Program-made: the position numbers and the translations under genes
Shown: positions 1 to 62,857 of the stretch, piece by piece
Position numbering within the stretch: position 1 is the first letter of the stretch
How the letters are laid out: each line of letters starts with the position of its first letter
Notes under the pieces: generated by a model
The model's database searches: none
What the model was told of the DNA's origin: nothing
The model's input: only the letters and a program-made list of their open reading frames with translations
DNA from: a virus
IMG/VR virus record: IMGVR_UViG_3300006052_000004
Location: 1-62,857 of that record
Direction: 5' to 3' (one strand)
Length of the DNA stretch: 62,857 nt

Positions 1-1231
1 GTCGGAGATGATGGGTGAAGGCACCGCGATGACCATCTACCGTCGGCAGATGCAGCTCGCCAACCGAGACCCCGATGTGAAGATGCGTCATGTGACCATC
101 GACTCACCCGGCGGCGAGATCAGTGGCGTGTTCGATGCGGCCCATGATATGGCCCACGGCAAGCCAACATTCGTATATGCAGAAGACATGTGCATGTCCG
201 GCGGCATGGCTCTAGCAGCGGCCGCCAAGCATGTGACTGTTAACTCAACCGGTGGAATGGGTTCTGTCGGCGTGTACACGGCGATACCTGACACGTCGGT
301 GGCCGATGCCAGACAGGGCCGCACGGTCCACGTCGTGAAGGCCGGTAAGTACAAGGCCATCGGCGTGCAGGGGTCGCCTGTCACAGCCGAACAACTCCAA
401 TCTGTGCAAGATCGTGTTAATGAGCAGCATCGGTTGTTCGTTCGGCACATCGCCAAACATCGTGTAAACATCACACCTGAACAACTTGCAGAAGTTGCAG
501 ATGCCGGTGTCTACATCGGCCGTAATGCGGTCAAGGCCGGCTTAGCCGACGCAGTTGGCACATTCGATACAAGCCACAAGGCAGCCATACAGGCTGCCAA
601 AGAAGGGAAAACATTCTCAATGGCAATCACCAATGAAGAGCTGCGTGCGTGGCTTACCGATCCCGCACCTGCCCCTCAAGCACCGCCGGTTCCCCCGGCA
701 CCCGATCAGACCGCAACCCCGCCGGCCATTCCTGCGGCTGCATCTGTAAGTTACAATGTAACAGCTGAGCAGATGACCCTGTTGGCGGCATTCAATGCGA
801 TCAACCTGAAGACCACCAATGACCTGCGGACACTCATCAATGAGGCACTGACCGGTCGCACAGTCCTCGCAGAAGAGCGCGAGCAGTGTATTAAGATGGC
901 CACCGCTCTGTTTACCGGTGATGATGCCAACCTATCGGCGGTTGCAGAGTTTATCAACTCGGCGCCACTCGGCGTGATCCGCTCTCAGTCACAGATGTAT
1001 GCAGGTTCGCTGCGGGCCCAAGGCCTAGCGGCACCAGAAGGGTCGGCAACGACCCGCCGCTTCTCGACGCCACCGCCTGTGACAACCGAGGGAGGGACAC
1101 CCACGGATGTTCATGTGGCGGAGGCGCCCGAGAAGCCCACCGATCTCGTCCACAAGGCGGAAGAAACACACCGTAAGAAGAACTACGGTCATGTAGTCAA
1201 CCTTCCGAATGTGAAAGGAGCCACCATCTAA
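1..1231 (+). CDS. Prohead (head maturation) protease, peptidase S49/SppA family (lambda gpC-like), with a C-terminal scaffold-like half. This is the 3' part of a gene that starts at 62502 and crosses the contig junction.
   Basis: Motifs HVTIDSPGGEISGV and MCMSGGMALAAAA...GGMGSVGVY are typical of S49/ClpP-fold proteases. The frame is continuous with 62502..62857 through the 24-nt end overlap. The gene lies between the portal and capsid genes. Confidence 0.85.
   Translation, partial: SEMMGEGTAMTIYRRQMQLANRDPDVKMRHVTIDSPGGEISGVFDAAHDMAHGKPTFVYAEDMCMSGGMALAAAAKHVTVNSTGGMGSVGVYTAIPDTSVADARQGRTVHVVKAGKYKAIGVQGSPVTAEQLQSVQDRVNEQHRLFVRHIAKHRVNITPEQLAEVADAGVYIGRNAVKAGLADAVGTFDTSHKAAIQAAKEGKTFSMAITNEELRAWLTDPAPAPQAPPVPPAPDQTATPPAIPAAASVSYNVTAEQMTLLAAFNAINLKTTNDLRTLINEALTGRTVLAEEREQCIKMATALFTGDDANLSAVAEFINSAPLGVIRSQSQMYAGSLRAQGLAAPEGSATTRRFSTPPPVTTEGGTPTDVHVAEAPEKPTDLVHKAEETHRKKNYGHVVNLPNVKGATI
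620..1231 (+). CDS. Possible nested in-frame scaffold protein (lambda Nu3-like internal start inside the protease gene)
   Basis: In-frame ATG at 620 (MAITNEELRAW...) is preceded by AGAAGGGA. It lies just before a Pro-rich linker and a helical C-terminal half. The call rests only on analogy to lambda C/Nu3. Confidence 0.3.
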   Translation: MAITNEELRAWLTDPAPAPQAPPVPPAPDQTATPPAIPAAASVSYNVTAEQMTLLAAFNAINLKTTNDLRTLINEALTGRTVLAEEREQCIKMATALFTGDDANLSAVAEFINSAPLGVIRSQSQMYAGSLRAQGLAAPEGSATTRRFSTPPPVTTEGGTPTDVHVAEAPEKPTDLVHKAEETHRKKNYGHVVNLPNVKGATI

Positions 1232-2256
1232 TGGCGCGAATGGAAATTCAAGGAAATATGCGGTCAAACCCGCGGTGGCTCGCCGACTTCGGCAGCCGTC
1301 GTGCACAGGCCGTATATCCCGCCAAACTCTCTCAGAGCGGGTTCCTCAACCAACTCGGTGTGTCTGTCCTCTTGACGGCACCGAACAATGTGGGTGACAC
1401 GTCGATCGCCGTCACCGCACTCGCGTTGCCATTGCCGTCGATTACCCTATTGTCTGCCGTCAGCACGCTCTTGATCCCATCGGGTTCAATCATCGTGTTC
1501 GACCCGACGGTCGGTAAGATCGCCATCACCACGGCGGATGCACACCAGGGAGATACATCGATCTCGGTACAACCGTTGCCTGTGGCATTGGCCGGCACCG
1601 AGACATCGAAGTGGAATGCATACAACGTCGACTATGTGCCTTCGGCCATCCTAGTGGGACGCGTCTATGCAGCACAGGGTCAGTATGTCATCGGCGACCC
1701 GACGATCCACGACGACCTCGCGCTCCTGCTCTATGAGGTGCCGACCCTCCAGCTGAGGAACGACTGCGAGCTGCTGCGGCCCAACTCGGGCACGACCATC
1801 AAGGAGAACTTCCTGTATTTCTACTCCCTGATGACGGCCGACCCCGGCATCGCGGACCCGACGACCGCGATGGTCCTGACGGCCGCGGGCACCGATGGCT
1901 CGCTTGGTGTAGGCGTGTACTACGTGCAGTATGCCTACGGCAACGCGTACGGCGAGACCAAACCTTCGCCGAAGCAGACCGTCACGCTTGCCTCGACGAA
2001 CCACATCGCGATCGCCGACCTGGGAGCGTTCCCGACCAATGCCACATATATCAAATTCTATGTGTCTCCGGCGGTCGGCGACCCCGATACACAGTGGGCC
2101 AAAAGCCTGTCGACACATGGTGCGACCACCATCCTTACCGGCGGCACCGGTCGTGGGCCACGTAATTTCCAAGAGCCCAATAACACCCAGTCCGGCTTCG
2201 GTCGGCAGTTGGCGTGGATCCGCCAGCACTATAACTGCATCCAGGGAGCACTGTAA
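1231..2256 (+). CDS. Head protein of unknown role (candidate decoration/accessory capsid protein)
   Basis: 341-aa ORF whose start overlaps the protease stop (TAATG). It occupies the lambda gpD position between protease and major capsid gene. No diagnostic motif was recognised. Confidence 0.7.
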   Translation: MARMEIQGNMRSNPRWLADFGSRRAQAVYPAKLSQSGFLNQLGVSVLLTAPNNVGDTSIAVTALALPLPSITLLSAVSTLLIPSGSIIVFDPTVGKIAITTADAHQGDTSISVQPLPVALAGTETSKWNAYNVDYVPSAILVGRVYAAQGQYVIGDPTIHDDLALLLYEVPTLQLRNDCELLRPNSGTTIKENFLYFYSLMTADPGIADPTTAMVLTAAGTDGSLGVGVYYVQYAYGNAYGETKPSPKQTVTLASTNHIAIADLGAFPTNATYIKFYVSPAVGDPDTQWAKSLSTHGATTILTGGTGRGPRNFQEPNNTQSGFGRQLAWIRQHYNCIQGAL

Positions 2257-2258
2257 AC

Positions 2259-3431
2259 ATGGACATCGCTGGACTCGTTCAAACGATGATCGACGACCAG
2301 GCGTTCTTTCGCTTGGTCAACGACCCGCTCGCCCAGTTCGGCACGTCGAAGGAGAACTTCCTCGGCGCGACCATCCTGCCAGAGCGCCCGGTGCCCGACA
2401 ACTCCTTCGTGGAGCAGGCCGTCCGGTACCGAACACCGATCGCGAACCACGGCACCCGCTATAGCCCGGTGCAGATTAAAGAGGGTATGATTTGGGGCGA
2501 GGTCCGTGTGGACCTTGGTAACTCCGACATCGGAGCCGAATTCACCGACAAGCAGTACGATGAACTCGTACGCCTGATGCAGAAGGCCTATGGTATCAAT
2601 GGCCAGGGTGCACAGGTCGGCTCGGCGATCCGCGTGCCGACCATGCAGGCGATGACACAGATCACGAACTGGGTCAAGACCGCGCTCGTCGATCCGCTCC
2701 TGGTCAGGAACGAGAAGGACCGCTGGGACGCGATCGTTGACGCGCAGGTCAACATGTCGGGAGACAACGGGTACTCCGAGACAGTCACCTACCCCAATCC
2801 GACAGGCCACCGCGTAAACGTCGGTGGCACGTGGTCCTCAAACACATACGACCCGTGGACCGACGTGATGGCGGCCGCGGAGTTCCTCCGTGCCAAGGGC
2901 TACGAGGTCGGCCGTATCATCATGCCTGTACAGGTCCGCACCATCCTGTCAAACAACCTGTTGATGAGGCAACGCGCTGGTAAGATCCTCATCCAGACCA
3001 ACCTACTTACCGGTATCCCTGGCCGTTTGACAGACGGCGAGCTCAACAGTCTGTTCAACGATGATGGCCTGCCGGCCTTCGAGCTGTATGATCGCCAATA
3101 CTTCACACAGGGCGATGCGGCTTCGTCTGTCACCACTGCCGGCGTCACGGTCTATGGTAACTGGTATCTCAAACGTACGGTCATGGTGTTCATCGCCAAA
3201 ACCGGACGTGATGAAGAGATCGATCGTGGAGACATGGAGCCTGTCGTCGTACAAGACACACTCGGTTATGTCGGCGTCGGCCGTCCCGCAGGACAGCCTG
3301 TCCCTGGCAAAGCCGTTGAGATCGAGATGCGCACTGGCAAGAACAAGGGCATCGAGGGGCAGGCGTGGCAGACCTCATTGCCGGTCATCCTTGAGCCCGA
3401 GGCCATCTACGTCCTTAAGAACATCGGTTAG
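2259..3431 (+). CDS. Major capsid protein, lambda gpE-like family
   Basis: 390 aa, located after protease/scaffold. The N-terminal FLGATILPERPV...YRTP region and central W..NTYDPW.DV....FLRAKGY....IIMP resemble the phage major capsid protein E family. Confidence 0.7.
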   Translation: MDIAGLVQTMIDDQAFFRLVNDPLAQFGTSKENFLGATILPERPVPDNSFVEQAVRYRTPIANHGTRYSPVQIKEGMIWGEVRVDLGNSDIGAEFTDKQYDELVRLMQKAYGINGQGAQVGSAIRVPTMQAMTQITNWVKTALVDPLLVRNEKDRWDAIVDAQVNMSGDNGYSETVTYPNPTGHRVNVGGTWSSNTYDPWTDVMAAAEFLRAKGYEVGRIIMPVQVRTILSNNLLMRQRAGKILIQTNLLTGIPGRLTDGELNSLFNDDGLPAFELYDRQYFTQGDAASSVTTAGVTVYGNWYLKRTVMVFIAKTGRDEEIDRGDMEPVVVQDTLGYVGVGRPAGQPVPGKAVEIEMRTGKNKGIEGQAWQTSLPVILEPEAIYVLKNIG

Positions 3432-3472
3432 TGGTCACAGGCCCCCGACTGGGCCTCTGATGGAGAAGATAA

Positions 3473-3883
3473 ATGGCGAAAACCAAAGTGTTTGTGGGGA
3501 ACAGTGAGCATGACCAGTACATGCTGCATGGTCAGATACTCGGTCCTGGCACTGTTGAAGTCGACGAAGTCGACCTTGAGGATTTCCTCGTCTGCATCGA
3601 ACGTGCGAACAAAGACCGCCCACTGAAAGATCGTGTCAACCCACGCGCGGTTGGTACCCCAGCGCCTGTCAAGCTGCAGGAGGCCACGCTTGAGGAGCTG
3701 CAGACTATGCTTGCGATCAAACAGGCAGAGGCCGCACCACCTGTCACGGTTCCAGAAGCGATTGTCACCGGTGAGAACACGGTGTCGACCACACCACCTG
3801 TGACCATGGCACCTGTGACTCCACCGGTGACTGTGCCGCCGGTCATTGAACCACCGAAGCCTGTCGTCTCGCCTGTAAAGTAG
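3473..3883 (+). CDS. Hypothetical head-associated protein with Pro/Val/Thr-rich tail
   Basis: 136-aa ORF in the late operon with AGAAGATAA-ATG context. The C-terminus has PPVT repeats. Confidence 0.6.
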   Translation: MAKTKVFVGNSEHDQYMLHGQILGPGTVEVDEVDLEDFLVCIERANKDRPLKDRVNPRAVGTPAPVKLQEATLEELQTMLAIKQAEAAPPVTVPEAIVTGENTVSTTPPVTMAPVTPPVTVPPVIEPPKPVVSPVK

Positions 3884-3890
3884 GGAACAA

Positions 3891-4766
3891 ATGGCACTTC
3901 TGTTCACGGGTCTCAGGTTGTCGGATAGTGGCAACCTCGTTGGCGACACCCTGATGCTCAAACATCAGGAGTCGTCCAATGCCAATTTTACCATGGATAC
4001 GCCGACAGTCAATGTCAATGGCCCTACAGGGTTGATGACACCGAGTGTCACTGTCATTCCTGGTACGGCGGCAGAAGTGCAACTTGTACAGGCCACTGTC
4101 TCCGAGGCTGTCGCTGGACAGTACCAGGTTGACTGGATAATGCCGATGTCAGATGGGCAGACAGTCATGCGTAGTGAGATATACTTTGTCTCATGGACGG
4201 AATTGTATACCAATATCCGTGCACTTCTACGACTCGACTCGACTGTTCTTCTAAACTCTGACATGGATATGGTATTGTCACAAATCATCACCATGATTAC
4301 CGGCCCTGGTATGTACCAGACGGTACTACCATCATATTCTGGATTGATCCTTGCAGACCGTATCCCATTTGACCAGGCTCTAACACTAATGGCCGCGGCG
4401 TATCTGCGACCATTCTTACCAAAACAAGTGGCCACCGGCGAGGTTGTCAAGTTCCAAAGTGGTACCGATGTATACCAATGGGCACAGCCTGTTCGTAATG
4501 AGAAGAACAAGCCAATCGAAGAAATATGGATAGATAGATCATGGGAACTCCTTGTAGCCACACAGACAATCGGTAACATCATCCGTAATATTCAGGACAA
4601 TGCACCGTTCTTTCGTGCCAATGGTTATCGTCGCCGACAGATCAATCCGATCGTACTTAATGAATGGGGCGAGATATATCAGAACCCTTTATTTACGCGG
4701 TGGTCGGGATGGCTTGAGACAGGGCGCGATTTCTCATTCTCATGGGGGAGAGGCAACGGATGGTAG
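3891..4766 (+). CDS. Hypothetical structural protein (head-tail connector region)
   Basis: 291-aa ORF, co-oriented and tightly packed in the structural operon. Confidence 0.65.
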   Translation: MALLFTGLRLSDSGNLVGDTLMLKHQESSNANFTMDTPTVNVNGPTGLMTPSVTVIPGTAAEVQLVQATVSEAVAGQYQVDWIMPMSDGQTVMRSEIYFVSWTELYTNIRALLRLDSTVLLNSDMDMVLSQIITMITGPGMYQTVLPSYSGLILADRIPFDQALTLMAAAYLRPFLPKQVATGEVVKFQSGTDVYQWAQPVRNEKNKPIEEIWIDRSWELLVATQTIGNIIRNIQDNAPFFRANGYRRRQINPIVLNEWGEIYQNPLFTRWSGWLETGRDFSFSWGRGNGW

Positions 4767-5161
4767 CATTCGGTGCATCATTCATTAATATGCTCCAGAA
4801 CATGACCAAGGCAATGGCGCCTGACACTCTGGAGATCAACCCCATACAAGAGGTTGACGACGGATATGGTCACAATGTGCAGACCTATCCACATAGTGCT
4901 GTCTATTATCAAGGTCGCATCCAAGAGGTCACACGTGTACCTGGCACGCCTGATATGGTCGGCTCTACAATGGTTGTTGGAAACTTCATCATTAAACTTG
5001 AGGCCGATGCGATCGTCCCACAGAAGGCACAGATTGTACCTGTGTACTTCGATGGTAATGGCAATGTATCAACGTATGGTGATATATACCAGGTAGAGAA
5101 TGTCTATGAAGACAAACAGGATAAGTTGTCTCTATCGGTGTACTGCTATAGGATTAAATGA
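4742..5161 (+). CDS. Putative head-tail joining protein
   Basis: 139-aa ORF between the capsid and tail genes. Its stop overlaps the next start (ATGA at 5158). Confidence 0.55.
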   Translation: MGERQRMVAFGASFINMLQNMTKAMAPDTLEINPIQEVDDGYGHNVQTYPHSAVYYQGRIQEVTRVPGTPDMVGSTMVVGNFIIKLEADAIVPQKAQIVPVYFDGNGNVSTYGDIYQVENVYEDKQDKLSLSVYCYRIK

Positions 5162-5880
5162 TGTATCCATCAGATAGAATAGTTCTGGCCCGTAATGTAA
5201 TCAAACTCAATGATGAAGTCATTAAGTCGCTCCCTGCGAAGGTTGAGCGTAAGATACAGGCTAGCATCTATCGACTTGGACAGGAGATACGCGATAAGGC
5301 CCGTAGCCTATGCCCGAAGAAGACAGGTGCACTTGCGGCCTCGATCTATGTGACACGCGGTGTACAGAATACAGGTGCGAATAAGTCTACCGCACCATTT
5401 TCACAATCAACGCATGGCTACTTCCGTGCAATTAATGCGGCACGCAAGAAGAATAATCGCATCGATGTTATGGATGCCGGACAGGGTGTCAATCCGATTA
5501 CACAGAGGCCAAGTACAAGTGCTGGCATGCAGTCCGTGATGACAAAAATCAACGGCGTCATGTATAGGGCATATACAACTGGTGAACACAGTGTTATAAG
5601 GAATATCATCCCATCGTTAGATATAGGCGGCAAAGATCGTGTCGAGAATACAATCCATGATGAATTTGTTACACCGACAATCACAGAGATAGGTGGTGCA
5701 GGACGTAATACATTCTTTGTGACTGTAGGTGCAGCGGCCTTCTATGCTGGCTTTGTCGAATTCGGACATCATACTGCAGGCAAAGATGTACCACCACATC
5801 CATTTCTTGGACCGGCGATTGAGTGGGGAAAAGATCGAGCCGTTGCACTTGTGCGGGCTGAGATGGCATCAATGAGATAG
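5158..5880 (+). CDS. HK97 gp10-like head-tail joining / tail completion protein
   Basis: C-terminal FVEFGHHTAGKDVPPHPFLGPAIE matches the EFG...PF(L/M).PA signature of the HK97 gp10 family. Confidence 0.65.
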   Translation: MMYPSDRIVLARNVIKLNDEVIKSLPAKVERKIQASIYRLGQEIRDKARSLCPKKTGALAASIYVTRGVQNTGANKSTAPFSQSTHGYFRAINAARKKNNRIDVMDAGQGVNPITQRPSTSAGMQSVMTKINGVMYRAYTTGEHSVIRNIIPSLDIGGKDRVENTIHDEFVTPTITEIGGAGRNTFFVTVGAAAFYAGFVEFGHHTAGKDVPPHPFLGPAIEWGKDRAVALVRAEMASMR

Positions 5881-5888
5881 GAGATGGT

Positions 5889-6329
5889 ATGTCTCACGGT
5901 GTAGAACTACTTGATGCTGTCAAACTATTACTACAACTGAGGACCGATGCAGGTCTACAGGCACTCTTTCCAGCCAGTACAGTCGTGATGTATACCGACT
6001 TTGTACCACGTGAACCACCGGCTGTGTACATAGTTATTTCACTTGTGCAGGATAGAGACACTAACACGATTGGTGTTAATCGCGTTATGAACAGTCCGAC
6101 ATTCCACATAGAGGTTATAGGTCGTGAAGTTGGTTATGATGTACTTAGACCGATCTCTGAGTACATCGATCACAAGATTACTGCCTATAGCTTTGCACAG
6201 CAGGTCGGCAATACATGGGTCGGCCAATTCATGCGACAGAACGTTATCATGCACGCCGATAACCTTGATAATGTTAGGTGGTATTGCCTAGGCGGTATCT
6301 ACGACACAAGAGTGTTCACCACACAATAG
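5889..6329 (+). CDS. Putative tail completion/terminator protein (DUF3168-like pattern)
   Basis: 146 aa, immediately upstream of the tail tube gene. The N-terminal pattern LL.AVK.LL....AGLQALF......Y.DFVP...P.VYIV resembles DUF3168. Confidence 0.5.
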   Translation: MSHGVELLDAVKLLLQLRTDAGLQALFPASTVVMYTDFVPREPPAVYIVISLVQDRDTNTIGVNRVMNSPTFHIEVIGREVGYDVLRPISEYIDHKITAYSFAQQVGNTWVGQFMRQNVIMHADNLDNVRWYCLGGIYDTRVFTTQ

Positions 6330-6338
6330 GAGATGTGA

Positions 6339-7598
6339 ATGACGAACTTTGAAAGGGCCTCAGTATATGAGGGCGTGCAGATAGGTGTAGAGACCACGCC
6401 CGGCACGGCCGTTGCATGTAACAAGCGTCTACTCGGTCTCCAGTTCGACCTGGAGAACATGACGGACATCAAGACGTATCGTCCGCAAGGAAACAAGTTC
6501 ATCACGACCTCGCAGCAAGGTAAGGAGATGACTTCAGGACGCATCGAAGGCATCCTGTGCTTCAATGATCTTGTATACCTTGCATCATGTTGGCTCACAA
6601 CGACCACACCTACGGTCCCAACGAACAACAGTACATGGGTAGTATCGGCGACCACAACCAACACGGTCGGTTTCACATTCAAGGGTTCTGTCCTTGCAGC
6701 GGCAGCCTATACGACCGCGGCACTCTTTCAGACCGCGATCGCAGGTATGGCATCTGTTGGGGCTGGCAATGTACTGGTCACAGGTACACCATCGACCGGA
6801 TGGGTCATCCAGTTCATCGGCGCACTGTCTACAGACACATCGGCGATCACATCTGTGACAGGAACCGCTTCTGCGACGATTACATTACAGGCTGCGGCCA
6901 CACTGACGAACCGGTGGAAGTTCGTCATGGCTCCAACCGGACCTGATAGTGTGACTACCCTCACTGTCCAGAAGGGTGCTGCCGGTGTGTCAAACCAGGC
7001 ACAACAGGCTGCATTCGCATTCATCGGTGGCATGCAAGTTAAGCTCGCCAAGAGTGAGGCATCGTTCACTGGTGATATGGCAGCACAGACCACACTCGAC
7101 CCTGTGACTATGACATCATCACCGACAGACATTACCTGTGTACCTGTCGATCCACGTGCAATCAACATCTGGATGGGGCCGGCTTCGACTTCTGTCACAC
7201 AACTGCTGCGGTGCCTTGAGTTCGAGTTTGGTGTCATGAACCGGGCCAACGGATTAATGACACTCAATGCGAATGATACATCATTCTCGAACCGTATCGA
7301 ACTAGCACCAAATCTGACTTCGCGCATGTTCCTCGAGCATGACGCCCAGGGACAGGCAGCACTCGCTTCGCTCCGCGCGGGCACACAACAGATCACGGTC
7401 ATCGAGGCGCTCGGTCCGCTGATCGAGACCGGCTTTCCATACCGCATGAAGTGGACAATCTGCCAGAAGCTCATCAAGCCGAATACGGCAGATGTCGATG
7501 GTGTTTACGGCCGCAACTATGACACTGAGTTGCAGTACAATTCGGCACTTGGGACGGCGATCCAACTTGAAATCGACTGCCCACTGACTGCTCTATAA
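6339..7598 (+). CDS. Major tail (tube) protein with large internal insertion
   Basis: 419-aa ORF directly upstream of the G/GT chaperone pair and tape measure, which is the conserved gene order. A Thr/Ala/Gly-rich beta-type insertion is present. Confidence 0.6.
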   Translation: MTNFERASVYEGVQIGVETTPGTAVACNKRLLGLQFDLENMTDIKTYRPQGNKFITTSQQGKEMTSGRIEGILCFNDLVYLASCWLTTTTPTVPTNNSTWVVSATTTNTVGFTFKGSVLAAAAYTTAALFQTAIAGMASVGAGNVLVTGTPSTGWVIQFIGALSTDTSAITSVTGTASATITLQAAATLTNRWKFVMAPTGPDSVTTLTVQKGAAGVSNQAQQAAFAFIGGMQVKLAKSEASFTGDMAAQTTLDPVTMTSSPTDITCVPVDPRAINIWMGPASTSVTQLLRCLEFEFGVMNRANGLMTLNANDTSFSNRIELAPNLTSRMFLEHDAQGQAALASLRAGTQQITVIEALGPLIETGFPYRMKWTICQKLIKPNTADVDGVYGRNYDTELQYNSALGTAIQLEIDCPLTAL

Positions 7599-7622
7599 TC
7601 ACACGGCTAAGGAGGCTAAACC

Positions 7623-8033
7623 GTGGCATTTAACATTAATAAGTATAGCGAGATAACTCGCGATGCTTTCGTCGACTATGGAGAGAATGGCAAGCTAAAC
7701 TTCGTCTACTACCCTAACAGGTACACGCCGAACTTCGAGAAGGAGTTGGCGAGTGCAAAAGATGAAACAGCCGGTTCGTACCTAAAGGCGATGATGCTGC
7801 CCATCTTGAAGTCATGGGATGTTGTAGAAGAGACACCTGTCACAGACATAGACGGTAAACCTGTACTCAACGAGGACGGGACGCCAAAGATGACACAGGT
7901 ACCTGTTCCATTGACCGAGGAAGGGGTCGGCAATATCCCGCTTGAAGTCATGGGTGACATCGTCAAGGCCATGGCCGCAGCGATGAAGCCGGGGGAATCG
8001 ACGCCCACCGTATCAAGCGGTTCCTTGAGCTAG
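7623..8033 (+). CDS. Tail assembly chaperone (gpG-like)
   Basis: 136-aa acidic ORF (GTG start) between the tube and tape measure genes. Confidence 0.7.
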   Translation: MAFNINKYSEITRDAFVDYGENGKLNFVYYPNRYTPNFEKELASAKDETAGSYLKAMMLPILKSWDVVEETPVTDIDGKPVLNEDGTPKMTQVPVPLTEEGVGNIPLEVMGDIVKAMAAAMKPGESTPTVSSGSLS

Positions 8034-8218
8034 GTGGGCGTGGTACAAACAATAATCCGCCCGAATGGTATGTAATCATTCGGGCGGCCCGATACCTAGG
8101 TGTCGCTCCATGGGAACTCGAGGATCAGTGCGTGGAGTGGATATATCGGGCATTGACTGCGCAGAACTGTGAAGACTGGCATAAGTCATTGATTGACGCA
8201 CGAAAGAACCGACACTAA
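7989..8218 (+). CDS. -1 frame extension giving a gpGT-like frameshift product (slip at CCGGGGGAA, 7989-7997)
   Basis: The -1 frame is open only from 7958 and stops at TAA 8216-8218, overlapping the tape measure ATG. It encodes ...PEWYVIIRAARYLGVAPWELEDQCVEWIYRAL. A G5 run is the only homopolymer slip site in the permitted window. Confidence 0.55.
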
Positions 8219-11200
8219 TGGCAATAACTGTTGCGAACCTCATAGCACAGGTGGGCGCCGACCTCTCTCAGTTCCGCATAGGAATGAATGAGGTAGACGC
8301 CCGACTTAACCTTGTCGCGGTTCGCGAGAAACAGACTGTCGGCAGAATACAAGCTTTTCGGGATAGGGCCGCATCACTTGCTGCGGCTGCTGACCAGACT
8401 GCACGCCAACGTGCAGGCATTAACCTCGCCCCATTCCAAGCAGAAGTAGCTGCCAAGACAGCACAATACCAACAGGCAGCACAGAAATTGGCAGATGCCG
8501 CGGCCAAGTTGCAAAGGGGAATGCAACAGCCACGTAATGCCAAGGGTCAATTTGCTGGAGCACCTGATCCTAAGGTCATCGCACAACTCACTAAAGAACT
8601 AGATGCTGCATCTAAGGCAGAGGCTAAGTTTGGTAAGGCTGCAGAGACTGCATCAAAAGCTCTTGAAGCACAGAGAAATAAGGCTGCGGCCTTAGCTGCA
8701 AGAGAGGCACGACAGAGAAATGCAAGTGCTGCCTACTCACAACGAGCTACTGAGTATGATGAAGAAGGTCAGGCGCTTCGTGAAGTAGCCCGAAGATATG
8801 CTGCCCGTCTTGCTCAGAATGCTAACGAACATAGAATTCGTGCCGCGAATGCGGTTGCTGCTGAGTCTACTAAGGCCGGTTTGGCTATCGGCGGAACTTT
8901 GGCCGTTGGTGAAGGTGTTGGTAATGACTTTAATCAGATGATTACGACTGCAGCACATAACACTTCGTTAGGTGCCGCAGGTGTTCAGGAGATGATTAGA
9001 GCTGTCAAAGAACTCGGTGTCGAGAGTGGCGTCGAGATGGACAAACTCGCGGACTCATATCGGAAGATTGAAAACTATGGCTATGGTGCAACTGATGCCA
9101 CGAAGATACTGACAGCCGCGATGAAGGCTTCTGTTGCCTATGGTTCCGATATGTCCGATACTACAGAGGTGCTTACGAAGGCACTCAAGGAATTCGGCAT
9201 ACCTGCCACAAGTGCTGAGCAGGCCATGGGTGTCATGGTTGCGACGTCCAAGAAGTCATCCAAAACCATGGAGGAATTGACAGAGGTCTATGGCAAGATG
9301 TCTGCCACATCTTCCAACCTCGGTATCTCCATGCTTGAGACCTCTGCCGCCTTCATTACATTCACACGCCATGGTCTTGATGGTGCAGAGGCCGCCACCC
9401 AATTTCGTAATGATATTAACAAGATCATCAACCCATCGGCGAAGGTTGTACAGGCACTTAAGAATGTCGGTAAACAGACCGGTGTTGATCTTGTCAAAGA
9501 CTTCTCATCTGTAGGTATCCGTGCCAAAGGCCTTGGTGGTGTCTGGGCAGACATCGAGAAGGCCGCTGACAGACTTGGTGTCAAGGCTACAGACCTTGCT
9601 GTCAAACTCTTCCCACTCCAGAGAGGACAGCTCGGTGCTGCTATCTCTACTGGTACAGGTATGGCCGACTGGGCGAGTGCAATGAAGGAGCTTCGCTCTT
9701 CGGTCAAGGATGGTATCGGCCTACAGCATGATTATGATGAGAGCCTTGCACAGACAAACCAACAGTTCGCCCGACTTAAGAACGCCGCTACTGTCGCTGC
9801 TTCATCCGTGTCAACAGCCTTTGCCCCCGCAGTACAATATCTTGTGACACAGGTAGATACATTAGCTAAGTCATTCAATGGTCTAGGTGAAGGTGAAAAG
9901 ACAGAGATCATCAGGAACGTCGCGCTTGCTGCCGGAGTACTGCTGGTAGCCGGGTATGTCGGCAAGCTGATCGTCGGCATTAACGCATTGAACCAGGCAT
10001 TGATACTAATGGGGGCAAGCGGCAATGTAATAGGCATGACCGGCCTGTCATTCATCACGTCGCCGGCCGTGATAAGTGGCGTGATACTACTTGCTGCGGC
10101 GATTGGTGCACTGTATGTTGCGTACAAGAGCTACCAGCAGCTACAGAACTCTGACCGCGACTCCCGCCGCGACACAATTGCACGCACCCAGGCAACACTC
10201 GACAGCACGCGGGCAGAGTTCTCGCACCAGCAGCAGATAGCCGCTCTTGTGACCGAGTACCAGAACATGCATGACCAGGCAGTCAAGACGCATAAGCCCA
10301 TACAGGGCATGCAGGAGACGCTTGACAAGATTTCCACGCTTGCACCAGAACTGATCGACGGCTATAATGCACAGGGCCATGCGCTAGGACTCTATGCCGA
10401 TGCGGCACAGAATGTCACGGACAAGTTGATTGCCATGGCCGTCGCAGCCCGTGCATCTGAGGTCTCACAGAGGAACCTGCAACTTGCACAACTCGGCGAA
10501 CAGATGAATGAGCAGGGTCATCAGGTTGCACAACTCCGTATCCAGGCTGCAGACCTTGGTGGTCTACATCATCGGCGTGGTGGTCCTATCACTGGTGGTG
10601 ATCCTACACAAATAGCCAATGTCAATGCCCAACTGAGAGAGGCAACTGGTACTCTGGAACAGACTTGGCAGAAGTATAAGAACCTACAGAATTCCATCAG
10701 CGACACATTTAAGATACCTGACAATGCTGAGGCCGCACGTAGTCGTGGTTCAAATCAGCTAGGTCAAGACCTTGTACTTCTCACACAGAGATACAAAGAG
10801 GCAAAGAATGCTGTTGTTGAATACGAACGTGCACATAAGCATCCTGCAGGTGATGATTATGCAGGTCTGCTTATTCGACGTACCCAGGCAGCAAAACAAT
10901 TGCAGGTTGTACAAGGTGAAATCAAGACACGCGAGTCATTGATGGGCGATCCTTATGGTGCCAATAAGTATGCGACTGCCTCGGGTAATGACAAACTTGC
11001 TGGCATCTATGACAAGGATAAGAAGTCAAAGAAGGCAAAAGAGAACGAGCAAGACAAGCTTGGTGATGACTACCAACGGTACATCGAAGGACTGCGCCAG
11101 CAGATGTTCGATATGCAGAACCTCAATGCCGACAAGAGTAATTCGGATGAGGTCAAGGCACGTTGGGAGATCATGGAGCATGGGCTTGTCACTGTCAATG

Positions 11201-12909
11201 GTGCGGTGAAGAAGCTTAGTGGTTCATTTATCAACCTGTCAGATGCAGAGAAGAATGTAGCTGTCGAGACAGCTAAGGCCGCCGACAAGATGCGTATCAT
11301 GGAGGCGCAGACCAATAAGTACCAGGCGCTTCTTGATACAAACCGTGAGAAGTCATATACCCTTCGGCGTACACAAAGTGGTAAGAAACTTAGTGCACAA
11401 CAGATAGAACAACTGAAGCTTCAGGCCGGTGACTATGGCAAAGAATATGGCGATCATGCTATAGATGCATTTGCTTCTAATATGAAGTCGCTTGATCTAT
11501 CTGACAAAGACCATTCTGATGATGCTGTTGCTCGTATCAAAGAACAGACACAGAAGAAGGCAACAGATAATCTTGAGGTATACCATCAGGTACTCAAGGA
11601 GATTATGGATGACCAAATAACGTTTACCGTCCTTGGTAAAGATGCAGCAGAAGAACTTGCGAGGAATGCACAGGCATCTGCTGATGCCGCTGATGGTGCC
11701 AAAGAATACGATAGTATCATAAAGGGTCAGACTACAACACTTGACAAACTTAAGATTGAATATGGTAACTTCGGCGAACTGTCAGAGGCAACTCTATTAG
11801 GTCTCGAATTGCAGACTGAACAGTATCGTAATCTGACACAGGCACAAAGAGATCATATAATCGAGACAGCAAAAGAGATTGACCACCAGAAGCAGTTGAA
11901 TGATGCTGCTCGTGCGCATGAAGACATCACACAGTCACTCAAGTCACAGGTGGAAAAATCGGCTGATACGTTACGTGCCGTATATGACCCTGAAGGTGCC
12001 AAACGTGCTGAGTTCTCACGGCAGGAGATGGACAAATACGACAAGGCACATAAAGGTGGTATACCTGCTACCGATCGTTCGGCAGTACAGGCCGAAGTAG
12101 ATGCTGCCTATAGTGCCATGGAGGCCAATAACAAATTGGCCTTAAAACTGGAAGAAGTCCAGAAGATCATGGATGATGTGAAGAAGTCAACTTCTGAAAT
12201 GACAGACTCGCTTAAGATCAACACAGATGGCGTCAAGATCAGTAATACGCAATGGAACGAACTCAGTAAGGGGCAACAGCAGATAGTCCTTGAGTTCCAG
12301 CGACTTGTGGCCGTCAAGACCGAAGTCGACAGTATGCTCAAAGGTGTTGAGGATCTGTTCTCAAAGACACTTGATAATATTAAGCAGAAAGGTTTTAAGA
12401 ACTTCTTTGCTGACATCATCAGTGGGTTCGATGACATGCTGTTCCAGTTGGCCAACAAGTGGGTGACATCTCAGTTCGCACAACTAATCAATGGTGGACT
12501 TGGCAACCTGCTAACAGGTCTGCTCGGTGGCACAACAAGCACGGCCTCTGCGGCTGGTGATGCAGCTGGTCTGATAGGTGGTGGTCTTGGTGCGATATTC
12601 GGTATGGGTACACCAATCGCATCAGATGGTGGTGGCCTAGCCTCTACACTTGGTAGTTTTAATTTTGGTGGCTTCCTTGCCAGTGGCGGACCAGCGTGGG
12701 CCAATGGTTCATACATAGTCGGCGAGAATGGTCCTGAGATATTCACTCCTAGACAGAGCGGAGTCGTGACACCGAATGGTTCAATCGGTGGCAACACCAC
12801 TGTTCATGTACATGTCTATGGTGTGAGCAATCCACAGGCATTTCAACAATCATCGCACCAAGTGATGCAATCGGCATCACGTGCCATACAGGCCACACAG
12901 AGAAGATAA
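8218..12909 (+). CDS. Tail tape measure protein
   Basis: 1563 aa, coiled-coil rich. It has a TP901-type core (NQMITTAAHNTSLGAAGVQEMI...), central TM segments and a Gly-rich C-terminus. Confidence 0.9.
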   Translation: MAITVANLIAQVGADLSQFRIGMNEVDARLNLVAVREKQTVGRIQAFRDRAASLAAAADQTARQRAGINLAPFQAEVAAKTAQYQQAAQKLADAAAKLQRGMQQPRNAKGQFAGAPDPKVIAQLTKELDAASKAEAKFGKAAETASKALEAQRNKAAALAAREARQRNASAAYSQRATEYDEEGQALREVARRYAARLAQNANEHRIRAANAVAAESTKAGLAIGGTLAVGEGVGNDFNQMITTAAHNTSLGAAGVQEMIRAVKELGVESGVEMDKLADSYRKIENYGYGATDATKILTAAMKASVAYGSDMSDTTEVLTKALKEFGIPATSAEQAMGVMVATSKKSSKTMEELTEVYGKMSATSSNLGISMLETSAAFITFTRHGLDGAEAATQFRNDINKIINPSAKVVQALKNVGKQTGVDLVKDFSSVGIRAKGLGGVWADIEKAADRLGVKATDLAVKLFPLQRGQLGAAISTGTGMADWASAMKELRSSVKDGIGLQHDYDESLAQTNQQFARLKNAATVAASSVSTAFAPAVQYLVTQVDTLAKSFNGLGEGEKTEIIRNVALAAGVLLVAGYVGKLIVGINALNQALILMGASGNVIGMTGLSFITSPAVISGVILLAAAIGALYVAYKSYQQLQNSDRDSRRDTIARTQATLDSTRAEFSHQQQIAALVTEYQNMHDQAVKTHKPIQGMQETLDKISTLAPELIDGYNAQGHALGLYADAAQNVTDKLIAMAVAARASEVSQRNLQLAQLGEQMNEQGHQVAQLRIQAADLGGLHHRRGGPITGGDPTQIANVNAQLREATGTLEQTWQKYKNLQNSISDTFKIPDNAEAARSRGSNQLGQDLVLLTQRYKEAKNAVVEYERAHKHPAGDDYAGLLIRRTQAAKQLQVVQGEIKTRESLMGDPYGANKYATASGNDKLAGIYDKDKKSKKAKENEQDKLGDDYQRYIEGLRQQMFDMQNLNADKSNSDEVKARWEIMEHGLVTVNGAVKKLSGSFINLSDAEKNVAVETAKAADKMRIMEAQTNKYQALLDTNREKSYTLRRTQSGKKLSAQQIEQLKLQAGDYGKEYGDHAIDAFASNMKSLDLSDKDHSDDAVARIKEQTQKKATDNLEVYHQVLKEIMDDQITFTVLGKDAAEELARNAQASADAADGAKEYDSIIKGQTTTLDKLKIEYGNFGELSEATLLGLELQTEQYRNLTQAQRDHIIETAKEIDHQKQLNDAARAHEDITQSLKSQVEKSADTLRAVYDPEGAKRAEFSRQEMDKYDKAHKGGIPATDRSAVQAEVDAAYSAMEANNKLALKLEEVQKIMDDVKKSTSEMTDSLKINTDGVKISNTQWNELSKGQQQIVLEFQRLVAVKTEVDSMLKGVEDLFSKTLDNIKQKGFKNFFADIISGFDDMLFQLANKWVTSQFAQLINGGLGNLLTGLLGGTTSTASAAGDAAGLIGGGLGAIFGMGTPIASDGGGLASTLGSFNFGGFLASGGPAWANGSYIVGENGPEIFTPRQSGVVTPNGSIGGNTTVHVHVYGVSNPQAFQQSSHQVMQSASRAIQATQRR

Positions 12910-12910
12910 C

Positions 12911-13492
12911 ATGACTTCATTCCATGAGATACAATTTCCTGTAAACTATGCGAATGGCACACAAGGTGGGCCAATGTATTCCACCCGTGTGGTCGTGGCT
13001 GACTCTGGTTCAGAGCAGAGGGTGCAGATGTGGTCTAATGCAAGGCTTCGTTACGAGATTGGTTATACTGCTAACCCGACTGACATGCAGACCATCCTCA
13101 CATTCTTCCGTGCCCGTAAGGGTCGTCTGTATGGTTTCAGGTTTCGCGATTGGTCAGACTATCAGGCCAGCCATGAGGCACTCGTGGCTGGATCTACGAT
13201 GCAGTTACAGAAGACATACACTGATGGGGTGAATACCGAGATACGTGCGATTAAGAAGCCATGTAATGACTCATCGGTGATCCTATATGACAATGGCTCG
13301 TCGACAACATTCACACTAGACTACACCACAGGTCTTATCACCCCGACGTCTTTCAATGCAGGCCATACATATACATGGTCAGGCAACTTTGATACACCGG
13401 TCAGGTTCGACATCGACCAACTTGTATTCTCTCAGGACAATGTTGGGTCACGAAGCCTACAGTCAACACCATTAATAGAGGTCTTGATATGA
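12911..13492 (+). CDS. Distal tail protein, DUF2460 / RcGTA g12-like
   Basis: The N-terminus FHEIQFPVNYANGTQGGPMYSTRVVVADSGSEQR matches the DUF2460/TIGR02217 signature. ATG at 12911 follows the tape measure stop. Confidence 0.8.
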   Translation: MTSFHEIQFPVNYANGTQGGPMYSTRVVVADSGSEQRVQMWSNARLRYEIGYTANPTDMQTILTFFRARKGRLYGFRFRDWSDYQASHEALVAGSTMQLQKTYTDGVNTEIRAIKKPCNDSSVILYDNGSSTTFTLDYTTGLITPTSFNAGHTYTWSGNFDTPVRFDIDQLVFSQDNVGSRSLQSTPLIEVLI

Positions 13493-15417
13493 GTGTACAG
13501 TTAGACACGTCATGGCCTGGAAGTCATGGCACGGCATTGACAGCCTCTACACCTGCGATCGGATCGGCATTTACATTCTCAACCGGTGACAATGATGCTG
13601 TACTGGTCGGCAATGGCTTCGTGAGAATGGGAGTACATAATGTCGACTCGATATACCTCTGCCCGAGTACGTCGAATGGTGTTCTCATCGACGTATCGTT
13701 TGGCATCTTATGCCTATCGGACCTTGTACAGGACACACTCATCTCGGTATGTCTTGCGTCAGGTCAACAGATACAAGCCGGCATCAAGTGGGGCTCTCAG
13801 GCACAATGGTCTCTATACGCGCAAGGTCCTTCGGCTCCTTTCGGCAGCTACGCTACATTTGTAAATGTCAATCCTGCGGTTGGCCGTACATATATTTGTC
13901 GTCTAATCGTCACGCCATACTTCTCGAAGTTTTATGTCGATGGTGTTTTAGTGGCGACGAATTCTGGTACAGATGGACTTGGTATAGTACCTACAGCACC
14001 AGGTACACTTGCTTTAATTTTGAGTGGTGCACCTGGTGTGACAGATACAACTGGATACCAATTAGGTCGTGTGAGATACAAATCTGCAAACCCACGGCCG
14101 GCCGGCCGCAACATACCATCTGCGCTTAATACGACACTTCAAGGCGAGGTCATGAGTCTTGCGATGTGCATTAAGGTGGTGCGTGGTGATGGTACCATCT
14201 TTGGGTTCACAACACATGACCAAGACATAACACTGTCAGGTCAGGTATATGAGGCGATGTCGGCTACACAATCGACAAACATACGCCAAGAGGTCGGTGG
14301 GTCTCCTGACAACCTGGACGTTACAGGACTTTTGTCTTCTGACAAAATAACAGAGACGGACTTACGGGCCGGGTTGTATGACAATGCTGCCATTACCATA
14401 TACCTGTGTGACTGGTCGAACCCGTCAAATGGTTCGGTAATCTTACTAAGGGGGAATATAGGCGATGTAAGTCTACAAGATAATCAGTATACAGCTTCTG
14501 TGCGATCAATAATGCAGAGATACCAACAGCAGGTGGGTGAAGTATGTTCACCTACCTGCCGTGTGTTCCACCTCGGTGATAGTAGATGTAAGTTCAATCT
14601 TGCTGGTACAACAGTAGATACGAATAATGCTACCACCACGGGTGCCACAGTAACATCAATAGATGATCCGAATACCATCCATCTAAGTGGTATGGTATCT
14701 GCCGTTGGTTATTATGCCTATGGTCTGATTACATCTACATCAGGTCTGAACTCCGGCTATAGTCGTGAGATTAAGACGCACTCAAATAACAATGATCCTG
14801 ATGAGGTTTTGGTTGCACCGACCACAGCAACATTCTCGAACCTGGCATATAAAGATCCATTAGATTTCAGTACATCTGTATCACCGGTTTTCAATATACC
14901 TGCTGGTGTATGGAGTTCTGCATCATTATTACTGAATTCATCATGGAGTCTGATCCATACACTCTCACCAGGTACAGATGAACTCACTGTCCAATTTCCT
15001 GTAGGTGGAGCCAATGATGTCGTACTTAGATCGGCATCAGGTAGTTCTCAATATACAGATGCGTTTCAATTCGGAAGTGATGTAGTCACTGCGATTAATC
15101 TCGCAGCAGGTTCTACACTAACAGCAGGTATACGGCATACAGCACCATCACATAATGGTGCACCATTCTTCCATATCAATGTGGATAATATATTCATACA
15201 ATTGATCGGATATAAGGCCGGTACATCTGATCGACTTGTTCTGCATGAACCATTCCCATTTCCTGTACAGGTCGGTGATACATTCACAGTGGTGACTGGT
15301 TGTGATCGTTTGATCTCTACCTGTAGTGCGAAGTTTAACAATGTCGTTAATTTCCGCGGCGAACCTAATGTACCAGGTATCGACAAACTAATGCAGGTTG
15401 GGAGGCCACCATCATAA
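13489..15417 (+). CDS. Tail hub protein, DUF2163 + BR0599 C-terminal domain (RcGTA g13-like), with about 200-aa extra N-terminal domain and an internal insertion
   Basis: AMCIKVVRGDGTIFGFTTHDQDITLSGQVYEA (DUF2163) and the C-terminal GCDRLISTCSAKFNNVVNFRGEPNVPG (BR0599 motif). Confidence 0.8.
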   Translation: MSVQLDTSWPGSHGTALTASTPAIGSAFTFSTGDNDAVLVGNGFVRMGVHNVDSIYLCPSTSNGVLIDVSFGILCLSDLVQDTLISVCLASGQQIQAGIKWGSQAQWSLYAQGPSAPFGSYATFVNVNPAVGRTYICRLIVTPYFSKFYVDGVLVATNSGTDGLGIVPTAPGTLALILSGAPGVTDTTGYQLGRVRYKSANPRPAGRNIPSALNTTLQGEVMSLAMCIKVVRGDGTIFGFTTHDQDITLSGQVYEAMSATQSTNIRQEVGGSPDNLDVTGLLSSDKITETDLRAGLYDNAAITIYLCDWSNPSNGSVILLRGNIGDVSLQDNQYTASVRSIMQRYQQQVGEVCSPTCRVFHLGDSRCKFNLAGTTVDTNNATTTGATVTSIDDPNTIHLSGMVSAVGYYAYGLITSTSGLNSGYSREIKTHSNNNDPDEVLVAPTTATFSNLAYKDPLDFSTSVSPVFNIPAGVWSSASLLLNSSWSLIHTLSPGTDELTVQFPVGGANDVVLRSASGSSQYTDAFQFGSDVVTAINLAAGSTLTAGIRHTAPSHNGAPFFHINVDNIFIQLIGYKAGTSDRLVLHEPFPFPVQVGDTFTVVTGCDRLISTCSAKFNNVVNFRGEPNVPGIDKLMQVGRPPS

Positions 15418-15860
15418 TGGAACTAACAGAACATGAGAGAACTGTGATGGTTACATGGGCACGTACACATATTGGTGTGCCATTCTTTCATGCCGGCAGG
15501 AATGAGAACGGACTAGACTGCATCGGCCTTGTCATCGCCGCAGCCGCAGCCGCAAATGTGTTCATACTTGACGATCAGTCGTATTCACCCATAGTCAATG
15601 CAGAGTATCTGTGGAAGCGCCTGCGTGATACATGCGACATAGTCATGGACTTTGAACTACTATTGCCAGGCGACATTATCTTGTTCAACATCGCGGCATC
15701 ACCACAACATGTTGCCATGGTCACAGAGCCATATCCTAACATCATGATTATCCATGCCTTCCAGACTGTTGGTCATGTCGTCGAACATGAGTTGGATAGA
15801 CACTGGGATCGGCGTATCGTCGGTCTGTATCGACCTGTCAACTTCAGGAGAGGTGTCTAA
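15417..15860 (+). CDS. NlpC/P60 family tail-associated cell wall peptidase (RcGTA g14-like)
   Basis: Catalytic Cys context GLDCIGLV and His context QHVAMV. It holds the conserved position after the hub gene. Confidence 0.75.
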   Translation: MELTEHERTVMVTWARTHIGVPFFHAGRNENGLDCIGLVIAAAAAANVFILDDQSYSPIVNAEYLWKRLRDTCDIVMDFELLLPGDIILFNIAASPQHVAMVTEPYPNIMIIHAFQTVGHVVEHELDRHWDRRIVGLYRPVNFRRGV

Positions 15861-17941
15861 TGGCAACCCTTGCACTCGGTGCTGTAGGAGCAGGTTTAGG
15901 GTTCCTGGCAGGTGGTCCTGCGGGTGCCCAACTTGGCTTTAACATCGGTGCTTTGGTTGGTGGCATACTATTTGCGAAACATCCAGAGAGGGGGAAGCTC
16001 GATGACCTACATACGACGGGTAGTACATACGGGGCTTTTATTCCATCTGTGTATGGGGCAACTCGCGTTGGTGCTAACCTTATTTGGGCAACGGACTTGG
16101 TGGAGCACAAATCAAATGTGTCTGCAAAGGGCGGTGGCCCTACAGTCACTAACTACACTTACACTTGTTCTTTCGCTGTGTCTGTTTGCCGTGGGCCTAT
16201 ATATGGTATTAGACGAATTTGGGCCGAAGACTTGCTCATCTATGATAGCACAGAGTCCCCCACATCCGGATACACCATAACCATATACAACGGTGATGAG
16301 GCACAGACGCCGAACTCATTGATGCAATCATTCATCGGTTCTGGTCTTACTCCTGCATTCCGTGGGCAGGCATATGTTGTATTCCAAGACCTCGACCTTA
16401 CAAACTGGGGCAATCGTATACCGTCGATGTCATTCGAGTTATTGCCCGATCCTTATGCACCGAATACGGTATATGATGTACTGGCAGATATGGCCAATCA
16501 GTGCGGTCTCACCGAAGGAACAGATTATGATTTCGGTGATGCCTATGATGATTGTATCGGATATGCCGTGTTCACACGTGAGCCGGCCTACTCATGTGTG
16601 CAATCATTACTCGAAGTATTTGCAATTGATGTGGTTGAGTATGATGGGATGCTCAAGGCGGTTCGCCGTGGCGAGACATCGATAGGGCATGTGACACAGC
16701 CTGATATGGGTTGTCATGAATGGTCTCCAGGCTCAGAGGCACCTGCGATCATTACATCACACCGCATGTCAGACTTGTCATTACCATTCCGTGTCGATGT
16801 GGCATATTATTCACAGGAGAGATTGTATACATCATCACTACAGAGTGATATTCGTCATAGTCGCCAATCTGTACAAGATGCGCAGACTGTGAATACCACT
16901 CTGACGATGGATGACATCAGTGCAAGGAAGGCAGCCTCTCGTATACTTGACACTAAGTGGTTGGAGCGAGAGACGCACGAAGTATCGCTTGGGTTCAAGT
17001 GGCTATACCTTTCGCCGGCCGCACCGTTCACACTCGATGTAGACTCATCGAATACAATCCGTGTCCGCGTCAATCAGGTAGACATATCTGCCTTCGGTGT
17101 ACTCGCTTTCAATGTAGTCCGTGATGGTTCGGCGAACACAATCTCTGGTCCATATGGTGGGTACATGCAGCAGAATGCCCCTGGTGGTATATCTAAGGCT
17201 GCGACACAGACAACATCATCTGTCGGCGTACCCACAGAATTCGATGCCTATTCTGGTCTTGAGTTCTCAGATGCAGATGGCCTATTCCCCGGGTTCTATG
17301 TTATTGCCACCGGTGGTACAGGTTGGGCTGGTGCTACAATCTATTACTCTACAGATGGTGGTACGACATGGACAATGGGTGGTCAGATAACACAACGTGG
17401 TGATTTCGGTACCGCGACTAATACTCTGGCTGATGGGACCATAGCAGATGGTATCGACAGCACAAATACTCTCGATGTGCAGTTGAATAATATAGGGACA
17501 CTTGCATCATGTGCCGCGACAGATATTGGTAATGGCATTAATGCGGCACTATGTGGACTTGAAATGATAGGTTTCCAGAATGTAGCCGCGGGCTCTGGTA
17601 ATCTTGCATTCGACCTTACTACATTGACACGTGGCAGACGCGGTTCATCAATGACAGGCCACTCGTCAGGAGAGAGGTTCTGGCATGTCACGACTGCAGT
17701 TGTTCGTGTTCCGGTGGCATCGACGCTTATTGGTTCAACGATCCTCGTTAAGGCGGTCTCGCCTGGTCAGGCGTTGTCTACTGCGATTGCTGTCTCTGTG
17801 ACGATCGCCGCGAATAACTACCCATATGCCACACCAAGTGATGCGGCTAATGCACCTGGCAGACCGATCATGACCAATGGTGATCCTGTTGGTCCGACCA
17901 TTTTGTTCGAGGATGGTGTTGTACTAATCTCGGAAGGGTGA
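15860..17941 (+). CDS. Host specificity / central tail fibre protein (gpJ / RcGTA g15-like)
   Basis: The Gly/Ala-rich N-terminus MATLALGAVGAGLGFLAGGPAGAQLG is typical of g15-like proteins. 693 aa, downstream of g12-g14 homologs. Confidence 0.7.
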   Translation: MATLALGAVGAGLGFLAGGPAGAQLGFNIGALVGGILFAKHPERGKLDDLHTTGSTYGAFIPSVYGATRVGANLIWATDLVEHKSNVSAKGGGPTVTNYTYTCSFAVSVCRGPIYGIRRIWAEDLLIYDSTESPTSGYTITIYNGDEAQTPNSLMQSFIGSGLTPAFRGQAYVVFQDLDLTNWGNRIPSMSFELLPDPYAPNTVYDVLADMANQCGLTEGTDYDFGDAYDDCIGYAVFTREPAYSCVQSLLEVFAIDVVEYDGMLKAVRRGETSIGHVTQPDMGCHEWSPGSEAPAIITSHRMSDLSLPFRVDVAYYSQERLYTSSLQSDIRHSRQSVQDAQTVNTTLTMDDISARKAASRILDTKWLERETHEVSLGFKWLYLSPAAPFTLDVDSSNTIRVRVNQVDISAFGVLAFNVVRDGSANTISGPYGGYMQQNAPGGISKAATQTTSSVGVPTEFDAYSGLEFSDADGLFPGFYVIATGGTGWAGATIYYSTDGGTTWTMGGQITQRGDFGTATNTLADGTIADGIDSTNTLDVQLNNIGTLASCAATDIGNGINAALCGLEMIGFQNVAAGSGNLAFDLTTLTRGRRGSSMTGHSSGERFWHVTTAVVRVPVASTLIGSTILVKAVSPGQALSTAIAVSVTIAANNYPYATPSDAANAPGRPIMTNGDPVGPTILFEDGVVLISEG

Positions 17942-17944
17942 TAC

Positions 17945-18994
17945 ATGACACTAGAAAGCAGACATCAATATGCTGCAGAGAACCATCGCCTAGAGAGGTT
18001 CGTGTTCGCTAATTCAACAACACGGGCAGCCGGGTCTGGCCTGACAACACCTTCTGGTATAGCATATACAATCGTATCGGCCGACATCGGACAGGTCGCA
18101 TATGAGACTGCAACTAATACATACTGGCGATTAACAGGTGTCGGACCTCTGGCATGGTTACAGTTGACGGGATCTGGCGCACCGGCATCACCAACAGGTG
18201 CCGCAGGTGGTGATCTTGCAGGTACATATCCTAACCCAACACTTGCAACTACGGCAGTGACAGCTGCCTCGTATGGTGCGTCTGACCATACACTTACATT
18301 GACAGTCGATGCCAAGGGTCGTCTCACCGCCGCTGCATCTGTGTCTATTTCTATAGCCGAGTCGCAGGTCACAGGCTTGACGGCGGACATTGCCGCACTT
18401 GTCAGGAAAGATGGTACGACGCCATTTACAGGCGACCAATCAATGGGCACACATAAATTGACGAATGTTGTCGATCCTGTGAGTGCCCAAGATGCGGCCA
18501 CAAAGAACTGGGTATTATCACAACTCGCCGGTGAGGTTGTCTATCAGGGTGTATGGAATGCCTCCACGAACTCACCAACACTTGTCAGTGGTACTGGTAC
18601 TAATGGACAATACTATCGTGTAGGTACAGCCGGTACTACTACCATTGATGGTATCTCTCTATGGAATGTCGGCGATCTAATCATCTTTAATGGCACAGTA
18701 TGGGAGCATGTGACAGGTGTCACACCGAATGCTACCACATCTGCTGTCGGCGTCATACAACTTGCCAATGATCTCGCAGGTACGGCAACAGCACCTACTG
18801 TCCCTGAAGTCAGGAATGCACGTGTATCTTCTCTCTATGGTACATATGCCACACTGTTAGCAAGACTCGAAGCGATAGAAAGTGCATTGAAATCTGGATG
18901 GCTATGGCCAAGTACAGGCATAGATGCACTGCAACTCGACTTCTCACGTGTCGAGGACTCGCAATATCTTATCGGTATCGGTACAGGACTATAA
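17945..18994 (+). CDS. Tail fibre protein
   Basis: Motifs GDLAGTYPNPTL and VDPVSAQDAATKNWV are common in phage tail fibres. Confidence 0.65.
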   Translation: MTLESRHQYAAENHRLERFVFANSTTRAAGSGLTTPSGIAYTIVSADIGQVAYETATNTYWRLTGVGPLAWLQLTGSGAPASPTGAAGGDLAGTYPNPTLATTAVTAASYGASDHTLTLTVDAKGRLTAAASVSISIAESQVTGLTADIAALVRKDGTTPFTGDQSMGTHKLTNVVDPVSAQDAATKNWVLSQLAGEVVYQGVWNASTNSPTLVSGTGTNGQYYRVGTAGTTTIDGISLWNVGDLIIFNGTVWEHVTGVTPNATTSAVGVIQLANDLAGTATAPTVPEVRNARVSSLYGTYATLLARLEAIESALKSGWLWPSTGIDALQLDFSRVEDSQYLIGIGTGL

Positions 18995-19003
18995 GGAGAA
19001 AAC

Positions 19004-19435
19004 ATGTCAAGTATACCAATCAAAGATGGCTCAGGAACGACACAGAATGCACGTGTTGTCAATAATGGTACAGACATTGTACCACAGCAAGGCAGGGCGG
19101 CCCAGCCAGCCGCCAGTGGCAACACAAACACTGCATCGGCGAACACCGCAGTTGTTGTCACCCTTGCCGCCGCCGGTGCCAGCATATACAATATACTCGC
19201 CGGTGTGTATTGGTCGTACTCTGGTGGTACACCTGCAGGTTCGATCAAGATCGAAGACGTCAGTGGTACGACAGTCTTTCAGGCTGACATCACCGCCGCC
19301 GGTCCTGGCTTCTTCATGTTCGATCCACCGATCAGGAATGCTGTTGCCAACCATGCACTAATCATTACATTGGCCGCTGCTGGTTCTGGTGTGATCGGCA
19401 AGCTCAGTGTACATGCCTGGACGGAGACCATCTAA
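19004..19435 (+). CDS. Hypothetical tail-associated protein
   Basis: 143-aa ORF with AGGAGAA RBS, in the fibre cluster. Confidence 0.6.
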   Translation: MSSIPIKDGSGTTQNARVVNNGTDIVPQQGRAAQPAASGNTNTASANTAVVVTLAAAGASIYNILAGVYWSYSGGTPAGSIKIEDVSGTTVFQADITAAGPGFFMFDPPIRNAVANHALIITLAAAGSGVIGKLSVHAWTETI

Positions 19436-20163
19436 TGCCAATACAAGCGATGACCGGTATGTCTGGATTGGCCGCATGTGGATCGGTGGCTGCGGCGACA
19501 TATGACTCGATCATACTTGCCGAGTCGTCGCTTGTACACTACTATCCACTCAATGAGACGAGTGGATCGGTTATCCATGATAGTGTGTCAAGTGGTGGTG
19601 TGAACTCGAGTACACAGTCAGGTCTGACACTTAACCAGACTTCACGTATGCCAACATGTACCGATCCATGTATATTGTTTGGTTCATCTGGTGCGATAAC
19701 AATACCTGCGATCTTGTTGGCCTCTGGTAGTGACTGGTCTGTCGAGTGGTGGGGTTTCTTGCCAACAGCTGCATTTAATACTAACTTCGGTTGTCCATTG
19801 TGGATCGGTGGTAGTTCAACTGCCGGATGGGGTCCACAATGTGACTCTACTACACTTGACATCAATCAGACACTTGACTCACGTGTCGTCGGTCCGACTG
19901 CTGGTGCCGCCAAAAACGGAAATGCACATGTAGTCATCACGAAGTCAGGTACAACCATGATCTTTTATATCAATGGTACTGGTACTACCAAGACCGTTGG
20001 TACAATGGATGCACCTGGGTCAGGAAGTACATACATCGGCAATCTTAATGGTGGTGGTGGTGGCTCGAATTACGTTGGTCCTGGTGCATATTTGCAAAAG
20101 GTGGCATTCTACAATGCTGCTCTGAGTTCGACCAGAGTTAGTGCACATTATGCAGCAGGATAG
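19435..20163 (+). CDS. LamG/concanavalin-like domain protein (putative receptor-binding accessory)
   Basis: HYYPLNETSGSVIHDSVSSGG near the N-terminus and the ending FYNAALSSTRVSAHY match the Laminin_G_3 style pattern. Confidence 0.6.
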   Translation: MPIQAMTGMSGLAACGSVAAATYDSIILAESSLVHYYPLNETSGSVIHDSVSSGGVNSSTQSGLTLNQTSRMPTCTDPCILFGSSGAITIPAILLASGSDWSVEWWGFLPTAAFNTNFGCPLWIGGSSTAGWGPQCDSTTLDINQTLDSRVVGPTAGAAKNGNAHVVITKSGTTMIFYINGTGTTKTVGTMDAPGSGSTYIGNLNGGGGGSNYVGPGAYLQKVAFYNAALSSTRVSAHYAAG

Positions 20164-20250
20164 AGAGGTCAGTGTACTGACCCGATAATTCCATCACAAA
20201 GCGGGAAGAAATACTTGGCGCATGAACCCCGCAGCGTCTGAAGGACAACT

Positions 20251-20760
20251 ATGGAAAAGGTGAGAAGAGAAATCAAGGTATTGCTTGTCTTATCTTCAAC
20301 GATAGATAAGTTCACAAGATATGTACTGGCACTCTGTCGAGCTGCGACATCATTCGAGATATTCATATCGTTTTATGCGGTAGGATGGGCTGTCCAACTT
20401 ATCTATGTGCATAATCCGATCGAACCTATCTCAAAATCACTCTGGCTTGCAACACGTGGAAATATACCTATCATGGTACATGGCATACTTCTTTTATGTA
20501 CAGCTATCATGCAGGTAATTGCCATCTATATATGCAATGCCAAACTCAAAGTCATTACCATGTTTATGGAGATGATGTTCTTCATATTCGCATGGTACTC
20601 TGTCATCTTTACAGGCCTCTCTGTCCCAGCCGTAACTGTGTTACCAGTCGTGATTGCGTTTTGTATAGGTAACTTAATATATAACGCAATAGTGGAGGGC
20701 AAATGGGACTCAATACAGGTGAAATCATCGGATTTCTCACGATGGCCTCCGGAGCAATAA
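20251..20760 (+). CDS. Multi-pass membrane protein (unknown; moron or holin-class candidate)
   Basis: 169 aa with about 4 hydrophobic segments. The stretch is visibly AT-richer than its neighbours. Confidence 0.55.
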   Translation: MEKVRREIKVLLVLSSTIDKFTRYVLALCRAATSFEIFISFYAVGWAVQLIYVHNPIEPISKSLWLATRGNIPIMVHGILLLCTAIMQVIAIYICNAKLKVITMFMEMMFFIFAWYSVIFTGLSVPAVTVLPVVIAFCIGNLIYNAIVEGKWDSIQVKSSDFSRWPPEQ

Positions 20761-21062
20761 TTGCTCTAGTTACAGCCTATGTCAATCGACGTTCTTCAGT
20801 AGATACACGTATGAATTCGATTGACAAACTGATTGCAGACCGACTCATATTTGTCGAGAGTAACTTCGCTAAAGAGATCGAAGTTAAAGATGTAATCATT
20901 CGTAATCTGAATGACCAACTCGAAAAAGAACGTCGTATGCATGCAGAAGAAATAGACATATTGCGGCAAGAACGACTGGGGCATATTGGCCGCATAGCCG
21001 AGCTGGAGGGCAGACGCCAGCAAATACAACAGACCGGTGACATCAATCCCGGTGCTTTTTAG
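20703..21062 (+). CDS. N-terminally anchored coiled-coil protein (i-spanin-like topology)
   Basis: TM segment IIGFLTMASGAIIALVTAYV followed by a charged coiled coil (LNDQLEKERRMHAEEIDILRQE). Confidence 0.5.
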   Translation: MGLNTGEIIGFLTMASGAIIALVTAYVNRRSSVDTRMNSIDKLIADRLIFVESNFAKEIEVKDVIIRNLNDQLEKERRMHAEEIDILRQERLGHIGRIAELEGRRQQIQQTGDINPGAF

Positions 21063-21072
21063 GAGGCAGACA

Positions 21073-21402
21073 ATGAGCGACACCACAGTACAGACAGACC
21101 CGACTGATGGGACGACAACCACAACCACACAGACAGATTTAATCCCGTCGATCAACATCTCCGATCCGACACCACCACCGACGACGAAAGATGTCTATTT
21201 CCTGTTCTCGCTGGACATTAAATTCCGTGCGGCCTTCATCGACATCACGAAGATCCATGTGAAGAAGTACATCAAACTTCCGGCAGCGATACAATTCATC
21301 GCACCATACACACCGAATGTCAACACACTCAAGAGCCTGTACAACGATCACGGTGTGACCATACAGTACGAGCTCGTCGATGAGGCTATTGCCACATCAT
21401 GA
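21073..21402 (+). CDS. Hypothetical protein (Thr/Pro-rich N-terminus)
   Basis: ATG at 21073 is preceded by AGGAGG. 109 aa. Confidence 0.6.
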   Translation: MSDTTVQTDPTDGTTTTTTQTDLIPSINISDPTPPPTTKDVYFLFSLDIKFRAAFIDITKIHVKKYIKLPAAIQFIAPYTPNVNTLKSLYNDHGVTIQYELVDEAIATS

Positions 21403-21677
21403 AAAATACAGTATGGGGCGCACAAGACATCATTAACCTAGTGATTTCACTTGGCCTCATACTCGTTGCACTTGTCCATGCCATTGCCGGGATTGTCATA
21501 TTTATGACAACCCGGCAGGTCATGGATAGCACGATTATGGTTGCTATCATCGGTGGACTCACAGGTTTTCTCGGTGGGCGTATTGTACACAATATACTCG
21601 CACCGAGTCAGATACCTGGTACAGTGACAACCAGTGCGACAGTATCTACAGCTACGACGCCTGTCGAAGGAGGCTGA
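21399..21677 (+). CDS. Holin candidate
   Basis: 92 aa with two hydrophobic helices, immediately upstream of the endolysin (stop TGA 21675-77, endolysin ATG 21679). Confidence 0.5.
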   Translation: MKNTVWGAQDIINLVISLGLILVALVHAIAGIVIFMTTRQVMDSTIMVAIIGGLTGFLGGRIVHNILAPSQIPGTVTTSATVSTATTPVEGG

Positions 21678-21678
21678 G

Positions 21679-22314
21679 ATGGCGTTTGATGTATCTGACA
21701 ATAATGGCACGATAGATTGGGAGGCAGCAAGGGCGGCTGGCCATGATGTCGTGTTCATCAAGCTGAGTGAAGGTGCGACATTCACAGACCCGTTCGGTGA
21801 GGCAAACTGGTACGGTGCCGGTAGGGCCGGATTCCGGCGGGCGCCATATCACTTCCATCGAGCTGGTAAAGGTTGTGATGCACAGGCCAATCACTTCCTT
21901 GCCATCCTGCATGAACTCGGTGGTCTTGAAGATACAGACCTGCCGCCTGTACTGGACTTCGAGGACAGAGATGGTATCGCCAGGATCGGTTCGGATGTGG
22001 CAGTTACCGAGGCCTGTGGGATACTCGAATTAATGCGGACAGGTCGTAAGCGTTCGCCAATGATCTACATAGACCGTGACCTCGCCAATCCTGAGACCAC
22101 ACCGACAGTACATCGCTTCGGTGTATACCATCTCTGGCTCGCCTGTTATGCCGTACAGATTGAATTACCATCGGCCTGGAGTGATTGGGCGTGGTGGCAG
22201 TACAGTGAAACTGGAACTGTACCGGGAGTCGGAAGCGGAACCGTCGACCTCGACAGATTCCGCTTCGATGCAGACCAACTTGAGGAATGGGTGAAAGGCA
22301 CCATCCTGGTCTAG
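21679..22314 (+). CDS. Endolysin, glycoside hydrolase family 25 muramidase
   Basis: MAFDVSDNNGTIDWEAARAAGHDVVFIKLSEGATFTD matches the GH25 N-terminal signature. A GGAGG RBS is present. Confidence 0.8.
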   Translation: MAFDVSDNNGTIDWEAARAAGHDVVFIKLSEGATFTDPFGEANWYGAGRAGFRRAPYHFHRAGKGCDAQANHFLAILHELGGLEDTDLPPVLDFEDRDGIARIGSDVAVTEACGILELMRTGRKRSPMIYIDRDLANPETTPTVHRFGVYHLWLACYAVQIELPSAWSDWAWWQYSETGTVPGVGSGTVDLDRFRFDADQLEEWVKGTILV

Positions 22315-22386
22315 ACCAACTTAACCAGATTGATCGGTGGACTCTCGAATGGTTCTCGGTATAGGATAACCGGGGTGGTCATTATT

Positions 22387-22860
22387 CTACGGAAGAACCG
22401 GCCGGGCCCTGTCAAGGAAGTCATTCCATCCGAGCCATAGTTGGCCACCATGACCGTCTGTTTCACGTGTCAATCTCATGTATGGTGTAGGTCGATCAGT
22501 CTGTTTGTCAAGGTATCGTATCCAGAATAGGCGCATTTCACGTCGTGTCTCATCATATTCGGCGGCAAGCGCCAAAGCGTGTGCCTCCGCGTATAGGTCT
22601 AGCCACCTTATCTGATGGGACGCGTAGAGGGGCCACACAGGCGAGTCGGCGTACTGTGGGGCCCTTCTATCAAATGATTTGACCTCCAGACATACACCTA
22701 GACCATTCGGCGCCACGCCGGTTATATCGCATGGCTTCTTACCCACCGATCCGTCGGCTATCCTCCATAGGCGCCAACCCTCAGAGTTGGCGCCTTTCCA
22801 TAGTGGTGCATACTGGTCAGACTCTCGCATCCTCTCCCTCCTTGTATACCCATTCAACAA
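22387..22860 (-). CDS. Putative PD-(D/E)xK nuclease (resolvase-like)
   Basis: D...(G)...LEVK arrangement (CDITGVAPNGLGVCLEVKSFD). Last gene of the leftward region. Confidence 0.4.
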   Translation of the reverse strand: MLNGYTRRERMRESDQYAPLWKGANSEGWRLWRIADGSVGKKPCDITGVAPNGLGVCLEVKSFDRRAPQYADSPVWPLYASHQIRWLDLYAEAHALALAAEYDETRREMRLFWIRYLDKQTDRPTPYMRLTRETDGHGGQLWLGWNDFLDRARPVLP

Positions 22861-23038
22861 GCTCGAAGTGATTAGGTATCTTCATCACTTGTGGGGCAAT
22901 GATACAGAAGACCACATTCGTACCGTTGTATATAATACCGACCCGGTGATACTTTGACGAGTCAAGTATATCACGTGCCTTGTCTCTCGCTTCTTGGATC
23001 GTGCGGATGAGTGTGGAACTTGAGCTAGGCTTTCGCAT
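22817..23038 (-). CDS. Hypothetical small protein
   Basis: 73-aa ORF linking the hydroxymethylase homolog and the nuclease genes, with short overlaps on both sides. Confidence 0.4.
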   Translation of the reverse strand: MRKPSSSSTLIRTIQEARDKARDILDSSKYHRVGIIYNGTNVVFCIIAPQVMKIPNHFELVEWVYKEGEDARV

Positions 23039-23987
23039 CTGGCCAGTTCCATCGTAAGATGTCGCACCATTGTTTTACCCAATCACTTCCCTCATGATCG
23101 GATTGAAACTTGTATGCCTTCCGCTCCTTCACCACGAAGTGATCGTGCATATCAAGTAAGAGTTTATGTGCAAGTGCCTGCGTGAACCTGATGTCATCAC
23201 CGGCGAATGATGTTGGCATCCTCGGCGGGTTTGGTAGATATGCCTCATGGTCAGGGTTGTTGATGTTCGGTGGTCCCTCACCATTGTTCCCATTCAGGTA
23301 GTAGTGCATAGATACTGCCACATGCCAATAGCTTCCGATACGTATATCGAGTGCATTGGCCATGGCAATCTGTATGGCGCACATCGCGGCAATATCGTAT
23401 GGAACGCCCCAGTTCAGGTCGTTGCTCCTGATGTTGACCATCGCCGACAGCACGTATATCTGTTGGGCATCACCACCATCTGTACTGAGGATGTTACGCT
23501 TTTCGGTGAAGAATTGCATACCAACCATGCACGGACTCTCTTGGTATGAGTGTTCGGTATGGCGTTCCCATATTGGGATAAAGGCCTGCCGGCGGTCCGG
23601 GTTCTGCTTGAGTGTGTCGAATGCACGTGGCAGGCCGTACCTGAAGCCATCGCCATACTTCACCATGCCGAATAACTCACCCGAGTTATGGTCCGTGAAA
23701 TTCCTGTAGTTGCTATTGAGCTTGGTCAACAGTTCGGCATACTCACGACCCATGTATGTACCCCAGCCGGCTATGTACCCAAGTGTCTCTGCCACCCAGA
23801 AACGATAGTTCATTCGGCGTGGTATACCGGTGAACAGACTAAGTTCGGGCCGTGTGATCTTCATCATGAACGGCCGTACTTCCATACAATCGGCACCACG
23901 ATGTGTGAACACCGTCCCTGTCTGCCTGACGTGCTGGTACATGCCCCAGTATGCCCTGTTCATCGTTGGGAATACAAGCGTTGTCAT
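23025..23987 (-). CDS. Thymidylate synthase / deoxypyrimidine hydroxymethylase family enzyme, predicted dCMP-specific (T4 gp42-like)
   Basis: QNPDRRQAFIPIW, catalytic Cys in ESPCMVGMQFF, and IRSNDLNWGVPYDIAA, where Asp replaces the ThyA Asn (LGLPFNIAS). ATG at 23987 overlaps the deaminase stop (ATGA). The longer track ORF to 24464 is out-of-frame read-through. Confidence 0.7.
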   Translation of the reverse strand: MTTLVFPTMNRAYWGMYQHVRQTGTVFTHRGADCMEVRPFMMKITRPELSLFTGIPRRMNYRFWVAETLGYIAGWGTYMGREYAELLTKLNSNYRNFTDHNSGELFGMVKYGDGFRYGLPRAFDTLKQNPDRRQAFIPIWERHTEHSYQESPCMVGMQFFTEKRNILSTDGGDAQQIYVLSAMVNIRSNDLNWGVPYDIAAMCAIQIAMANALDIRIGSYWHVAVSMHYYLNGNNGEGPPNINNPDHEAYLPNPPRMPTSFAGDDIRFTQALAHKLLLDMHDHFVVKERKAYKFQSDHEGSDWVKQWCDILRWNWPDAKA

Positions 23988-24493
23988 TCTGGTGATATGC
24001 TCCTTCTCTCCCCGTTCCAGTATGAGCATGCCGCGATCATCGACAACTCGACGTTGCTCTGGCTGTACTCGACAGTTTGTATCATGCACTCGTCTCGCAC
24101 TATGTTGAACTTCAGCTCGTCCATATACTTCCATGGTACGCCGTCCCACAGCCAGACCACCCTGTGTATCCCGGCGTTGGCTACCTGCGCAAGACATGTG
24201 TGGCACGGCTTGAGCGTCACATAGCACGTGCCGCCGATAAGCGAGAATGGCGCCTTCACTATAGCGTTCAGCTCGGCATGCTGCACTATCGCGTTCTTGA
24301 GGTCCTTGTCGGCCCAGTTCTCTGGCGTGTCTGGGAAGCCCGTCGGAAAGCCGTTGTACCCCATAGACACAAGCCTGTTGGTGCTGTCGACGGCCGCCGC
24401 GCCCACCTTTCGCTCTGGGTCCTTGCTCATCGTCATGGCGAATGCAAGCGCGGCCCTGAGCCATGCGCGATCTATTCTCTCCTGCCTATCCAC
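23984..24493 (-). CDS. dCMP deaminase
   Basis: Zinc motifs HAELNAI and PCHTCLAQV. About 169 aa, the usual size. Confidence 0.85.
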   Translation of the reverse strand: MDRQERIDRAWLRAALAFAMTMSKDPERKVGAAAVDSTNRLVSMGYNGFPTGFPDTPENWADKDLKNAIVQHAELNAIVKAPFSLIGGTCYVTLKPCHTCLAQVANAGIHRVVWLWDGVPWKYMDELKFNIVRDECMIQTVEYSQSNVELSMIAACSYWNGERRSISPE

Positions 24494-24842
24494 TCATCGC
24501 CTCCTCTAATGCCATCTCGATCTCGACAACCTTACCGGCATATTCGTCGATACCTTCATCATCACCTGCGACACACCGTTTGAGTAGTACCGCATTGTAG
24601 ACCTGCAGGTCCATCCGTAGTCTTGCTACTGTCGGTGTGACAATTTCTACCTCACCATTCTGTAGTTGTTCGATTGTGACTTCTTTAAGGTCACACTCGT
24701 TTCTGACTATGCTACCCAGCTCGGGGACGTCAATGACAAACATCCGGCTCTTGAAGCGTCCCTCTACATTTTGTACGACTGCACCAAGGCAGTTCTCATA
24801 CGCATCACGCGGTTTGATTACCACGAGGTCCCCGACTTGCAT
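24486..24842 (-). CDS. Hypothetical protein
   Basis: 118-aa ORF tightly packed inside the nucleotide-metabolism cluster. Confidence 0.6.
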   Translation of the reverse strand: MQVGDLVVIKPRDAYENCLGAVVQNVEGRFKSRMFVIDVPELGSIVRNECDLKEVTIEQLQNGEVEIVTPTVARLRMDLQVYNAVLLKRCVAGDDEGIDEYAGKVVEIEMALEEAMSG

Positions 24843-24843
24843 G

Positions 24844-25338
24844 TCAGTCCTCCTTCATGATAGTGACGATGTCCGTACATAGATCACTCGTTGACACCGA
24901 TGATTGGTTTGATTTACGGACCATCTCATACTCGTTCGACAGATGATCTGCGAGAATGATCGCCTTTGCAGTTAAGTTCTGCTCGGGAGATAATGGCGAA
25001 CCATGCCGATGCTGATGTCTGCCACTATCATATTGGTCCACCGTCGCCGACAATCGCCATAGGGCATGATGCAGATGTTCGACCGGGTCACCGTCCTCTT
25101 CAGACGTGTCTCCGGCCAGGAAGGCGAGTATGTGCATCATCGAGTGGTTGAGATGACTCTCTGGCCCGATCGCCTGCCATGTATTCGCTCCATATTTTGC
25201 TGCGCCACGGCCTGCGATCGTTGCCATAGCCTGCATTGCGAATGGGTGGAGTAGATCGTATCTTGCATCTACATGGCTCTGCGGTGGTCCATCAGTTGTG
25301 AGAGGTGTGTCCTTGCCTGCTCCTCTTATTTTGCTCAT
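24844..25338 (-). CDS. dATP/dGTP diphosphohydrolase-like N-terminal domain protein (DUF5664-like)
   Basis: ARYDLLHPFAMQAMATIAGRGAAKYGANTWQ...HILAFLAGDTSEEDGDPVEHLHHALWRL resembles that domain family, recognised from memory. Confidence 0.5.
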   Translation of the reverse strand: MSKIRGAGKDTPLTTDGPPQSHVDARYDLLHPFAMQAMATIAGRGAAKYGANTWQAIGPESHLNHSMMHILAFLAGDTSEEDGDPVEHLHHALWRLSATVDQYDSGRHQHRHGSPLSPEQNLTAKAIILADHLSNEYEMVRKSNQSSVSTSDLCTDIVTIMKED

Positions 25339-25570
25339 TCTTCTGTCTCTCCTGTTTCTTGTATAATGCCTCTGTCAACTCCCAGTCGACATCGGTATCA
25401 ACCTGCAGCAATCCATTGCCTTCGATCTTGAACCACATATTGTGGTCCATGCCGACCGTCCCTATTACATTACGCAGGTGACCGTTGTCATCGATCACCT
25501 GCCTACCGATGAATAGGACGGCCTCGCTCTCTTTGAGACGTGCCGACTTCTCCACTAGTCTCCCTCCCAT
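25292..25570 (-). CDS. Hypothetical protein
   Basis: 92-aa ORF. Its 3' end overlaps the next gene by 47 nt. Confidence 0.45.
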   Translation of the reverse strand: MGGRLVEKSARLKESEAVLFIGRQVIDDNGHLRNVIGTVGMDHNMWFKIEGNGLLQVDTDVDWELTEALYKKQERQKNEQNKRSRQGHTSHN

Positions 25571-26223
25571 CCGTCATCGAGAAGTGCCTGCCGTATCTCC
25601 TCTTGTGGTGGTACCCATCCCTCTGGCTTGAGCACCTTACCTTTGTCATCCTTACGGTGGCCTGTCTTCATCATGTTGTACTTGTGCACGATGTTAAAGT
25701 ATTTCGTGGCATCGAGACCGAATGCCTCGAATGCACCGATGGTCACGTACATCAGGTCACAGAGTCCATCTACCGCCTCAACGAGGTCGCCCGCATCGAT
25801 CGCGTCGGCCGCCTCGTTAGCCTCTTCGCGAATGAGTTTCTCACGGAGGATACTGTCACGTATCATCGGCGGGTCGCCGAGCTCGCCGAGTACTTTATGG
25901 TTACCGCGCACCTGGTCTGTTTTTGTCATGAAGTCACGGACCTGTGTCTGCATCGGGTTCTCACCGAGGGCCATCAATGGTGGTATGAATTCTGTCTGCA
26001 CTGTGCCTCCTTTAGGTATCACCGGTAGGGATGCCTGTATGATATGTTGTACTGTCCTACAATTGATGAACTCTTGCTTTGTGATGATCGGTTCGACTTC
26101 GTGGCCACAACCAGGACAGGCCTGATGTGTACATCGTTCTGCCACGAGTTTGGTTATCGGTACCCGTATCTTTATGCTGGAAAATTCATCGGATCCGGTG
26201 CCACCGGTTCTTTCGTCTGACAT
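25555..26223 (-). CDS. MazG-like all-alpha nucleoside triphosphate pyrophosphohydrolase with N-terminal Cys-rich segment
   Basis: EEANEAADAIDAGDLVEAVDGLCDLMYVTIGA...HKYNMMK is a MazG-type signature. ATG at 26223 is preceded by GGAGG, but the start is uncertain. Confidence 0.65.
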   Translation of the reverse strand: MSDERTGGTGSDEFSSIKIRVPITKLVAERCTHQACPGCGHEVEPIITKQEFINCRTVQHIIQASLPVIPKGGTVQTEFIPPLMALGENPMQTQVRDFMTKTDQVRGNHKVLGELGDPPMIRDSILREKLIREEANEAADAIDAGDLVEAVDGLCDLMYVTIGAFEAFGLDATKYFNIVHKYNMMKTGHRKDDKGKVLKPEGWVPPQEEIRQALLDDGWEGD

Positions 26224-26438
26224 TCTGTGTGTTCCTCCACGGTCTCCTGCTCCTGTTTGAAGACATCTTCCACTTTGTGGTTGCCAGGCATAGGTGTGAA
26301 TATGTGTACTTCTGACACATCGGGATTGTCTGCGAAGATACACCGTACACCTCGCAGTTGTTCTGGCCATTCGGCATAGTATACGCCGATGTGACCGTAT
26401 GAACTATCATTCACACCTTGCATGTGTGTGACCTTCAC
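26172..26438 (-). CDS. Hypothetical protein
   Basis: 88-aa ORF. It overlaps the predicted MazG start by 52 nt, so one of the two starts is probably wrong. Confidence 0.4.
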   Translation of the reverse strand: MKVTHMQGVNDSSYGHIGVYYAEWPEQLRGVRCIFADNPDVSEVHIFTPMPGNHKVEDVFKQEQETVEEHTECQTKEPVAPDPMNFPA

Positions 26439-27673
26439 TTGTCTATTCCCTTCCTCTTAGGTGTTGAGACTATCGTTGCGTTCTTCGATGGTACCTTTTG
26501 CATAGCATTCGCGAATGGTTGCTTAAGAGAAGGTATCTGTTTGGCAATTGCGTCAAGGCCGGTGACCCTTACGCCGAATGCCATCGGCAGTATCTCGTTG
26601 AGTGTGGCGATCGCATTCGGGTCTGTCTCGACCTGTGCATTCGCCCAGCCATTCATCGCACCCCACACGGTGCGGAAGTCTGCCTCTCTTTGTTCTTTGA
26701 ACTCAAGGGAGTAGACATTGTCGCCAGACACCAGTCGCCCTCCTGCCTCCTTTATCTCAAGTTTGAGTTTCGCTTCAAGCAGTTCTTTCTCTGCTTCAAC
26801 GACCTTGAGTATCGCCTTCATCTGCTCGAGTTTTGATGCCGTGGTGGCCGTGGTCAGCCTGGCTTGCAGGCTTGACACAAGCCCGTTGGTTGCCTCGGTG
26901 TACAATGGGCAACTGAATTTGATTGGGCATCTGCCACAGTATTGATTAATATGGCGAGGCCATATATTTGTAAACGAATGCTTCAGTATCTTGGTCCATA
27001 TATTCTCGATATGCTCTACTAATGGTTCATCATCGTCGGCGGATGTCTCCCATTCTACATATGAGCCGAGGTTTGGATACCCGATACGGAACTTGTACAC
27101 GCTGTAACCTGGCCATTCCTTACGGGCCATCCAGGCATATAACAGTTGCTGCAACTGTATCCGCCAGAACTCCACACCGTCGAACTTGCGGTTCGTCTTG
27201 TGGTCGAGGATCAGTAAGCCATTGCCGGGTATCTCTGTGACAAAGTCCATCTGTCCGCTGATCGGGGGCATACCATTCACGATCGGATAGAACAATCTCT
27301 CTTCTATGGCGATAGGATTGATAGCTTGTATATCTGCGACTGAGGCCATGTAGTCATGCACTGCCTGGTGTTCATGTTCAGGCACGATCTCCCAATTCGT
27401 CAGCATGTTACCTGCCTCGGTGCCGGCATGTAACTGCATCAGGAAGTCCTCAAGTATCGCATGGACCGCGGTCCCGATCGCGGCCGCGCCTGTCCTATGC
27501 TCCTCCTCCGGCTCGCCGGGTGTCAGGTACTTGACAGCCCACGAGTATGGGCATTCCTCGAATGCCTTGAGTGATGTGACCCTGATGTAGTTCATCTGTC
27601 GCGGGTCTATCAGCCCGGGCAGATAGTCCGGATCTAACTCAACACTGTTCACTATCTGTGCTTGTTCGATCAC
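26435..27673 (-). CDS. PD-(D/E)xK exonuclease, Cas4/RecB-like, with C-terminal extension
   Basis: LLILDHKTNRK core motif and Cys cluster YCGRCPIKFSCPLY, a Cas4-type Fe-S signature. Confidence 0.7.
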   Translation of the reverse strand: MIEQAQIVNSVELDPDYLPGLIDPRQMNYIRVTSLKAFEECPYSWAVKYLTPGEPEEEHRTGAAAIGTAVHAILEDFLMQLHAGTEAGNMLTNWEIVPEHEHQAVHDYMASVADIQAINPIAIEERLFYPIVNGMPPISGQMDFVTEIPGNGLLILDHKTNRKFDGVEFWRIQLQQLLYAWMARKEWPGYSVYKFRIGYPNLGSYVEWETSADDDEPLVEHIENIWTKILKHSFTNIWPRHINQYCGRCPIKFSCPLYTEATNGLVSSLQARLTTATTASKLEQMKAILKVVEAEKELLEAKLKLEIKEAGGRLVSGDNVYSLEFKEQREADFRTVWGAMNGWANAQVETDPNAIATLNEILPMAFGVRVTGLDAIAKQIPSLKQPFANAMQKVPSKNATIVSTPKRKGIDK

Positions 27674-30600
27674 CTATTGCCTCCTATGTAGTAGTTCATA
27701 GTTCTTCAAGAACATCATCTCACCGGCCCACCATCCTTGTATAGCAATGAAGTCGCCAAGCTTGATGCAATTCCTAAATGATTGTGCCAGTTGTGTCTGC
27801 TTATATGGTATGCGGAATTCGATCGCACCGGTCTCATCTTCACAGACGTATATTATCGTCTCCCCCTTGAAGTGTCCTGTGCGGGCCTTCTTCTGGATTG
27901 CTGTCACATATCCACACACCAAAGAGTCGCCGCTTAACTTCTCCCCTTCGGGTAAGTCCGATGGGCGTGCCAATCCTAGCTGCTCCCGTATCTTCTGTTC
28001 TTGAGGACCGGTAAATTGCACAGGCATCCACGGAGCAAGTTCCACCATTGCCGGGACATTTTGCCGCATTGCCCCTGTCATGCCAGCCTCGTGCAACTTG
28101 TAGTAGAGTCCAACAGGTAGGTTTTGCTGCAGGTGTTTCCAGTCTCGGTATGGGCCTCCAGCCATTATTTTCTCTGCGGTATTCTCCCCAATACCGCTTA
28201 AGTTGCGCCATCCCCCGACTATCAAACCAGGTCGTGGTGAGTAGAAAGAACTCCGCGAGAGAACGGGGTCTATCATCTGTACCTCGCCACCATGACGCCT
28301 GAACTCCCGTATAAGTCTTTTCATCAACAACTGATTGGAAGAACTGGATGCACCCTCGTGCTTCAAGTATGACTCGAAATAGGCGGCCGGATAGTGTGAC
28401 ATCATATACAACATCCAGTACCCGACGATCCCATAGGTCACGCAGTGAGCCTTGTTGAACGAATAGATGCCGTGGGCTTTTATTGCTTCCCACCAGTGTT
28501 TGGCCTCTGACTCGGTGCACCCATTCTCCATGGCGCCCCGGACGAAATCGTCTCCGTACTCCGCCCCAAGTTCTTTTCCATGAAAAGAAGCATTTGCTAT
28601 TCGCTTTCGCAATTTCTGGACGCGATCCATTGGTATCTTGCCGAGTCGATTGCATATCTTCATCACCTGTTCTTGATACAGAAGGACACCATATGTTGGC
28701 CTTACGATGTCGGCAGCGAGCGGATGAACCCCTGTAAGAAACTTCTGAAAAGCCTGTGGATTGAACTTGTTGTCTTGGTAGAGTGGCACGAAGTCAGCGG
28801 CTCCAGGCCTACATAGAGCCGACACTGCGTAGATTTCGTCAAACCTATCAAGTCCGATCTGACTTCCAATTCTAATCGCAGCCCCATCGAGTTGGAACAC
28901 ACCGGTAACACGACCAGTCTTAGCGAGTCTGTACACTTCTGCATCATCGAACCTCAGGTTGTAGAGCCATGACATATTCGCCCCGATTGCTCTCACTGCA
29001 TCGGCGAGCACATCATACTGCATAACGGTCAGTAGATCGAGTTTGAGAAAGCCCAGGTCCATCGCACCATGCTTATCCACCGATGAAACACGTGGTTTAC
29101 CTGGCTGTTCACACACCGCGATCGTGTTAGTCAGTGGTTCAGATGAGATGAGAACACCTGCAGCATGGATAGTGTTCTGCCTGGCCTGTCCAACGAGTTG
29201 GTCGATCATGCCGAAGATCGGGTATTTGTGCAAGACAGCAAGTGCTGCCGGGTCCCTGAGGTTGGCGATCTGTAGGTCCACATCATCATCTTTGCTATCG
29301 AGTGCCGCCGATAGAGGACTGTATTCTTCTCTCGGTATACCATAGACTGCCGCCACATCTTGGACTGCGACCCTCGCACGTATTAGTCCAAGTGCTAGAA
29401 TTTGGCAGACGTTGTCCGCACCATATTTCTTGGATATATATTCGTACACCGGTTGCTTCATCTTCGTCTCGAAGTCGACGTCGATGTCTGGAGGGTCCAT
29501 ACGACTCACATCCATGAACCGGTTGAAGTCTAAGTCGTGCAATACGCTGTTCGTCTCCGAACAACCTAACAACCATAACAGTAGACAACCACCGGCTGAA
29601 CCACGACACATCACCAGGGTATCTTGGGCCTTCGCCCATCGACATATATCTGTCAAGCATAGGATATAGTGACAGAACCCTTTCTCTTTCATAAGAGAAA
29701 ATTCCATATGGGCGCGTTCGCGGTAGATGCCTTCGTTTGTATCGTCGATCCATCCCTGTGCCCTCCTGTGTCTAAAACCATCTTCTACCCATGACCACAG
29801 TACGGTTGCATCATCTTTCTCACCGATGCCAGGGAACAGGAGTTGTTTCGCATGTGGTATTTCAACCTCGCAGTTGTCTGCGATGATGCCGGTGTTATGT
29901 ATGGCACCGATGAGCATTTGTTCTCTTTCAGGTGTCATCATACCTAACATCTGATCGTATACACGCTTGAGTATATCTACCTCGTTGCCGTAGTGTTGGT
30001 ACCCCTCAAGCTTGATCTTGCGCTCTTTGTCCATCATGGTTGTGCGCAGACCTATGCAGAGCATCGTGTCTTCGCCTATATGGTCTTCTGGACGTGGGAA
30101 ATGCGCATCACTTGTCATCACCATCGGCGTATTCGTGGCCATCGCTATGTCCATCAGTACCGGGAAAGTCTCTGTACTGATGCCTAGTCCTGGCTGTGGG
30201 ATGAGTTCGATGTAATAGTGTTCTATCTGTGCTCTTCGTTCCAATATGAAGTTATATGCTGCCTCTGGTCCCTTCTTGAGAATGAGTGTCGACGGGTAAC
30301 CGCCGACACAACCAGACAGGACACAGAGACCTTCTTGGTACTTTGCAAGTGTCTGCCAGTCTATGCGTGGCTTATAGTAGAAACCATCATGCCATGAGAG
30401 AGTAGACAACTTGAGTAGATTGGTATACCCATTCTGTGTCATCGCGAATACAGTCACATGCCGTTCACCATCTACACCGAGAGACTTCTGATGCTTGCCT
30501 TCCTTGACAAACATATTGTCTACGATGTAGAACTCACAGCCATAGATCGGCTTGATACCAGCTTTTATCATTGCCTTGCCGACAGGGACATGTGCGAAGA

Positions 30601-30730
30601 TATTACCGTGATCGGTTATGGCAGATGCCTTCTGGTCTAGCTCTTGCAGGCGCGAGACTATCTGGTCCGGCTTGCCATACCCATCGAGGAATGAATATGT
30701 GGTATGTGCATGTAGATTAACGAAAGTCAT
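27674..30730 (-). CDS. dnaE: DNA polymerase III alpha subunit (DnaE-type, PHP domain)
   Basis: The N-terminal PHP motif FVNLHAHTTYSFLDGYG...AITDHGNIFAH, the protein's length (about 1018 aa) and its overall architecture fit DnaE. ATG at 30730 overlaps the upstream stop (ATGA). Confidence 0.9.
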   Translation of the reverse strand: MTFVNLHAHTTYSFLDGYGKPDQIVSRLQELDQKASAITDHGNIFAHVPVGKAMIKAGIKPIYGCEFYIVDNMFVKEGKHQKSLGVDGERHVTVFAMTQNGYTNLLKLSTLSWHDGFYYKPRIDWQTLAKYQEGLCVLSGCVGGYPSTLILKKGPEAAYNFILERRAQIEHYYIELIPQPGLGISTETFPVLMDIAMATNTPMVMTSDAHFPRPEDHIGEDTMLCIGLRTTMMDKERKIKLEGYQHYGNEVDILKRVYDQMLGMMTPEREQMLIGAIHNTGIIADNCEVEIPHAKQLLFPGIGEKDDATVLWSWVEDGFRHRRAQGWIDDTNEGIYRERAHMEFSLMKEKGFCHYILCLTDICRWAKAQDTLVMCRGSAGGCLLLWLLGCSETNSVLHDLDFNRFMDVSRMDPPDIDVDFETKMKQPVYEYISKKYGADNVCQILALGLIRARVAVQDVAAVYGIPREEYSPLSAALDSKDDDVDLQIANLRDPAALAVLHKYPIFGMIDQLVGQARQNTIHAAGVLISSEPLTNTIAVCEQPGKPRVSSVDKHGAMDLGFLKLDLLTVMQYDVLADAVRAIGANMSWLYNLRFDDAEVYRLAKTGRVTGVFQLDGAAIRIGSQIGLDRFDEIYAVSALCRPGAADFVPLYQDNKFNPQAFQKFLTGVHPLAADIVRPTYGVLLYQEQVMKICNRLGKIPMDRVQKLRKRIANASFHGKELGAEYGDDFVRGAMENGCTESEAKHWWEAIKAHGIYSFNKAHCVTYGIVGYWMLYMMSHYPAAYFESYLKHEGASSSSNQLLMKRLIREFRRHGGEVQMIDPVLSRSSFYSPRPGLIVGGWRNLSGIGENTAEKIMAGGPYRDWKHLQQNLPVGLYYKLHEAGMTGAMRQNVPAMVELAPWMPVQFTGPQEQKIREQLGLARPSDLPEGEKLSGDSLVCGYVTAIQKKARTGHFKGETIIYVCEDETGAIEFRIPYKQTQLAQSFRNCIKLGDFIAIQGWWAGEMMFLKNYELLHRRQ

Positions 30731-31176
30731 TCTGCATCCTCTATCACACCCATACATACGTTGATCGTGCCATGCCGTGTCACTGACACACCGTTGAAAG
30801 AAAGTTGTATCGATAGACCGTAGGCCAACTTGATGTCGATCTTTGTATTGGCTCTCTTGTCATCTTTGCCGCCGTAGACCTCTAGTCGTGCTGTCTCGCA
30901 TGGGTATAACGTCCCGTTAACGCAGACAAACTTGACCTCGAATGGCTCGATGCGAAGTTCGCGGAGCAGGTCGCGATCAGGACTGGCATTGAATGCAGGT
31001 GTTTTCCATATCTGTAGGTCTTTCAGATGCCGTCTAATATCACCGAACTGTACGATATCGGCGATGGATGTGACAACCTTTGTCGGTCCGAACATCCTTG
31101 CTGCATTGTCGGCGATGAATGTCAGACCTTCATATCTTGTCTTGGCAAGTATGAGGTTCATGCGTGGTGGTTTCAT
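30727..31176 (-). CDS. Hypothetical protein translationally coupled to dnaE
   Basis: 149-aa ORF with ATGA overlap to the polymerase gene. Confidence 0.6.
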   Translation of the reverse strand: MKPPRMNLILAKTRYEGLTFIADNAARMFGPTKVVTSIADIVQFGDIRRHLKDLQIWKTPAFNASPDRDLLRELRIEPFEVKFVCVNGTLYPCETARLEVYGGKDDKRANTKIDIKLAYGLSIQLSFNGVSVTRHGTINVCMGVIEDAE

Positions 31177-31808
31177 TTCTTACCTCTCTCTGACGGTCGC
31201 CGGCCTGTCAAACGAATGAACTCTGCTTCAAGTATAGTCTGTTGCCTCTCTACTCGATCATGGTTCATCTGTGCTACAGAACGCCTACGCCATAGAGGAC
31301 AGGCGGCAACCGCAGGGAAAATCGTCCACCGTTTGGATAAAGAAGCTCTAGTGCATGAGCCAATCTCATGGCTACAGATGTTTGGGCCTTCCCAGAAAAG
31401 TGACGAACAATTACCACATCTCTTATCGGCCTCTGCTGCTTCAGTCGCAACCCTTCTCTTCTCCGCATCGCCTGGCATGTCACCCGGCCGCGAATACGGA
31501 TCTTTCGGTTTCGCATTGTTCTTGACCTCCATGGTCTGCAGTTCTTCACGCCCTTCGATCAATGCGGTTGAGAATATGCCACCGCCCCAAAAGATGAAGC
31601 GACTGTCTGTTCCATGCTTTTTTACATCGTTGTGCATCGCCGAATAGAGTATCTGGTCTGGTTCGGCGCCCCATGGGTTTTCCCATAGGCCTGTCTCTGT
31701 GATGACCTTTGTCAGGTCTTTGTAGTGTATCGGTTCGCCTAGTTCCGACAGTAGTTCTGCGACCATCTCCAACAATTCTTGTGTCCTTGTTGCCTGCGCC
31801 CTTGCCAT
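31173..31808 (-). CDS. Putative DNA-binding protein (HARE-HTH-like N-terminus, Cys-rich C-terminus)
   Basis: LSELGEPIHYKDLTKVITETGLWENPWGAEPDQILYSAMHNDVKK...RFIFWGGGIFS resembles HARE-HTH. This is a weak call. Confidence 0.4.
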   Translation of the reverse strand: MARAQATRTQELLEMVAELLSELGEPIHYKDLTKVITETGLWENPWGAEPDQILYSAMHNDVKKHGTDSRFIFWGGGIFSTALIEGREELQTMEVKNNAKPKDPYSRPGDMPGDAEKRRVATEAAEADKRCGNCSSLFWEGPNICSHEIGSCTRASLSKRWTIFPAVAACPLWRRRSVAQMNHDRVERQQTILEAEFIRLTGRRPSERGKK

Positions 31809-31891
31809 TATCTTCCTCCTGAGGCCATAGCAATATGGCCAGGATGGTAGCCATCCATACTGACCATAGCAATGTCATGACTATCGAGAAA

Positions 31892-32257
31892 CTATCCTGC
31901 GTCAGGATTTCCGATTGGTTCCTCCGGGTTCGACATCCACATAGGTTGTTCTTTCTTCCTATGTGCCTTGTCGAAGTCGATTGCACTTAGTATGATCTGT
32001 AGTACCTCCGTCGGGAAGCCGTCGCTGAGACGTTCGACTGTAATAGGCACCTTCTCGCCGTTCCATTCGACGTCCCATGCGGCCACCACTATGACAAAGA
32101 TAGTGATAAAGTTCTGTATCACTTCGGCATTGCTCGTCGGATCTGGCATGATTGGTATATGTGCCATCGGTCTATATGTGACGAGTATATCATACCGTCC
32201 ATACAGCTTCACCGGTATGGTGAACTCTGTGTCCATCACCTGTTTAAGGTCCGGCAT
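31892..32257 (-). CDS. Hypothetical protein
   Basis: 121-aa ORF overlapping the primase-helicase stop by 14 nt. Confidence 0.55.
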   Translation of the reverse strand: MPDLKQVMDTEFTIPVKLYGRYDILVTYRPMAHIPIMPDPTSNAEVIQNFITIFVIVVAAWDVEWNGEKVPITVERLSDGFPTEVLQIILSAIDFDKAHRKKEQPMWMSNPEEPIGNPDAG

Positions 32258-35198
32258 TGCTTCCTCCTATCGCCTTCTTATTTGCTATATACTCCTCAAG
32301 CAGCCTCACGAATGACGGTGTCAGTTCGTAGAGGTCGCGCCCTTTCGCCGACTGATATATGCACCGGTTCGCAGATAGTGTCTGCATGCACATATGCACA
32401 TCGGTAAACTTCATCGGTATGATGGTTGAGAATGATCGCTCTGAGAATGCGATCATGCGGACCATCTTCTCACCAAGCACGATTGGGTTCTGACTTAGCA
32501 CATTATCAAGCAAGGCTATGATCTTCGCTGGCTCTACGATAGAGCGATCCACCTTCACCTGTTGCGAGTACCTGTCATAACCGAAGCATGGTTTGTCATA
32601 CCATGTAGAGAAGAGCGAGCATGCTGTGAATACATGCTCTGGTCTGATGATGAGCATCTCTCCACTTGTATCAGATGAAAATACCTGTGTCGCGACCGAG
32701 ACCGCCAATTTGGCGATCCTCATGCGTTGTGCCGACGGTTCGACAAATGGTATCTCTGAGTCATACTTCTGGCACATTGCCTCTGCCATCTGTACAACCG
32801 CCTGTTCTGCACCATCTGCCCATACTATCTGGTGTGGCCTTCTTGTCCATGCCCATGATAGTAGTGCGCGGTGTGCCTCGTGTGACCATCTCGGCATGCG
32901 TGGCTGCCGAACCGAGTTGAGTATATGGGCAGGCACATCACCTTGTGCCACAGCCATCGCCATATCAAACCTAGCGATGTCCTCTGGCTGTGGTATCAGG
33001 CGACGAGTGATCTCCACGCCATACCCGCCAATGTCTATCATCATCCTGCCCACGCCTGGGTTGGCCATGACTATCAATGGTACACGGCCAAGCATTGTTG
33101 CCTGGGCGGCCTTCATTATCTGCACGAGACCAGACGAACGTGTAGATGAGAGAAAGTCAAGTATAGAACTTTCGCCCCACTTTGTCGTGTTGAACTCGTC
33201 CAGACATATAGGTCCCGCGCCATCTTGTTGTGGGAATATGCCAGCATTGACATACCTCTCACCGGTGATTGCAGATGTTTCGACAGAGCCGAGTAGACCC
33301 GCAGGTGTCTGCATTTTTGCGTCTACGAATATACCGGTTCTGTACATGGCAGCCATCTTGTTAAACGTCTCGGACTTACCACACCTGGTGTCACCAATAA
33401 TCATTGCCTCAAGCCAACCGCGTTGGTACAGGCTACCATTGAATGGAAACTCCAGCACCGAATGGAACACCGATCTCAGCATAAGATGCAGGTCCATGCG
33501 ATGGTAGATCATGGTCTGTGATGCAGATATGTCGTCGGCTACATCGACCAGTGCTGACTGCACCGTATTCAATGGTATGAACGAGTCGAGCATTGCTCGT
33601 ATCTCAGGCGTCATCTTGAAGTCGCGTAGTGCAGATGTTTTCTGTTTGAATGAGTCGACGACGATTACCTGCTTCTGGTTGCTAGGTAATGGCCATACAT
33701 ACCCGGTCAATGAGTAATCCACATTCTGCTTGATAGTTGGCGCGTCCTCTGACAACAGTATGAGTGCCTCATACCTACTGTTGTCGTTGAATGATGACAT
33801 CTTCTCCTGTTGGTCACTGAGTGTGTTTTTGATTGATGCGATAGCCATATCCGACCATGTTTGCACATCGAAGTTTATCGCCGGACATCTAGCAGGTATA
33901 TGGAAGTGTTGTTTCAGTGCGGCATCTCGTTTGGTATCATCGATCATCACCAGTTTCAATGCCACCTGTAGACGTGAGTCGATACTGAAACGTGCATTTC
34001 CATGCCATTGTTTGTGCATCACACATTTGTCACACATCGGGAAGCCATTACCTGGGCATGTCGTAATTATGTCCTTAGGTATCGAATACTTCGTCTCTGA
34101 CTTGCCAACTATGTGACCATCGAAACCTATGCGTGTTCTTGCATTCCTCGATGTGAGTGCATTACTGAATTCGACATGTACTGGTTCCATGTCAAAAATC
34201 GTCGACTCCATATTGGCAACTTGTGCCGCACCGAGTACCTTTGCGATCTCATGTTGTACCTGTTCGACAGAGTAGCCTATACCGAATAGGTACATGATGA
34301 AATCAGAGGCATCAGCGTTTGATGGACGACCTTCCCACAGTGGTAGAGAACACATCCGTACATCTTTTGCACCACGTCGAATAGCTGCTAGTGCGGCCTC
34401 TTGTGCCTCCTGACCTTTGGCATCGGCATCCATCCATATGTAGACACGTTTGCCATGCCACCACAATCCTTCTGGTACCGGTGAACCTGCGCCCATTGTT
34501 CCCGAACATCCATTGAAGCCGAGCGAACGCAGACTAATTGCATCAGGTTCACCTTCAACGAGTATGAGCCATGGATCGTTCCATGATATGTACGGGAACA
34601 GAAAGTTACCACCTAGACCGATCGCCTGCCACAACATCTTGACATCGGCGCCTGGTCTATATAGTTTTGCATTGACAATCTTGCCATGATGGTCATGTAA
34701 TGGGATGACAAGCCTATTCTTGTCTGGGTCCCATCCGATGCCTAACTTCGCCAATGTCTCTCTATACCATGGTTTACGTCTCTCCCACAACTTGTGACCT
34801 GGACTCTCATGGTCCATTAATCTTGCCTGTGTTGCAGCCATCCATTCGAGATTGATAGGTGTTGCTAATCCTAGTTCAATCCTGAATGTTCTCTCCGTAC
34901 CAGGGAAGTCCGGAATTGGCTTCCCACTTGGTTCGACCGGTGCATTCATGAGGGCCATGAACTGCACGATGTTACCACCCTTCAGACCTATCAGTTGTTC
35001 TGTATGCCAGTCTCGCCAGAGACCGGTCATAACGTTTAGTTCAAACGACGGGTTGTGGTCGTTCGCGAACGGAAACGGTGACCTACAGAATACCTCTCCT
35101 TTCGGTGAGGGTTGCTTAAGACCTTGGGGAAAATAACGACTGTACACCACCGGCCAACCAATGCGCACGCAAGCATCTTCAATGTCGCGGGGTAACAT
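32244..35198 (-). CDS. Bifunctional DNA primase (TOPRIM) / MCM-like AAA+ helicase
   Basis: TOPRIM motifs LILVEGEPDAISL and VYIWMDADAKGQEA. MCM-like Walker A IGDTRCGKSE, Walker B ICLDEFN and Arg-finger-like IARFDM. Confidence 0.8.
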   Translation of the reverse strand: MLPRDIEDACVRIGWPVVYSRYFPQGLKQPSPKGEVFCRSPFPFANDHNPSFELNVMTGLWRDWHTEQLIGLKGGNIVQFMALMNAPVEPSGKPIPDFPGTERTFRIELGLATPINLEWMAATQARLMDHESPGHKLWERRKPWYRETLAKLGIGWDPDKNRLVIPLHDHHGKIVNAKLYRPGADVKMLWQAIGLGGNFLFPYISWNDPWLILVEGEPDAISLRSLGFNGCSGTMGAGSPVPEGLWWHGKRVYIWMDADAKGQEAQEAALAAIRRGAKDVRMCSLPLWEGRPSNADASDFIMYLFGIGYSVEQVQHEIAKVLGAAQVANMESTIFDMEPVHVEFSNALTSRNARTRIGFDGHIVGKSETKYSIPKDIITTCPGNGFPMCDKCVMHKQWHGNARFSIDSRLQVALKLVMIDDTKRDAALKQHFHIPARCPAINFDVQTWSDMAIASIKNTLSDQQEKMSSFNDNSRYEALILLSEDAPTIKQNVDYSLTGYVWPLPSNQKQVIVVDSFKQKTSALRDFKMTPEIRAMLDSFIPLNTVQSALVDVADDISASQTMIYHRMDLHLMLRSVFHSVLEFPFNGSLYQRGWLEAMIIGDTRCGKSETFNKMAAMYRTGIFVDAKMQTPAGLLGSVETSAITGERYVNAGIFPQQDGAGPICLDEFNTTKWGESSILDFLSSTRSSGLVQIMKAAQATMLGRVPLIVMANPGVGRMMIDIGGYGVEITRRLIPQPEDIARFDMAMAVAQGDVPAHILNSVRQPRMPRWSHEAHRALLSWAWTRRPHQIVWADGAEQAVVQMAEAMCQKYDSEIPFVEPSAQRMRIAKLAVSVATQVFSSDTSGEMLIIRPEHVFTACSLFSTWYDKPCFGYDRYSQQVKVDRSIVEPAKIIALLDNVLSQNPIVLGEKMVRMIAFSERSFSTIIPMKFTDVHMCMQTLSANRCIYQSAKGRDLYELTPSFVRLLEEYIANKKAIGGSNAGP

Positions 35199-35220
35199 TG
35201 GTCCTGACCCACCTTCTGAT

Positions 35221-35251
35221 AAAATGTGGCGGCTCCGGAAGAAGCCGCCAC
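35221..35251 (-). terminator. Intrinsic terminator-like hairpin between the PT-rich gene and the primase-helicase gene
   Basis: 9-bp stem GTGGCGGCT/AGCCGCCAC (35226-34 / 35243-51), followed on the minus strand by ATTTTAT. Confidence 0.5.
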
Positions 35252-35274
35252 TTTACGCCAAACCAACTAGGTGA

Positions 35275-35847
35275 CTAGTTGGTGGTGGTCGGAGGGGTCG
35301 CCGGCGCGGGAGGCGTCGTCGGGTCCGTTGCCGGCGGCGTGGCAGGAGGTGTGGTTGGGTCGGTGGCCGGCGGCGTTGTGCTCACCGGAGGGGTCGCCGG
35401 TGCCGGCGGTGTGACGGGCGGCGTCGTCGGGGGCGCCGGCGGCGCGGTGATTGTCGTGTCGGCGGCCTTCACGGCCGTGTCTGCGCCGGTGAGGCTGTTC
35501 GCCACCGCGGTCAGGCCGGTGACGACCGCCGTGGATGCGTCGGTGGCCGCCTGCTTCATCGAGTTGATGTTCGCCTGGTCGGTTGCGATCTGCTGCGCGG
35601 ACACGCCGGCGGCCGTTTGGAGCGTGGCCACCTGCGTCTGCAGCTGTGAGATGAGGTTGAGGTTGGCCTGGTTGGCTGTGGCCGCGTCCGTGACTAGTTT
35701 GGTCACGTCGGTACCTAGTGTGGCTAGTTGTGCATTAACGGCGTCGAGTTCGCCCTGTTCGTTCTGATCGAGTGACATGATCTTCTCCAACTGCTCTACT
35801 ATGTATAGTAGCAGTCCCCTATCGCTGTATCTCTCGTAGTCTGGCAT
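35275..35847 (-). CDS. Coiled-coil protein with Pro/Thr-rich C-terminal tail, in a GC-rich island
   Basis: ATG at 35847 is preceded by AGGAG. The coiled coil carries A/Q/T/N repeats, followed by TAPPAPPTTPPVTPPAPATPP... The gene is much more GC-rich than its flanks. Confidence 0.65.
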   Translation of the reverse strand: MPDYERYSDRGLLLYIVEQLEKIMSLDQNEQGELDAVNAQLATLGTDVTKLVTDAATANQANLNLISQLQTQVATLQTAAGVSAQQIATDQANINSMKQAATDASTAVVTGLTAVANSLTGADTAVKAADTTITAPPAPPTTPPVTPPAPATPPVSTTPPATDPTTPPATPPATDPTTPPAPATPPTTTN

Positions 35848-36088
35848 TCTGCCATCTCCTATAATCGGCCTGGTATGCGCCGAGGCTGCCTTACACCCCA
35901 CCTGGCTATGGAGTCGAACCACGCATACCGGCAGCCCTGCTCTCAGTCACAGAAGATTGACCAACTGTCTAGTCGATCTGTGCCTCCCGTTGAGCTATCC
36001 AATGGTGGTTTTATTCTCGACGCATACACCTACCGACGACTACCGGATTTGCCGTCCGGCGTCTATCATGGGCGTCCCCATGACTATG
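35848..36088 (-). ncRNA. Structured intergenic region containing a tRNA-like T-arm (GGTTCGACTCC, 35907-35923)
   Basis: 241-nt gap with a T-loop consensus and a D-arm-like TAGCTCAACGGGAGGC. Complementary pairs GGCTGCC/GGCAGCC and GGTATGCG/CGCATACC are also present. I could not close a canonical cloverleaf by hand. Confidence 0.35.
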
Positions 36089-37036
36089 TTAGACCGGGCC
36101 AAAGTTCGGCACAGGTCCCTGTGCGGGCTGGATCGGAACGACAGGTGCCGCACCGGGCAGACCCGGTGTCTCGAACCCTGCAGAGTAGCCGGTCGCCACC
36201 TTGTTCTTGAATACACCCTCATACTCATCGTGCTTGATCTGGAAGCGGACGATGTTGCCAACCATCTCTTGCTCCGATCGCCCAATGAATGCGGCACCAT
36301 CGGCAGACAAAAGGTCACAGGCACGCAAGATCGACTTGAGCTTCCATAGACTCGTCTCGTTCATCGTCAGATTGTCCCACATTGACACACCGGCATCCTC
36401 GACAGGGAAGGATGTCTTAAGTGTTATCTCGAACATCTGATTACCGGTACTCGACGTCTTTGCATCGACCTTCATGATCTCTGCCTCATAGTCGACCGGT
36501 TGTCCTGCACTGTCCTTGACCTTGAGCAGTTTGGTATTCCGTTCGATGACACCACCGAAGTTGATGTCACGGAGCAGATTGCCCATCACACCTTGGCCGC
36601 CAAGCATAGAACCAATCCCTCCGACCATCGGTGGTGGTGCAGGCGGACTATAAGGTGCCTGCATCGGCGGTGGCGGCTGTGCATACTGCTGCTGGGGCGC
36701 AGGTGGCTGGATGCCGTACGCGCCATTTCCCTGCGGGACCTCAGGCGATGGCTGCTGATATGCCGCCGGTTGGGGAGCATACTGCACCGGTTGCGGAGCA
36801 TATTGCGGCTGTTGAGGCTGTTGGGCATACTGCTGTGGCTGTTGGATCGGCTGGGCGAACTGTGCCGGGTCGAACTGTGGCTGTGGAGCCTGTGGTGCTG
36901 GCTGTGCATGAGGCGGCTGGGCGTATTGCTGGGGTGCCGGAGCTGCCGGTTGAGGTGCATACTGCAACTGCTGTTGGGCCGGCTGTGCCGGTTGTGGCAT
37001 CTGCGGTGCGCCGCCCGCAGGTTGATTGAGTCTCAC
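36089..37036 (-). CDS. DUF669-like (SSB-type) protein with about 140-aa N-terminal Gln/Pro/Tyr low-complexity domain
   Basis: The C-terminal half (MFEITLKT...WKLKSILRA...VRFQIKHDEYEG) lies directly after a Sak4-like ATPase, which is the usual DUF669 context. The N-terminus has repeated QYA(P/Q)QP units. Confidence 0.6.
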   Translation of the reverse strand: MRLNQPAGGAPQMPQPAQPAQQQLQYAPQPAAPAPQQYAQPPHAQPAPQAPQPQFDPAQFAQPIQQPQQYAQQPQQPQYAPQPVQYAPQPAAYQQPSPEVPQGNGAYGIQPPAPQQQYAQPPPPMQAPYSPPAPPPMVGGIGSMLGGQGVMGNLLRDINFGGVIERNTKLLKVKDSAGQPVDYEAEIMKVDAKTSSTGNQMFEITLKTSFPVEDAGVSMWDNLTMNETSLWKLKSILRACDLLSADGAAFIGRSEQEMVGNIVRFQIKHDEYEGVFKNKVATGYSAGFETPGLPGAAPVVPIQPAQGPVPNFGPV

Positions 37037-37045
37037 TGTCGCCTC

Positions 37046-37810
37046 CTAAGGTTTGACTGGTTCGCCGTGTGTACTTGCGACCATTCTCGCAAGGATGTCA
37101 TCGAGCACTGGCCATTCATACCTGTTCATCGCCGATGAACGATCTTTGTAATGGATGAGTGGGTCAGGCCCGAAATCAAGGACGCGTTGGACGCCCATGA
37201 TCTGATTATTGTTCGCATCTACCTGCCCGGTGGGACCGGCTCTTGCGATTAACCTGCAGATAAATGAGAAGTGTTTCGCATACTCGAATGCGAAACGTCC
37301 ATCGAACGATGGTCGCCAGCATAGGTTACCCACCGTAGGATCAAACTTCTGTATTTCATGACAGGTGTAGATGAGATTGCATGGGAGATAACGTAACATC
37401 ACTGTAGTGTTCTCCATGACAGTACGAATAATGCCCCAGTCGCGTTGCTCAGGGGTCATGTGTTTCGTCTTGTCTGCAGTCTCTTTGATGATGATACGCT
37501 GAAGCTCGGTAGCAGAATCGATAACCACTAGTTGGAAGTAACGTATATTACCCTTCGCAACCAACCAATCTATCGCTGCATCATAGTCACCGACAGTCTG
37601 TATCTTCCATACAAACACATTGTCAAGTGCCATCCCGAGTTTACGACGTCTCGCCATCGTCGTATTCACACCGATGTCCACATCCAGAATGAATGTAGAT
37701 AGCTTCGAGATTGTCGCGAAGCTCGTCTTACCACATCCTGGTGGACCGTACACAACGCCTTGCCAGAATGATTGCGTCATATCTGACAGTCGCATCGGTC
37801 CATTCTGCAT
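37046..37810 (-). CDS. Sak4-like RecA-fold ATPase (AAA_24 family), recombination/annealing
   Basis: Walker A VVYGPPGCGKTS followed by FILDVDIG. ATG at 37810 is preceded by AAGGAGG, so the track start at 37828 lies inside the RBS. Confidence 0.7.
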   Translation of the reverse strand: MQNGPMRLSDMTQSFWQGVVYGPPGCGKTSFATISKLSTFILDVDIGVNTTMARRRKLGMALDNVFVWKIQTVGDYDAAIDWLVAKGNIRYFQLVVIDSATELQRIIIKETADKTKHMTPEQRDWGIIRTVMENTTVMLRYLPCNLIYTCHEIQKFDPTVGNLCWRPSFDGRFAFEYAKHFSFICRLIARAGPTGQVDANNNQIMGVQRVLDFGPDPLIHYKDRSSAMNRYEWPVLDDILARMVASTHGEPVKP

Positions 37811-37856
37811 GCAAGGGCCTCCTTCCATGCTGCACCAAAGGCAGGTTCGATACTAA

Positions 37857-37885
37857 ATTATACCTCGTTTGGCCGGTTTTGTCAA
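37857..37885 (-). promoter_or_regulatory. Consensus sigma70-type promoter (leftward)
   Basis: The minus strand reads TTGACA (37885-37880), 17 nt, TATAAT (37862-37857), upstream of the Sak4-like gene. Confidence 0.7.
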
Positions 37886-37930
37886 TATGACAGGCGGCCA
37901 ATTTTGAACCAAACCACTTGCCAAACTTTG

Positions 37931-38260
37931 TTAAATCCCTCCTTCCGTTGGTGTTTTGAGTTGGCGCCATCGAGTGATGCCGCCGTCACTTTGTACATCA
38001 TGCCACTCACCCCATTTGTCGTCATCCGTGGGAACGGGTAGTTTGTGTACAAATCTCCTCTGTACCCACATCGTGTATGTCTTGCCATCGAGGTGCCGAG
38101 CACGTATGCGGATGCTGAATTGAATGTCACCGACTAACTTAATTTCTTTGACGACACCTTCGATCTGGATACCGGTCGGTCTGTGGGCGCCTTGTATTAG
38201 GTCAACCATCACATGTTCTTCTAACTCAAAGTCATGCTTCGGTTGCTTGTTCTTCGTCAC
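37931..38260 (-). CDS. Hypothetical protein
   Basis: 109-aa ORF whose start overlaps the preceding gene's stop. Confidence 0.6.
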   Translation of the reverse strand: MTKNKQPKHDFELEEHVMVDLIQGAHRPTGIQIEGVVKEIKLVGDIQFSIRIRARHLDGKTYTMWVQRRFVHKLPVPTDDDKWGEWHDVQSDGGITRWRQLKTPTEGGI

Positions 38261-38538
38261 AGTCGGAACTCCTTCTCGAAGACCTCATTCGTCGCCGGCT
38301 TGCTATTGATGAATTCAAGTGCCTTCTGCATGGTCTCAGTATGCTCTTGATGAAAGGCGTAGTTCATCAGGTCCGCCGCATCTCTCTTGTCGGCATGGAC
38401 CTTTGCAATGTCCTTGGCACATTCATCGTGCTTCATCTGCGCCACTTGCAGAAGCCAGTACAGCTCACGTGCATCGACTGTCACAGTGAACTGTTGCCTA
38501 TGGCTGCCGGGATATTTGCCTGCCTTGATCTTCATCAT
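38257..38538 (-). CDS. Hypothetical protein
   Basis: 93-aa ORF with 4-nt overlaps on both sides. Confidence 0.6.
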   Translation of the reverse strand: MMKIKAGKYPGSHRQQFTVTVDARELYWLLQVAQMKHDECAKDIAKVHADKRDAADLMNYAFHQEHTETMQKALEFINSKPATNEVFEKEFRL

Positions 38539-38750
38539 CCCTCCATTGATACTATGATCGCCATTGGTACCATCGTGCTCGGTGGTGTATTGCGTATGAT
38601 GTCGTATTCAATGCGCACGACCCTGTACTCCACCCCGTCGTTAGTGAGGTTCCTAATCACGTCTCCTTTCATCGGTATGGTGTACACGCTGCAGTACCTC
38701 AGGTCCCTGCCTCGCGTGTCCCTGAATATCACCTGCATTGGCCACATCAC
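38535..38750 (-). CDS. Hypothetical protein
   Basis: 71-aa ORF with 4-nt overlaps on both sides. Confidence 0.55.
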   Translation of the reverse strand: MMWPMQVIFRDTRGRDLRYCSVYTIPMKGDVIRNLTNDGVEYRVVRIEYDIIRNTPPSTMVPMAIIVSMEG

Positions 38751-40489
38751 ATGCCTCCTGTCGTGTCCGGGGCGTACCTGTCCTGCATGTCCTGAAGATT
38801 ATCTGTGGCATGAAGTATCACACCATCTATCGAATTACGCATGACCAGTTCGATGTATTCCACAGGATCGTTGCGGCCGATGCGGTGTGAACGGTCAGCA
38901 CTCTGACTCTTCTCTACATGACTCCAGGTATGTGAGAAGTAGATATGTGTATCACCTCCTTGCATGTTTTTACCATATGCCATCTTCTTGTACTGACATA
39001 GATATATCTGAATGCCATCGATGTCACGTGAATTAAATGACTCGATGTCATCATCGACCGGCATATCATCTACCGCTATACCTATACGGTGCGACTCCTC
39101 ATCATATAATTTGCTGAGTCGTCGGTGCATGTGCAGCAACTCTGCATTGAATTTGAACCATACGATCACCCGATGCGATGGATCATGCAATAGTTCATCT
39201 TCGGCGTACTGTAGTAGCCATTCTGCCTTCGGTGAATGGATGAGACGTAAGCGTAGGTCATGTGTCTGTCCAGCCTCATCTTCGGTGTACGAGCCATCAG
39301 GATTGAACACAAATCCACCGACGACCTGTTGGAGACGCAAGGTCGTTGAACGTTCACCTGCGAGAGATGAACCGTCTCCAAGTGCGCTCTCTCCGTGCTT
39401 CTCGATCTCTTTGTATACTGCTCGCATATCTGGCGGCATATCGAGCTGAACCCGTCGAACTGGCAACTTGGGTGGGAGACGAAGGCATGATGCTTTCTGT
39501 GCTCGGTAGAAGATTTTGGCCAAACGCCGCATGAGCATGACGGGATCTTTGCAACCACGCGGTACCTGTTGCATCCTGCCGTTCTTCTTGACCCACACCA
39601 TTTGCTCGTACCAGTCTATCCATTCTTTGAGCGTCTCCATTCTGGCACTCGGTCCTTCGACAACACGAACCTGCGACCATAGATCACGAATACCTTGTGC
39701 AACTGGTGTACCTGTCTGACATATCACATGATCGCACATATCGGCGATCGTAATGAGTGCCTTACAACATGCCGATGACTCAGACTTCATCCTCCATGAC
39801 TCATCGAGTATCAATGTCATACGGTGATCTTTGGCTATCTGTACAAGACGTACTTTCAGTTTAGAGATAACATCATAGTTAACTATGACTACGATGTGTG
39901 GTGCTATCTGCATCATACTCGAAAGTACATCCAGACGGTCGGCAATCGAGAGGCCGACGAGTGGTATGATTGCCGTCTCTGACATATCATACACGACAGT
40001 GGACCACTCTACCTCCCATTGCGATACCAATGATTTTGGCACCACAACCACTGTCACCTTTGCTGCCCATGCAGTCGCAAGGACTATGCCAGTAGTTGTC
40101 TTACCAGTGCCTTGCTCAGAGCCATTGATGACACCACGTTGTGGCCATGCGAATGCACAGAACTCTTCTTGATGTGGCATCATTGGACGAGAGAGTGCAG
40201 GTGCGATTGCCCTCCACATTCTCAGGTCGCCAAGGTCAGGCGCCATCAGCGTTCGCCGAAGGTCGTTATATTCCGGTGCGACAAAGGCGGGAGCGGCCAT
40301 CGCTTCAGCAGCCATGATGTTCTCGCGGCTACCACCGAAAGAGATGTATGGCCCGTATGGTGACTCGAAAATGGATGAACCCTCTATGCGTGATAGGGCT
40401 CTAAGCACACCATCATTACCAGTCGCACATATCCTGCCATTCACCGCCGATAGACGAAATGGTGCCTTGTCTAAAACTCGTGTCGCCAC
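38747..40489 (-). CDS. SNF2-family helicase/translocase
   Basis: MPHQEEF...GSEQGTGKTTTGI (motif I), LILDESWRMK (DExx) and the C-terminal SQSADRSHRIGRNDPV (motif VI). Confidence 0.8.
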   Translation of the reverse strand: MATRVLDKAPFRLSAVNGRICATGNDGVLRALSRIEGSSIFESPYGPYISFGGSRENIMAAEAMAAPAFVAPEYNDLRRTLMAPDLGDLRMWRAIAPALSRPMMPHQEEFCAFAWPQRGVINGSEQGTGKTTTGIVLATAWAAKVTVVVVPKSLVSQWEVEWSTVVYDMSETAIIPLVGLSIADRLDVLSSMMQIAPHIVVIVNYDVISKLKVRLVQIAKDHRMTLILDESWRMKSESSACCKALITIADMCDHVICQTGTPVAQGIRDLWSQVRVVEGPSARMETLKEWIDWYEQMVWVKKNGRMQQVPRGCKDPVMLMRRLAKIFYRAQKASCLRLPPKLPVRRVQLDMPPDMRAVYKEIEKHGESALGDGSSLAGERSTTLRLQQVVGGFVFNPDGSYTEDEAGQTHDLRLRLIHSPKAEWLLQYAEDELLHDPSHRVIVWFKFNAELLHMHRRLSKLYDEESHRIGIAVDDMPVDDDIESFNSRDIDGIQIYLCQYKKMAYGKNMQGGDTHIYFSHTWSHVEKSQSADRSHRIGRNDPVEYIELVMRNSIDGVILHATDNLQDMQDRYAPDTTGGM

Positions 40490-40800
40490 TCGCGTCCCTC
40501 CGCCTCTTGGGCTTCTTTGGTCATGCGGTTCAGTACATCTTGGGCCTCGTCAAGTGTGTTAAAGTCGGCGAATGGTATGTCGATCATATTGGTATCACCG
40601 ACATCACCATAGACGGTCTTGACAAGCCAGACGCACCGCACTATGTTCTGCTTCTCAAGGTAGATATGCTGACCGGTGACATGTACACCTTCAGGATCTA
40701 CCTTGTCGTCAAGCTCGAATGGGTCGATGTGATTGTGACCATTGAGCATCGCCTGATTATTCAATCTAACAAGCGTCTCGGTATTGATTGCTTTAGGCAT
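40471..40800 (-). CDS. Hypothetical protein
   Basis: 109-aa ORF, co-oriented and tightly packed. Confidence 0.55.
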   Translation of the reverse strand: MPKAINTETLVRLNNQAMLNGHNHIDPFELDDKVDPEGVHVTGQHIYLEKQNIVRCVWLVKTVYGDVGDTNMIDIPFADFNTLDEAQDVLNRMTKEAQEAEGREWRHEF

Positions 40801-40803
40801 GTC

Positions 40804-41844
40804 TTACTCCCATCCGCTTGGAATGTGCAGCTTGTAGTGCGGCTCCAACCATCCATTGTATGCCGGGATGGTAATACACTTCGGCTTCCAACAACCCACA
40901 ACCTCGGGTGCCTGACGTATCGTGTTACGCGCAAATTTGAAGAACTCACCGAGACACTGTAGCAGGTTTGGCCCGTCCAGGCTGATCGACGTACCATACC
41001 CAAGCCATAAGGACCTGAACCCACGCTTCTGCCCGAGCTCATAATGCTGTTTATAGTAGTCGCCGAGGCCGTGCAATGCCCTCTGGATTGTGCGATCATC
41101 ACCTTGTACACCCATAAGCATGAGACCGGCAAGTGCATGAATACCTACATGCTCGAAATGCAGACGTGGCGACTCGTCTTCCTCACATAAGATATTGCAT
41201 GTCGGCACAATCCGCCGTGACCTATTTCGCCATATTGGCAACATCCAGTCGATCACGACCTCCCATACACAATCGGCGTGCATGCCTGGTATCTGATGGA
41301 GAAATCGGATGAGTGTAGAGATGTCACCTTGATCCTTGATTGCTAGTGTCTCAAGGTTGTTCAGTGACTCGTATGCACCGAGAAGCATTGCTGCGAACCG
41401 TTCACCTTTGGTAGGTGGTTCGATGCCTTCTTCTGGCTCATAGTGTGGCATCGTGCGACCGAAAGGCTTCTGCTTCTTCAGCAGCATATCATCGAGTGTT
41501 ATGCCGATCGCCATCATGTAGTCTTCGCTACCATGTGCGGCCTCGGTGACGAGCTCTTTGACCTCTTCGTACGAGCCAATGTTGTTGAGCATCCGGAAGG
41601 TGATCTGATGTGCGACGATCTGCCAGAATTGCTCGTGCTCGGGGTTCTCCATGATCTCCTCGACGCAGTACTGCGTGAAGAGGTCCTGCTCGCGGTAGAC
41701 GTTGCGCCTCGCGGCGAACTCCGGGGCCTGTGTACCGAGGTGTACTACGTTCTCGCGGTACCACTCCTCCTGCCTCGTTGCCACATAGTCCCAGAACGCC
41801 TTCTCGACGTTCTCATTTGGTGCAACCCAAAAATCATGCGCCAC
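40804..41844 (-). CDS. Hypothetical helical protein; possible DNA base hypermodification family (aGPT-Pplase-like)
   Basis: The N-terminal FWDYVATRQEEWYRE...FAARRNVYREQDLFTQY resembles the W..I..R..I...R....F.NVYRE.D..T pattern I recall for that family. The call rests on memory only. Confidence 0.3.
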   Translation of the reverse strand: MAHDFWVAPNENVEKAFWDYVATRQEEWYRENVVHLGTQAPEFAARRNVYREQDLFTQYCVEEIMENPEHEQFWQIVAHQITFRMLNNIGSYEEVKELVTEAAHGSEDYMMAIGITLDDMLLKKQKPFGRTMPHYEPEEGIEPPTKGERFAAMLLGAYESLNNLETLAIKDQGDISTLIRFLHQIPGMHADCVWEVVIDWMLPIWRNRSRRIVPTCNILCEEDESPRLHFEHVGIHALAGLMLMGVQGDDRTIQRALHGLGDYYKQHYELGQKRGFRSLWLGYGTSISLDGPNLLQCLGEFFKFARNTIRQAPEVVGCWKPKCITIPAYNGWLEPHYKLHIPSGWE

Positions 41845-41920
41845 TGTGTTCTCCTGATGCTACGAAAGGGCACCGGTTCCCCGGTGCCCCTTCTCGATAC
41901 GTCGGTTGTGCATGTTGGGC

Positions 41921-42451
41921 CTAGGCGGTCGCTGCGGCCTGGATATTTGCCATCCGCTGGCGGTGTGCGGCGAGCTGGGCCTGTGCACGCTCCAGAGCGG
42001 TCGCAGCCGCCTTGGCACGCTTGTTGACGTAGGCCTCTGCCTCTTCGGGAGCCATGGCCGTCACGTCTTTGGTCGTCACGGTTGCCTTCGCCGCATGCGG
42101 GGTCGCATCATAGGCCTTGACATCCACCTCGAACTGCTCGGCGTATGCCTGCATGCCGTGCTTCAGGACCATCAAAAGCAGGTCGGCGACCTTGACTTTC
42201 CGCTGAGTCGCGATCTTATGGAGGCGTTCGTTCTCTTCGGGCGGTGCATCATAGGCGAGCCATGTGGATTTCCAGTCATCGGGAACGTTGCGAGACTTCT
42301 TGTTCTTCGGCGACAGCTTTTTCTCTGTCGTCGGAGTAGCGACCGCAGTCGTTGCCGCTATTGTCGCCTGTTCGACGATGCCGGCTGGGATGCTGTGATT
42401 GTGTACATGGGTTTCGGCCGGGGTGATCGGCGCGTCTGCAAGCTTGACCAT
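41921..42451 (-). CDS. Paralog family member 1 (putative small DNA-binding/regulatory protein)
   Basis: Core KLSPKNKKSRNVPDDWKSTWLAYDAPPEENERLHKIATQRKVKVADLLL is shared with 48944..49510, and more distantly with 57085..57504. An AGGAGG RBS is present, and it is the first gene after a consensus promoter. Confidence 0.7.
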   Translation of the reverse strand: MVKLADAPITPAETHVHNHSIPAGIVEQATIAATTAVATPTTEKKLSPKNKKSRNVPDDWKSTWLAYDAPPEENERLHKIATQRKVKVADLLLMVLKHGMQAYAEQFEVDVKAYDATPHAAKATVTTKDVTAMAPEEAEAYVNKRAKAAATALERAQAQLAAHRQRMANIQAAATA

Positions 42452-42568
42452 TCTTATGCCTCCTGTGTTTGGTTTGATTTAGTTTTTGCCGCCGGCCTCT
42501 TTTGGCGAAGAGGCCGACGGCCCGGAACCGGCAAGCCGGAACCAGCAAGTTGAACCCCTGCTGAATTC

Positions 42569-42597
42569 ATTATACCGGAATGCCATCTCGATGTCAA
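42569..42597 (-). promoter_or_regulatory. Consensus sigma70-type promoter (leftward)
   Basis: The minus strand reads TTGACA (42597-42592), 17 nt, TATAAT (42574-42569). Confidence 0.7.
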
Positions 42598-42642
42598 GGC
42601 CTTGTATGGCTTATTTTCGAGTCGATCATGCAGTATTTTTCG

Positions 42643-42909
42643 TCAGAATCTACCCCTCCTCCTCTCTTGTATCATGCAGGTCAGGTCTAACGACAATTCA
42701 CGGTAGGCCTCGGAAATCTCTGGTGTGAGGAATTGACCATCTTCGACTATTCCACGGAGAACATTCCAGGCATCCCACTCTTCTGAGAATGTCAAACATA
42801 CGCTACATGGACCGGGTAGGCCGGAGTCGTATTTGTTTACCCAGAAGTGACATTGTGGGCATTGGACCACACGATCATGGTCAAGATTAAGCGGATATGG
42901 GTTTGGCAT
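42643..42909 (-). CDS. Small zinc-ribbon protein
   Basis: CPQCHFW...CSVC. ATG at 42909 was chosen because the upstream part of the track ORF overlaps the previous gene. Confidence 0.5.
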   Translation of the reverse strand: MPNPYPLNLDHDRVVQCPQCHFWVNKYDSGLPGPCSVCLTFSEEWDAWNVLRGIVEDGQFLTPEISEAYRELSLDLTCMIQERRRGRF

Positions 42910-43213
42910 TACCCGTATTCCCTTCCCATGGTTCCGCTCTTGTCTCGTGTTCGATTTGAGGTTCTGACATCGGCTGTTGATATTGTATGGCCTCACTGCC
43001 ATCCACATTCAATAGGCCATCACGTGTCATTGCCATGACAAGATGTTCGAGCTGCAAGGTGATCACCTTCTGCTCATTCTCGACATCTTGTATCTGATTG
43101 TTAAGACGGTCACGGCGTTCTTTCATCGCCGTGACCTCTTCTTTCTTGTTGTCTTGATCTGCAAATAGTGCCCGCAGTTTTCCGAACCGCGGGTCTCTAG
43201 GATTTTGCGCCAT
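42887..43213 (-). CDS. Hypothetical coiled-coil protein
   Basis: ATG at 43213 is preceded by GGAGGAG. The track start at 43228 is a TTG inside the RBS. Confidence 0.55.
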   Translation of the reverse strand: MAQNPRDPRFGKLRALFADQDNKKEEVTAMKERRDRLNNQIQDVENEQKVITLQLEHLVMAMTRDGLLNVDGSEAIQYQQPMSEPQIEHETRAEPWEGNTGNAKPISA

Positions 43214-43229
43214 CCACATCTCCTCCAAC

Positions 43230-43670
43230 TTATTGTTTCGCCGGTCCTGCTTGCTGTGTCACTTGTTTGGTTTGTTCATTGGTCAGATGTTCTTTCAGGT
43301 TATCTGCCGCCGCCTTCTGCGCATCGGGATGCGTTTGATCTTGGTCTGCCGGTAGAAGTTTGCCATCTTTCCCGGTATGTAGACCTTTATGATGTTCATC
43401 GGCCCACTTGGCATCATCGAGCTGTCGTTGCTTCTGCTCTGCCGGGGTGAGACGTTTGAAGATACGTGGATTTGTCTTTCGTGGGTCTTCTTTCTTGAGT
43501 TTCGGTGGTAAGACACCGCGCTCCTTCTCAGTCCGCAGCTTCACCGGCGTATTCTCAGGCAATCTATGTGTCACAGGATCAGGTGTCTGTGCCATAAGCA
43601 TTATGCCGTACGACCAACATGCCGCACACAGGAACATAGTGGCAGCCGATCGTGATGCCTTACTTATCAT
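43230..43670 (-). CDS. Signal-anchored/secreted basic protein
   Basis: ATG at 43670 follows AGGAGAGGGGG. An N-terminal hydrophobic segment AATMFLCAACWSYGIMLMA is followed by a Lys/Pro-rich region. Confidence 0.55.
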   Translation of the reverse strand: MISKASRSAATMFLCAACWSYGIMLMAQTPDPVTHRLPENTPVKLRTEKERGVLPPKLKKEDPRKTNPRIFKRLTPAEQKQRQLDDAKWADEHHKGLHTGKDGKLLPADQDQTHPDAQKAAADNLKEHLTNEQTKQVTQQAGPAKQ

Positions 43671-43748
43671 CTCGCCCCCTCTCCTCTCGTTAAGAGGCCG
43701 GCGCACTCCGAATGCACCGGCCTTATATGTACGGGTGAAAATTGTTAC

Positions 43749-44114
43749 TTAGGAAGTCGGCCACTGTGTGGCGGGGTATTTCGCATTCCATGCCGAAATG
43801 GTCATGAATGCCGGTACAACCGACGTGAAGTGGGAAGCGAATGGCATCTGGGCAAAGAGCGATCCCAGTGCCGTACTCGCCACATCCAGAACGGTCGCCG
43901 CATCCGGACCATAGAACGTGATGACATTGGATGTCAACCCTAGGTTTGCGAGGTTATTGACACCTGAGATGGTCGCATCGACACACATCTGTCCGCTACC
44001 CGATGGGTCGGTATATGGCGTATTGAGAGTGATCGTGATGCTCTGTGGATTATGTGCCGGTACCGGTGTCGGTGATACAGGCGTCGGCGGTGTATATGTT
44101 ATCACGAATGTCAT
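43749..44114 (-). CDS. Hypothetical protein
   Basis: 121-aa ORF, co-oriented. Confidence 0.55.
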   Translation of the reverse strand: MTFVITYTPPTPVSPTPVPAHNPQSITITLNTPYTDPSGSGQMCVDATISGVNNLANLGLTSNVITFYGPDAATVLDVASTALGSLFAQMPFASHFTSVVPAFMTISAWNAKYPATQWPTS

Positions 44115-44126
44115 TGTCTGTTCCTC

Positions 44127-44444
44127 TCAGATACCGAGTGGTGCAAGTACCAACACGGGTAAGATTTGTACGACGACATAGATCGTAATACCGATAAGGA
44201 CCCACTGTCCTATCGTGTATGGGCCGATCTGTGTATTGACGAATTGTTGTCCAGCATCGCCAAGGTTCTTTACGGCTTGTGCCGCGATACAGGCGAAGTA
44301 TTGGACTTGACAGGCAAGAAAAGCCTCAAATTGAGCCTCTGCCTGTGCCAATGTGATATGTGGCATTGTATTTGCCCGTGCCAGACATAGAGTCCTGGCA
44401 CCTTCACATGCACCGGCGAGCTGTGGCTGTGGTCCATGAGTCAT
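44127..44444 (-). CDS. Tail-anchored membrane protein, tandem paralog B
   Basis: C-terminus FVNTQIGPYTIGQWVLIGITIYVVVQILPVLVLAPLGI. An AGGAGG RBS is present. Confidence 0.65.
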   Translation of the reverse strand: MTHGPQPQLAGACEGARTLCLARANTMPHITLAQAEAQFEAFLACQVQYFACIAAQAVKNLGDAGQQFVNTQIGPYTIGQWVLIGITIYVVVQILPVLVLAPLGI

Positions 44445-44453
44445 GACAACCTC

Positions 44454-44804
44454 CTACAGACCGATTGGTGCCAGAACCAGGACAGGCAAGACCTGGACGA
44501 CCACGTAGATCGTCAGGCCAATTGTGACCCATTGGCCCACAGTATATGGACCAATCTGTGTGTTGAAGAAATCTGTGATCGCATTCCCGAGTGCCTGTGC
44601 AGCCTCTTCTGCGGCCTTGAAGCCACAGCAATAGGCATACTCAAGGTCGCAGAGGAAGATCGCCGAGTTCTCTTGGATCTTCGCAAGTGCGGGTGGTTCG
44701 CCTGATGCCACGGCTGCCGCATAGGCCTGCTCAGCACGCACACAGCATGCATTCCAGCCGCCGTCATTCTTGAGGCCGATGTCACGACAGAAATCTCCTG
44801 CCAT
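44454..44804 (-). CDS. Tail-anchored membrane protein, tandem paralog A
   Basis: C-terminus FFNTQIGPYTVGQWVTIGLTIYVVVQVLPVLVLAPIGL, nearly identical to the neighbour's C-terminus. Confidence 0.65.
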   Translation of the reverse strand: MAGDFCRDIGLKNDGGWNACCVRAEQAYAAAVASGEPPALAKIQENSAIFLCDLEYAYCCGFKAAEEAAQALGNAITDFFNTQIGPYTVGQWVTIGLTIYVVVQVLPVLVLAPIGL

Positions 44805-44860
44805 TGTTATACCTTTCTTTTACGTGTGTCGTCTTAATGGCGCTTCACTATGCCAGCCTC

Positions 44861-44937
44861 CAGCCCCACAGTAGGAATCGAACCTACACCCATTGCATCC
44901 GGATAATGAGCACCACCGACAAAAGGCTATTGGGGCT
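44861..44937 (-). ncRNA. tRNA-like element (perfect T-arm and 7-bp acceptor-like stem, non-canonical remainder)
   Basis: The minus strand has AGCCCCA...GTAGGTTCGATTCCTAC-TG-TGGGGCT. The T-arm lies at 44871-44887, and the acceptor-like pairing is AGCCCCA/TGGGGCT with a 2-nt spacer. I found no clean 5-bp/7-nt anticodon arm. Confidence 0.4.
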
Positions 44938-44972
44938 ACTGCCGTCGGTCCTTCCCCGCGGTTAACGGCAAT

Positions 44973-45242
44973 CTACTCTTTCGGTTTGGCGTGACCAACG
45001 TGCCACTTGGGACAATGCCGACACTTGTATCCCTCATACAAATGACCGGGATTTTCCGCTTCCATCTCTCTCGCTCGCTCGTTGGCCTCGTCTAACGACT
45101 GGTGCCGATGCTTACCCTGGCACGACCTTTGACGATGCTTGGCGATGATCTCTTCTTGTGAGAGTTCACACTCAAGGAGTTTCGTGATGAATTGTATGCC
45201 AGGTGTCGACTCACGCCAATTGTTTTTCAACTGCAGCCGCAA
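44973..45242 (-). CDS. Small Cys/His zinc-binding protein
   Basis: 89 aa, C-terminal YKCRHCPKWHVGH. Confidence 0.5.
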   Translation of the reverse strand: MRLQLKNNWRESTPGIQFITKLLECELSQEEIIAKHRQRSCQGKHRHQSLDEANERAREMEAENPGHLYEGYKCRHCPKWHVGHAKPKE

Positions 45243-45712
45243 CCTCCTCCCTTTCGTGGTAGTATCGGCGATTCATCATATGGTGCGATGAGGAATGTAC
45301 CACCACTGACCTCAGGTCGTGGCGAGAGTCTGTCCATGCCGGCGATCCTGACAGCCACAAGATCATTGAACCAGCACTTGACCACATATTCTGCCCATAG
45401 TTCGGCAGTGTCAACAAGTGTATGGAATGTCATGCCGACGATCGGGGATTCGTATAAGCCATGGATCTCATATGAACAGACATATATCCTGGTCTGTATA
45501 CCATTGATGTCCATGAAACCCGGTTGTGGACCACCGATGAAAACTGTCACATCGGCAGTATCTCTGCCATCTTCATCATCATGCACGACGATCAACCCGA
45601 TCTCGACGAGAGGTTGCTGACGTGAGAAAACCGCCGTTTGCTTGATCTTGTTCATCGGCGGTGTCTTGCTGAAGTTGATAGTGAGTTCAGGAGTTCTTGT
45701 TGCCATCATCAT
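45227..45712 (-). CDS. Hypothetical protein
   Basis: ATG at 45712 overlaps the upstream stop (ATGA). The upstream part of the track ORF is discarded. Confidence 0.55.
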   Translation of the reverse strand: MMMATRTPELTINFSKTPPMNKIKQTAVFSRQQPLVEIGLIVVHDDEDGRDTADVTVFIGGPQPGFMDINGIQTRIYVCSYEIHGLYESPIVGMTFHTLVDTAELWAEYVVKCWFNDLVAVRIAGMDRLSPRPEVSGGTFLIAPYDESPILPRKGGGCGCS

Positions 45713-45933
45713 ACCTTTCCATTTATGGCATCGGCGAGGCCAAAAATGAGACTGGCGATCGCGATATTTGCACAAGCATTAGCCGCGGCCGCATGCCTCT
45801 CTGCCGCGCCTGGTGTGAACTGCCCAGGTGTCAGTGCCGCAGCCGAAGCATCATCGGCATGTGCTTGGGCTTTGGAGACGGCGAGAGCCGCCATCTCCAT
45901 GTAGTTCTTGTGGATCTGCAGTTGTTGCTCCAC
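45709..45933 (-). CDS. Hypothetical Ala-rich protein
   Basis: 74-aa ORF, coupled on both sides. Confidence 0.5.
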   Translation of the reverse strand: MEQQLQIHKNYMEMAALAVSKAQAHADDASAAALTPGQFTPGAAERHAAAANACANIAIASLIFGLADAINGKV

Positions 45934-47201
45934 TAAGCCTCGCTTTCTTCATAGATAGACGCGCCGATAGCCTCTGCCATCGGGCGGGGAAGTCGGGCGT
46001 TGACCATATCGAAGGTCGATACCCAGTTGCCGGCAGTCTGCTGCAACCGTCGTCGATTAGTGTCGGCTACATCTTCGGAATGGGTCGCATACCGGGTGAT
46101 CGCATTGAGTGCGCCCCACTCGGTCGAACTGGGCTCTGCCCGATATGCTTCGAGAACGAGTGCCTCATGACTTCGAGGGACCCGCATCGCCCGTGCTCGT
46201 TCGATTAGAGCGACCTCCGGATGATCGCCGAGAGAAGTCTGTGCCATCAGACGAGCATGTTCGATGACATCAGGAAACTTCTGGACGGCGACGGCCGCGT
46301 TGACGGTAACCCAATCGAGTTGATCGCGGACTGTCGTACCGTTTGCTTTCCATTGTAATGCCTCACGATTGGCCGTCATACCATTTGTGCAGACCAATCT
46401 CTCGCAGTACAGGCCAAGGGCGAGCTCCTGCCCGTAGCGGTACGAGACGAGGATGCCCATGGAGAGCACATCGCCGACCGAGCGGCCGCCTGGCGTGACC
46501 TCCATCGTCAGGTTGGTCCTGATCCGTACCTCCATGCCGTGGTCGGTGAGCCTCGCGGACACCACGGACACGTCTTCCTGGTACACCTGCCGCATGATGT
46601 TGAGGACCGTCTGCGCGACCCACCCATGCGGGACGATCTGCCGTGAGCCGGGGGACGCGTTCGTTATGGTCATGGCGCCGTCGGAGTCGGCCTGCGGGCC
46701 GCCGGGCGTGGCGACCATGAATGGCTGCTTCGTCAGCATGATCGACGTGTCGGCCGCCGCAAGTTGCCCGAGGCGGTCGTTGATGACCGCGGCGCGGAGC
46801 TCGGGGTCGCTGATCTTGTCCAGCACGAAATCCGTGTCAAAGCCTACCTTGCGGCTTAGGTCCTGCAGTGCGGCCCGCGTCGGGAAGCCGAGCAGGCCGT
46901 CGGGACCGACCATCGCCAGACGTGGGGCCGGCCTCGCCTGCCCACGCTCTGGGTCAATCGACGCCCCCCACGGGTCCGGCGGCTCGATTGCCGCCAGGCG
47001 CACGAACTTCGCGTCTATGGGTTCCTGCGCCGGGACCGGCCAGTTTGCCCATGGGGCGTCAGGGTCGACTGCGACGATGGGCCCTTCGCTTGGCGACTGG
47101 GCTCGCCCAAGAGCTCCAAGATTGAAGCCGCTGCCTCCCTCTGCTCCCGTGCGTTCTGCTGTTCCTGTTCCAGCCACGACGGGGGTTTGTATTCGCGCCA
47201 C
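45933..47201 (-). CDS. DUF932-like protein (phage/plasmid family), GC-rich
   Basis: The C-terminal ...STEWGALNAITRYATHSEDV...RRRLQQTAGNWV resembles DUF932. GTG at 47201 is preceded by GGAGG. GC content is visibly higher than in the flanks. Confidence 0.5.
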   Translation of the reverse strand: MARIQTPVVAGTGTAERTGAEGGSGFNLGALGRAQSPSEGPIVAVDPDAPWANWPVPAQEPIDAKFVRLAAIEPPDPWGASIDPERGQARPAPRLAMVGPDGLLGFPTRAALQDLSRKVGFDTDFVLDKISDPELRAAVINDRLGQLAAADTSIMLTKQPFMVATPGGPQADSDGAMTITNASPGSRQIVPHGWVAQTVLNIMRQVYQEDVSVVSARLTDHGMEVRIRTNLTMEVTPGGRSVGDVLSMGILVSYRYGQELALGLYCERLVCTNGMTANREALQWKANGTTVRDQLDWVTVNAAVAVQKFPDVIEHARLMAQTSLGDHPEVALIERARAMRVPRSHEALVLEAYRAEPSSTEWGALNAITRYATHSEDVADTNRRRLQQTAGNWVSTFDMVNARLPRPMAEAIGASIYEESEA

Positions 47202-47319
47202 TTGTATGCCTCCTCTAATGTCTTCTCTACATCACGGTTTGTCGGCTTAATGCTGGCAATCATGCGCCACTTGACAAATGCGATTAGTGTGCCGACAACA
47301 AACATGATTGCCAGCCACC

Positions 47320-47904
47320 CTAGATTGATTGTCGTTGACCTGGCATGTCGGCAGGTAGTGTGTCGAATTCATGCGGGTCATGAGTTGTGATCTGCTCTTC
47401 GAGTTGCGCTCTGAACAGGCCGGCCGTATAGATCGTTGCACTTCGCATGAGACGTTGCATCCTCTCATGGAATGTTGCAGCATTCCTCTCGCCAAGGATT
47501 GCTTCACGGTCGATTGTGATATTACGCAGTTTCTGGCGCAGGTTATGGTAAGTCCATTTGCCGTTGCGAGTAGTGAGCAGACCGATGCCGTTAAGGATGT
47601 CACACAGCTCCTCATACGATGGGGCTATGTCTTTCGGCCATACCTCGATGATGTACCGCCGGATGAGCTCACCGAGTAGCACGTCATCAGCCACCGACTT
47701 GTCAACCTGTCGATTGACCATGGCCATGAGCGCGCTTATGTTGATAGGCATCGCGCCGATGCATAGCGTACACAACCTTATAGAGGTCGGTGCGCCGATC
47801 GGTACGTTGAACTTCGATATGATGTCGACGTCGGCGAGCACGGTGATATGGTCACCGTTCTGCTCGCCTTCTTGTCGATGGCAACATACGCATTGGTTGC
47901 CCAT
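47320..47904 (-). CDS. Putative DNA-binding protein (Cys-rich N-terminus, recombinase-type HTH-like segment)
   Basis: LNGIGLLTTRNGKWTYHNLRQKL resembles the DNA-binding motif of resolvase/recombinase accessory domains. It is the first gene after a consensus promoter. Confidence 0.45.
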   Translation of the reverse strand: MGNQCVCCHRQEGEQNGDHITVLADVDIISKFNVPIGAPTSIRLCTLCIGAMPINISALMAMVNRQVDKSVADDVLLGELIRRYIIEVWPKDIAPSYEELCDILNGIGLLTTRNGKWTYHNLRQKLRNITIDREAILGERNAATFHERMQRLMRSATIYTAGLFRAQLEEQITTHDPHEFDTLPADMPGQRQSI

Positions 47905-47929
47905 TTATTCTCCTATTCTTACTGTGGCC

Positions 47930-47959
47930 ATTATACCACATGGTTTGGCTTTTTGTCAA
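47930..47959 (-). promoter_or_regulatory. Consensus sigma70-type promoter (leftward)
   Basis: The minus strand reads TTGACA (47959-47954), 18 nt, TGGTATAAT (-10 at 47935-47930). Confidence 0.7.
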
Positions 47960-47964
47960 TAGGC

Positions 47965-48393
47965 CTACCGCATGTTATTACGATCTCTACAGATGCGGCA
48001 ACGCCTATTGCCACCGGGATCAATATATGTTGTATCAGATGTCCATATATGTCCGAATGAGCACATATCTAGTTCATTATGTGCACCAAGTCGTCTTGAA
48101 TGTGTACCTGTGACAATCATATCATTGATGTTGTCCTGTGGTGTGCCTTGGTATAGATGCTCTGGATTTACACATGAGCGACTAGTACACACAGGTTTAT
48201 GTAGTATCTGCATACCTTCGGTTATCTCACCGATATGTAACAGATAAGACATACGATGGGCGAGTATATCACCATGGCCTGTGCTAAAGCTAATAAAACG
48301 GCCATAACCATCTTTTGACTTAGCACCTTTCCATAGCCAACATTCACCAACTATGTCTATTTTTTCCATGAACCTTTCGTACATAGATTTCAT
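47965..48393 (-). CDS. HNH homing-type endonuclease 1
   Basis: CWLWKG...DGYGRF...AHRMSY...HKPVCTSRSCVNPEHLYQGT..DN (HNH_3-type pattern). Confidence 0.75.
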   Translation of the reverse strand: MKSMYERFMEKIDIVGECWLWKGAKSKDGYGRFISFSTGHGDILAHRMSYLLHIGEITEGMQILHKPVCTSRSCVNPEHLYQGTPQDNINDMIVTGTHSRRLGAHNELDMCSFGHIWTSDTTYIDPGGNRRCRICRDRNNMR

Positions 48394-48402
48394 GGTGTAT
48401 CC

Positions 48403-48873
48403 TCACAGCAGCAAATGAAGCTCAAAGCACAGTTGGTCGACTAGCAGGACATATTCTGTCACACCGATCGACTTCAAACACTCGTCTCTCAGACGATTGA
48501 ACTGCTTTACATCCCATTCACTGAACATCTTATAGTCGATGAAATCTTGCATCGGGAAGAGGTTCAGACCGAGCCCACGGTACACGACCACATGGGCGAT
48601 GAAGGCCCTGGCGGTCTGCATGTCATTCACCCAGAATGGACATGGTAATAGGCGCCGGGCGATCTCTTCGATCGCCTCATTTGTTGCCCATGCCGAGTCA
48701 TCACGAATGGTCATAGACTCGTATGGTTCAGCCTGGGTGGTGTGTTCATTAGTCACCACCCAGGTATAGGCACGTATCGCCATCTCGATACGTTTACCTT
48801 GATTTGTTCTTGTACTGCTTGACAATACGTTTCCTCCGCCGACGTTCGCCGATGTAGTGATAGACAGAGTCAC
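48403..48873 (-). CDS. Hypothetical protein
   Basis: 156-aa ORF. The start is uncertain; the internal Met at 48783 is also possible. Confidence 0.5.
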   Translation of the reverse strand: MTLSITTSANVGGGNVLSSSTRTNQGKRIEMAIRAYTWVVTNEHTTQAEPYESMTIRDDSAWATNEAIEEIARRLLPCPFWVNDMQTARAFIAHVVVYRGLGLNLFPMQDFIDYKMFSEWDVKQFNRLRDECLKSIGVTEYVLLVDQLCFELHLLL

Positions 48874-48943
48874 CTATGGCACCTATACAGATGAACATCA
48901 GCACGGTCAGCACGATATATGCGGCGAGGCCCATGGTTGGCTC

Positions 48944-49510
48944 CTATTCGGCGGCCGGTTTGGTCGCCGCGGTTTTGATGTTGGCCATCTCTCGCAGCTT
49001 CTCGATCGCCTTCTGTTGCTTCGCGATCTCTGCTTCCAGCTGTTCTTCGGTCATCGCCTCATACTTCTTGGTTCCGGCCGCAGGCTTGCCGACTTGAGAC
49101 TTCTCGTATGCCTCATAGTCGGCATCGAACTGCTCTTTGTAGGCCGGTAGAGCCTCTTTCAGGATGTTGAGGAGGAGGGCCGCGACTTTCAGGCCACGTT
49201 GCTTCGCGACCTTCTGCAGCTTCTCGTTCTCTTCGGGACTGGCATCGTAGGCGACCCACGTCGAGATCATGTTAGGATCGACGCCTCGGCTTGCTTTCGC
49301 CTTCGGCGAGAGCTTGGGGGTGCCATCGGGATTGGTTGCCTTGACCTTCGGTGTGGTGGTCGTACCATCGGGTAGTGTCACAGGTGCCAGAGTATTCGCG
49401 GCCTCTGCCACCTTCGCAGCCTGAGCTGCTGCAGTCTTCTCTTTCGCCGCCTGGGCGGTCGCCATCGCCTTCGCCAATGCCGGGTTTACTGCCTTAGGGG
49501 AGTCAGACAT
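48944..49510 (-). CDS. Paralog family member 2
   Basis: KLSPKAKASRGVDPNMISTWVAYDASPEENEKLQKVAKQRGLKVAALLL. ATG at 49510 is preceded by AGGAG. Confidence 0.7.
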   Translation of the reverse strand: MSDSPKAVNPALAKAMATAQAAKEKTAAAQAAKVAEAANTLAPVTLPDGTTTTPKVKATNPDGTPKLSPKAKASRGVDPNMISTWVAYDASPEENEKLQKVAKQRGLKVAALLLNILKEALPAYKEQFDADYEAYEKSQVGKPAAGTKKYEAMTEEQLEAEIAKQQKAIEKLREMANIKTAATKPAAE

Positions 49511-49604
49511 TTCAGTCTCCTGCGTGAGTTGTTCCGCGAGATAGCTCGTCAGTTGCAGGGTCTCAAGCTGCAAGAAGCGGTCCCATAATGGCAACCGCGT
49601 TTCG

Positions 49605-49835
49605 CTACGCGAAGATAGGTTTCAGTCTGTCTTTCTGTCCTCGGTTTGCCATCTTTCGCATGGCAACAGGTGTATATCCATGCTTGATGACCCATCTATG
49701 TGTTATATGGTCATAATCGAGGAAACGCCTGGTAAATTGCATCTGATCGTGTGACATCCATGACTGTGCGGCATATGACCAGACATATGCCTTCTTCGTA
49801 ATGAGATCACTGAAGCAGCACAGATTTATTCTCAT
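49605..49835 (-). CDS. Hypothetical protein
   Basis: 76-aa ORF with a 4-nt overlap with the upstream gene. Confidence 0.5.
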   Translation of the reverse strand: MRINLCCFSDLITKKAYVWSYAAQSWMSHDQMQFTRRFLDYDHITHRWVIKHGYTPVAMRKMANRGQKDRLKPIFA

Positions 49836-50131
49836 TCCGAATACCTCTCATGAATGAATGGGAACAGGCCTTTGGCGGTCGCCTCGTTGAGTTTGTTGCC
49901 ATACTCAGCCGCGGTATTCATCGCCTGCTCTTCGGTCATCACGCCGTTAATAATCAGATTGCCTTCAATCTGCTTATCGTATCTATGAGCGCTCGCATCG
50001 AATGATGCCGACACATAACAGGACCAGTCATAACCTTCGGTCACGACCGCGGTGAAAGTAATACGCCAATACTCGTCAGAGTGTTGGACATATTGATGTT
50101 TTACGAACCGTTTCTTGTCAAACTTCGCCAT
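49832..50131 (-). CDS. Hypothetical protein
   Basis: 99-aa ORF. Confidence 0.55.
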   Translation of the reverse strand: MAKFDKKRFVKHQYVQHSDEYWRITFTAVVTEGYDWSCYVSASFDASAHRYDKQIEGNLIINGVMTEEQAMNTAAEYGNKLNEATAKGLFPFIHERYSE

Positions 50132-50166
50132 GCTGGGTTGCTCCTTCTTGAGGACCGGGAACCGGT

Positions 50167-50634
50167 CTATTTATTATGGTATCGCTTGTTCGCCTCATTC
50201 TTACAGATGCGGCATTGACGACCTTGTTTTGTTACTATCGTATTCTGCTCATCGTATTGATGCCCCTTCGGGCAATGTGTCTTTATCACTTGGTATATAC
50301 CAGGTGATATATTGCCAACCATCCTACCTTGTTCTGATGCCTGCTTCATATTCTGTGCTTGTGTACCACATTTCAGATGTGCGGGATTGACACATGCAGA
50401 ATTATTACATTCATGCAGAATGACCTTATCATCAGGTATCTGCTCGTGATTGGCAAGCATCCATGCTATGCGATGTGCACGTAATCTAATTGTACGACCA
50501 TCTCTGTTTATGTGGAACAGACCATAGCCTTTATCACGCATACTTAACCATTCCCAGCATTCATCTTCAGTCAATTCTTCATACTTTGAATGAAAACGCT
50601 GTATGTCTTTATCCGTTAACTGCACTAAAATCAC
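50167..50634 (-). CDS. HNH homing-type endonuclease 2
   Basis: CWEW...KGYGLF...AHRIAW...HECNNSACVNPAHLKCGT.AQN. Confidence 0.75.
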   Translation of the reverse strand: MILVQLTDKDIQRFHSKYEELTEDECWEWLSMRDKGYGLFHINRDGRTIRLRAHRIAWMLANHEQIPDDKVILHECNNSACVNPAHLKCGTQAQNMKQASEQGRMVGNISPGIYQVIKTHCPKGHQYDEQNTIVTKQGRQCRICKNEANKRYHNK

Positions 50635-50644
50635 CTCCTCTCAG

Positions 50645-50730
50645 GCTCATATTCATTATACCCGATGCCGGTCCCCGATCATTCATGGTTTGCTAGGTTT
50701 CTCGAAAAATGCTATAGGCATTTTCTGAAA
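50645..50730 (-). promoter_or_regulatory. Promoter/hairpin cassette copy A (GGGTATAATGAAT -10 at 50655-50660, upstream AT-rich inverted repeat)
   Basis: About 85 nt, roughly three-quarters identical by eye to 54505-54590. Both copies share CATGAATGATCGG in the -35 region and a GAAAAATGC...GCATTTT(T)C hairpin. Confidence 0.5.
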
Positions 50731-50739
50731 CCGGTCTGT

Positions 50740-51153
50740 TCAGACCTCCTCTGCTGCCTTCTGGTCGCTATTATCACCGGTGATCTCCACCTTGACGACG
50801 ATATAGTTCTGTCGCAGACCCGGGTATTCAGGATGTTGTGGGTCGGCAGAAGCGGTGAACTCCAGCATCACCGAGTCAGATACCTTGTCGTCGTCCCAGG
50901 TATATTGCATCATCTCGGCTATGGCTGCCACGGCCTTACGCTGACCTGGGACTTGTACCTGCTTTACGTATTCGGGATGGCTTTCGCATGTAACAAGCCA
51001 GTAAAGTGTTGACTCTTCGTTGATGATGATCCTTGGACCCATGAACTGTCGGTGCCATGATGTGAAGCACTCGGGACAATCGTACACGATTATCTTGTCG
51101 TCGTCAGATATTTCAGATGGCCTGACCTCAATCACACACATTGGGCATTTCAT
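50740..51153 (-). CDS. Hypothetical zinc-ribbon protein
   Basis: MKCPMC...DCPEC at the N-terminus. 137 aa. Confidence 0.55.
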   Translation of the reverse strand: MKCPMCVIEVRPSEISDDDKIIVYDCPECFTSWHRQFMGPRIIINEESTLYWLVTCESHPEYVKQVQVPGQRKAVAAIAEMMQYTWDDDKVSDSVMLEFTASADPQHPEYPGLRQNYIVVKVEITGDNSDQKAAEEV

Positions 51154-51863
51154 TCTGGTTGCTCTTTCTTCGGCAATGTACCGAGTTTGTTCTGTTTCTT
51201 GAGTGGACTGTTGAGTTTCACGCAGGCATTGACGACAGACATCTTGATAGGTGTCATAGAGCCACGATTTGATACGCGGGTCTTATATACCTCAAGACTC
51301 TTGGCGATGATCTCGTCATGTTCCACATACTCATGTACGAGTGGGTATTTCTCTTTGACGAAAGGCAATAAATTTCGTATCGCTTTTATAGCGATCTCAT
51401 CATCATGTGCCATCATTATGATTTTCGTCTTTTTGCTCTCTGCTGCCTGTTTGTCTCTATTTTCAGCGGGAAACACATATGGCTTAGGTGTTGAGATGGT
51501 CGATGGTCGTAGTGGGATGAATGGTTCAGGTTTAGGCGTCTGATAACCTTTAGGCAAGACCGGTTTGGCAGATACCTTGCCAATTGATCTATATACTGTG
51601 GTATCAAGTGTTTTGAGTTGCTCTGGTGTCTTGATACTAAGTTGTGCTATTGGCTTGATGCCACCGGCATTAACAAGGTATCCGATCGCACGACAGGTGA
51701 CAGCCATACCAAGTGCGACGGCATGGGCATTCACTTCTTTATTACCACATGCCTGTGTATATGTAATAATGAGGCCACCTCTCTCATCGCGATGTATAGC
51801 ACGTGCATCCCATCGCCTCTCTTCTTCATTGTATGCCACGGTGATCGTGACAATCGTCTTCAT
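51150..51863 (-). CDS. Hypothetical protein
   Basis: ATG at 51863 overlaps the upstream stop. 237 aa with no confident motif. Confidence 0.55.
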   Translation of the reverse strand: MKTIVTITVAYNEEERRWDARAIHRDERGGLIITYTQACGNKEVNAHAVALGMAVTCRAIGYLVNAGGIKPIAQLSIKTPEQLKTLDTTVYRSIGKVSAKPVLPKGYQTPKPEPFIPLRPSTISTPKPYVFPAENRDKQAAESKKTKIIMMAHDDEIAIKAIRNLLPFVKEKYPLVHEYVEHDEIIAKSLEVYKTRVSNRGSMTPIKMSVVNACVKLNSPLKKQNKLGTLPKKEQPE

Positions 51864-52063
51864 CTCGGTTTCCCCTTCATCATCGCGTTGGTCAGCACGT
51901 TGAGAGGTTGGAGCTTCCAGTAAAGGTGCGACCGGCGCACCGTACGGCTGTGGCGATGGCCACACTGGGAGCACACACGAACATTGACGACCTGGCCATT
52001 ATTGGCGTTCTTTTGGTTCGGCTCGGCGATGAACACGCCGCCGCACCTACACTCTTTGCGCAT
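51860..52063 (-). CDS. Small zinc-ribbon protein
   Basis: CRCGG...CSQCGH. 67 aa. Confidence 0.5.
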   Translation of the reverse strand: MRKECRCGGVFIAEPNQKNANNGQVVNVRVCSQCGHRHSRTVRRSHLYWKLQPLNVLTNAMMKGKPR

Positions 52064-52421
52064 CGAGTTCTCCTATGAACCACAGGAAGTCGCCGGACAG
52101 TTGGCCATTACCGGCGAAGACGTCAAGGTGCTGCTGTTGGAACGTGTCCATGTACTGCAGCGGGTACGGCCGCCTTGAATTGTACGGCAGTGACAACTGT
52201 ATGACCCTGTTGTCGCCGTGCCAGAGGTAGCAGTTGAGGCAGTAGAGCGACCCGTCACTCTCGTGCTGATGCACGTTGAAGCCGCACATGTCTTGGATCA
52301 TCCTCACCTGCAGCGACTTAGACACCTGCCCCTCGTTGACAAGCAGTGCGAGCTGCCCGAGGCATTTAAGCAGTTGCGCCTCGTTGAACAGGTCGCGCGG
52401 AAGCACCCGTCTGTACGACAT
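52047..52421 (-). CDS. Hypothetical protein
   Basis: 124-aa ORF. Confidence 0.55.
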   Translation of the reverse strand: MSYRRVLPRDLFNEAQLLKCLGQLALLVNEGQVSKSLQVRMIQDMCGFNVHQHESDGSLYCLNCYLWHGDNRVIQLSLPYNSRRPYPLQYMDTFQQQHLDVFAGNGQLSGDFLWFIGELDAQRV

Positions 52422-52663
52422 CAGCCTTCATACCTTTCCCATTCTGCATCATCGTTGTGTCGTTCTATGTAGAATCGTTTACGTTCTTGCCAGAGTGGGC
52501 TAGTGAATGATACAATGATGATACCTAAGAAGTCACTCTCGGTAATGTGCGTGAGTAACCAACCATCTTGCATCAAATCTAGCAGTTTTTGCATCTGTAC
52601 CTTTGTGATGTAGGTATATAGCATTGGTTCTCCCTTTCTCCGCTTGATGCGGCTGAGGCCCAC
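52421..52663 (-). CDS. Hypothetical protein
   Basis: 80-aa ORF whose stop overlaps the next start. Confidence 0.5.
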   Translation of the reverse strand: MGLSRIKRRKGEPMLYTYITKVQMQKLLDLMQDGWLLTHITESDFLGIIIVSFTSPLWQERKRFYIERHNDDAEWERYEG

Positions 52664-52698
52664 CTTGCAGGATGGGCCTCCGTCGAATCACCCGATGT

Positions 52699-53184
52699 CT
52701 AGGATTGTTGAGGCTTTCCCGATTCCACGGGATATTCGGCAAGGAACTCGCCAATCGGTCGCATCATCGAATGGCCGTTGCCGAAACACTGCACAAGTTC
52801 GCCCATCCTGAGGTAGCCATGCGCCTTGGTTGGTAGCTCTTCTTCCCAGTCGTTAGTGGTGATATCTGTCCACTGTAACAGGTGTGCTGTTTCGCCGAAT
52901 TCAGGGATTGCATAAAGATACGCCTCAACCCTTTCATTCTGGAATGTTGCTATCAGTATGGCACCTGTGTCGGTTGTACATATTGGTTCGGCTTTCCTCA
53001 GGTCCTTGTACATCACGTATACTTCGTTACCTGATGCCAACTTGAACCATGCCCCGTTGAGGCGTTCACCGAGTCGGTATGAGATTGCTTCTGACTTCGG
53101 CGAACCCGGCGTCTTAAGTATCCTCATAGGTTTGCCTATGAGATATTGTGCCCATTTGTGTAAGCCATCTTCTTGTTTGCTCAT
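52699..53184 (-). CDS. Hypothetical protein
   Basis: 161-aa ORF. Confidence 0.6.
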   Translation of the reverse strand: MSKQEDGLHKWAQYLIGKPMRILKTPGSPKSEAISYRLGERLNGAWFKLASGNEVYVMYKDLRKAEPICTTDTGAILIATFQNERVEAYLYAIPEFGETAHLLQWTDITTNDWEEELPTKAHGYLRMGELVQCFGNGHSMMRPIGEFLAEYPVESGKPQQS

Positions 53185-53316
53185 TCTTGTAGCATCCTCT
53201 CGAAGTAGATGATCGTCTTGGTGTTGTACGGGGCCATGATGTCTCCTTGTTTGTATTCCAGTATATGCTGGCTGAAGCGGCGAGATGATCGCCGCCTCCC
53301 TCGATCCACGTGGATG

Positions 53317-53508
53317 TTAAGGTCGACGATATGTCCGCATCTTCTCGGTCGCGAGCCATCTTGCTGCATCGAGTCTGGTGCGAAATGAGATGTTGTGTCG
53401 CCTCATCATGCGGAGTATATAGATATGTCGCCAGAACCTCCAATCATGTTCCGAACCGGCGCCGCCAACCTCGGTTGACTCGAACTCGACCCATGCTGCG
53501 ACAGTCAT
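53317..53508 (-). CDS. Hypothetical small protein (gene model in 53185-53630 ambiguous)
   Basis: 63-aa ORF. Three overlapping ORFs compete here. An 18-aa mini-ORF with an AAGGAGACATC RBS also precedes 53184. Confidence 0.3.
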   Translation of the reverse strand: MTVAAWVEFESTEVGGAGSEHDWRFWRHIYILRMMRRHNISFRTRLDAARWLATEKMRTYRRP

Positions 53509-53630
53509 CGCACCGAGAGTGCGATATTTGCAGTAGTTTCGTCACTGGGCACGTTTCAATAGTTCTCTACTCACTTAGATGTCTCCTTGTTATCACCGGT
53601 CAGCACAGCTGACCGGTGATATGTGAATAC

Positions 53631-53927
53631 CTAATGCAGGTGTAGATTGTTGTGGTCAGCGAATTCTAGTACCGAATTGCTATTGTTGTTCCATGCTGTG
53701 AAGATGGACAGACCACATCGTTCTGTGACCAAATCTTTCGCAAATTGCCAATCGCGACCGATATAGACAATGGTCACAGTCCTATATTCCTCGTTGTAAT
53801 ATCCGACGACGATCGCAGAGATGACCTGGACTTTCACATCGAGTGATTGGTGCTGTCCATCTTTACACTCTTTCTCCCATCGCTTACAACCGATGGCGAA
53901 AGAGTCATAGGTTTGTTCTTTGTTCAT
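53631..53927 (-). CDS. Hypothetical protein
   Basis: 98-aa ORF with a 4-nt overlap with the upstream gene. Confidence 0.55.
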   Translation of the reverse strand: MNKEQTYDSFAIGCKRWEKECKDGQHQSLDVKVQVISAIVVGYYNEEYRTVTIVYIGRDWQFAKDLVTERCGLSIFTAWNNNSNSVLEFADHNNLHLH

Positions 53928-54439
53928 TTGTTTGTCGCTTTCTGTGCTTTGACACGGTTGAGTTCTTCGAGAAGCGCATTCGCTTTCGCGATCTGTTCTT
54001 CGAGTTTTGCGACCTGAGCAAGGATCTTTTCCACGTTGTCTTTATTGACTTTCGGCTGCGAGTTGCTTAGTCGAGTAGCTCGCGGTGTGGGTTGACGATC
54101 CTGTGTCTGAGGATTGAGCGGACGAAGCATCAGGCGACCGTGTTGATCGACATACATCGCACCGCGGTTGTATGTTGCCTGGTCTTCGACGTGAGCTACT
54201 CGAACACCATTCGAGTAGACGAGGTCCCCGGCAGCATCCAGGTGGGTGGCACCGAAGATAGCTGGCGGAGCTTTATGGGGGTTTCGTTTGTTACGACGAA
54301 CATGGAACTTTGCCTGGGCAATGAGTTGCTTTTCCAGCTCAGTTGTGACGTGAGTCGGTTCACATGAGCGAAGTTGGGTGTCAAACCCATCTTTTAGCTC
54401 TTGTTCTCGACGTCGCTGATCGTCTGCTATTTTGCTCAT
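53924..54439 (-). CDS. Hypothetical protein with C-terminal coiled coil
   Basis: 171-aa ORF, the first gene after promoter cassette copy B. Confidence 0.6.
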   Translation of the reverse strand: MSKIADDQRRREQELKDGFDTQLRSCEPTHVTTELEKQLIAQAKFHVRRNKRNPHKAPPAIFGATHLDAAGDLVYSNGVRVAHVEDQATYNRGAMYVDQHGRLMLRPLNPQTQDRQPTPRATRLSNSQPKVNKDNVEKILAQVAKLEEQIAKANALLEELNRVKAQKATNK

Positions 54440-54504
54440 AGCACACTCCTTCGACCGGATCGCTGAATTTCAGACATAGCTGTCGCTGACTGATACGATC
54501 CTGG

Positions 54505-54590
54505 TCTTATATTCATTATACCCTATGTTAGAGTCCGATCATTCATGTTTCGCTAAATCTGGTGAAAAATGCTTATTGCATTTTTCGGGG
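54505..54590 (-). promoter_or_regulatory. Promoter/hairpin cassette copy B (-10 TATAAT at 54515-54520)
   Basis: See copy A. The perfect inverted repeat GAAAAATGC-ttatt-GCATTTTTC lies just upstream on the minus strand. Confidence 0.5.
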
Positions 54591-54611
54591 GGCGGCGGCG
54601 CGGCGGGGACA

Positions 54612-55169
54612 TCATTTCGCCGTCGCCGATGGTGAGTTTGTGATGTCATCATAGATGATTGACGAGTAGTCCTGGATACCACCTTTGACCATCACATCCA
54701 TGCGTTTGATACACACGAGATGGTTTGGATTAACACACCGAGGTGTGTTGCAGATATGCTTGATGATGAAGCCTTCTGGTGGTAGCATGTGGTTTATGGC
54801 AATCCACGCGGCTCTGTGTGCACGTATCTTGAAATGCGATTTGTCGCCTTTTCCCCAAGTACCCGCCGGTGAGAATGTGACATTGAGGATGCCATAGTAT
54901 TGGTTTTGCGCGTAATTTTGGGCCTGTTCGATGGTTTGTCGTTTCGGCGGCGTTTCAATTGTGCCTGGCCAGAGGATACACTGCGTAGGAAATATGAATG
55001 GGATGAGGTCCCGGCGGTTTTGGCGTATAGAGGGAATTGCTCTTTGGAAATGGTGTACTAATGTGGACTGGTTTTCGGTGATCTCTAGCCAATGAGGAGA
55101 CTTGCTCTCCATTTCATAGCGAAATTGCGCGATGATTTCGTCGATTGACAGTGTTTCCTGTAGTGACAT
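54612..55169 (-). CDS. HNH homing-type endonuclease 3
   Basis: IRAHRAAWIAINHMLPPEGFIIKHICNTPRCVNPNHL. Confidence 0.7.
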   Translation of the reverse strand: MSLQETLSIDEIIAQFRYEMESKSPHWLEITENQSTLVHHFQRAIPSIRQNRRDLIPFIFPTQCILWPGTIETPPKRQTIEQAQNYAQNQYYGILNVTFSPAGTWGKGDKSHFKIRAHRAAWIAINHMLPPEGFIIKHICNTPRCVNPNHLVCIKRMDVMVKGGIQDYSSIIYDDITNSPSATAK

Positions 55170-55281
55170 GATGATGATTGAGGTTCCTTTTAAGTACGCT
55201 TTGGTATTGTGGTGATAGTAGATCGGTGTCTACTTGTGACAATCGGCTGTGAGAAGGATGCTTTTGGATTGATATAAGATT

Positions 55282-55311
55282 ATTATATCGTAGAAGTGCG
55301 AGAACTGTCAA
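55282..55311 (-). promoter_or_regulatory. Consensus sigma70-type promoter (leftward)
   Basis: The minus strand reads TTGACA (55311-55306), 18 nt, TATAAT (55287-55282). Confidence 0.7.
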
Positions 55312-55646
55312 GAGTAGAAAATATTGTGTAGAATGGTGTCTACTAAAAGCTCATTGTCTGGGCTTTTTTTGCTATAAGGCAGGTATATATATAGGTCATG
55401 ATTTGTGTTTGTTTTGTTAAGTAACAAACTAAAGCTTGTTTTTTGATTATACCCCCCCCATATGCCATGCTCCCGAAAATCGTAGACAATGAGGAAGCGT
55501 TTTTTTTGTGAAAATAATCGCAAAGGCTTGGCCATGTACGCCATCACCTCTCCCAAAATGCACAAAATTTTTGTCATGGCAGCCAAATTAATTTGCCAAA
55601 TTAATTTGCCAGGGCCGCCGAATTCCTCTCGCGGCCGGCCGAGCAT
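55308..55646 (-). CDS. Doubtful ORF in AT-rich, homopolymer-rich DNA
   Basis: 112-aa ORF containing C8/T9/T7 runs. No RBS or motif support. Confidence 0.25.
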   Translation of the reverse strand: MLGRPREEFGGPGKLIWQINLAAMTKILCILGEVMAYMAKPLRLFSQKKRFLIVYDFREHGIWGGYNQKTSFSLLLNKTNTNHDLYIYLPYSKKSPDNELLVDTILHNIFYS

Positions 55647-55689
55647 GACAACGCTACCGCGACAACAAAACTACACCATCGGCGAAACA

Positions 55690-56030
55690 CCAAAACGCTT
55701 TAGCGCCAGGCTGAGCATATGAAAGCACTTTAGCACAAACGAAGCAGCAGTGAAAAATATACGCCGCAGCGCTAAGCGTATGAAACACTACAGTGCTTTA
55801 GCGCCAGGGACGTTCCGTCTCAGCGCTAAAGCACTAATGGCCAGGCAGTCCAGCGCTTTAGCGCTGGACAAAACATACAGCGCTAAAGCGAAGCAGCAGT
55901 AGCGCTTCGCGCTACTGCGCTTTAGCGCTAGATAAAGCTTAGCGCGTTAGCGCTAAGCAGCAGTGAGCGCTTTAGCGCTGCGTTGCAGCGCTAAGCGCTC
56001 TATAGCGCTACTACGTAGCGCTTAGCTTCG
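55690..56030. repeat. Dense array of AGCGCT-based repeats (AGCGCT-TT-AGCGCT, AGCGCT-A-AGCGCT and short inverted repeats)
   Basis: 14 AGCGCT hexamers lie between 55768 and 56022. Examples are AGCGCTTTAGCGCT at 55852 and 55966, GCTTAGCGC-gtta-GCGCTAAGC at 55937-55958, and AGCGCTAC-tac-GTAGCGCT at 56004-56022. Confidence 0.9.
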
Positions 56031-56353
56031 CCCGAGCAACGCGAGGGTAAACCGACGTCCGAACGCAGTGAGGCGGAGGCGAAGCGTTAAGTTGTCCGAG
56101 CGAAGCGAGTTCGTGGCAGCAATGTGACTTCCGAGCGCGTAATCATAGACGGACACAAGCATCGAGGAATTGCCCAGCAACGATTGGGAGGAATGGAGCG
56201 AAGCGACAGGAGGGTGCCCAATCGCCCGAAGGGTGACGGAAGAAGCTGTGGTAGTAGATGATTACGCTGCGAGATGCAGCGTGTGGATTTGTACAACATA
56301 CCCGAGGCTTGGCGGGGGTGATGCTGTGCGAAGACATACGATGTGTCGAGCAT

Positions 56354-56455
56354 ACGAAGCAGCAGTGAAAAAAAGCGAAGCAGCAGTGAAAAAAAATGCT
56401 CGCTCAAAAAAAAGCGTTAAAAAAAAGCGCTAAAAAGTTGTGATAAAAAAAAATA
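56354..56455. repeat. Iteron-like GAAGCAGCAGTG repeats followed by six A5-A9 tracts (AT-rich, DUE-like)
   Basis: GAAGCAGCAGT occurs at 56356 and 56377, each followed by GA7-8. Further copies are at 55741, 55890 and (TAAGCAGCAGT) 55954. A-tracts start at 56368, 56389, 56406, 56419, 56432 and 56445. Confidence 0.85.
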
Positions 56456-56487
56456 CCGGCGACGATCACGATGATCGTCGCCGGTAT
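56445..56487 (-). terminator. Strong rho-independent terminator of the first leftward operon
   Basis: 15-bp perfect stem ATACCGGCGACGATC/GATCGTCGCCGGTAT (56453-67 / 56473-87) with a 5-nt loop, followed on the minus strand by a U8-9 run. Confidence 0.85.
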
Positions 56488-56618
56488 GACATATCATTCA
56501 ATTCAATCTCTACTCGCTCTATTTTGATCGCGATAGCCAACTTAGTATCTGTATGTGTGGCCATCTCGAAATCAAAAAGAAGCGAGAAGAGTATGAACCT
56601 CAACTCTTCTCGCGTCAT
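56466..56618 (-). CDS. Small hypothetical protein (50 aa)
   Basis: ATG at 56618 lies 1 nt after the upstream stop. The ORF ends inside the terminator stem. Confidence 0.35.
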   Translation of the reverse strand: MTREELRFILFSLLFDFEMATHTDTKLAIAIKIERVEIELNDMSYRRRSS

Positions 56619-56619
56619 G

Positions 56620-56787
56620 TCAGTACTCCTGCTGTTCCCACTCGACGAAGACTTGGTCGTATTCCTCTTCGAGTTCTGCTGCATGGTTTTTTGTACATGG
56701 TGGCAAGAGCCACAAGAGACGATCATATTCTTCGAGTGTGATCTTTCCACCAACGAAGATTTCCCACAGTTTCTCATGACAGCACAT
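56620..56787 (-). CDS. Small acidic hypothetical protein (55 aa, below the ORF-track cutoff)
   Basis: AGAAAGGGAACGAAC-ATG. The sequence is MCCHEKLWEIFVGGKITLEEYDRLLWLLPPCTKNHAAELEEEYDQVFVEWEQQEY. Confidence 0.4.
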   Translation of the reverse strand: MCCHEKLWEIFVGGKITLEEYDRLLWLLPPCTKNHAAELEEEYDQVFVEWEQQEY

Positions 56788-56837
56788 GTTCGTTCCCTTT
56801 CTGTAGATGCGGGTTAGTTACCTCCCCACATCAACTT

Positions 56838-56912
56838 TCAGAAATTCATCACGCTCATGACGACCCACAGGATCATGAGACCGACGATGATTGCGATCAC
56901 TATTGCGATCAT
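56838..56912 (-). CDS. Hydrophobic mini-protein (24 aa)
   Basis: MIAIVIAIIVGLMILWVVMSVMNF. Its ATG overlaps the stop of the preceding mini-ORF (ATGA). Confidence 0.45.
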   Translation of the reverse strand: MIAIVIAIIVGLMILWVVMSVMNF

Positions 56913-57004
56913 ATGATCCCTACCTTGTCTAATATCCAGTATGAGAATACTGACCCCCATGCGATACCGGCGATGATCGTGAGGACTATTACGGTTGTGA
57001 ACAT
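56909..57004 (-). CDS. Hydrophobic mini-protein (31 aa)
   Basis: MFTTVIVLTIIAGIAWGSVFSYWILDKVGII, preceded by ACAAGGAAC. Confidence 0.45.
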   Translation of the reverse strand: MFTTVIVLTIIAGIAWGSVFSYWILDKVGII

Positions 57005-57084
57005 GTTGTTGTTCCTTGTTGTCAGAGAGGTTGTTCCCGGTCCCGATTGCTCGGGACCGGTTGACGATTACTCGTCCTTAGCTT

Positions 57085-57504
57085 TTACTTCTTGAACGAG
57101 TCGAGGAGCGCTTGTGTCCGAGCGAGTTGACGTTGAGCAGCTTCGAGTTTCTTCTGCAGAACCTCTTCGGTCATCGCTTCCGCGGTGTATCCGTCAGCTT
57201 CTTCGGTCAATTGCTCGATGTTGTCAACGATCCACTGCATACCCACCTTCGCGAACAACTCCCAGATCGTGATCTCGTGTTTCTTGCAGACCGCCATCAC
57301 GATACCGTGGGTCACGACATCCATGTTGACAGGCGCCCACACGATCTCGCGGTCATTCTCGATCCCCATACGAGCTTTAGACTTGCTGGTACTCGGCAAC
57401 TTCTGAGCGATACATTCCTTCTCGGTCAGTGGCTTGAACTGGTTGACAGAAATGGCGGGGATCAGGGACTTGGTCACGGTCGTTCCATTGGTCGATTTAG
57501 ACAT
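57085..57504 (-). CDS. Paralog family member 3 (divergent), first leftward gene
   Basis: ATG at 57504 is preceded by AAGGAG. The C-terminal YTAEAMTEEVLQKKLEAAQRQLARTQALL parallels YEAMTEEQLEAEIAKQQKAIEKL (member 2) and VTAMAPEEAEAYVNKRAKAAATAL (member 1). Confidence 0.6.
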   Translation of the reverse strand: MSKSTNGTTVTKSLIPAISVNQFKPLTEKECIAQKLPSTSKSKARMGIENDREIVWAPVNMDVVTHGIVMAVCKKHEITIWELFAKVGMQWIVDNIEQLTEEADGYTAEAMTEEVLQKKLEAAQRQLARTQALLDSFKK

Positions 57505-57837
57505 TTTCGATGTCTCCTTCTCTGATGGAGTTCCGATCACTTGATTGATCGACTTTGTCGATATTTGATTTTCAAGGATCAGGAGATTGTCAGTTCTCAT
57601 CTCCATCATTAAATATATTATATCATAATCCTGGAGACCCGATGGTCCATCCCACGCCCCAAGGCAATTTCTGAAACAAATCGCTATACGTACTTTGGAC
57701 CTAAGATCGACGTCCACTCCCCACTCCAGGGCCATTTTTCAACATAATCGCATGTACGTCATCCTCTATATACTCTTAGCATCTATGTCGAAAGTTCACC
57801 CATGGCATATGGTAGCTAAACTTAGCAAGACCTTTTT

Positions 57838-57879
57838 TCTCACTTCTCCTCTCACTTCTCTCTCGAACCGCGGTATAAT
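57838..57879 (+). promoter_or_regulatory. Candidate late promoter: TATAAT (57874-57879) without a -35 match, preceded by two TCTCACTTCTC direct repeats
   Basis: GCGGTATAATGACC has the same GGTATAATGA context as the leftward promoters. The repeats lie at 57838-48 and 57850-60. Confidence 0.5.
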
Positions 57880-57964
57880 GACCGTGTAGTCGGTCCTTCC
57901 TTCCGACTTCGGGTGATGCGCCATCGTCCCGGTCCTCCTGCGCCCGCTGCCCCGCTCGCCACGG

Positions 57965-57997
57965 GGCAGTGCGATCGCCCCGCACGATCGCACTGCC
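57965..57997 (+). promoter_or_regulatory. 13-bp perfect hairpin in the late leader
   Basis: GGCAGTGCGATCG-ccccgca-CGATCGCACTGCC. A 6-bp hairpin AGTCGG/CCGACT lies about 70 nt upstream. Confidence 0.7.
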
Positions 57998-58132
57998 ATC
58001 CCCGAGCCATAATGCAGCAAGTGTTCAGGTAGTCAGCCGAAAGCGTTGATATAGCCAACCCAACGCCTTGCTCAAACAACCAACCTTTCGCTGCATTGCT
58101 CGTCCTGTAAGCCGTGGGCAAACGCCTGTATT

Positions 58133-58172
58133 GACCGGTGTTGTTAGTTCTCCTTCGGCACCGGTCTTTTTT
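58133..58172 (+). terminator. Rho-independent terminator upstream of terS (late-leader terminator)
   Basis: 8-bp stem GACCGGTG/CACCGGTC (58133-40 / 58159-66) followed by T6 (58167-72), 60 nt before the terS ATG. Confidence 0.7.
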
Positions 58173-58232
58173 ACTTGTCAGTCGCGATCGCATTCGTCTA
58201 TTCGTCAATCCGATGTCCCCGGAGCAACGTCT

Positions 58233-58997
58233 ATGTCAAACGAAACTTTAGAGATCACAACAAGTTCATTGCAGCACCAGGTCCAGGTGCCAGCCATCAC
58301 CACCACCCTCTCACCAAGGGCTGCTGGTGCCTCACTACACCATAATCCATTCCCCACGGGCCTGCCCGAACTTACCGACCGTGAGTCAATGTGTGCGGCC
58401 CTTGAGGCCGAAGGATTACGGCCGTCGAATGCGGCCCGCATGGCCGGCCTGAATTGGGCACAGTATCGTGTCGCGATCGCGAAACCTGCTTATAAGACAC
58501 TCATTCGTTCCATTCTCTCATCGGCGGCCACAGAGGCAAATGCCGCAGCCATAGCGACCCGCGCGGGTCGCCTGGCCCGCGTCTCCTCATCGTGGGAGGA
58601 TACCAAAGAGATCATACGCCAGCGTGCAGTATCAGCATCTCCTCGGTGTCTCAACCCTGATCCTGAGTACATCGCTTCATTAGGCTTCTCCCACGAAGTC
58701 TTACGTTCCCAATATCCTGATCTCGGTGTTGACTACGACCCGTCCGATCCCGCTTGCCAGAATGTCGATCCATCGTCGTTCGATGTTCCTGGCGCATCGA
58801 CCGGTATGCTAGTCAAGACACTTAAGTCGATCGGCTCAGGGCAAAATGCCCGCACTGTCGTTGAGTGGACCGTAGACGAATCACTCATGCGCATACTCGC
58901 ATCATTGGAGAAGCAGGCGGCCCTTGAGACAGGCCAGGACAAAGAGAAGGGTGGTGTGCAGAAATTGTGGGTGGGCATAGATATTGACGAACTATAG
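58233..58997 (+). CDS. Putative terminase small subunit
   Basis: ATG at 58233 is preceded by GGAG. The N-terminal HTH-like segment is GLRPSNAARMAGLNWAQYRVAI. The gene lies directly upstream of, and overlaps, terL. Confidence 0.5.
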   Translation: MSNETLEITTSSLQHQVQVPAITTTLSPRAAGASLHHNPFPTGLPELTDRESMCAALEAEGLRPSNAARMAGLNWAQYRVAIAKPAYKTLIRSILSSAATEANAAAIATRAGRLARVSSSWEDTKEIIRQRAVSASPRCLNPDPEYIASLGFSHEVLRSQYPDLGVDYDPSDPACQNVDPSSFDVPGASTGMLVKTLKSIGSGQNARTVVEWTVDESLMRILASLEKQAALETGQDKEKGGVQKLWVGIDIDEL

Positions 58998-60921
58998 TCC
59001 TCACCACTCGTCTCTGCCCTCCATACTCTCCACCATCGACTTCTCACAAGTCCCCAACTATGGGTCACAGTCACCCGAACCGCCGCCACAAGAGGCCTTG
59101 CCGCCTCCAATACAACCATCCCATACACCACCACCGGCGCCAACGCACCAGCCGCGATTAGCCGCAGGCGGATCACGGTCGGACCCAAAACGTGCATACA
59201 CGCCATATGGCAATATGGCACGTGCAATGTACGACAAATCGACCATGGTGGTCTTGTGCGGGCCTGCCGGAACAGGAAAATCCCGCACATGGCTTGAGAA
59301 GGTACACCTGCTGTGCGAGAAGTACCCGGGTTGTCGGGCCCTGATTGTCCGAAAGACTCGTGAGTCACTCTCTGAAGCAGCCTTGTTCACTCTGGAGACG
59401 ATGGTCCTTCCTGAAGGGCATCCTATCCTTAACGACAATCGGCGTTCACACCGCACGGTGTATCCCTATCCTAATGGGTCTGAGATAGTCGTCGCAGGCC
59501 TTGACCGTCCGCAGAAGTTGATGTCAACTGAGTTTGACATCATATATGTACAGGAGATCACAGAGTGCGAGCAGGCTGACATCGAGATGTTGATGACCCG
59601 TCTCCGAAACGGTGTCACACGTTACCAACAGCTCGTTGCAGACTGCAACCCAGATAAGCCGATGCATTGGGTGAACCAGTCGGCACTTAAGGGTGTATTC
59701 CCCATGTATCATACATGGCATGAAGATAACCCTGTACTTTGGGAAGAAGCACCGAAATCAGTTCAGCGTATTCTGAACCCACCACCGCCGACCGACCCAT
59801 CGGCGCCGCATCCCAACCATGGGGTCTCGCAGACGATCATAGATCAGCTCGCAGAGATGTGGGCTGCTAAAGCACAGGATGGTCGGCGTGGGCGGTGGAC
59901 AGAACGTGGCATTGACTACATCGCAAAACTCGACAAGTTAACTGGGGCGCGATATAAGCGACTCCGGCTCGGTTTGTGGGCCACGGCAGAGGGCGCCGTA
60001 TATGAGGAGGCATGGGATGCAGACCACAACATCATCAAGAAGCGATTCTCCATCCCTCACCATTGGAGGCGCTTTTGGTCTGTTGACTTCGGCTTCACTG
60101 CTCCATTCGTCCTGCAGAAGTGGGCAATTGACGACGATGGACGAATGCTTTGTTACGAAGAACATTACATCACAAAGCAGCTCGTGTCCACTATGGGTAA
60201 ACTGGCCCTATATACCTCAGGATGGCGATACGATCCCGATGTGGGACACAGACAAATTCGAGGAGATGCTGAGCCGCTTCCAGAGACAATTGTATGTGAT
60301 GTCGATGCTGAGGGAAGAGCAACCCTCGAGCAAGAGACAGGGCTCCACATCACTGGAGCCTATAAAGGCATCTCTGATGGCATCCAAGGAGTACATGAGA
60401 GATTAGTGCGCCAGGCAGATGGTCGTGCGCGCCTATTCTTCTTTCAGGATGCCTTATACCAACGTGACACGTCGTTCGTTAACCATGAGCCGCAATGCAC
60501 GATCGAGGAGTTCGATGGGTACATCTGGGACACGACAGGTAGCCAGAAAAAGGGCGAGAAGCCCTTGGGCAAAGACGATCACGGCATGGATGCCACTCGT
60601 TATGCTGTTTGTTACGTTGACAATATTCGTATGGACACTCGTGCTAAGGATGTATCAATGGTCCAACTCGAGGATGCGCCACTTGGCATGGTGGTAGGCA
60701 TACCGAGGGCGACCGGCATCCCGCAGAGAGATCACGTTCGTGAAGGTACCAATATGGGTCGCAGTCGTAACCGCACCCATCACACTCACCATTCAGAGGT
60801 GAGCGACAAGGATAACGATGGTAACGGGTACTACACCAGCCGGCGGCTCGTCGGGGGGTCGCGGACGCCGCGCGGCCTCGCCGAAGAACGTGCAGCCAAG
60901 ACGGGGCGCTACCAGGACTGA
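58984..60921 (+). CDS. terL: Terminase large subunit
   Basis: Walker A VVLCGPAGTGKS and Walker B IIYVQEITE, with the nuclease half downstream. The start is uncertain (TTG at 58984; the first ATG at 59215 would truncate the conserved AYTPYG segment). Confidence 0.85.
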   Translation: MTNYSPHHSSLPSILSTIDFSQVPNYGSQSPEPPPQEALPPPIQPSHTPPPAPTHQPRLAAGGSRSDPKRAYTPYGNMARAMYDKSTMVVLCGPAGTGKSRTWLEKVHLLCEKYPGCRALIVRKTRESLSEAALFTLETMVLPEGHPILNDNRRSHRTVYPYPNGSEIVVAGLDRPQKLMSTEFDIIYVQEITECEQADIEMLMTRLRNGVTRYQQLVADCNPDKPMHWVNQSALKGVFPMYHTWHEDNPVLWEEAPKSVQRILNPPPPTDPSAPHPNHGVSQTIIDQLAEMWAAKAQDGRRGRWTERGIDYIAKLDKLTGARYKRLRLGLWATAEGAVYEEAWDADHNIIKKRFSIPHHWRRFWSVDFGFTAPFVLQKWAIDDDGRMLCYEEHYITKQLVSTMGKLALYTSGWRYDPDVGHRQIRGDAEPLPETIVCDVDAEGRATLEQETGLHITGAYKGISDGIQGVHERLVRQADGRARLFFFQDALYQRDTSFVNHEPQCTIEEFDGYIWDTTGSQKKGEKPLGKDDHGMDATRYAVCYVDNIRMDTRAKDVSMVQLEDAPLGMVVGIPRATGIPQRDHVREGTNMGRSRNRTHHTHHSEVSDKDNDGNGYYTSRRLVGGSRTPRGLAEERAAKTGRYQD

Positions 60922-60934
60922 ACGTAGACTAGAG

Positions 60935-62527
60935 ATGTCAGGTGTTGACCTGGCATCTACTGCGGCTACGGCTGTCCAGACACCACCACGCCGCCAGTCT
61001 GAACCGAATGTGTGGAACCCATATACCGTCGCAGGTCCTGCCGGCGTTTTACCACGTCGAGGTCGCGACCCGATAGAGTTCATGACCAGTGAGCAGTTGC
61101 GCGAACTCACTGTCCTGAACCCTTTTCGGTTGGTTCGCGAACTCGCGCGTCTGCACCCGTCAGTCGATATGGCCCTAGACACTGCCCTCCGACTGATGTG
61201 TCCCACTGAAAACTATCAGGTAGTTGCAGAGGCCCCTGACTCTGCAACCGGTGGCGTGAGTGCGGACGCAGAGGAGGCCGATACCGATACGGATGGTACG
61301 GCCTCCCTTGCGGCGATGTTTGCACAGCTTCCTCCAGAGGTCGGCGGCGGCCTCCGTGGTCTGCGGACCATCCTCGCACTAGAGGCAATCATGACCGGTA
61401 TGCCCATCGCAGAGGCATGTCCCGGTCAGCCATTGGAAGGCGTCAAGCGCATCTGGCCAATGGACTCACTAACTTGCGGGTTCTGGCGTCCTACCCGAGA
61501 TGCAGACCTGGTCCTTCGGCAGAGACTTAAGTATCCGCAACAGGCCCCGCCGGACGCCTCGGGCGGCACGGCGTTCCACAAGACCGGCGGGAACTGGGCG
61601 TGGCAGGACATGCCAGCAGCCACCGTCTTCTGGCGCGCGGTCGGCCAAGAGGCGGACGATCCATATGGTCGCGCACCATATGCCGCAGCAATGATGGAAG
61701 TGATAGCAGACCTTGCTTTGATGCAAGACCTTCGTGATGCTGTGCATAATGCCGCATGGCCACGTCATGAGATAGGTGTTAACCTAACCGAGCTGCATAA
61801 AACTGCTGTTGAAGTATATCGCATCACAGACGCCAAGCGCGCCTCAGAATGGGTGACAGCAAGATTTCAGGAGGTCGTAGACTATGTCGCTTCTCTCCGC
61901 CCAGATGACAATGTTGTACACGACTCGGCAGGCACAGTCAAGATGCTACAGCCCGGGTCGTTCGTTGGTGTTGAAGGAGTCCTGTCTTTTCTGCGTCAAC
62001 GCATCGCCCAGTCTCTCAAGACTCTGCCCACATTGTTGGGCATCAATGATGGAAGTACATTCAACTACACTTCTGTTGAATGGGCAGTATATGCTCAAGG
62101 ACTCGAAACGCTCAGTGCTGTTGTCGATGAGATCATCATTGAGATTGCTAACCTCCACCTGCGACTCATCGGCTCAAAATCGAAAGCGAAAGTCATCAAA
62201 GCGAAAATCCGCACGAACGATGCGCAAGTAGACGCCAATACCGAGTCGACGAAGATAACGAACGCGACCAATAAAGAGAAGTTGGGATACCTGACTCATG
62301 ACCAGGCCGCGATGTCGATTACCGGCCGTAAGGCCGCCTCTGAAGCACAGCCTGGAGTCATAGAGCCTCTACCCGAGCCAGAACCGGGGGCCGGGAATTC
62401 CACGGCCAGCACGATACGTGGTACACGAAAACAAGGGCAGCCCGGACCGAAGAAGCTACCCCAAAATCCTAACAGTGGTGGCACCACAAAGGAAGATCGC
62501 GATGCCGAAAAATCCAGACCAAAGTGA
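60935..62527 (+). CDS. Portal protein
   Basis: 530 aa between terL and the prohead protease. ATG at 60935 lies 14 nt after the terL stop. The call rests on position and size. Confidence 0.7.
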   Translation: MSGVDLASTAATAVQTPPRRQSEPNVWNPYTVAGPAGVLPRRGRDPIEFMTSEQLRELTVLNPFRLVRELARLHPSVDMALDTALRLMCPTENYQVVAEAPDSATGGVSADAEEADTDTDGTASLAAMFAQLPPEVGGGLRGLRTILALEAIMTGMPIAEACPGQPLEGVKRIWPMDSLTCGFWRPTRDADLVLRQRLKYPQQAPPDASGGTAFHKTGGNWAWQDMPAATVFWRAVGQEADDPYGRAPYAAAMMEVIADLALMQDLRDAVHNAAWPRHEIGVNLTELHKTAVEVYRITDAKRASEWVTARFQEVVDYVASLRPDDNVVHDSAGTVKMLQPGSFVGVEGVLSFLRQRIAQSLKTLPTLLGINDGSTFNYTSVEWAVYAQGLETLSAVVDEIIIEIANLHLRLIGSKSKAKVIKAKIRTNDAQVDANTESTKITNATNKEKLGYLTHDQAAMSITGRKAASEAQPGVIEPLPEPEPGAGNSTASTIRGTRKQGQPGPKKLPQNPNSGGTTKEDRDAEKSRPK

Positions 62528-62857
62528 CATCGAGGCGGCAAATGCTGACTCGGCCATTGAACCGTATACGGTCACCAACATCGAAGACGCATGGCTTGCG
62601 ATCACCGGTGGGCCTATCCGCATGTCGTTCATGCTCACACAGACGATCTGGTCGGTGTACGAGCCTTCGATGATGTACTTGCTCGACATGCTCGCTGAAC
62701 TGTCGCCACGTGACATGATGCTGCTATCACAGGATGCCGCGTCAAAGGCCGTAGAAGATAAACCATACAAGGTACATGATGGTGTCGCACATCTTGAGGT
62801 TACCGGTCTGATGACGAAGCGACCGACCTGCATGTCGGAGATGATGGGTGAAGGCAC
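62502..62857 (+). CDS. 5' part of the S49 prohead protease gene (continues at position 25 after removing the 24-nt overlap)
   Basis: ATG at 62502 is preceded by AAGGAAG. The frame is open to the window end (MPKNPDQSDIEAANADS...VAHLEVTGLMTKRPTCMSEMMGEG) and reads in frame into ORF 8..1231. Confidence 0.8.
   Translation, partial: MPKNPDQSDIEAANADSAIEPYTVTNIEDAWLAITGGPIRMSFMLTQTIWSVYEPSMMYLLDMLAELSPRDMMLLSQDAASKAVEDKPYKVHDGVAHLEVTGLMTKRPTCMSEMMGEG
62834..62857. repeat. 24-nt terminal overlap identical to positions 1-24 (circular closure of the assembly)
   Basis: GTCGGAGATGATGGGTGAAGGCAC is present at both ends. Confidence 0.95.

Follow-up and report, generated by a model that had tools for sequence, protein, structure and literature searches.

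The tightly packed nucleotide genes on the minus strand of this uncultured phage, whose genome of roughly 63 kb was analysed over its whole length (62,857 nucleotides, the window), raise the question of whether cytosine is replaced in the phage DNA and, if so, by which base. All features described here lie on that strand. The close-packed block includes, upstream of the presumed modification genes, a DnaE-type DNA polymerase III alpha subunit (27674..30757), approximately 30% identical to phage DnaE-like polymerases, and a PD-(D/E)XK exonuclease (26435..27673), both identified with Pfam. The order of these two genes is identical in five related metagenomic phages (L005, L006, L008, L009 and L010), in which the whole module block is syntenic with its gene order kept.

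The central gene (23025..23987) encodes a 320-aa ThyA-family enzyme, predicted from its Pfam match (PF00303, E = 3.1e-14, 53.2 bits against a cut-off of 24.3), residue alignments, an AF2 model and Foldseek to be a dCMP C5-hydroxymethylase. Although its reading frame extends as far as 24464 (479 aa), the gene itself starts with the ATG at 23987. The ORF translates as the earlier note had quoted it, and Cys153 aligns with the catalytic Cys. The profile comparison with T4 gp42 and SPO1 gp29 proposed there was run with hhalign and places an Asp at the specificity position. SPO1 gp29 is the best characterised profile match (hhalign E = 1.2e-18 over 202 columns); the value for Xp12 TS is E = 5.5e-12, and the resemblance to T4 gp42 is no more than marginal (E = 5e-7 over 68 columns; phmmer E = 1.3). 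The top Foldseek hits of the AF2 model (pLDDT 92.9) are MilA structures (TM 0.68-0.70) aligned over about 320 columns, whereas thymidylate synthases cover about 235-260. In the alignments the enzyme lacks the TS-type C-terminal tail, and it has a C-terminal helical domain of the type present in SPO1 gp29 and MilA, which are hydroxymethylases. By descent it is closest to SPO1 gp29 and MilA and is not T4-like. The label "T4-like" finds no support in the other genes either, since the deaminase resembles those of Xp12 and PBCV-1 and the pyrophosphohydrolases are unlike gp56. The NSNY segment said to be shared with gp42 is likewise not positional homology: N-S-N-Y96 of T4 aligns with V109-K-Y111 of the window enzyme, whose own N91-S-N-Y94 aligns with the W80 region of EcTS (MAFFT).

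Diagnostic residues were placed with HMMER (human TS), profile alignments (bacterial TSs), hhalign (T4 gp42, Xp12 TS and SPO1 gp29) and MAFFT. All four methods independently align Asp198 (VPYDIAA) with the Asn of ...LPFNIAS, the position of EcTS Asn177 and T4 Asp179. The Asp is invariant in the 17 family members found (17/17) and is also present in L016, a distant relative in IMG/VR, so the Asn-to-Asp replacement reported earlier is well founded. Because Asp occupies position 177, the substrate is expected to be a cytosine nucleotide; N177D and D179N swaps switch the dUMP/dCMP preference, and C-modified metagenomic contigs are enriched in Asp177 (PMC8670742). The nucleotide-binding and catalytic residues are all kept (R30, E67, Y111, R133, C153, R187, S188, D190, H228 and Y230). 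Glu150 lies three residues before the nucleophile Cys153, pointing to water addition. This -3 position is Asp in the hydroxymethylases of T4 (gp42), SPO1 (gp29) and SP10 and in MilA, Leu in EcTS (Leu143), and Asn in Xp12 (a verified 5mdCMP synthase) and its relatives PaMx28, RDJL Phi1 and JWT. Hydroxymethylase activity is lost in T4 D145N, and Glu is accepted as equivalent to the Asp (PMC6400193; PMC13326640). Asp or Glu is found at -3 in 14 of the 17 family members; the other three carry Ser or Gly, and where T4 dCH has its signature Ser/Thr, two positions ahead of the catalytic-base Tyr, the window enzyme has Val (Val109-Lys-Tyr111), two observations that count against a hydroxymethylated product.

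The start codon of the ThyA-like gene overlaps the stop codon of the upstream gene (ATGA) and is preceded by a GAAGGAG ribosome-binding site, in agreement with the translational coupling to a dCMP deaminase noted before. That upstream gene (23984..24493) encodes a 169-aa dCMP/dCTP-deaminase-family protein with HAE...PCxxC zinc motifs (PF00383, E = 3e-16; phrog_174, E = 4e-39). It resembles the Xp12 and PBCV-1 enzymes and not T4 Cd, being 46% identical to the Xp12 deaminase (E = 8e-30) and having as best PDB match the PBCV-1 dCMP/dCTP deaminase 7FH4. Such surroundings, in which an Asp177 TS has a deaminase in cis and a PRA-PH domain is encoded as well, are typical of C-modified contigs (70% vs 6%; bioRxiv 10.1101/2024.12.05.627091).

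Both NTP pyrophosphohydrolases that the earlier note had recognised nearby belong to established families and are encoded just upstream. A 164-aa all-alpha protein (24844..25338) of the MazZ-like "dATP/dGTP diphosphohydrolase N-terminal" family (PF18909, E = 2.6e-14; phrog_801), 60% identical to its L010 counterpart, is a candidate dNTP-to-dNMP enzyme. The second, a MazG/PRA-PH-type protein (25555..26223; PF01503, E = 7e-13; phrog_671, E = 5e-26), is 53% identical to its L008 and L010 counterparts. Its ORF is open to 26370, and a start-codon scan indicates that the gene probably starts at the ATG at 26223, preceded by a GGAGGA site, to give about 222 aa. Its best PDB match and nearest solved relative is DR2231, which has dUTPase-type activity and is not known as a dCTPase, a point that weighs against 5-hydroxymethylcytosine; the protein is a candidate dCTPase/dUTPase. 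Neither pyrophosphohydrolase shows similarity to T4 gp56.

Domain searches of the other ORFs of the window detected no glycosyltransferase, kinase, methyltransferase, DHFR or ThyX domains, and no second thymidylate synthase, NDP-sugar genes or dNMP kinase able to phosphorylate 5hm-dCMP were found there, as the earlier note had already stated for glycosyltransferases and dNMP kinases. In L016, glycosyltransferase-like and ThyX-like genes adjoin the equivalent deaminase-ThyA(Asp) pair. The three small ORFs to which any downstream steps had tentatively been assigned fared differently. The 118-aa ORF (24486..24842) has no Pfam, PHROG or NCBIfam match and is conserved, keeping its place in related phages, with BLASTP matches in L005 (E = 8e-14) and L009 (E = 5e-11) and positional analogues in L008 and L010. 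The 88-aa ORF (26172..26438) is weakly conserved, with BLASTP matches in L008 and L009 at E = 2e-5 to 3e-6. The 92-aa ORF (25292..25570) overlaps both neighbours and has no Pfam or PHROG family match; BLASTP against the ORFs of the relatives found no counterpart, and this lack of conservation makes it doubtful as a gene. Overlooked in the earlier note was a conserved ORF directly downstream of the ThyA-like gene (22387..22860; database start 22830; 147-157 aa), whose counterparts follow that gene in all five related phages at 43-56% identity. Its product has no PDB, Pfam or PHROG match and its AF2 model is unreliable (pLDDT 49); invariant D36, D45, E59 and K61, forming a D...D...E-V-K motif, suggest a small PD-(D/E)XK-type nuclease.

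A further gene (40804..41844), 17 kb from the operon and inside the replication module, encodes a 346-aa, kinase-less homolog of the 5-hmdU DNA kinase helical domain (HMUDK_hel, PF18723; older name aGPT-Pplase clade 1). Its own Pfam match is weak, the 21.1 bits (E = 2e-4) falling short of the cut-off of 25, but 14 of 17 distant relatives match PF18723 (best E-value 1e-50), and hhalign against residues 310-598 of SP10 gp186 gives a probability of 99.7% (E = 1.4e-26). The gene is syntenic beside a SNF2 helicase in L014 and L015. The family accompanies Asn-type dUMP hydroxymethylases in SP10, PhiJL001, L019 and L020, and in phiRSL1 it adjoins a gene annotated as a deoxyuridylate hydroxymethyltransferase. 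The protein may read or process hydroxymethyl-pyrimidine DNA; it and the 22387..22860 product are better candidates for extra steps than the three ORFs named earlier.

We consider it likely, though by no means certain, that the phage replaces cytosine with 5-hydroxymethylcytosine via conversion of dCMP to 5-hydroxymethyl-dCMP. The minus-strand block 22387..26438 would be a pre-replicative cytosine-modification operon directly downstream of the phage's own polymerase. In the pathway that we infer, with its substrates, products, pyrophosphohydrolase specificities and final DNA modification, one or both all-alpha pyrophosphohydrolases would convert dCTP, and probably dUTP, to the monophosphate, removing dCTP from the pool and supplying dCMP to the ThyA-like enzyme. 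Cys153 would attack C6 of dCMP, Asp198 would read and protonate the N3/N4 face of cytosine, and methylene-tetrahydrofolate would provide the one-carbon unit; Glu150 would then activate a water for attack on the exocyclic methylene, with no hydride taken from the folate. The coupled deaminase would channel some of the dC nucleotides into the dU/dT branch in a phage without its own thymidylate synthase. Phosphorylation to the triphosphate would fall to a kinase of the host or to a phage kinase that escaped recognition, and incorporation by the phage polymerase would leave virion DNA with 5hmC instead of C. T4-type systems need a dNMP kinase for efficient incorporation (PMC13326640), and the lack of a recognisable 5hm-dCMP kinase in the window counts against this pathway.

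The main rival, a good deal less probable, is an Xp12-type scheme in which the ThyA-like enzyme is a dCMP methylase, 5-methylcytosine replaces cytosine, and the deaminase turns some of the 5-methyl-dC nucleotides, probably as triphosphate, into dTTP, so that no thymidylate synthase would be needed. The window indeed has no second one, Asp198 would suit a dCMP methylase equally well, and Xp12 TS has the PYD[VI] motif too. Xp12-clade modules use identical PHROGs (phrog_671 NTP-PPase, phrog_160 TS and phrog_174 deaminase), and the deaminase, most like that of this 5mC phage, shares its closest structure with the 5mC-selective mSCD-B5; the Xp12 deaminase has been proposed to turn 5-methyl-dCTP into dTTP (bioRxiv 10.1101/2024.12.05.627091). 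However, the four enzymes of the Xp12 clade that were examined all combine Asn at -3 with a C-terminal tail of TS type, ...PEV(I/V)(E/A), whereas the window enzyme has Glu and the helical domain of its closest characterised relatives, the hydroxymethylases. A methylase also oxidises its folate, and the DHFR gene carried by the Xp12, PaMx28 and RDJL Phi1 methylase modules is missing here. The cytosine direction of this C5-modifying ThyA homolog, asserted earlier, agrees with all computational tests that were run; between 5hmC and 5mC the residue rules favour the former, without amounting to proof.

Less probable again is DNA containing 5-hydroxymethyluracil, possibly plus 5hmC, with the deaminase-ThyA pair serving as a route to 5-hm-dUMP. 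Either the deaminase makes dUMP that the enzyme hydroxymethylates despite its Asp, or 5hm-dCMP is the product of the enzyme and the Xp12-like deaminase turns 5hm-dC nucleotides into their 5hm-dU counterparts; the HMUDK_hel protein would act on or bind the modified DNA. Of 90 deaminases in cis with Asp-type TSs, 7 deaminated 5hm-dC in vivo (bioRxiv 10.1101/2024.12.05.627091). The HMUDK_hel protein, as a homolog of a domain otherwise found with 5-hydroxymethyluracil systems, speaks against 5hmC, SPO1 gp29 is itself a dUMP hydroxymethylase, a pair of NTP-PPases would suit a phage that excludes dCTP as well as dTTP, and the relationship of the MazG-like protein to the dUTPase-like DR2231 fits too. 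Yet the natural Asp enzymes that have been characterised all act on cytosine nucleotides (PMC8670742; PMC13326640; bioRxiv 10.1101/2024.12.05.627091), deaminase adjacency is typical of Asp-type (C-modifying) rather than Asn-type modules, the window holds neither a 5-HMUDK kinase domain nor an amino-acid:DNA transferase, and the HMUDK_hel gene is remote from the operon. A divergent conventional thymidylate synthase, fed dUMP by dCMP deaminase and dUTPase in a phage with canonical DNA, is very improbable: deaminase, dUTPase and TS form a common phage nucleotide-salvage set and the protein has the TS fold with its catalytic residues, but Asp stands in for Asn177 and Glu for Leu143, the folate-closing C-terminal tail is missing, and scores fall far under all NCBIfam thymidylate-synthase equivalog cut-offs (for example, 35 bits vs 327). 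Marginally more remote still is a flavin-dependent 5-hydroxy-dCMP synthase yielding 5-hydroxycytosine DNA. N177D and L143E are common to the window enzyme and RB69 gp48 / DLP3 gp80 (PMC13326640), but the D169N signature of such synthases is absent; retention of Asp190 (EcTS D169), invariant in the family, argues against a 5-hydroxylase, as does the lack of glycosyltransferase and NDP-sugar genes.

Replacement of cytosine by 5hmC is the preferred reading, and the overall architecture of the enzyme is hydroxymethylase-like. Modules combining TS(Asp), deaminase and PRA-PH have already been described as hallmarks of C-modified phage contigs. The module type is thus known from other phages; what is unusual in this phage is the enzyme lineage from which the module has been assembled.

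The ThyA-like product of 23025..23987(-), a putative dCMP C5-hydroxymethylase of 320 aa, matches PF00303 (E=3e-14; 53.2 bits against a cut-off of 24.3). Its residues were mapped onto characterized enzymes by HMMER pairwise alignment with human TS, family-profile alignments with bacterial TSs and MilA, hhalign with T4 gp42, Xp12 TS and SPO1 gp29, and MAFFT. All these methods gave one and the same mapping, in which Cys153 corresponds to Cys146 of E. coli ThyA (EcTS), Glu150 to Leu143 (position -3 from the catalytic Cys), Asp190 to Asp169, and Asp198 to Asn177, which is Asp179 in T4. The EcTS numbering follows the E. coli sequence as entered into the alignment. The earlier note had described a ThyA homolog with the catalytic Cys and an Asp at the specificity position, and this observation is confirmed by the HMMER, profile, hhalign and MAFFT mappings; the comparison it proposed with gp42, gp29 and ThyA also puts Asp198 at that position in the profile alignments. 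R30, E67, Y111, R133, C153, R187, S188, D190, H228 and Y230 are aligned and invariant across the family, the corresponding EcTS pyrimidine- and phosphate-site residues being R21, E58, Y94, R126/127, R166, S167, D169, H207 and Y209. With the phosphate-binding arginines, Glu67, Tyr111, His228 and Tyr230 conserved, the protein looks active, to judge from its sequence. Only 17 family members, sharing 34-100% identity, were found among the 5.8 billion proteins searched. Asp198, Cys153 and R-S-N-D190 are invariant in all 17, and Glu150, which sits within S-Y-Q-E-S-P-C, occupies a position that is Asp or Glu in 14 of them, Ser in two and Gly in one.

By profile, the closest clade is that of the gp29-type dUMP hydroxymethylases, despite the Asn/Asp difference. 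The best cultured-phage matches in tblastn were SPO1 gp29 and the SP10 dUMP hydroxymethylase, at about 27% identity, and hhalign of the family profile ranked SPO1 gp29 (E=1.2e-18, 202 columns) ahead of Xp12 TS (E=5.5e-12, 174 columns) and T4 gp42 (E=5e-7, 68 columns). An AF2 model of high confidence (pLDDT 92.9) matched MilA and TS structures in Foldseek with E-values down to 7e-15, and only generically named TS/dCMP-hydroxymethylase proteins were returned from BFVD. MilA was the best match to the model, over its full length (TM 0.68-0.70, about 320 columns), with thymidylate synthases covering about 235-260 columns, and the NCBIfam thymidylate-synthase equivalogs scored 25-35 bits against cut-offs of 108-405. 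The full-length fold match to MilA, the profile ranking and the low equivalog scores together make the enzyme a TS-superfamily member of gp29/MilA architecture, carrying a C-terminal helical domain. Three other assignments were rejected. A canonical ThyA (dUMP to dTMP) is contradicted by the sub-cut-off NCBIfam scores, Asp198 in place of Asn177, Glu150 in place of Leu143 and the lack of a C-terminal folate-closing tail; descent from the T4 gp42 clade by the short hhalign match, a phmmer E-value of 1.3 and the absence of gp42 structures from the best 60 PDB sequence matches; and a SPO1 gp29-type dUMP hydroxymethylase by Asp198, which is Asn in gp29, SP10, PhiJL001 gp24 and two IMG/VR loci (L019 and L020). 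The ThyA-like enzyme is thus of a rare gp29/MilA-like lineage, neither a T4 gp42 relative nor a canonical ThyA. Two motifs had been cited as shared with gp42. The 'QNPD.RR' match is positional; the 'NSNY' match is not, as T4 N-S-N-Tyr96 aligns with Val109-Lys-Tyr111 and Asn91-Ser-Asn-Tyr94 of the window protein with the EcTS Trp80 region. Val109-Lys-Tyr111 also lacks the T4-type Ser/Thr two residues before the catalytic-base Tyr (Ser94-x-Tyr96), a feature that may be T4-clade-specific, since it is absent from SPO1 gp29 too (Ala-Pro-Tyr).

The gene lies in a single close-packed block on the minus strand (22387..30757), in which adjacent genes abut or share 1-52 nt. The block runs from Pol III alpha (27674..30757) through a PD-(D/E)XK exonuclease (26435..27673), an 88-aa ORF (26172..26438), a MazG/PRA-PH-type pyrophosphohydrolase (25555..26223, its ORF open to 26370), a doubtful 92-aa ORF (25292..25570), a 164-aa protein annotated as 'dATP/dGTP diphosphohydrolase N-terminal' (24844..25338), a 118-aa ORF (24486..24842) and a dCMP-deaminase-family gene (23984..24493) to the ThyA-like gene and, after a 190-nt gap, a 147-157-aa ORF (22387..22860), all on the minus strand. 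A single ATGA holds both the stop codon of the deaminase gene and the start codon of the ThyA-like gene, with a GAAGGAG site 11 nt upstream, so that the coupling suggested in the earlier note can be read in the sequence. The ThyA-like frame is without a stop for 159 codons upstream of the real start, to 24464, giving a 479-aa ORF (23025..24464). The extension runs across the deaminase gene in a different frame, and this longer ORF was rejected as the gene. Gene callers could be misled by it, and the open upstream frame may be why the protein database does not link the exact 320-aa protein with the 63-kb contig. A promoter scan turned up fewer promoter-like sites in the block than in shuffled controls, and a terminator scan found no minus-strand terminator within the module, which is consistent with one transcription unit and otherwise uninformative.

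Both kinds of accessory enzyme are supported by Pfam domain matches. The MazG-like protein (PF01503, E=7e-13; 49.2 bits against 21.3) belongs to phrog_671, the PHROG of the Xp12-clade NTP-PPases, and its nearest structure is Deinococcus DR2231 (E=6e-14), which we take to have dUTPase-type activity. The 164-aa protein matches PF18909 (E=2.6e-14; 53.4 bits against 27) and had no match in a phmmer search of the PDB. Similarity to T4 gp56 was found in neither pyrophosphohydrolase (BLASTP E>1). A PurZ/2-aminoadenine system, considered on account of the MazZ-like PF18909 match, was rejected, as Pfam scans revealed no adenylosuccinate-synthase-like ORF. The deaminase (PF00383, E=3e-16; 59.5 bits against a cut-off of 25) carries the zinc motifs HAE/PCxxC in its translation (HAELNA...KPCHTC) and shares 46% identity with the Xp12 deaminase (E=8e-30); among solved structures it matches 7FH4, the bifunctional dCMP/dCTP deaminase of PBCV-1, best (E=1.6e-18), and T4 Cd at E=6e-10. 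In metagenomes, deaminase genes lie less than 3 kb from a TS gene in 70% of cases on C-modified contigs versus 6% on unmodified ones, 85% of those TS genes are predicted to yield 5hmdC or 5mdC, and PRA-PH is among the top domains co-localized with such deaminases (bioRxiv 10.1101/2024.12.05.627091). The arrangement in the window has therefore already been described. Some of these deaminases favour 5-methyl-dCTP or 5-hydroxymethyl-dCTP, a dTTP-making role has been proposed in 5mC phages, and the mSCD-type trait (preference for 5-substituted dCTP over dCMP) is polyphyletic (bioRxiv 10.1101/2024.12.05.627091).

The gene order is kept in five related metagenomic phage contigs (L005, L006, L008, L009 and L010), namely Pol III alpha, PD-(D/E)XK, small ORFs, (PRA-PH), (PF18909), a small ORF, deaminase, ThyA(Asp) and an ORF of 150-180 aa, beyond which lie convergent lysis/tail genes. 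Homologs of the 118-aa ORF are present in L005 and L009. The ORF at 22387..22860(-) is kept in all five contigs at 43-56% identity, with invariant D36, D45 and E59-V-K61; this D...D...E-V-K motif is suggestive of a small PD-(D/E)XK nuclease. The AF2 model of its 157-aa product is unreliable (pLDDT 49), and this ORF family matched no database family, gave nothing meaningful in a PDB profile search and had no tblastn match among GenBank phages. In L009 the ThyA-like gene is followed immediately by an inserted HNH_3 gene, and a stand-alone response-regulator receiver domain gene (PF00072) occurs among the lysis/tail genes of L005 (12134..12505) and L006 (14340..14723). A more distant IMG/VR relative (L016; IMGVR_UViG_3300013104_000005, 3675..10927) has the same deaminase-ThyA pair, its ThyA-like protein showing 32% identity and Asp both at 177 and at -3. 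A C5 cytosine DNA methylase precedes the pair, as do proteins with weak similarity to the UDG superfamily, a glycosyltransferase, a dimeric dUTPase and ThyX, and the locus may be a fuller cytosine-hypermodification cluster.

Pfam scans of every window ORF of at least 60 aa revealed no dNMP kinase, glycosyltransferase, DNA methyltransferase, TET/JBP, carbamoyltransferase, DHFR, ThyX or second ThyA, and six-frame phmmer searches of the window with T4 gp1, the SP10 gp186 kinase domain, Xp12 DHFR and the glycosyltransferase-like and ThyX-like proteins of L016 returned nothing, which bears out the earlier statement that no glycosyltransferase or dNMP kinase is recognizable. A hidden dNMP kinase was also rejected: apart from one chance-looking site, in an ORF of 109 aa, Walker A motifs occur only in the primase-helicase, the terminase and the AAA_24 protein. 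Any 5hm-dCMP made would have to be phosphorylated by a host enzyme or an unrecognized protein, and this step is the weakest link of the pathway. TS homologs assayed in E. coli yielded no more than traces of the modified base when no phage dNMP kinase was present (PMC13326640).

Outside the block, a 346-aa ORF (40804..41844(-)) has a sub-threshold match to PF18723, the helical domain of 5-hmdU DNA kinase (E=2e-4). Only the protein itself was recovered in a word-indexed homolog search, and tblastn against GenBank phages gave no match; an exhaustive HMMER search found 16 distant relatives. PF18723 is matched by 14 of these 17 proteins, the query counted (best E=1e-50), and hhalign of the family profile against residues 310-598 of SP10 gp186, a biochemically validated 5-HMUDK, gave a probability of 99.7%. 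The HMUDK_hel family profile found nothing meaningful in the PDB; in GenBank annotations the family is named aGPT-Pplase clade 1. The P-loop kinase domain PF18748 is absent from the 346-aa protein (no Walker A, no Pfam match), and the N-terminal kinase domain of gp186 had no match in a six-frame search of the window. The same stand-alone protein adjoins the SNF2 helicase in two related Pol III alpha phages (L014 and L015). In SP10, gp186 adjoins an Asn-type hydroxymethylase, and PhiJL001 (L021, AY576273, 9007..16979) has within 8 kb an aGPT-Pplase1/HMUDK_hel protein (gp19), a T6-like glucosyltransferase (gp22), an Asn-type gp29-like hydroxymethylase (gp24) and a PBCV-1-like dCMP deaminase (gp30), which suggests a 5hmU-derived modification. 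PhiJL001 is a cultured alphaproteobacterial siphophage, and its tail genes resemble those of the window. Two IMG/VR loci are thymidine-hypermodification clusters: L019 (5755..9570) has AADT, kinase, helical domain and Asn-type TS, and L020 (9941..13968) a helical-domain protein and an Asn-type TS with no detectable kinase. The 5-HMUDK kinase domain (245 aa) and helical domain (325 aa) of L019 are separate adjacent ORFs, beside a GATase-AADT fusion and the Asn-type hydroxymethylase. In phiRSL1, the family adjoins a gene that carries the annotation deoxyuridylate hydroxymethyltransferase. Wherever else the TS residue was checked, HMUDK_hel goes with an Asn-type enzyme, and the window, whose sole TS homolog is Asp-type, therefore pairs the domain with an Asp-type enzyme.

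Three positions bear on the substrate and product of the ThyA-like enzyme. The dUMP/dCMP preference is swapped by N177D in E. coli TS, N229D in L. casei TS and D179N in T4 dCH, and in metagenomes Asp177 marks modified-cytosine contigs (PMC8670742). At -3, Asp145 of T4 dCH activates a water molecule for attack on the exocyclic methylene, D145N yields no 5hm-dCMP, and Glu at this position is considered equivalent (PMC6400193; PMC13326640); the dCMP hydroxymethylase signature used here is that of Park et al. 2019 (PMC6400193). This residue is Asp in the hydroxymethylases T4 gp42, MilA, SPO1 gp29, SP10 and PhiJL001 gp24, Leu in EcTS, Asn in Xp12 and its relatives PaMx28, RDJL Phi1 and JWT, and Glu in the window enzyme. 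Positions 177, 143 and 169, together with the lack of a TS-like tail and of a DHFR partner, favour conversion of dCMP to 5hm-dCMP, and the phage DNA is predicted, with somewhat better than even confidence, to contain 5hmC. A 5mC product by an Xp12-like scheme is unlikely. The Xp12 TS is a 5mdCMP synthase by experiment (bioRxiv 10.1101/2024.12.05.627091), and Asp177 is present in the window enzyme as in an Xp12-type dCMP methylase, but its -3 residue is Glu and its C-terminus is a helical domain, with no DHFR in the window; Xp12-clade methylases keep the TS-like C-terminal tail (...PEVIE) and mostly adjoin a DHFR. The HMUDK_hel protein lends mild support to a hydroxymethyl over a methyl product. 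Ordinary TS activity and 5-hydroxycytosine are, even taken jointly, the least probable outcomes: D169N is carried by flavin-dependent 5-hydroxy-dCMP synthases, and in the window the residue is retained as Asp190, invariant in the family, so that the Asn diagnostic of an RB69 gp48-type pathway is absent.

An outcome with 5hmU in the DNA is quite improbable, though the pairing of HMUDK_hel with an Asp-type enzyme brings in a reading in which 5hmU arises by deamination of 5hm-dC or HMUDK_hel acts on 5hmC. In its full form, which we regard as a long shot, hydroxymethyl-pyrimidine DNA would be built from cytosine nucleotides alone: the Asp-type enzyme would make 5hm-dCMP, the coupled Xp12-like deaminase would turn part of the 5hm-dC pool to 5hm-dU, a single one-carbon transfer would serve to replace both C and T, the two NTP pyrophosphohydrolases would exclude dCTP and dTTP, and the kinase-less HMUDK_hel protein would read or further modify the base. 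The target of HMUDK_hel could then be 5hmC itself, for which we know of no aGPT-Pplase-clade-1/HMUDK_hel partner.

The module is best filed among the already described phage 'TS(Asp177) + deaminase + NTP pyrophosphohydrolase' cytosine-modification modules. Like the window, MetaGPA C-modified contigs have PF00303 with Asp177, PF00383/PF14437 and PF01503 within about 3 kb (eLife 2021, PMC8670742; bioRxiv 10.1101/2024.12.05.627091), the deaminase lies in cis with the TS homolog and the predicted product is 5hmdC or 5mdC. The TS lineage of the window, with its few members and distance from gp29, is however not among the enzymes tested there, and the window has in addition the PF18909 pyrophosphohydrolase, with Pol III alpha in place of Pol A as the context. 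The 5mC modules of Xp12, PaMx28 and RDJL Phi1, ordered NTP-PPase, TS(Asp), deaminase and DHFR, have in common with the window the phrog_671 NTP-PPase, phrog_160 TS and phrog_174 deaminase, in siphophage genomes of similar size, but in the window the gene order is reversed (deaminase before TS), DHFR is lacking and the TS is of another clade, with Glu instead of Asn at -3. SPO1 gp29 and SP10, the closest characterized sequence relatives, share with the window enzyme the RSNDL(H/N)WG motif, the acidic -3 residue and a long C-terminal helical extension, whereas they have Asn (uracil) at the specificity position where the window family has its Asp. MilA, a CMP 5-hydroxymethylase of mildiomycin biosynthesis (PDB 5JNH, 5B6D), has Asp at 177 and at -3, but it is only 17-18% identical, belongs to bacterial secondary metabolism and prefers the ribonucleotide CMP. 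The T4 gp42/gp56/Cd/gp1/glucosyltransferase pathway follows the same logic, with an all-alpha NTP-PPase taking dCTP to dCMP, a TS homolog (Asp, acidic -3) taking dCMP to 5hm-dCMP and a dCMP deaminase for the dT branch; in contrast, the window has no Ser94 equivalent, dNMP kinase, glucosyltransferase or td gene, and its enzyme has the added C-terminal helical domain. The T4-like deoxycytidylate modification module of the earlier note hence stands in substance and not in its T4 pedigree, given the 68-column hhalign match to gp42 and the BLASTP result for gp56.

The window is essentially an entire phage genome, a contig with identical proteins being 63,292 bp. The plus strand carries the structural genes and the minus strand those for replication, and no tRNA gene was found in the window. 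In a megablast search of GenBank phages, the 12 kb surrounding the locus had no match; the phage has no close cultured relative. Its replication module includes a 984-aa Toprim + MCM-like P-loop primase-helicase, an AAA_24 ATPase, an SNF2-family helicase and a HARE-HTH protein (32244..35198, 37046..37828, 38747..40489 and 31173..31808, all on the minus strand), and both the set and its order recur in L006, L014 and L015. The HNH_3 homing-endonuclease domain (PF13392) is matched by three window ORFs, two of which, to judge by sequence, are probably 47965..48393 and 50167..50634. At about 55650..58000, the switch between early (minus) and packaging (plus) strands, only short unconvincing ORFs without a Pfam match occur, and this region may be a regulatory, origin or cos/pac region.

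If the preferred reading is true, a siphophage lineage with Pol III alpha would have 5hmC DNA without a recognizable glycosyltransferase or dNMP kinase, and its hydroxymethylase would have arisen within the gp29/MilA-like clade rather than the T4 clade, representing an independent Asn-to-Asp switch. It would also put the residue rules (177, 143 and 169) that predict phage DNA chemistry from sequence to another test. Many restriction enzymes fail to cut DNA of this kind, which also introduces bias into sequencing libraries, and the group to which the deaminase belongs is mined for methylation-sequencing enzymes. With its kinase-less HMUDK_hel protein, the phage also offers a clean system for probing the function of aGPT-Pplase clade 1.

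Follow-up and report, generated by a model that had tools for sequence, protein, structure and literature searches.

The window, that is, the whole stretch of DNA analysed here (62,857 nt), corresponds to the circularly assembled 62.8-kb genome of an uncultured phage. It contains a gene-free zone of about 1.3 kb, located approximately between positions 55170 and 56465, which is larger than the field of about 800 bp (55650–56460) that an earlier note on this DNA had correctly described as non-coding. The zone sits near the point at which two gene arms diverge, roughly opposite their convergence point at 22.3 kb. On its right lies a short leftward operon whose first gene encodes a protein of 139 aa, denoted here gpX, and which includes two small predicted ORFs for which neither family matches nor homologues in relatives were found. 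The genes coding for a TerS-like protein and TerL are arranged divergently from this operon (Table 1). The cyanobacterial repeat HIP1 (GCGATCGC) is enriched (7 copies versus 1.07 expected), a sequence feature that hints at a cyanobacterial host.

Table 1. Features of the gene-free zone and of the neighbouring genes (positions in the window).
Feature	Position	Strand	Remarks
Early promoter of the long leftward arm, TTGACA-18-TATAAT	55282..55311	-	12/12 match to the sigma-70 consensus; left limit of the zone
Terminator-like hairpin followed by T7	55345..55372	+	Faces the array from the left
A+T-rich spacer	55376..55690		G+C 34–41%
GCGC tetramer-box array	55695..56022		About 10 degenerate boxes besides 19 exact ones; AGCGCT x14
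Three (G/T)AAGCAGCAGT elements within the array	55741..55964 (55741, 55890, 55954)	+	Each located 5' of a GCGC pair
Purine-rich unique core	56030..56350		GCGAAGC x3 (56079, 56100, 56198); GAGCGAAGCGA x2
Two CGAAGCAGCAGTGA7-8 repeats, then A8, A8, A5 and A9 runs	56351..56453		Repeats spaced by 21 bp
Intrinsic terminator of the short leftward operon	56453..56487	-	16-bp perfect stem, then T9; faces the array from the right
Small predicted ORF (50 aa) of the short leftward operon	56466-56618	-	Gene call of the source contig
Small predicted ORF (55 aa) of the short leftward operon	56620-56787	-	Gene call of the source contig
gpX, 139 aa, candidate RHH and coiled-coil protein	57085..57504	-	First gene of the short leftward operon
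TerS-like gene	58233-58997	+	Weak HTH signal at the N-terminus; transcribed away from the gpX operon
TerL	58984-60921	+	Transcribed away from the gpX operon

Six-frame translation of the field revealed stop codons in all frames (10–27 per 433 codons) and no ORF, the least interrupted frame being a low-complexity Ala/Leu/Ser/Arg sequence generated by the repeats. A conserved translated ORF in this region, which the earlier note had said would speak against its interpretation, was not found: no frame is open and no homologues were detected. Three gene candidates in the zone were rejected, i.e., a 112-aa ORF (55308–55646) that overlaps the promoter, lacks a homologue and is called differently across near-identical contigs, and two ORFs (56087–56407 and 56170–56433) with neither family nor homologue. 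An Rfam scan of the zone yielded no match below E=0.03 and none near the gathering score, a tRNA search of the zone found none, and DNA similarity searches of the zone against the INPHARED phages and the PLSDB plasmids gave no match. The near-identical contigs L003–L005 show zero differences inside the field and, therefore, provide no information on constraint.

The promoter that the earlier note had placed at the boundary of the field is indeed a perfect consensus match, located on the minus strand, and GGGTATAATATATG-type promoters occupy the equivalent place in the related phages L013, L014, L037, L038 and L040. The terminator on the other side, previously given as a 15-bp stem at 56445–56487, is likewise strong, with its stem, one base pair longer, beginning at 56453, and it is read from the minus strand. 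Rather than being a simple boundary of the field, it ends the leftward operon, and its insulating effect would be exerted jointly with the plus-strand terminator on the left. As judged from these predicted convergent terminators, the field is insulated from transcription, and no consensus promoter was found inside the zone. Counterparts of the left terminator were identified in L013 (7289–7321, followed by a T run), L038 (7625–7598) and L011 (a long hairpin with T7 at ~930–1100), and those of the right terminator in L011 (1750–1725), L013 (7696–7673), L012 (about 549–595) and L038 (7146–7177). Thus, the window, L013 and L038 have their array between a pair of inward-facing terminators, and a minus-strand terminator is present in L011 and L012.

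The zone contains a cluster of AGCGCT hexamers. An exact genome-wide count located 17 copies, 14 of them within 255 bp (55768–56022), as the earlier note had reported, with a further copy at 56426 and just two in the rest of the genome (49988 and 57107), so that the hexamer is not equally frequent outside the array. Its claimed rarity in the rest of the genome holds against base composition, from which about 16 copies would be expected in the genome, but not against a fourth-order Markov model (1.6 expected, 2 seen), which predicts the scarcity because this genome is poor in GCGC, AGCGC and GCGCT alike. Moreover, the same or a lower frequency is seen for eleven other palindromic hexamers, and the relatives do not show AGCGCT depletion. 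The repeat is better described as GCGC tetramer boxes set at a 7–9-bp register with AT-rich spacers (88% A+T in the window). The density of GCGC reaches 54 per kb (19 boxes in 351 bp) compared with 2.3 per kb elsewhere, a 23-fold local enrichment, and 7 of the 18 gaps between successive boxes measure 7–9 bp, versus 2.0 expected (P=0.002). The boxes are arranged in pairs and in runs of up to four at a 7–8-bp register, with a super-period of roughly 30 bp. A non-coding, cis-acting element of a protein-binding type is supported by the lack of an open frame, by the lack of an Rfam match and by the conservation of the array described below, which partly bears out the four readings offered in the earlier note (origin, packaging site, centromere-like site or protein-titrating array).

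A second, oriented element accompanies the boxes. GAAGCAGCAGT is found in four exact copies (55741, 55890, 56356 and 56377), together with TAAGCAGCAGT at 55954, all on the plus strand and, according to an exact count, with none in the genome outside the zone. The five repeats reported earlier are thereby accounted for, including the two spaced by 21 bp, at 56356 and 56377, which are followed by GA7 and GA8, respectively. The six A5–A9 tracts noticed between 56368 and 56453 are also present; on the minus strand, the runs of this block are T runs that directly follow the terminator. In fact, all the counts made in the earlier note check out, and the observation on which it was based is real. The A-tract block was rejected as a clean intrinsic bend, since its phasing (21.5, 17, 13, 11.5 and 15 bp) gives no support. 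The whole genome has seven A/T runs of 7 nt or more, every one of them within 55364–56453, and the A+T-rich spacer to the left of the array carries a C8 (55452–55459), a T8 (55500–55507) and two tandem copies of the 13-mer GCCAAATTAATTT (55582–55607).

GCGC arrays were identified at one syntenic position in six phages (the window, L011/L010, L012, L013, L038 and L040), the relatives having TerL proteins 45–54% identical and genomes of 44–64% G+C. The array lies just downstream of the short leftward operon that adjoins TerS/TerL, between convergent terminators, and in all relatives it is located 1.8–2.5 kb upstream of the terminase genes. Nucleotide similarity among the arrays is confined to the motifs. 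Each array contains 19–31 GCGC boxes, and gaps of 7–9 bp are enriched over random placement in five of them (e.g., 18 of 30 in L012 and 15 of 27 in L013, both with P<5e-5), with spacers of 57–88% A+T, including a value of 0.63 within a region of 71% G+C. In L012 a strict 7-bp periodicity extends out to 70 bp. In the window, L012, L013 and L038, 4–7 boxes follow one another in register, an arrangement that fits tandem protein sites better than the paired arms of hairpins. The plus-strand order in which CAGCAGT precedes the box is repeated in L011 (five copies) and L012 (two copies). On the other hand, L014, L037 and L039, which have gpX homologues, present no AGCGCT array in the corresponding gap, where only a few other short repeats were detected, and no array was found in the sequence covered of the TerL relatives L001, L008 and L009. 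Exact-motif scans of IMG/VR returned only unrelated hairpins, tandem repeats or operators, and a literature search on AGCGCT repeats in phages retrieved nothing relevant.

The remaining parts of the zone are far less conserved. The purine-rich core shares with the shorter core of L012 a single 14-mer (CGAGCGAAGCGAGT) and has no counterpart in L011, L013 or L038. The block at 56351–56453 is absent from the relatives, which keep only its terminal A7–A9 run. These data bear on the possibility that the locus is a replication origin, the first proposal of the earlier note, which had suggested iterons and a DNA unwinding element for the primase-MCM protein. As elaborated here, units combining GCAGCAGT with a GCGC pair would serve as iterons recognised by an initiator of the phage, such as the Toprim-MCM or the HARE-HTH protein, melting would take place at the A-tract block or in the left flank rich in A+T, and GCGAAGC mini-hairpins on the plus strand would aid priming. 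In siphoviruses of Gram-positive hosts, a non-coding field of repeats is a typical kind of origin, and GCGAAGC is an unusually stable DNA hairpin that occurs in the origins of single-stranded DNA phages. In keeping with such a function, the composite units are oriented, with a length of about 22 nt, two CGAAGCAGCAGTGA7-8 copies are spaced exactly 21 bp (a third one lies 615 bp away), no long A/T runs exist in the genome outside the zone, GCGAAGC is enriched on one strand (five of its six plus-strand copies fall in the region), and the zone is close to the divergence of the gene arms. As in lambda ori, P4 ori/crr and iteron plasmids, clustered dyad-symmetric repeats occupy a non-coding stretch, to which the window adds the 21-bp-spaced repeats and an A-rich block. 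Nevertheless, in contrast to those origins, the array lacks an adjacent initiator (no Rep-like neighbour), DnaA boxes (no TTATCCACA match within one mismatch in the window, L012, L013 or L014) and a conserved unwinding element. The AT-rich element present in the window is missing from L012 and from the islands between terminators in L013 and L038, where the array alone, lacking also the core and GCGAAGC, fills the entire space from terminator to terminator. Furthermore, the boxes are spaced by 7–9 bp rather than the 21–22 bp of the iterons, a distance of 21 kb separates the primase-MCM gene from the array, and the cumulative GC skew, in which the earlier note had suggested looking for an inflection, reaches its extremes near 4 kb and 22 kb and shows only a local bump at 53–57 kb. 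On balance, an origin is an unlikely explanation of the locus.

The candidate binder of the boxes is the neighbouring gpX protein. Homologues of gpX adjoin the array in L011, L012, L013, L038 and L040. No match was obtained in Pfam or PHROGs, and no homologues were found in INPHARED, in 185,579 GTDB species genomes or in Dagobah/P1312; a search of IMG/VR and JGI added solely the L037 phage. When the gpX profile was compared with the PDB, the best natural match was the ribbon-helix-helix (RHH) domain of ParG, whose E value improved from 0.31 to 0.034 with a deeper profile, the alignment covering the end of the strand, helix A and helix B. The AF2 model built with an alignment predicts helices at residues 63–75, 80–94 and 113–138, with pLDDT values of 70–86 over the 63–94 helices, a long C-terminal helix and, in the monomer, no strand; a single-sequence AF2 model (pLDDT 53) was uninformative and was discarded. 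The best-superposing Foldseek matches of gpX were the RHH proteins ORF56, CopA, ParD, TacA, NikA and AmrZ (TM on target 0.57–0.75, rmsd 1.8–2.3 Å), with MatP also present, although none of the matches was significant (E>3). Thus, gpX looks like an RHH protein with a C-terminal coiled coil, a prediction whose profile and structural matches fall below threshold but are consistent with each other. It also carries a conserved TSKDKAVLGI segment.

We propose that the locus is a transcription-insulated platform of GCGC boxes, most likely coated by gpX and probably tied to the genome terminus or to packaging, an explanation that we regard as evenly balanced between being right and wrong. In this model, gpX dimers, encoded 0.6–1.1 kb from the array, would coat the candidate boxes cooperatively, with gpX, and not TerS or a host factor, reading the boxes and with one dimer presumably bound per box. 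On a AGCGCTTTAGCGCT duplex, gpX dimers would be expected to place a paired beta-ribbon in every GCGC major groove, and the coiled coil could allow the bound dimers to bridge or condense the array. The complex might then, on weaker grounds, mark or organise the genome terminus or a concatemer junction for packaging or for the handling of the ends.

Such a platform resembles the ParG-parH/OF system of plasmid TP228, in which ParG recognises arrays of 8–20 degenerate 4-bp boxes in mixed orientation, with AT-rich spacers of about 4 bp, and coats them cooperatively at one dimer per box (PMC3130281). Both systems share an array of short boxes with AT-rich spacers and mixed direct and inverted copies, and in both the gene of the binder (gpX being the candidate here) adjoins the array, in addition to the profile match between the two proteins. 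They differ, however, in the box (GCGC instead of ACTC), in the 13–30-bp gaps that break the phage arrays and the second oriented element (GCAGCAGT or GCACTC) that these contain, in the lack of a ParF/ParA partner in the phage, in the coiled coil and TSKDKAVLGI segment that gpX has in place of the tail of ParG, and in the location of the phage array, which lies in a virulent-looking phage, downstream of an operon and between terminators. The RHH proteins omega (pSM19035) and ParR (ParR-parC of R1 and pSK41) polymerise on 7–10 contiguous short repeats, which are 7-bp heptads for omega and 11- or 20-bp iterons for ParR-parC. The 7-bp periodicity of L012 recalls these arrays, but they overlap promoters and use ParA/ParM motors, and neither is true of the phage array. 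A further parallel is MatP-matS, from the Ter macrodomain of E. coli. MatP, like the predicted gpX, combines an RHH domain with a C-terminal coiled coil able to bridge sites, and its role is the organisation of the chromosome terminus rather than transcription or partition; its chains appear among the non-significant Foldseek matches of gpX. By contrast, MatP contains an extra four-helix bundle and recognises single dispersed 13-bp palindromes, whereas the phage array is dense.

The resemblance to partition sites agrees with the earlier suggestion that the locus is centromere-like as far as its grammar is concerned, which is that of RHH tetramer-box arrays and is similar to parH/parC. Nonetheless, the genome encodes no NTPase of the ParA, ParM or TubZ type, which makes a true partition centromere unlikely: these domains were not found by Pfam in the approximately 80 proteins scanned, and Walker A motifs occur only in the MCM, AAA_24 and TerL proteins, with no deviant Walker A. 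Moreover, integrase or other lysogeny genes were not found, and the absence of gpX from the GTDB species genomes also argues against a plasmid-prophage centromere (type Ib/II-like). The alternative of a structured non-coding RNA gene could draw on the folding of the plus strand of the core (z = -4.0), but neither an Rfam match nor a promoter exists within the zone, and the inward orientation of the terminators and the lack of conservation of the core also argue against it. With respect to CRISPR or structured-RNA features, we observed no known RNA family, no own promoter and no regular repeat-spacer units, the spacing of the repeat units in the window being irregular (13–68 bp). We consider the two possibilities, centromere or RNA gene, barely credible.

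Most RHH proteins are repressors, and gpX could likewise be a repressor or silencer, similar to Arc, Mnt or omega, that loads on the array to shut nearby early promoter(s) or to form a roadblock between transcription units. In support of a purely regulatory role, a small patch of boxes lies 20–80 bp upstream of a plus-strand early-type promoter in L013 and L038, and the strong early promoter of the window is 380 bp from the array. However, the main array is located between two terminators and not over a promoter, no boxes overlap the promoters of the window (none were found in its own gpX promoter region either), and 19–31 boxes far exceed the size of an operator, all of which makes this role highly improbable.

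Besides the three phages that have a gpX homologue but no AGCGCT array and the box-free gpX promoter region of the window, two further observations weigh against the gpX-coated platform and direct attention to hairpins instead. The 7–9-bp register would also result from mini-hairpins with loops of 3–5 nt, and many bacteria have the 14-mer AGCGCTWWAGCGCT at the apex of palindromes resembling REPs. The locus could then be a REP/BIME-like cluster of extragenic hairpins, acting at the level of single-stranded DNA or RNA or recruiting a host factor (gyrase, IHF/HU or a RAYT transposase), and possibly mimicking host REPs. Pairs of AGCGCTWWAGCGCT occur at no fewer than 120 loci in bacterial genomes. 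Among the matches listed, they sit at the apex of extragenic palindromes, either dispersed or in tandem, in Burkholderiaceae, filamentous cyanobacteria and Chloroflexota, with the latter two groups showing a GTAG plus hairpin grammar in tandem units of about 30 bp, a length close to the super-period of the window array. In addition, both strands of the array fold far better than shuffled sequences (z = -8.5 and -10.1), the AGCGC-TTTA-GCGCT apex and the extragenic location are shared with these elements, the position after terminators is typical of BIMEs, and the enrichment of HIP1, with its hint of a cyanobacterial host, would also be in agreement. REPs, however, occur as numerous scattered copies, with GTAG at their start and stems of 8–15 bp, whereas all copies of the phage element lie at a single locus, GTAG is missing from the arrays of L012 and L013 and occurs inconsistently in that of the window, the stems measure only 4–6 bp, and the boxes form runs of 4–7 in register. 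The degenerate boxes, moreover, are uncompensated (GCAC-TTTA-GCAC, GCGC-TAAA-GCGA), the same syntenic site is maintained across phages of very different G+C content and necessarily different hosts, and no Y1 transposase was detected among the approximately 80 proteins scanned. A REP/BIME-like nature is, accordingly, improbable.

Regarding the function of the proposed gpX platform, a terminus role is favoured because the position of the array corresponds to the left terminal-repeat boundary in the Streptomyces phage Dagobah, the closest cultured relative by TerL (about 40% identical). The genome of Dagobah has a direct terminal repeat (DTR) of 1187 bp that contains the short leftward operon, right beside TerS/TerL, and its gene order (long leftward arm, short leftward operon, TerS/TerL) is that of the window, with the start of the DTR at the place of the array; the other boundary carries an array of TGCAAAG in an 8–9-bp register. 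Against this link, Dagobah has no gpX, no GCGC boxes and no large non-coding zone at the boundary, where there is only a 43-bp spacer, and the TerL identity is modest.

The same synteny lends some support to the packaging site that the earlier note had listed as possible, and the boxes and/or the GCAGCAGT elements could be directly read by TerS as a pac, cosB-like or DTR-boundary site, gpX being irrelevant. The position of the array 1.8–2.5 kb upstream of the terminase genes in every relative, the one-strand polarity of GCAGCAGT toward them and the weak N-terminal HTH signal of the TerS-like protein (whose profile gave only weak HTH hints against PDB and PHROGs) would agree with recognition by TerS. 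The pac site of P1 is also a cluster of one palindromic hexamer (TGATCA/G), but it lies inside pacA and depends on Dam methylation. Several data argue against TerS as the reader: L009 keeps a TerS-like protein (41% identical) while having neither gpX nor a GCGC array within the 4.5 kb covered, the box is unchanged in L013 even though its TerS-like protein is only 26% identical, pac sites are usually located in or beside terS and not past a divergent operon, and 19–31 boxes over 330 bp greatly exceed the known TerS sites. A site recognised by TerS alone seems, in consequence, quite unlikely. A literature search on RHH proteins associated with terminases retrieved nothing relevant.

A more specific version of the gpX platform, doubtful although worth stating, is that of a motor-less, segrosome-like complex of gpX and the array that would mark the terminal-repeat boundary and bridge genome ends or sister copies, leading to end synapsis, concatemer formation or terminase recognition in this family of uncultured, virulent-looking phages with base-modification genes. 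By analogy, it might be a phage counterpart of MatP-matS or ParG-parH devoted to the handling of genome ends, and its array may, in addition, take advantage of a hairpin motif found in bacterial REP elements. Hardly any cis-acting sites of uncultured phages are known, whether origins, packaging signals or organisers of the terminus, and annotation ignores them; the present one constitutes a tractable case, conserved in at least six divergent phages, with a clear grammar and a candidate cognate protein. Its architecture, a box array sealed between convergent terminators in the absence of a partition motor, is unusual. If gpX does coat the array, RHH centromere-like assemblies would extend to a function in lytic phages, and GCGC boxes at a 7–9-bp register next to a gpX gene would be a signature to locate the equivalent site and, if true, perhaps also the physical ends of related metagenomic genomes.

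As to the ends of the window itself, the circular assembly has a 24-bp overlap, which is compatible with a collapsed DTR or with permuted ends. An adapter junction at 55392 in L005 was dismissed as a genome end, being a Nextera read-through, and the contig breaks in or near the arrays of L012 and L015, explained by the repeats, were left out of the evidence. The zone is crossed unbroken by three independent assemblies, an observation that weighs against the proposal.

The ends of the window overlap by 24 bp and its sequence is identical to a 63,292-bp ENA contig; thus, it is a complete phage genome, assembled as a circle. Neither an integrase nor ParA/ParB nor a methyltransferase turned up among its genes, and no deviant Walker A motif among its proteins. 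Gene packing is tight, and the next-largest intergenic gap is only about 220 bp, so that ~1.3 kb without genes is exceptional. The earlier note had described a field of about 0.8 kb here; it is indeed non-coding, with all six reading frames interrupted and neither Rfam families nor tRNAs in the zone, but its real extent is larger. The consensus promoter and the 15-bp-stem terminator said to bound it both exist, although both lie on the minus strand and the stem measures 16 bp. No similar DNA was found in INPHARED or PLSDB.

Features of the phage genome and of related phages (window coordinates unless a relative is named)
Feature	Position	Strand	Details
Rightward arm	stops at 22.3 kb	+	TerS-like gene from 58233, TerL 58984-60921, portal, S49 protease, RcGTA/phiJL001-like tail module, GH25 lysin
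Leftward arm	57.7 kb down to 22.4 kb	-	Pol III alpha, Toprim-MCM primase-helicase, SNF2, AAA_24, PD-(D/E)XK nuclease, thymidylate-synthase-like, 5-hmdU-DNA-kinase-like, dNTP pyrophosphatases
gpX gene	57085-57504	-	139 aa; first gene of the short operon
Gene-free zone	~55170-56465
GCGC-box array	55695-56022		19 exact boxes
AGCGCT cluster	55768-56022		14 copies
A5-A9 runs	56368-56453		six
A/T runs of at least 7 nt	55364-56453		all seven of the 62.8-kb genome
C8 run	55452-55459		inside the zone; long homopolymers absent from the rest of the genome
Promoter	55311..55282	-	12/12 sigma-70 consensus match; serves long leftward arm, HNH_3 gene first
Terminator	55345-55372	+
Terminator	56487-56453	-	16-bp stem, then T9; closes short leftward operon (57504 to 56466)
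17-mer GTAGAnnGGTGTCTACT, two copies	55218-55234, 55328-55344		inverted GTAGA/TCTAC arms, either side of promoter 55311..55282
Promoter-like site	55145-55172	+	upstream of + strand terminator
13-mer GCCAAATTAATTT, perfect tandem duplication	55582-55607		12-bp palindrome CAAATTAATTTG in each copy
Palindrome GGCAGTGCGATCG-CCCCG-CACGATCGCACTGCC	57960-58000		GC-rich; includes HIP1-like GCGATCGC
HNH_3-type endonuclease paralogues (three)	54612-55169, 50167-50634, 47965-48393		first adjoins the zone
Base-modification/dNTP-pool genes	23025-26370, 40804-41844		thymidylate-synthase-like, dATP/dGTP diphosphohydrolase-like, MazG/PRA-PH-like, 5-hmdU DNA kinase-like (weak match, under Pfam cutoff)
171-aa gene	53924-54439
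L010/L011 array			CAGCAGT + TTAAGCGCT..GCGCT units
L012 array			31 boxes; strict 7-bp periodicity; two perfect 40-bp palindromes
L013 and L038 arrays			~28-30 boxes; GCACTC-AGCGC-nATA-GCGCTAAA units; register 8-9 bp
L040 array			small
L011 second array	570-1110 (L011)		left of GCGC array; ~12 GGATATAC(G) boxes, many palindromic pairs; also ~170-nt perfect-ended hairpin, then T7
Dagobah TGCAAAG(G) boxes	1050-1187 (L033)		last ~130 bp of DTR; ~8 boxes, direct and inverted, 8-9-bp spacing; unannotated as far as the record shows

The array within this zone is real and beyond chance: it is conserved as a cis-element, follows a clear grammar and has a candidate protein partner. The repeat unit is a GCGC tetramer box, with a density of 54 per kb in the array versus 2.3 per kb elsewhere in the genome; some 10 more boxes carry one or two mismatches. 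Gaps between boxes favour 7-8 bp (7/18, 2.0 expected, P=0.002), the spacers (TTTA, TAA, GTTA and similar) are 88% A+T, and the longest in-register run comprises four boxes, AGCGC-TTC-GCGC-TACT-GCGC-TTTA-GCGC. Pairs of boxes follow one another at intervals of ~25-34 bp. Three of the pairs have a second element, the oriented (G/T)AAGCAGCAGT, on their 5' side, and two further copies of it adjoin the A-runs, 21 bp apart. Since the boxes are palindromic, the array folds far better than shuffles on either strand (z -8.5 and -10.1), and these scores do not separate function at the DNA level from function at the RNA level.

All counts in the earlier note proved correct on exact recount, including those of the AGCGCT cluster (one more copy lies at 56426 and two elsewhere), the A-runs and the iteron-type repeats, which comprise four exact GAAGCAGCAGT and one TAAGCAGCAGT, on the + strand only and at no other place in the window. 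Five of the six + strand copies of GCGAAGC also fall inside the zone. Measured against base composition, AGCGCT is rare elsewhere, as claimed (2 copies, ~16 expected), but a 4th-order Markov model expects 1.6, because GCGC, AGCGC and GCGCT are all rare in this genome. Many palindromic hexamers are scarcer in the window, and the relatives show no AGCGCT depletion. Palindrome bias is strong genome-wide: AGATCT, TTCGAA and TTTAAA are absent, GCTAGC, TCTAGA, TGATCA and TAATTA occur once each, and ACCGGT (51), CGATCG (39) and CGGCCG (38) are over-represented 2-3x. GATC is common (323), and the relative L038 has none in 12.4 kb.

Relatives on contigs of similar size were gathered via TerL homologues (45-54% identical). 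Five further phages carry the same array type at the same place, just 3' of the short leftward operon, which diverges from TerS/TerL, and 5' of the strong early promoter that serves the long leftward arm. These phages span 44-64% G+C and share nucleotide similarity only in motifs, which argues that the reader of the boxes is conserved and phage-encoded, not host-specific. The space from the + strand terminator to the minus-strand one holds nothing but the array in L013 and L038; together with the inward-facing terminator pair of the window, this points to a conserved module of terminator, box array and terminator, predicted to be a transcription-free island. At 6769-7278 in L013 and 7203-8134 in L038, the array zone also contains one or two inserted + strand genes that have an early-type promoter (GGGTATAATATATG) and a terminator of their own and separate a small patch near the promoter from the main array. 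The A+T-rich flank seems to carry operator-like repeats of its own in each phage.

The purine-rich core and A-tract block of the window are not conserved in the relatives, the core sharing just one 14-mer, CGAGCGAAGCGAGT, with L012. The earlier note had read its iterons and unwinding element as a possible replication origin; however, the unwinding element is not conserved, neither a DnaA box nor an initiator gene lies alongside, and the skew extremes are located elsewhere. The comparative data thus give no support to a classical iteron origin.

The boxes might alternatively form a cluster of REP-like extragenic palindromes. When one genome per bacterial species was scanned for paired AGCGCTWWAGCGCT, at least 120 loci were found. 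Among the matches listed, this 14-mer forms the apex of such palindromes in Burkholderiaceae, filamentous cyanobacteria and Chloroflexota, the latter two with the GTAG-plus-hairpin grammar of REPs in ~30-bp tandem units. Also among the matches listed, an AGCGCT-WW-AGCGCT apex occurs in tandem or dispersed palindromes of Paraburkholderia, Burkholderia, Caballeronia and Trinickia, and in Hormoscilla, Coleofasciculus, Nostocaceae and Chloroflexota it is preceded by GTAG; the apical hairpin thus recurs across phyla. The phage arrays, in contrast, lack a consistent GTAG, occupy a single locus, have stems of just 4-6 bp, run in register and contain degenerate boxes that are uncompensated, and for these reasons we retain the REP-like reading only as an improbable rival. 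The phage may still make use of a motif that host factors also recognise.

The candidate reader of the array is gpX, which the short operon encodes first and which all array-bearing phages keep (31-54% identity). Pfam and PHROGs gave no match for it. Against the PDB, a profile of 10 homologues matched best, among natural proteins, the ribbon-helix-helix (RHH) domain of the plasmid partition protein ParG (E=0.034; E=0.31 with five sequences); the alignment spans the strand end and both helices (VNVNFDEEKHTRFKAACARKGTSITDVVNQLVDNWLKEN versus the gpX consensus), and the C-terminus resembles designed coiled coils. An alignment-based AF2 model shows two helices, 63-75 and 80-94 (pLDDT 77-86), followed by a long one at 113-138. 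Its Foldseek E-values were not significant, with the well-superposing matches almost all RHH domains (ORF56, CopA, ParD, TacA, NikA, AmrZ) and MatP, an RHH plus coiled coil, also among the non-significant matches. The relative L009 (4.5 kb of sequence) keeps the TerS-like protein and has neither gpX nor the array. L014, L037 and L039 have gpX homologues without the AGCGCT array, and in their predicted ribbon W-S-S or W-A-Y replaces W-A/V-P, which may reflect changed specificity but is confounded by phylogeny. With neither a motor protein nor a lysogeny gene present, and gpX in none of 185,579 species genomes, a role in partition is unlikely.

ParG covers arrays of 8-20 degenerate 4-bp boxes in mixed orientation, separated by 4-bp AT-rich spacers, with one dimer per box (PMC3130281). 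The phage array has the same box grammar. It is plausible that gpX would coat the array; by analogy, this would be an RHH/box-array nucleoprotein complex of a known kind in a new setting.

Dagobah, a Streptomyces phage, is the closest cultured phage by TerL (~40% identical). Its direct terminal repeat (DTR; 1187 bp, defined by PhageTerm and 2x coverage) holds exactly a short leftward three-gene operon beside TerS/TerL. On its left, the DTR borders on the long leftward arm, at the position that the array has in the window, and a TGCAAAG array in 8-9-bp register lies just before the right boundary; unlike the window, Dagobah has neither gpX nor GCGC boxes. A terminus/packaging role is weakly favoured, with the best circumstantial support of the roles, because a DTR boundary sits at the array position and inward-facing terminators are expected around a physical end or concatemer junction. 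We rank a terminus/packaging-associated organiser first, followed by an origin, REP-like hairpins or host-factor recruitment, and regulation. The palindrome at 57960-58000 lies between the divergent gpX and TerS-like genes, at the position equivalent to the right DTR boundary of Dagobah.

A genome end at 55392 was rejected: positions 1-60 of L005, a 1014-bp ENA contig near-identical to the window, are Nextera adapter read-through (CTGTCTCTTATACACATCT...) joined there, an artefact of how this public contig was assembled.

Around the early promoter, the GTAGAnnGGTGTCTACT pair looks like operators for a repressor, and the + strand promoter-like site could delimit, with the terminator downstream, a short ~200-nt RNA antisense to this region. 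The zone-bordering HNH_3 gene is probably a mobile homing-type insertion, as no relative has a counterpart at that position. The base-modification/dNTP-pool genes suggest virion DNA with hypermodified thymidine or another non-canonical base, and enrichment of HIP1 GCGATCGC (7 in the window, 1.07 expected) hints at a cyanobacterial host. Across the non-coding zone, the near-identical contig L003 differs from the window only by three substitutions (55570, 55590, 55594), at the GCCAAATTAATTT duplication. L003 and L005, which are independent, end or diverge at 54439-54443, exactly the start of the 171-aa gene; beyond this point L003 carries another 95 nt, unrelated in sequence, which suggests gene replacement at the strain level.
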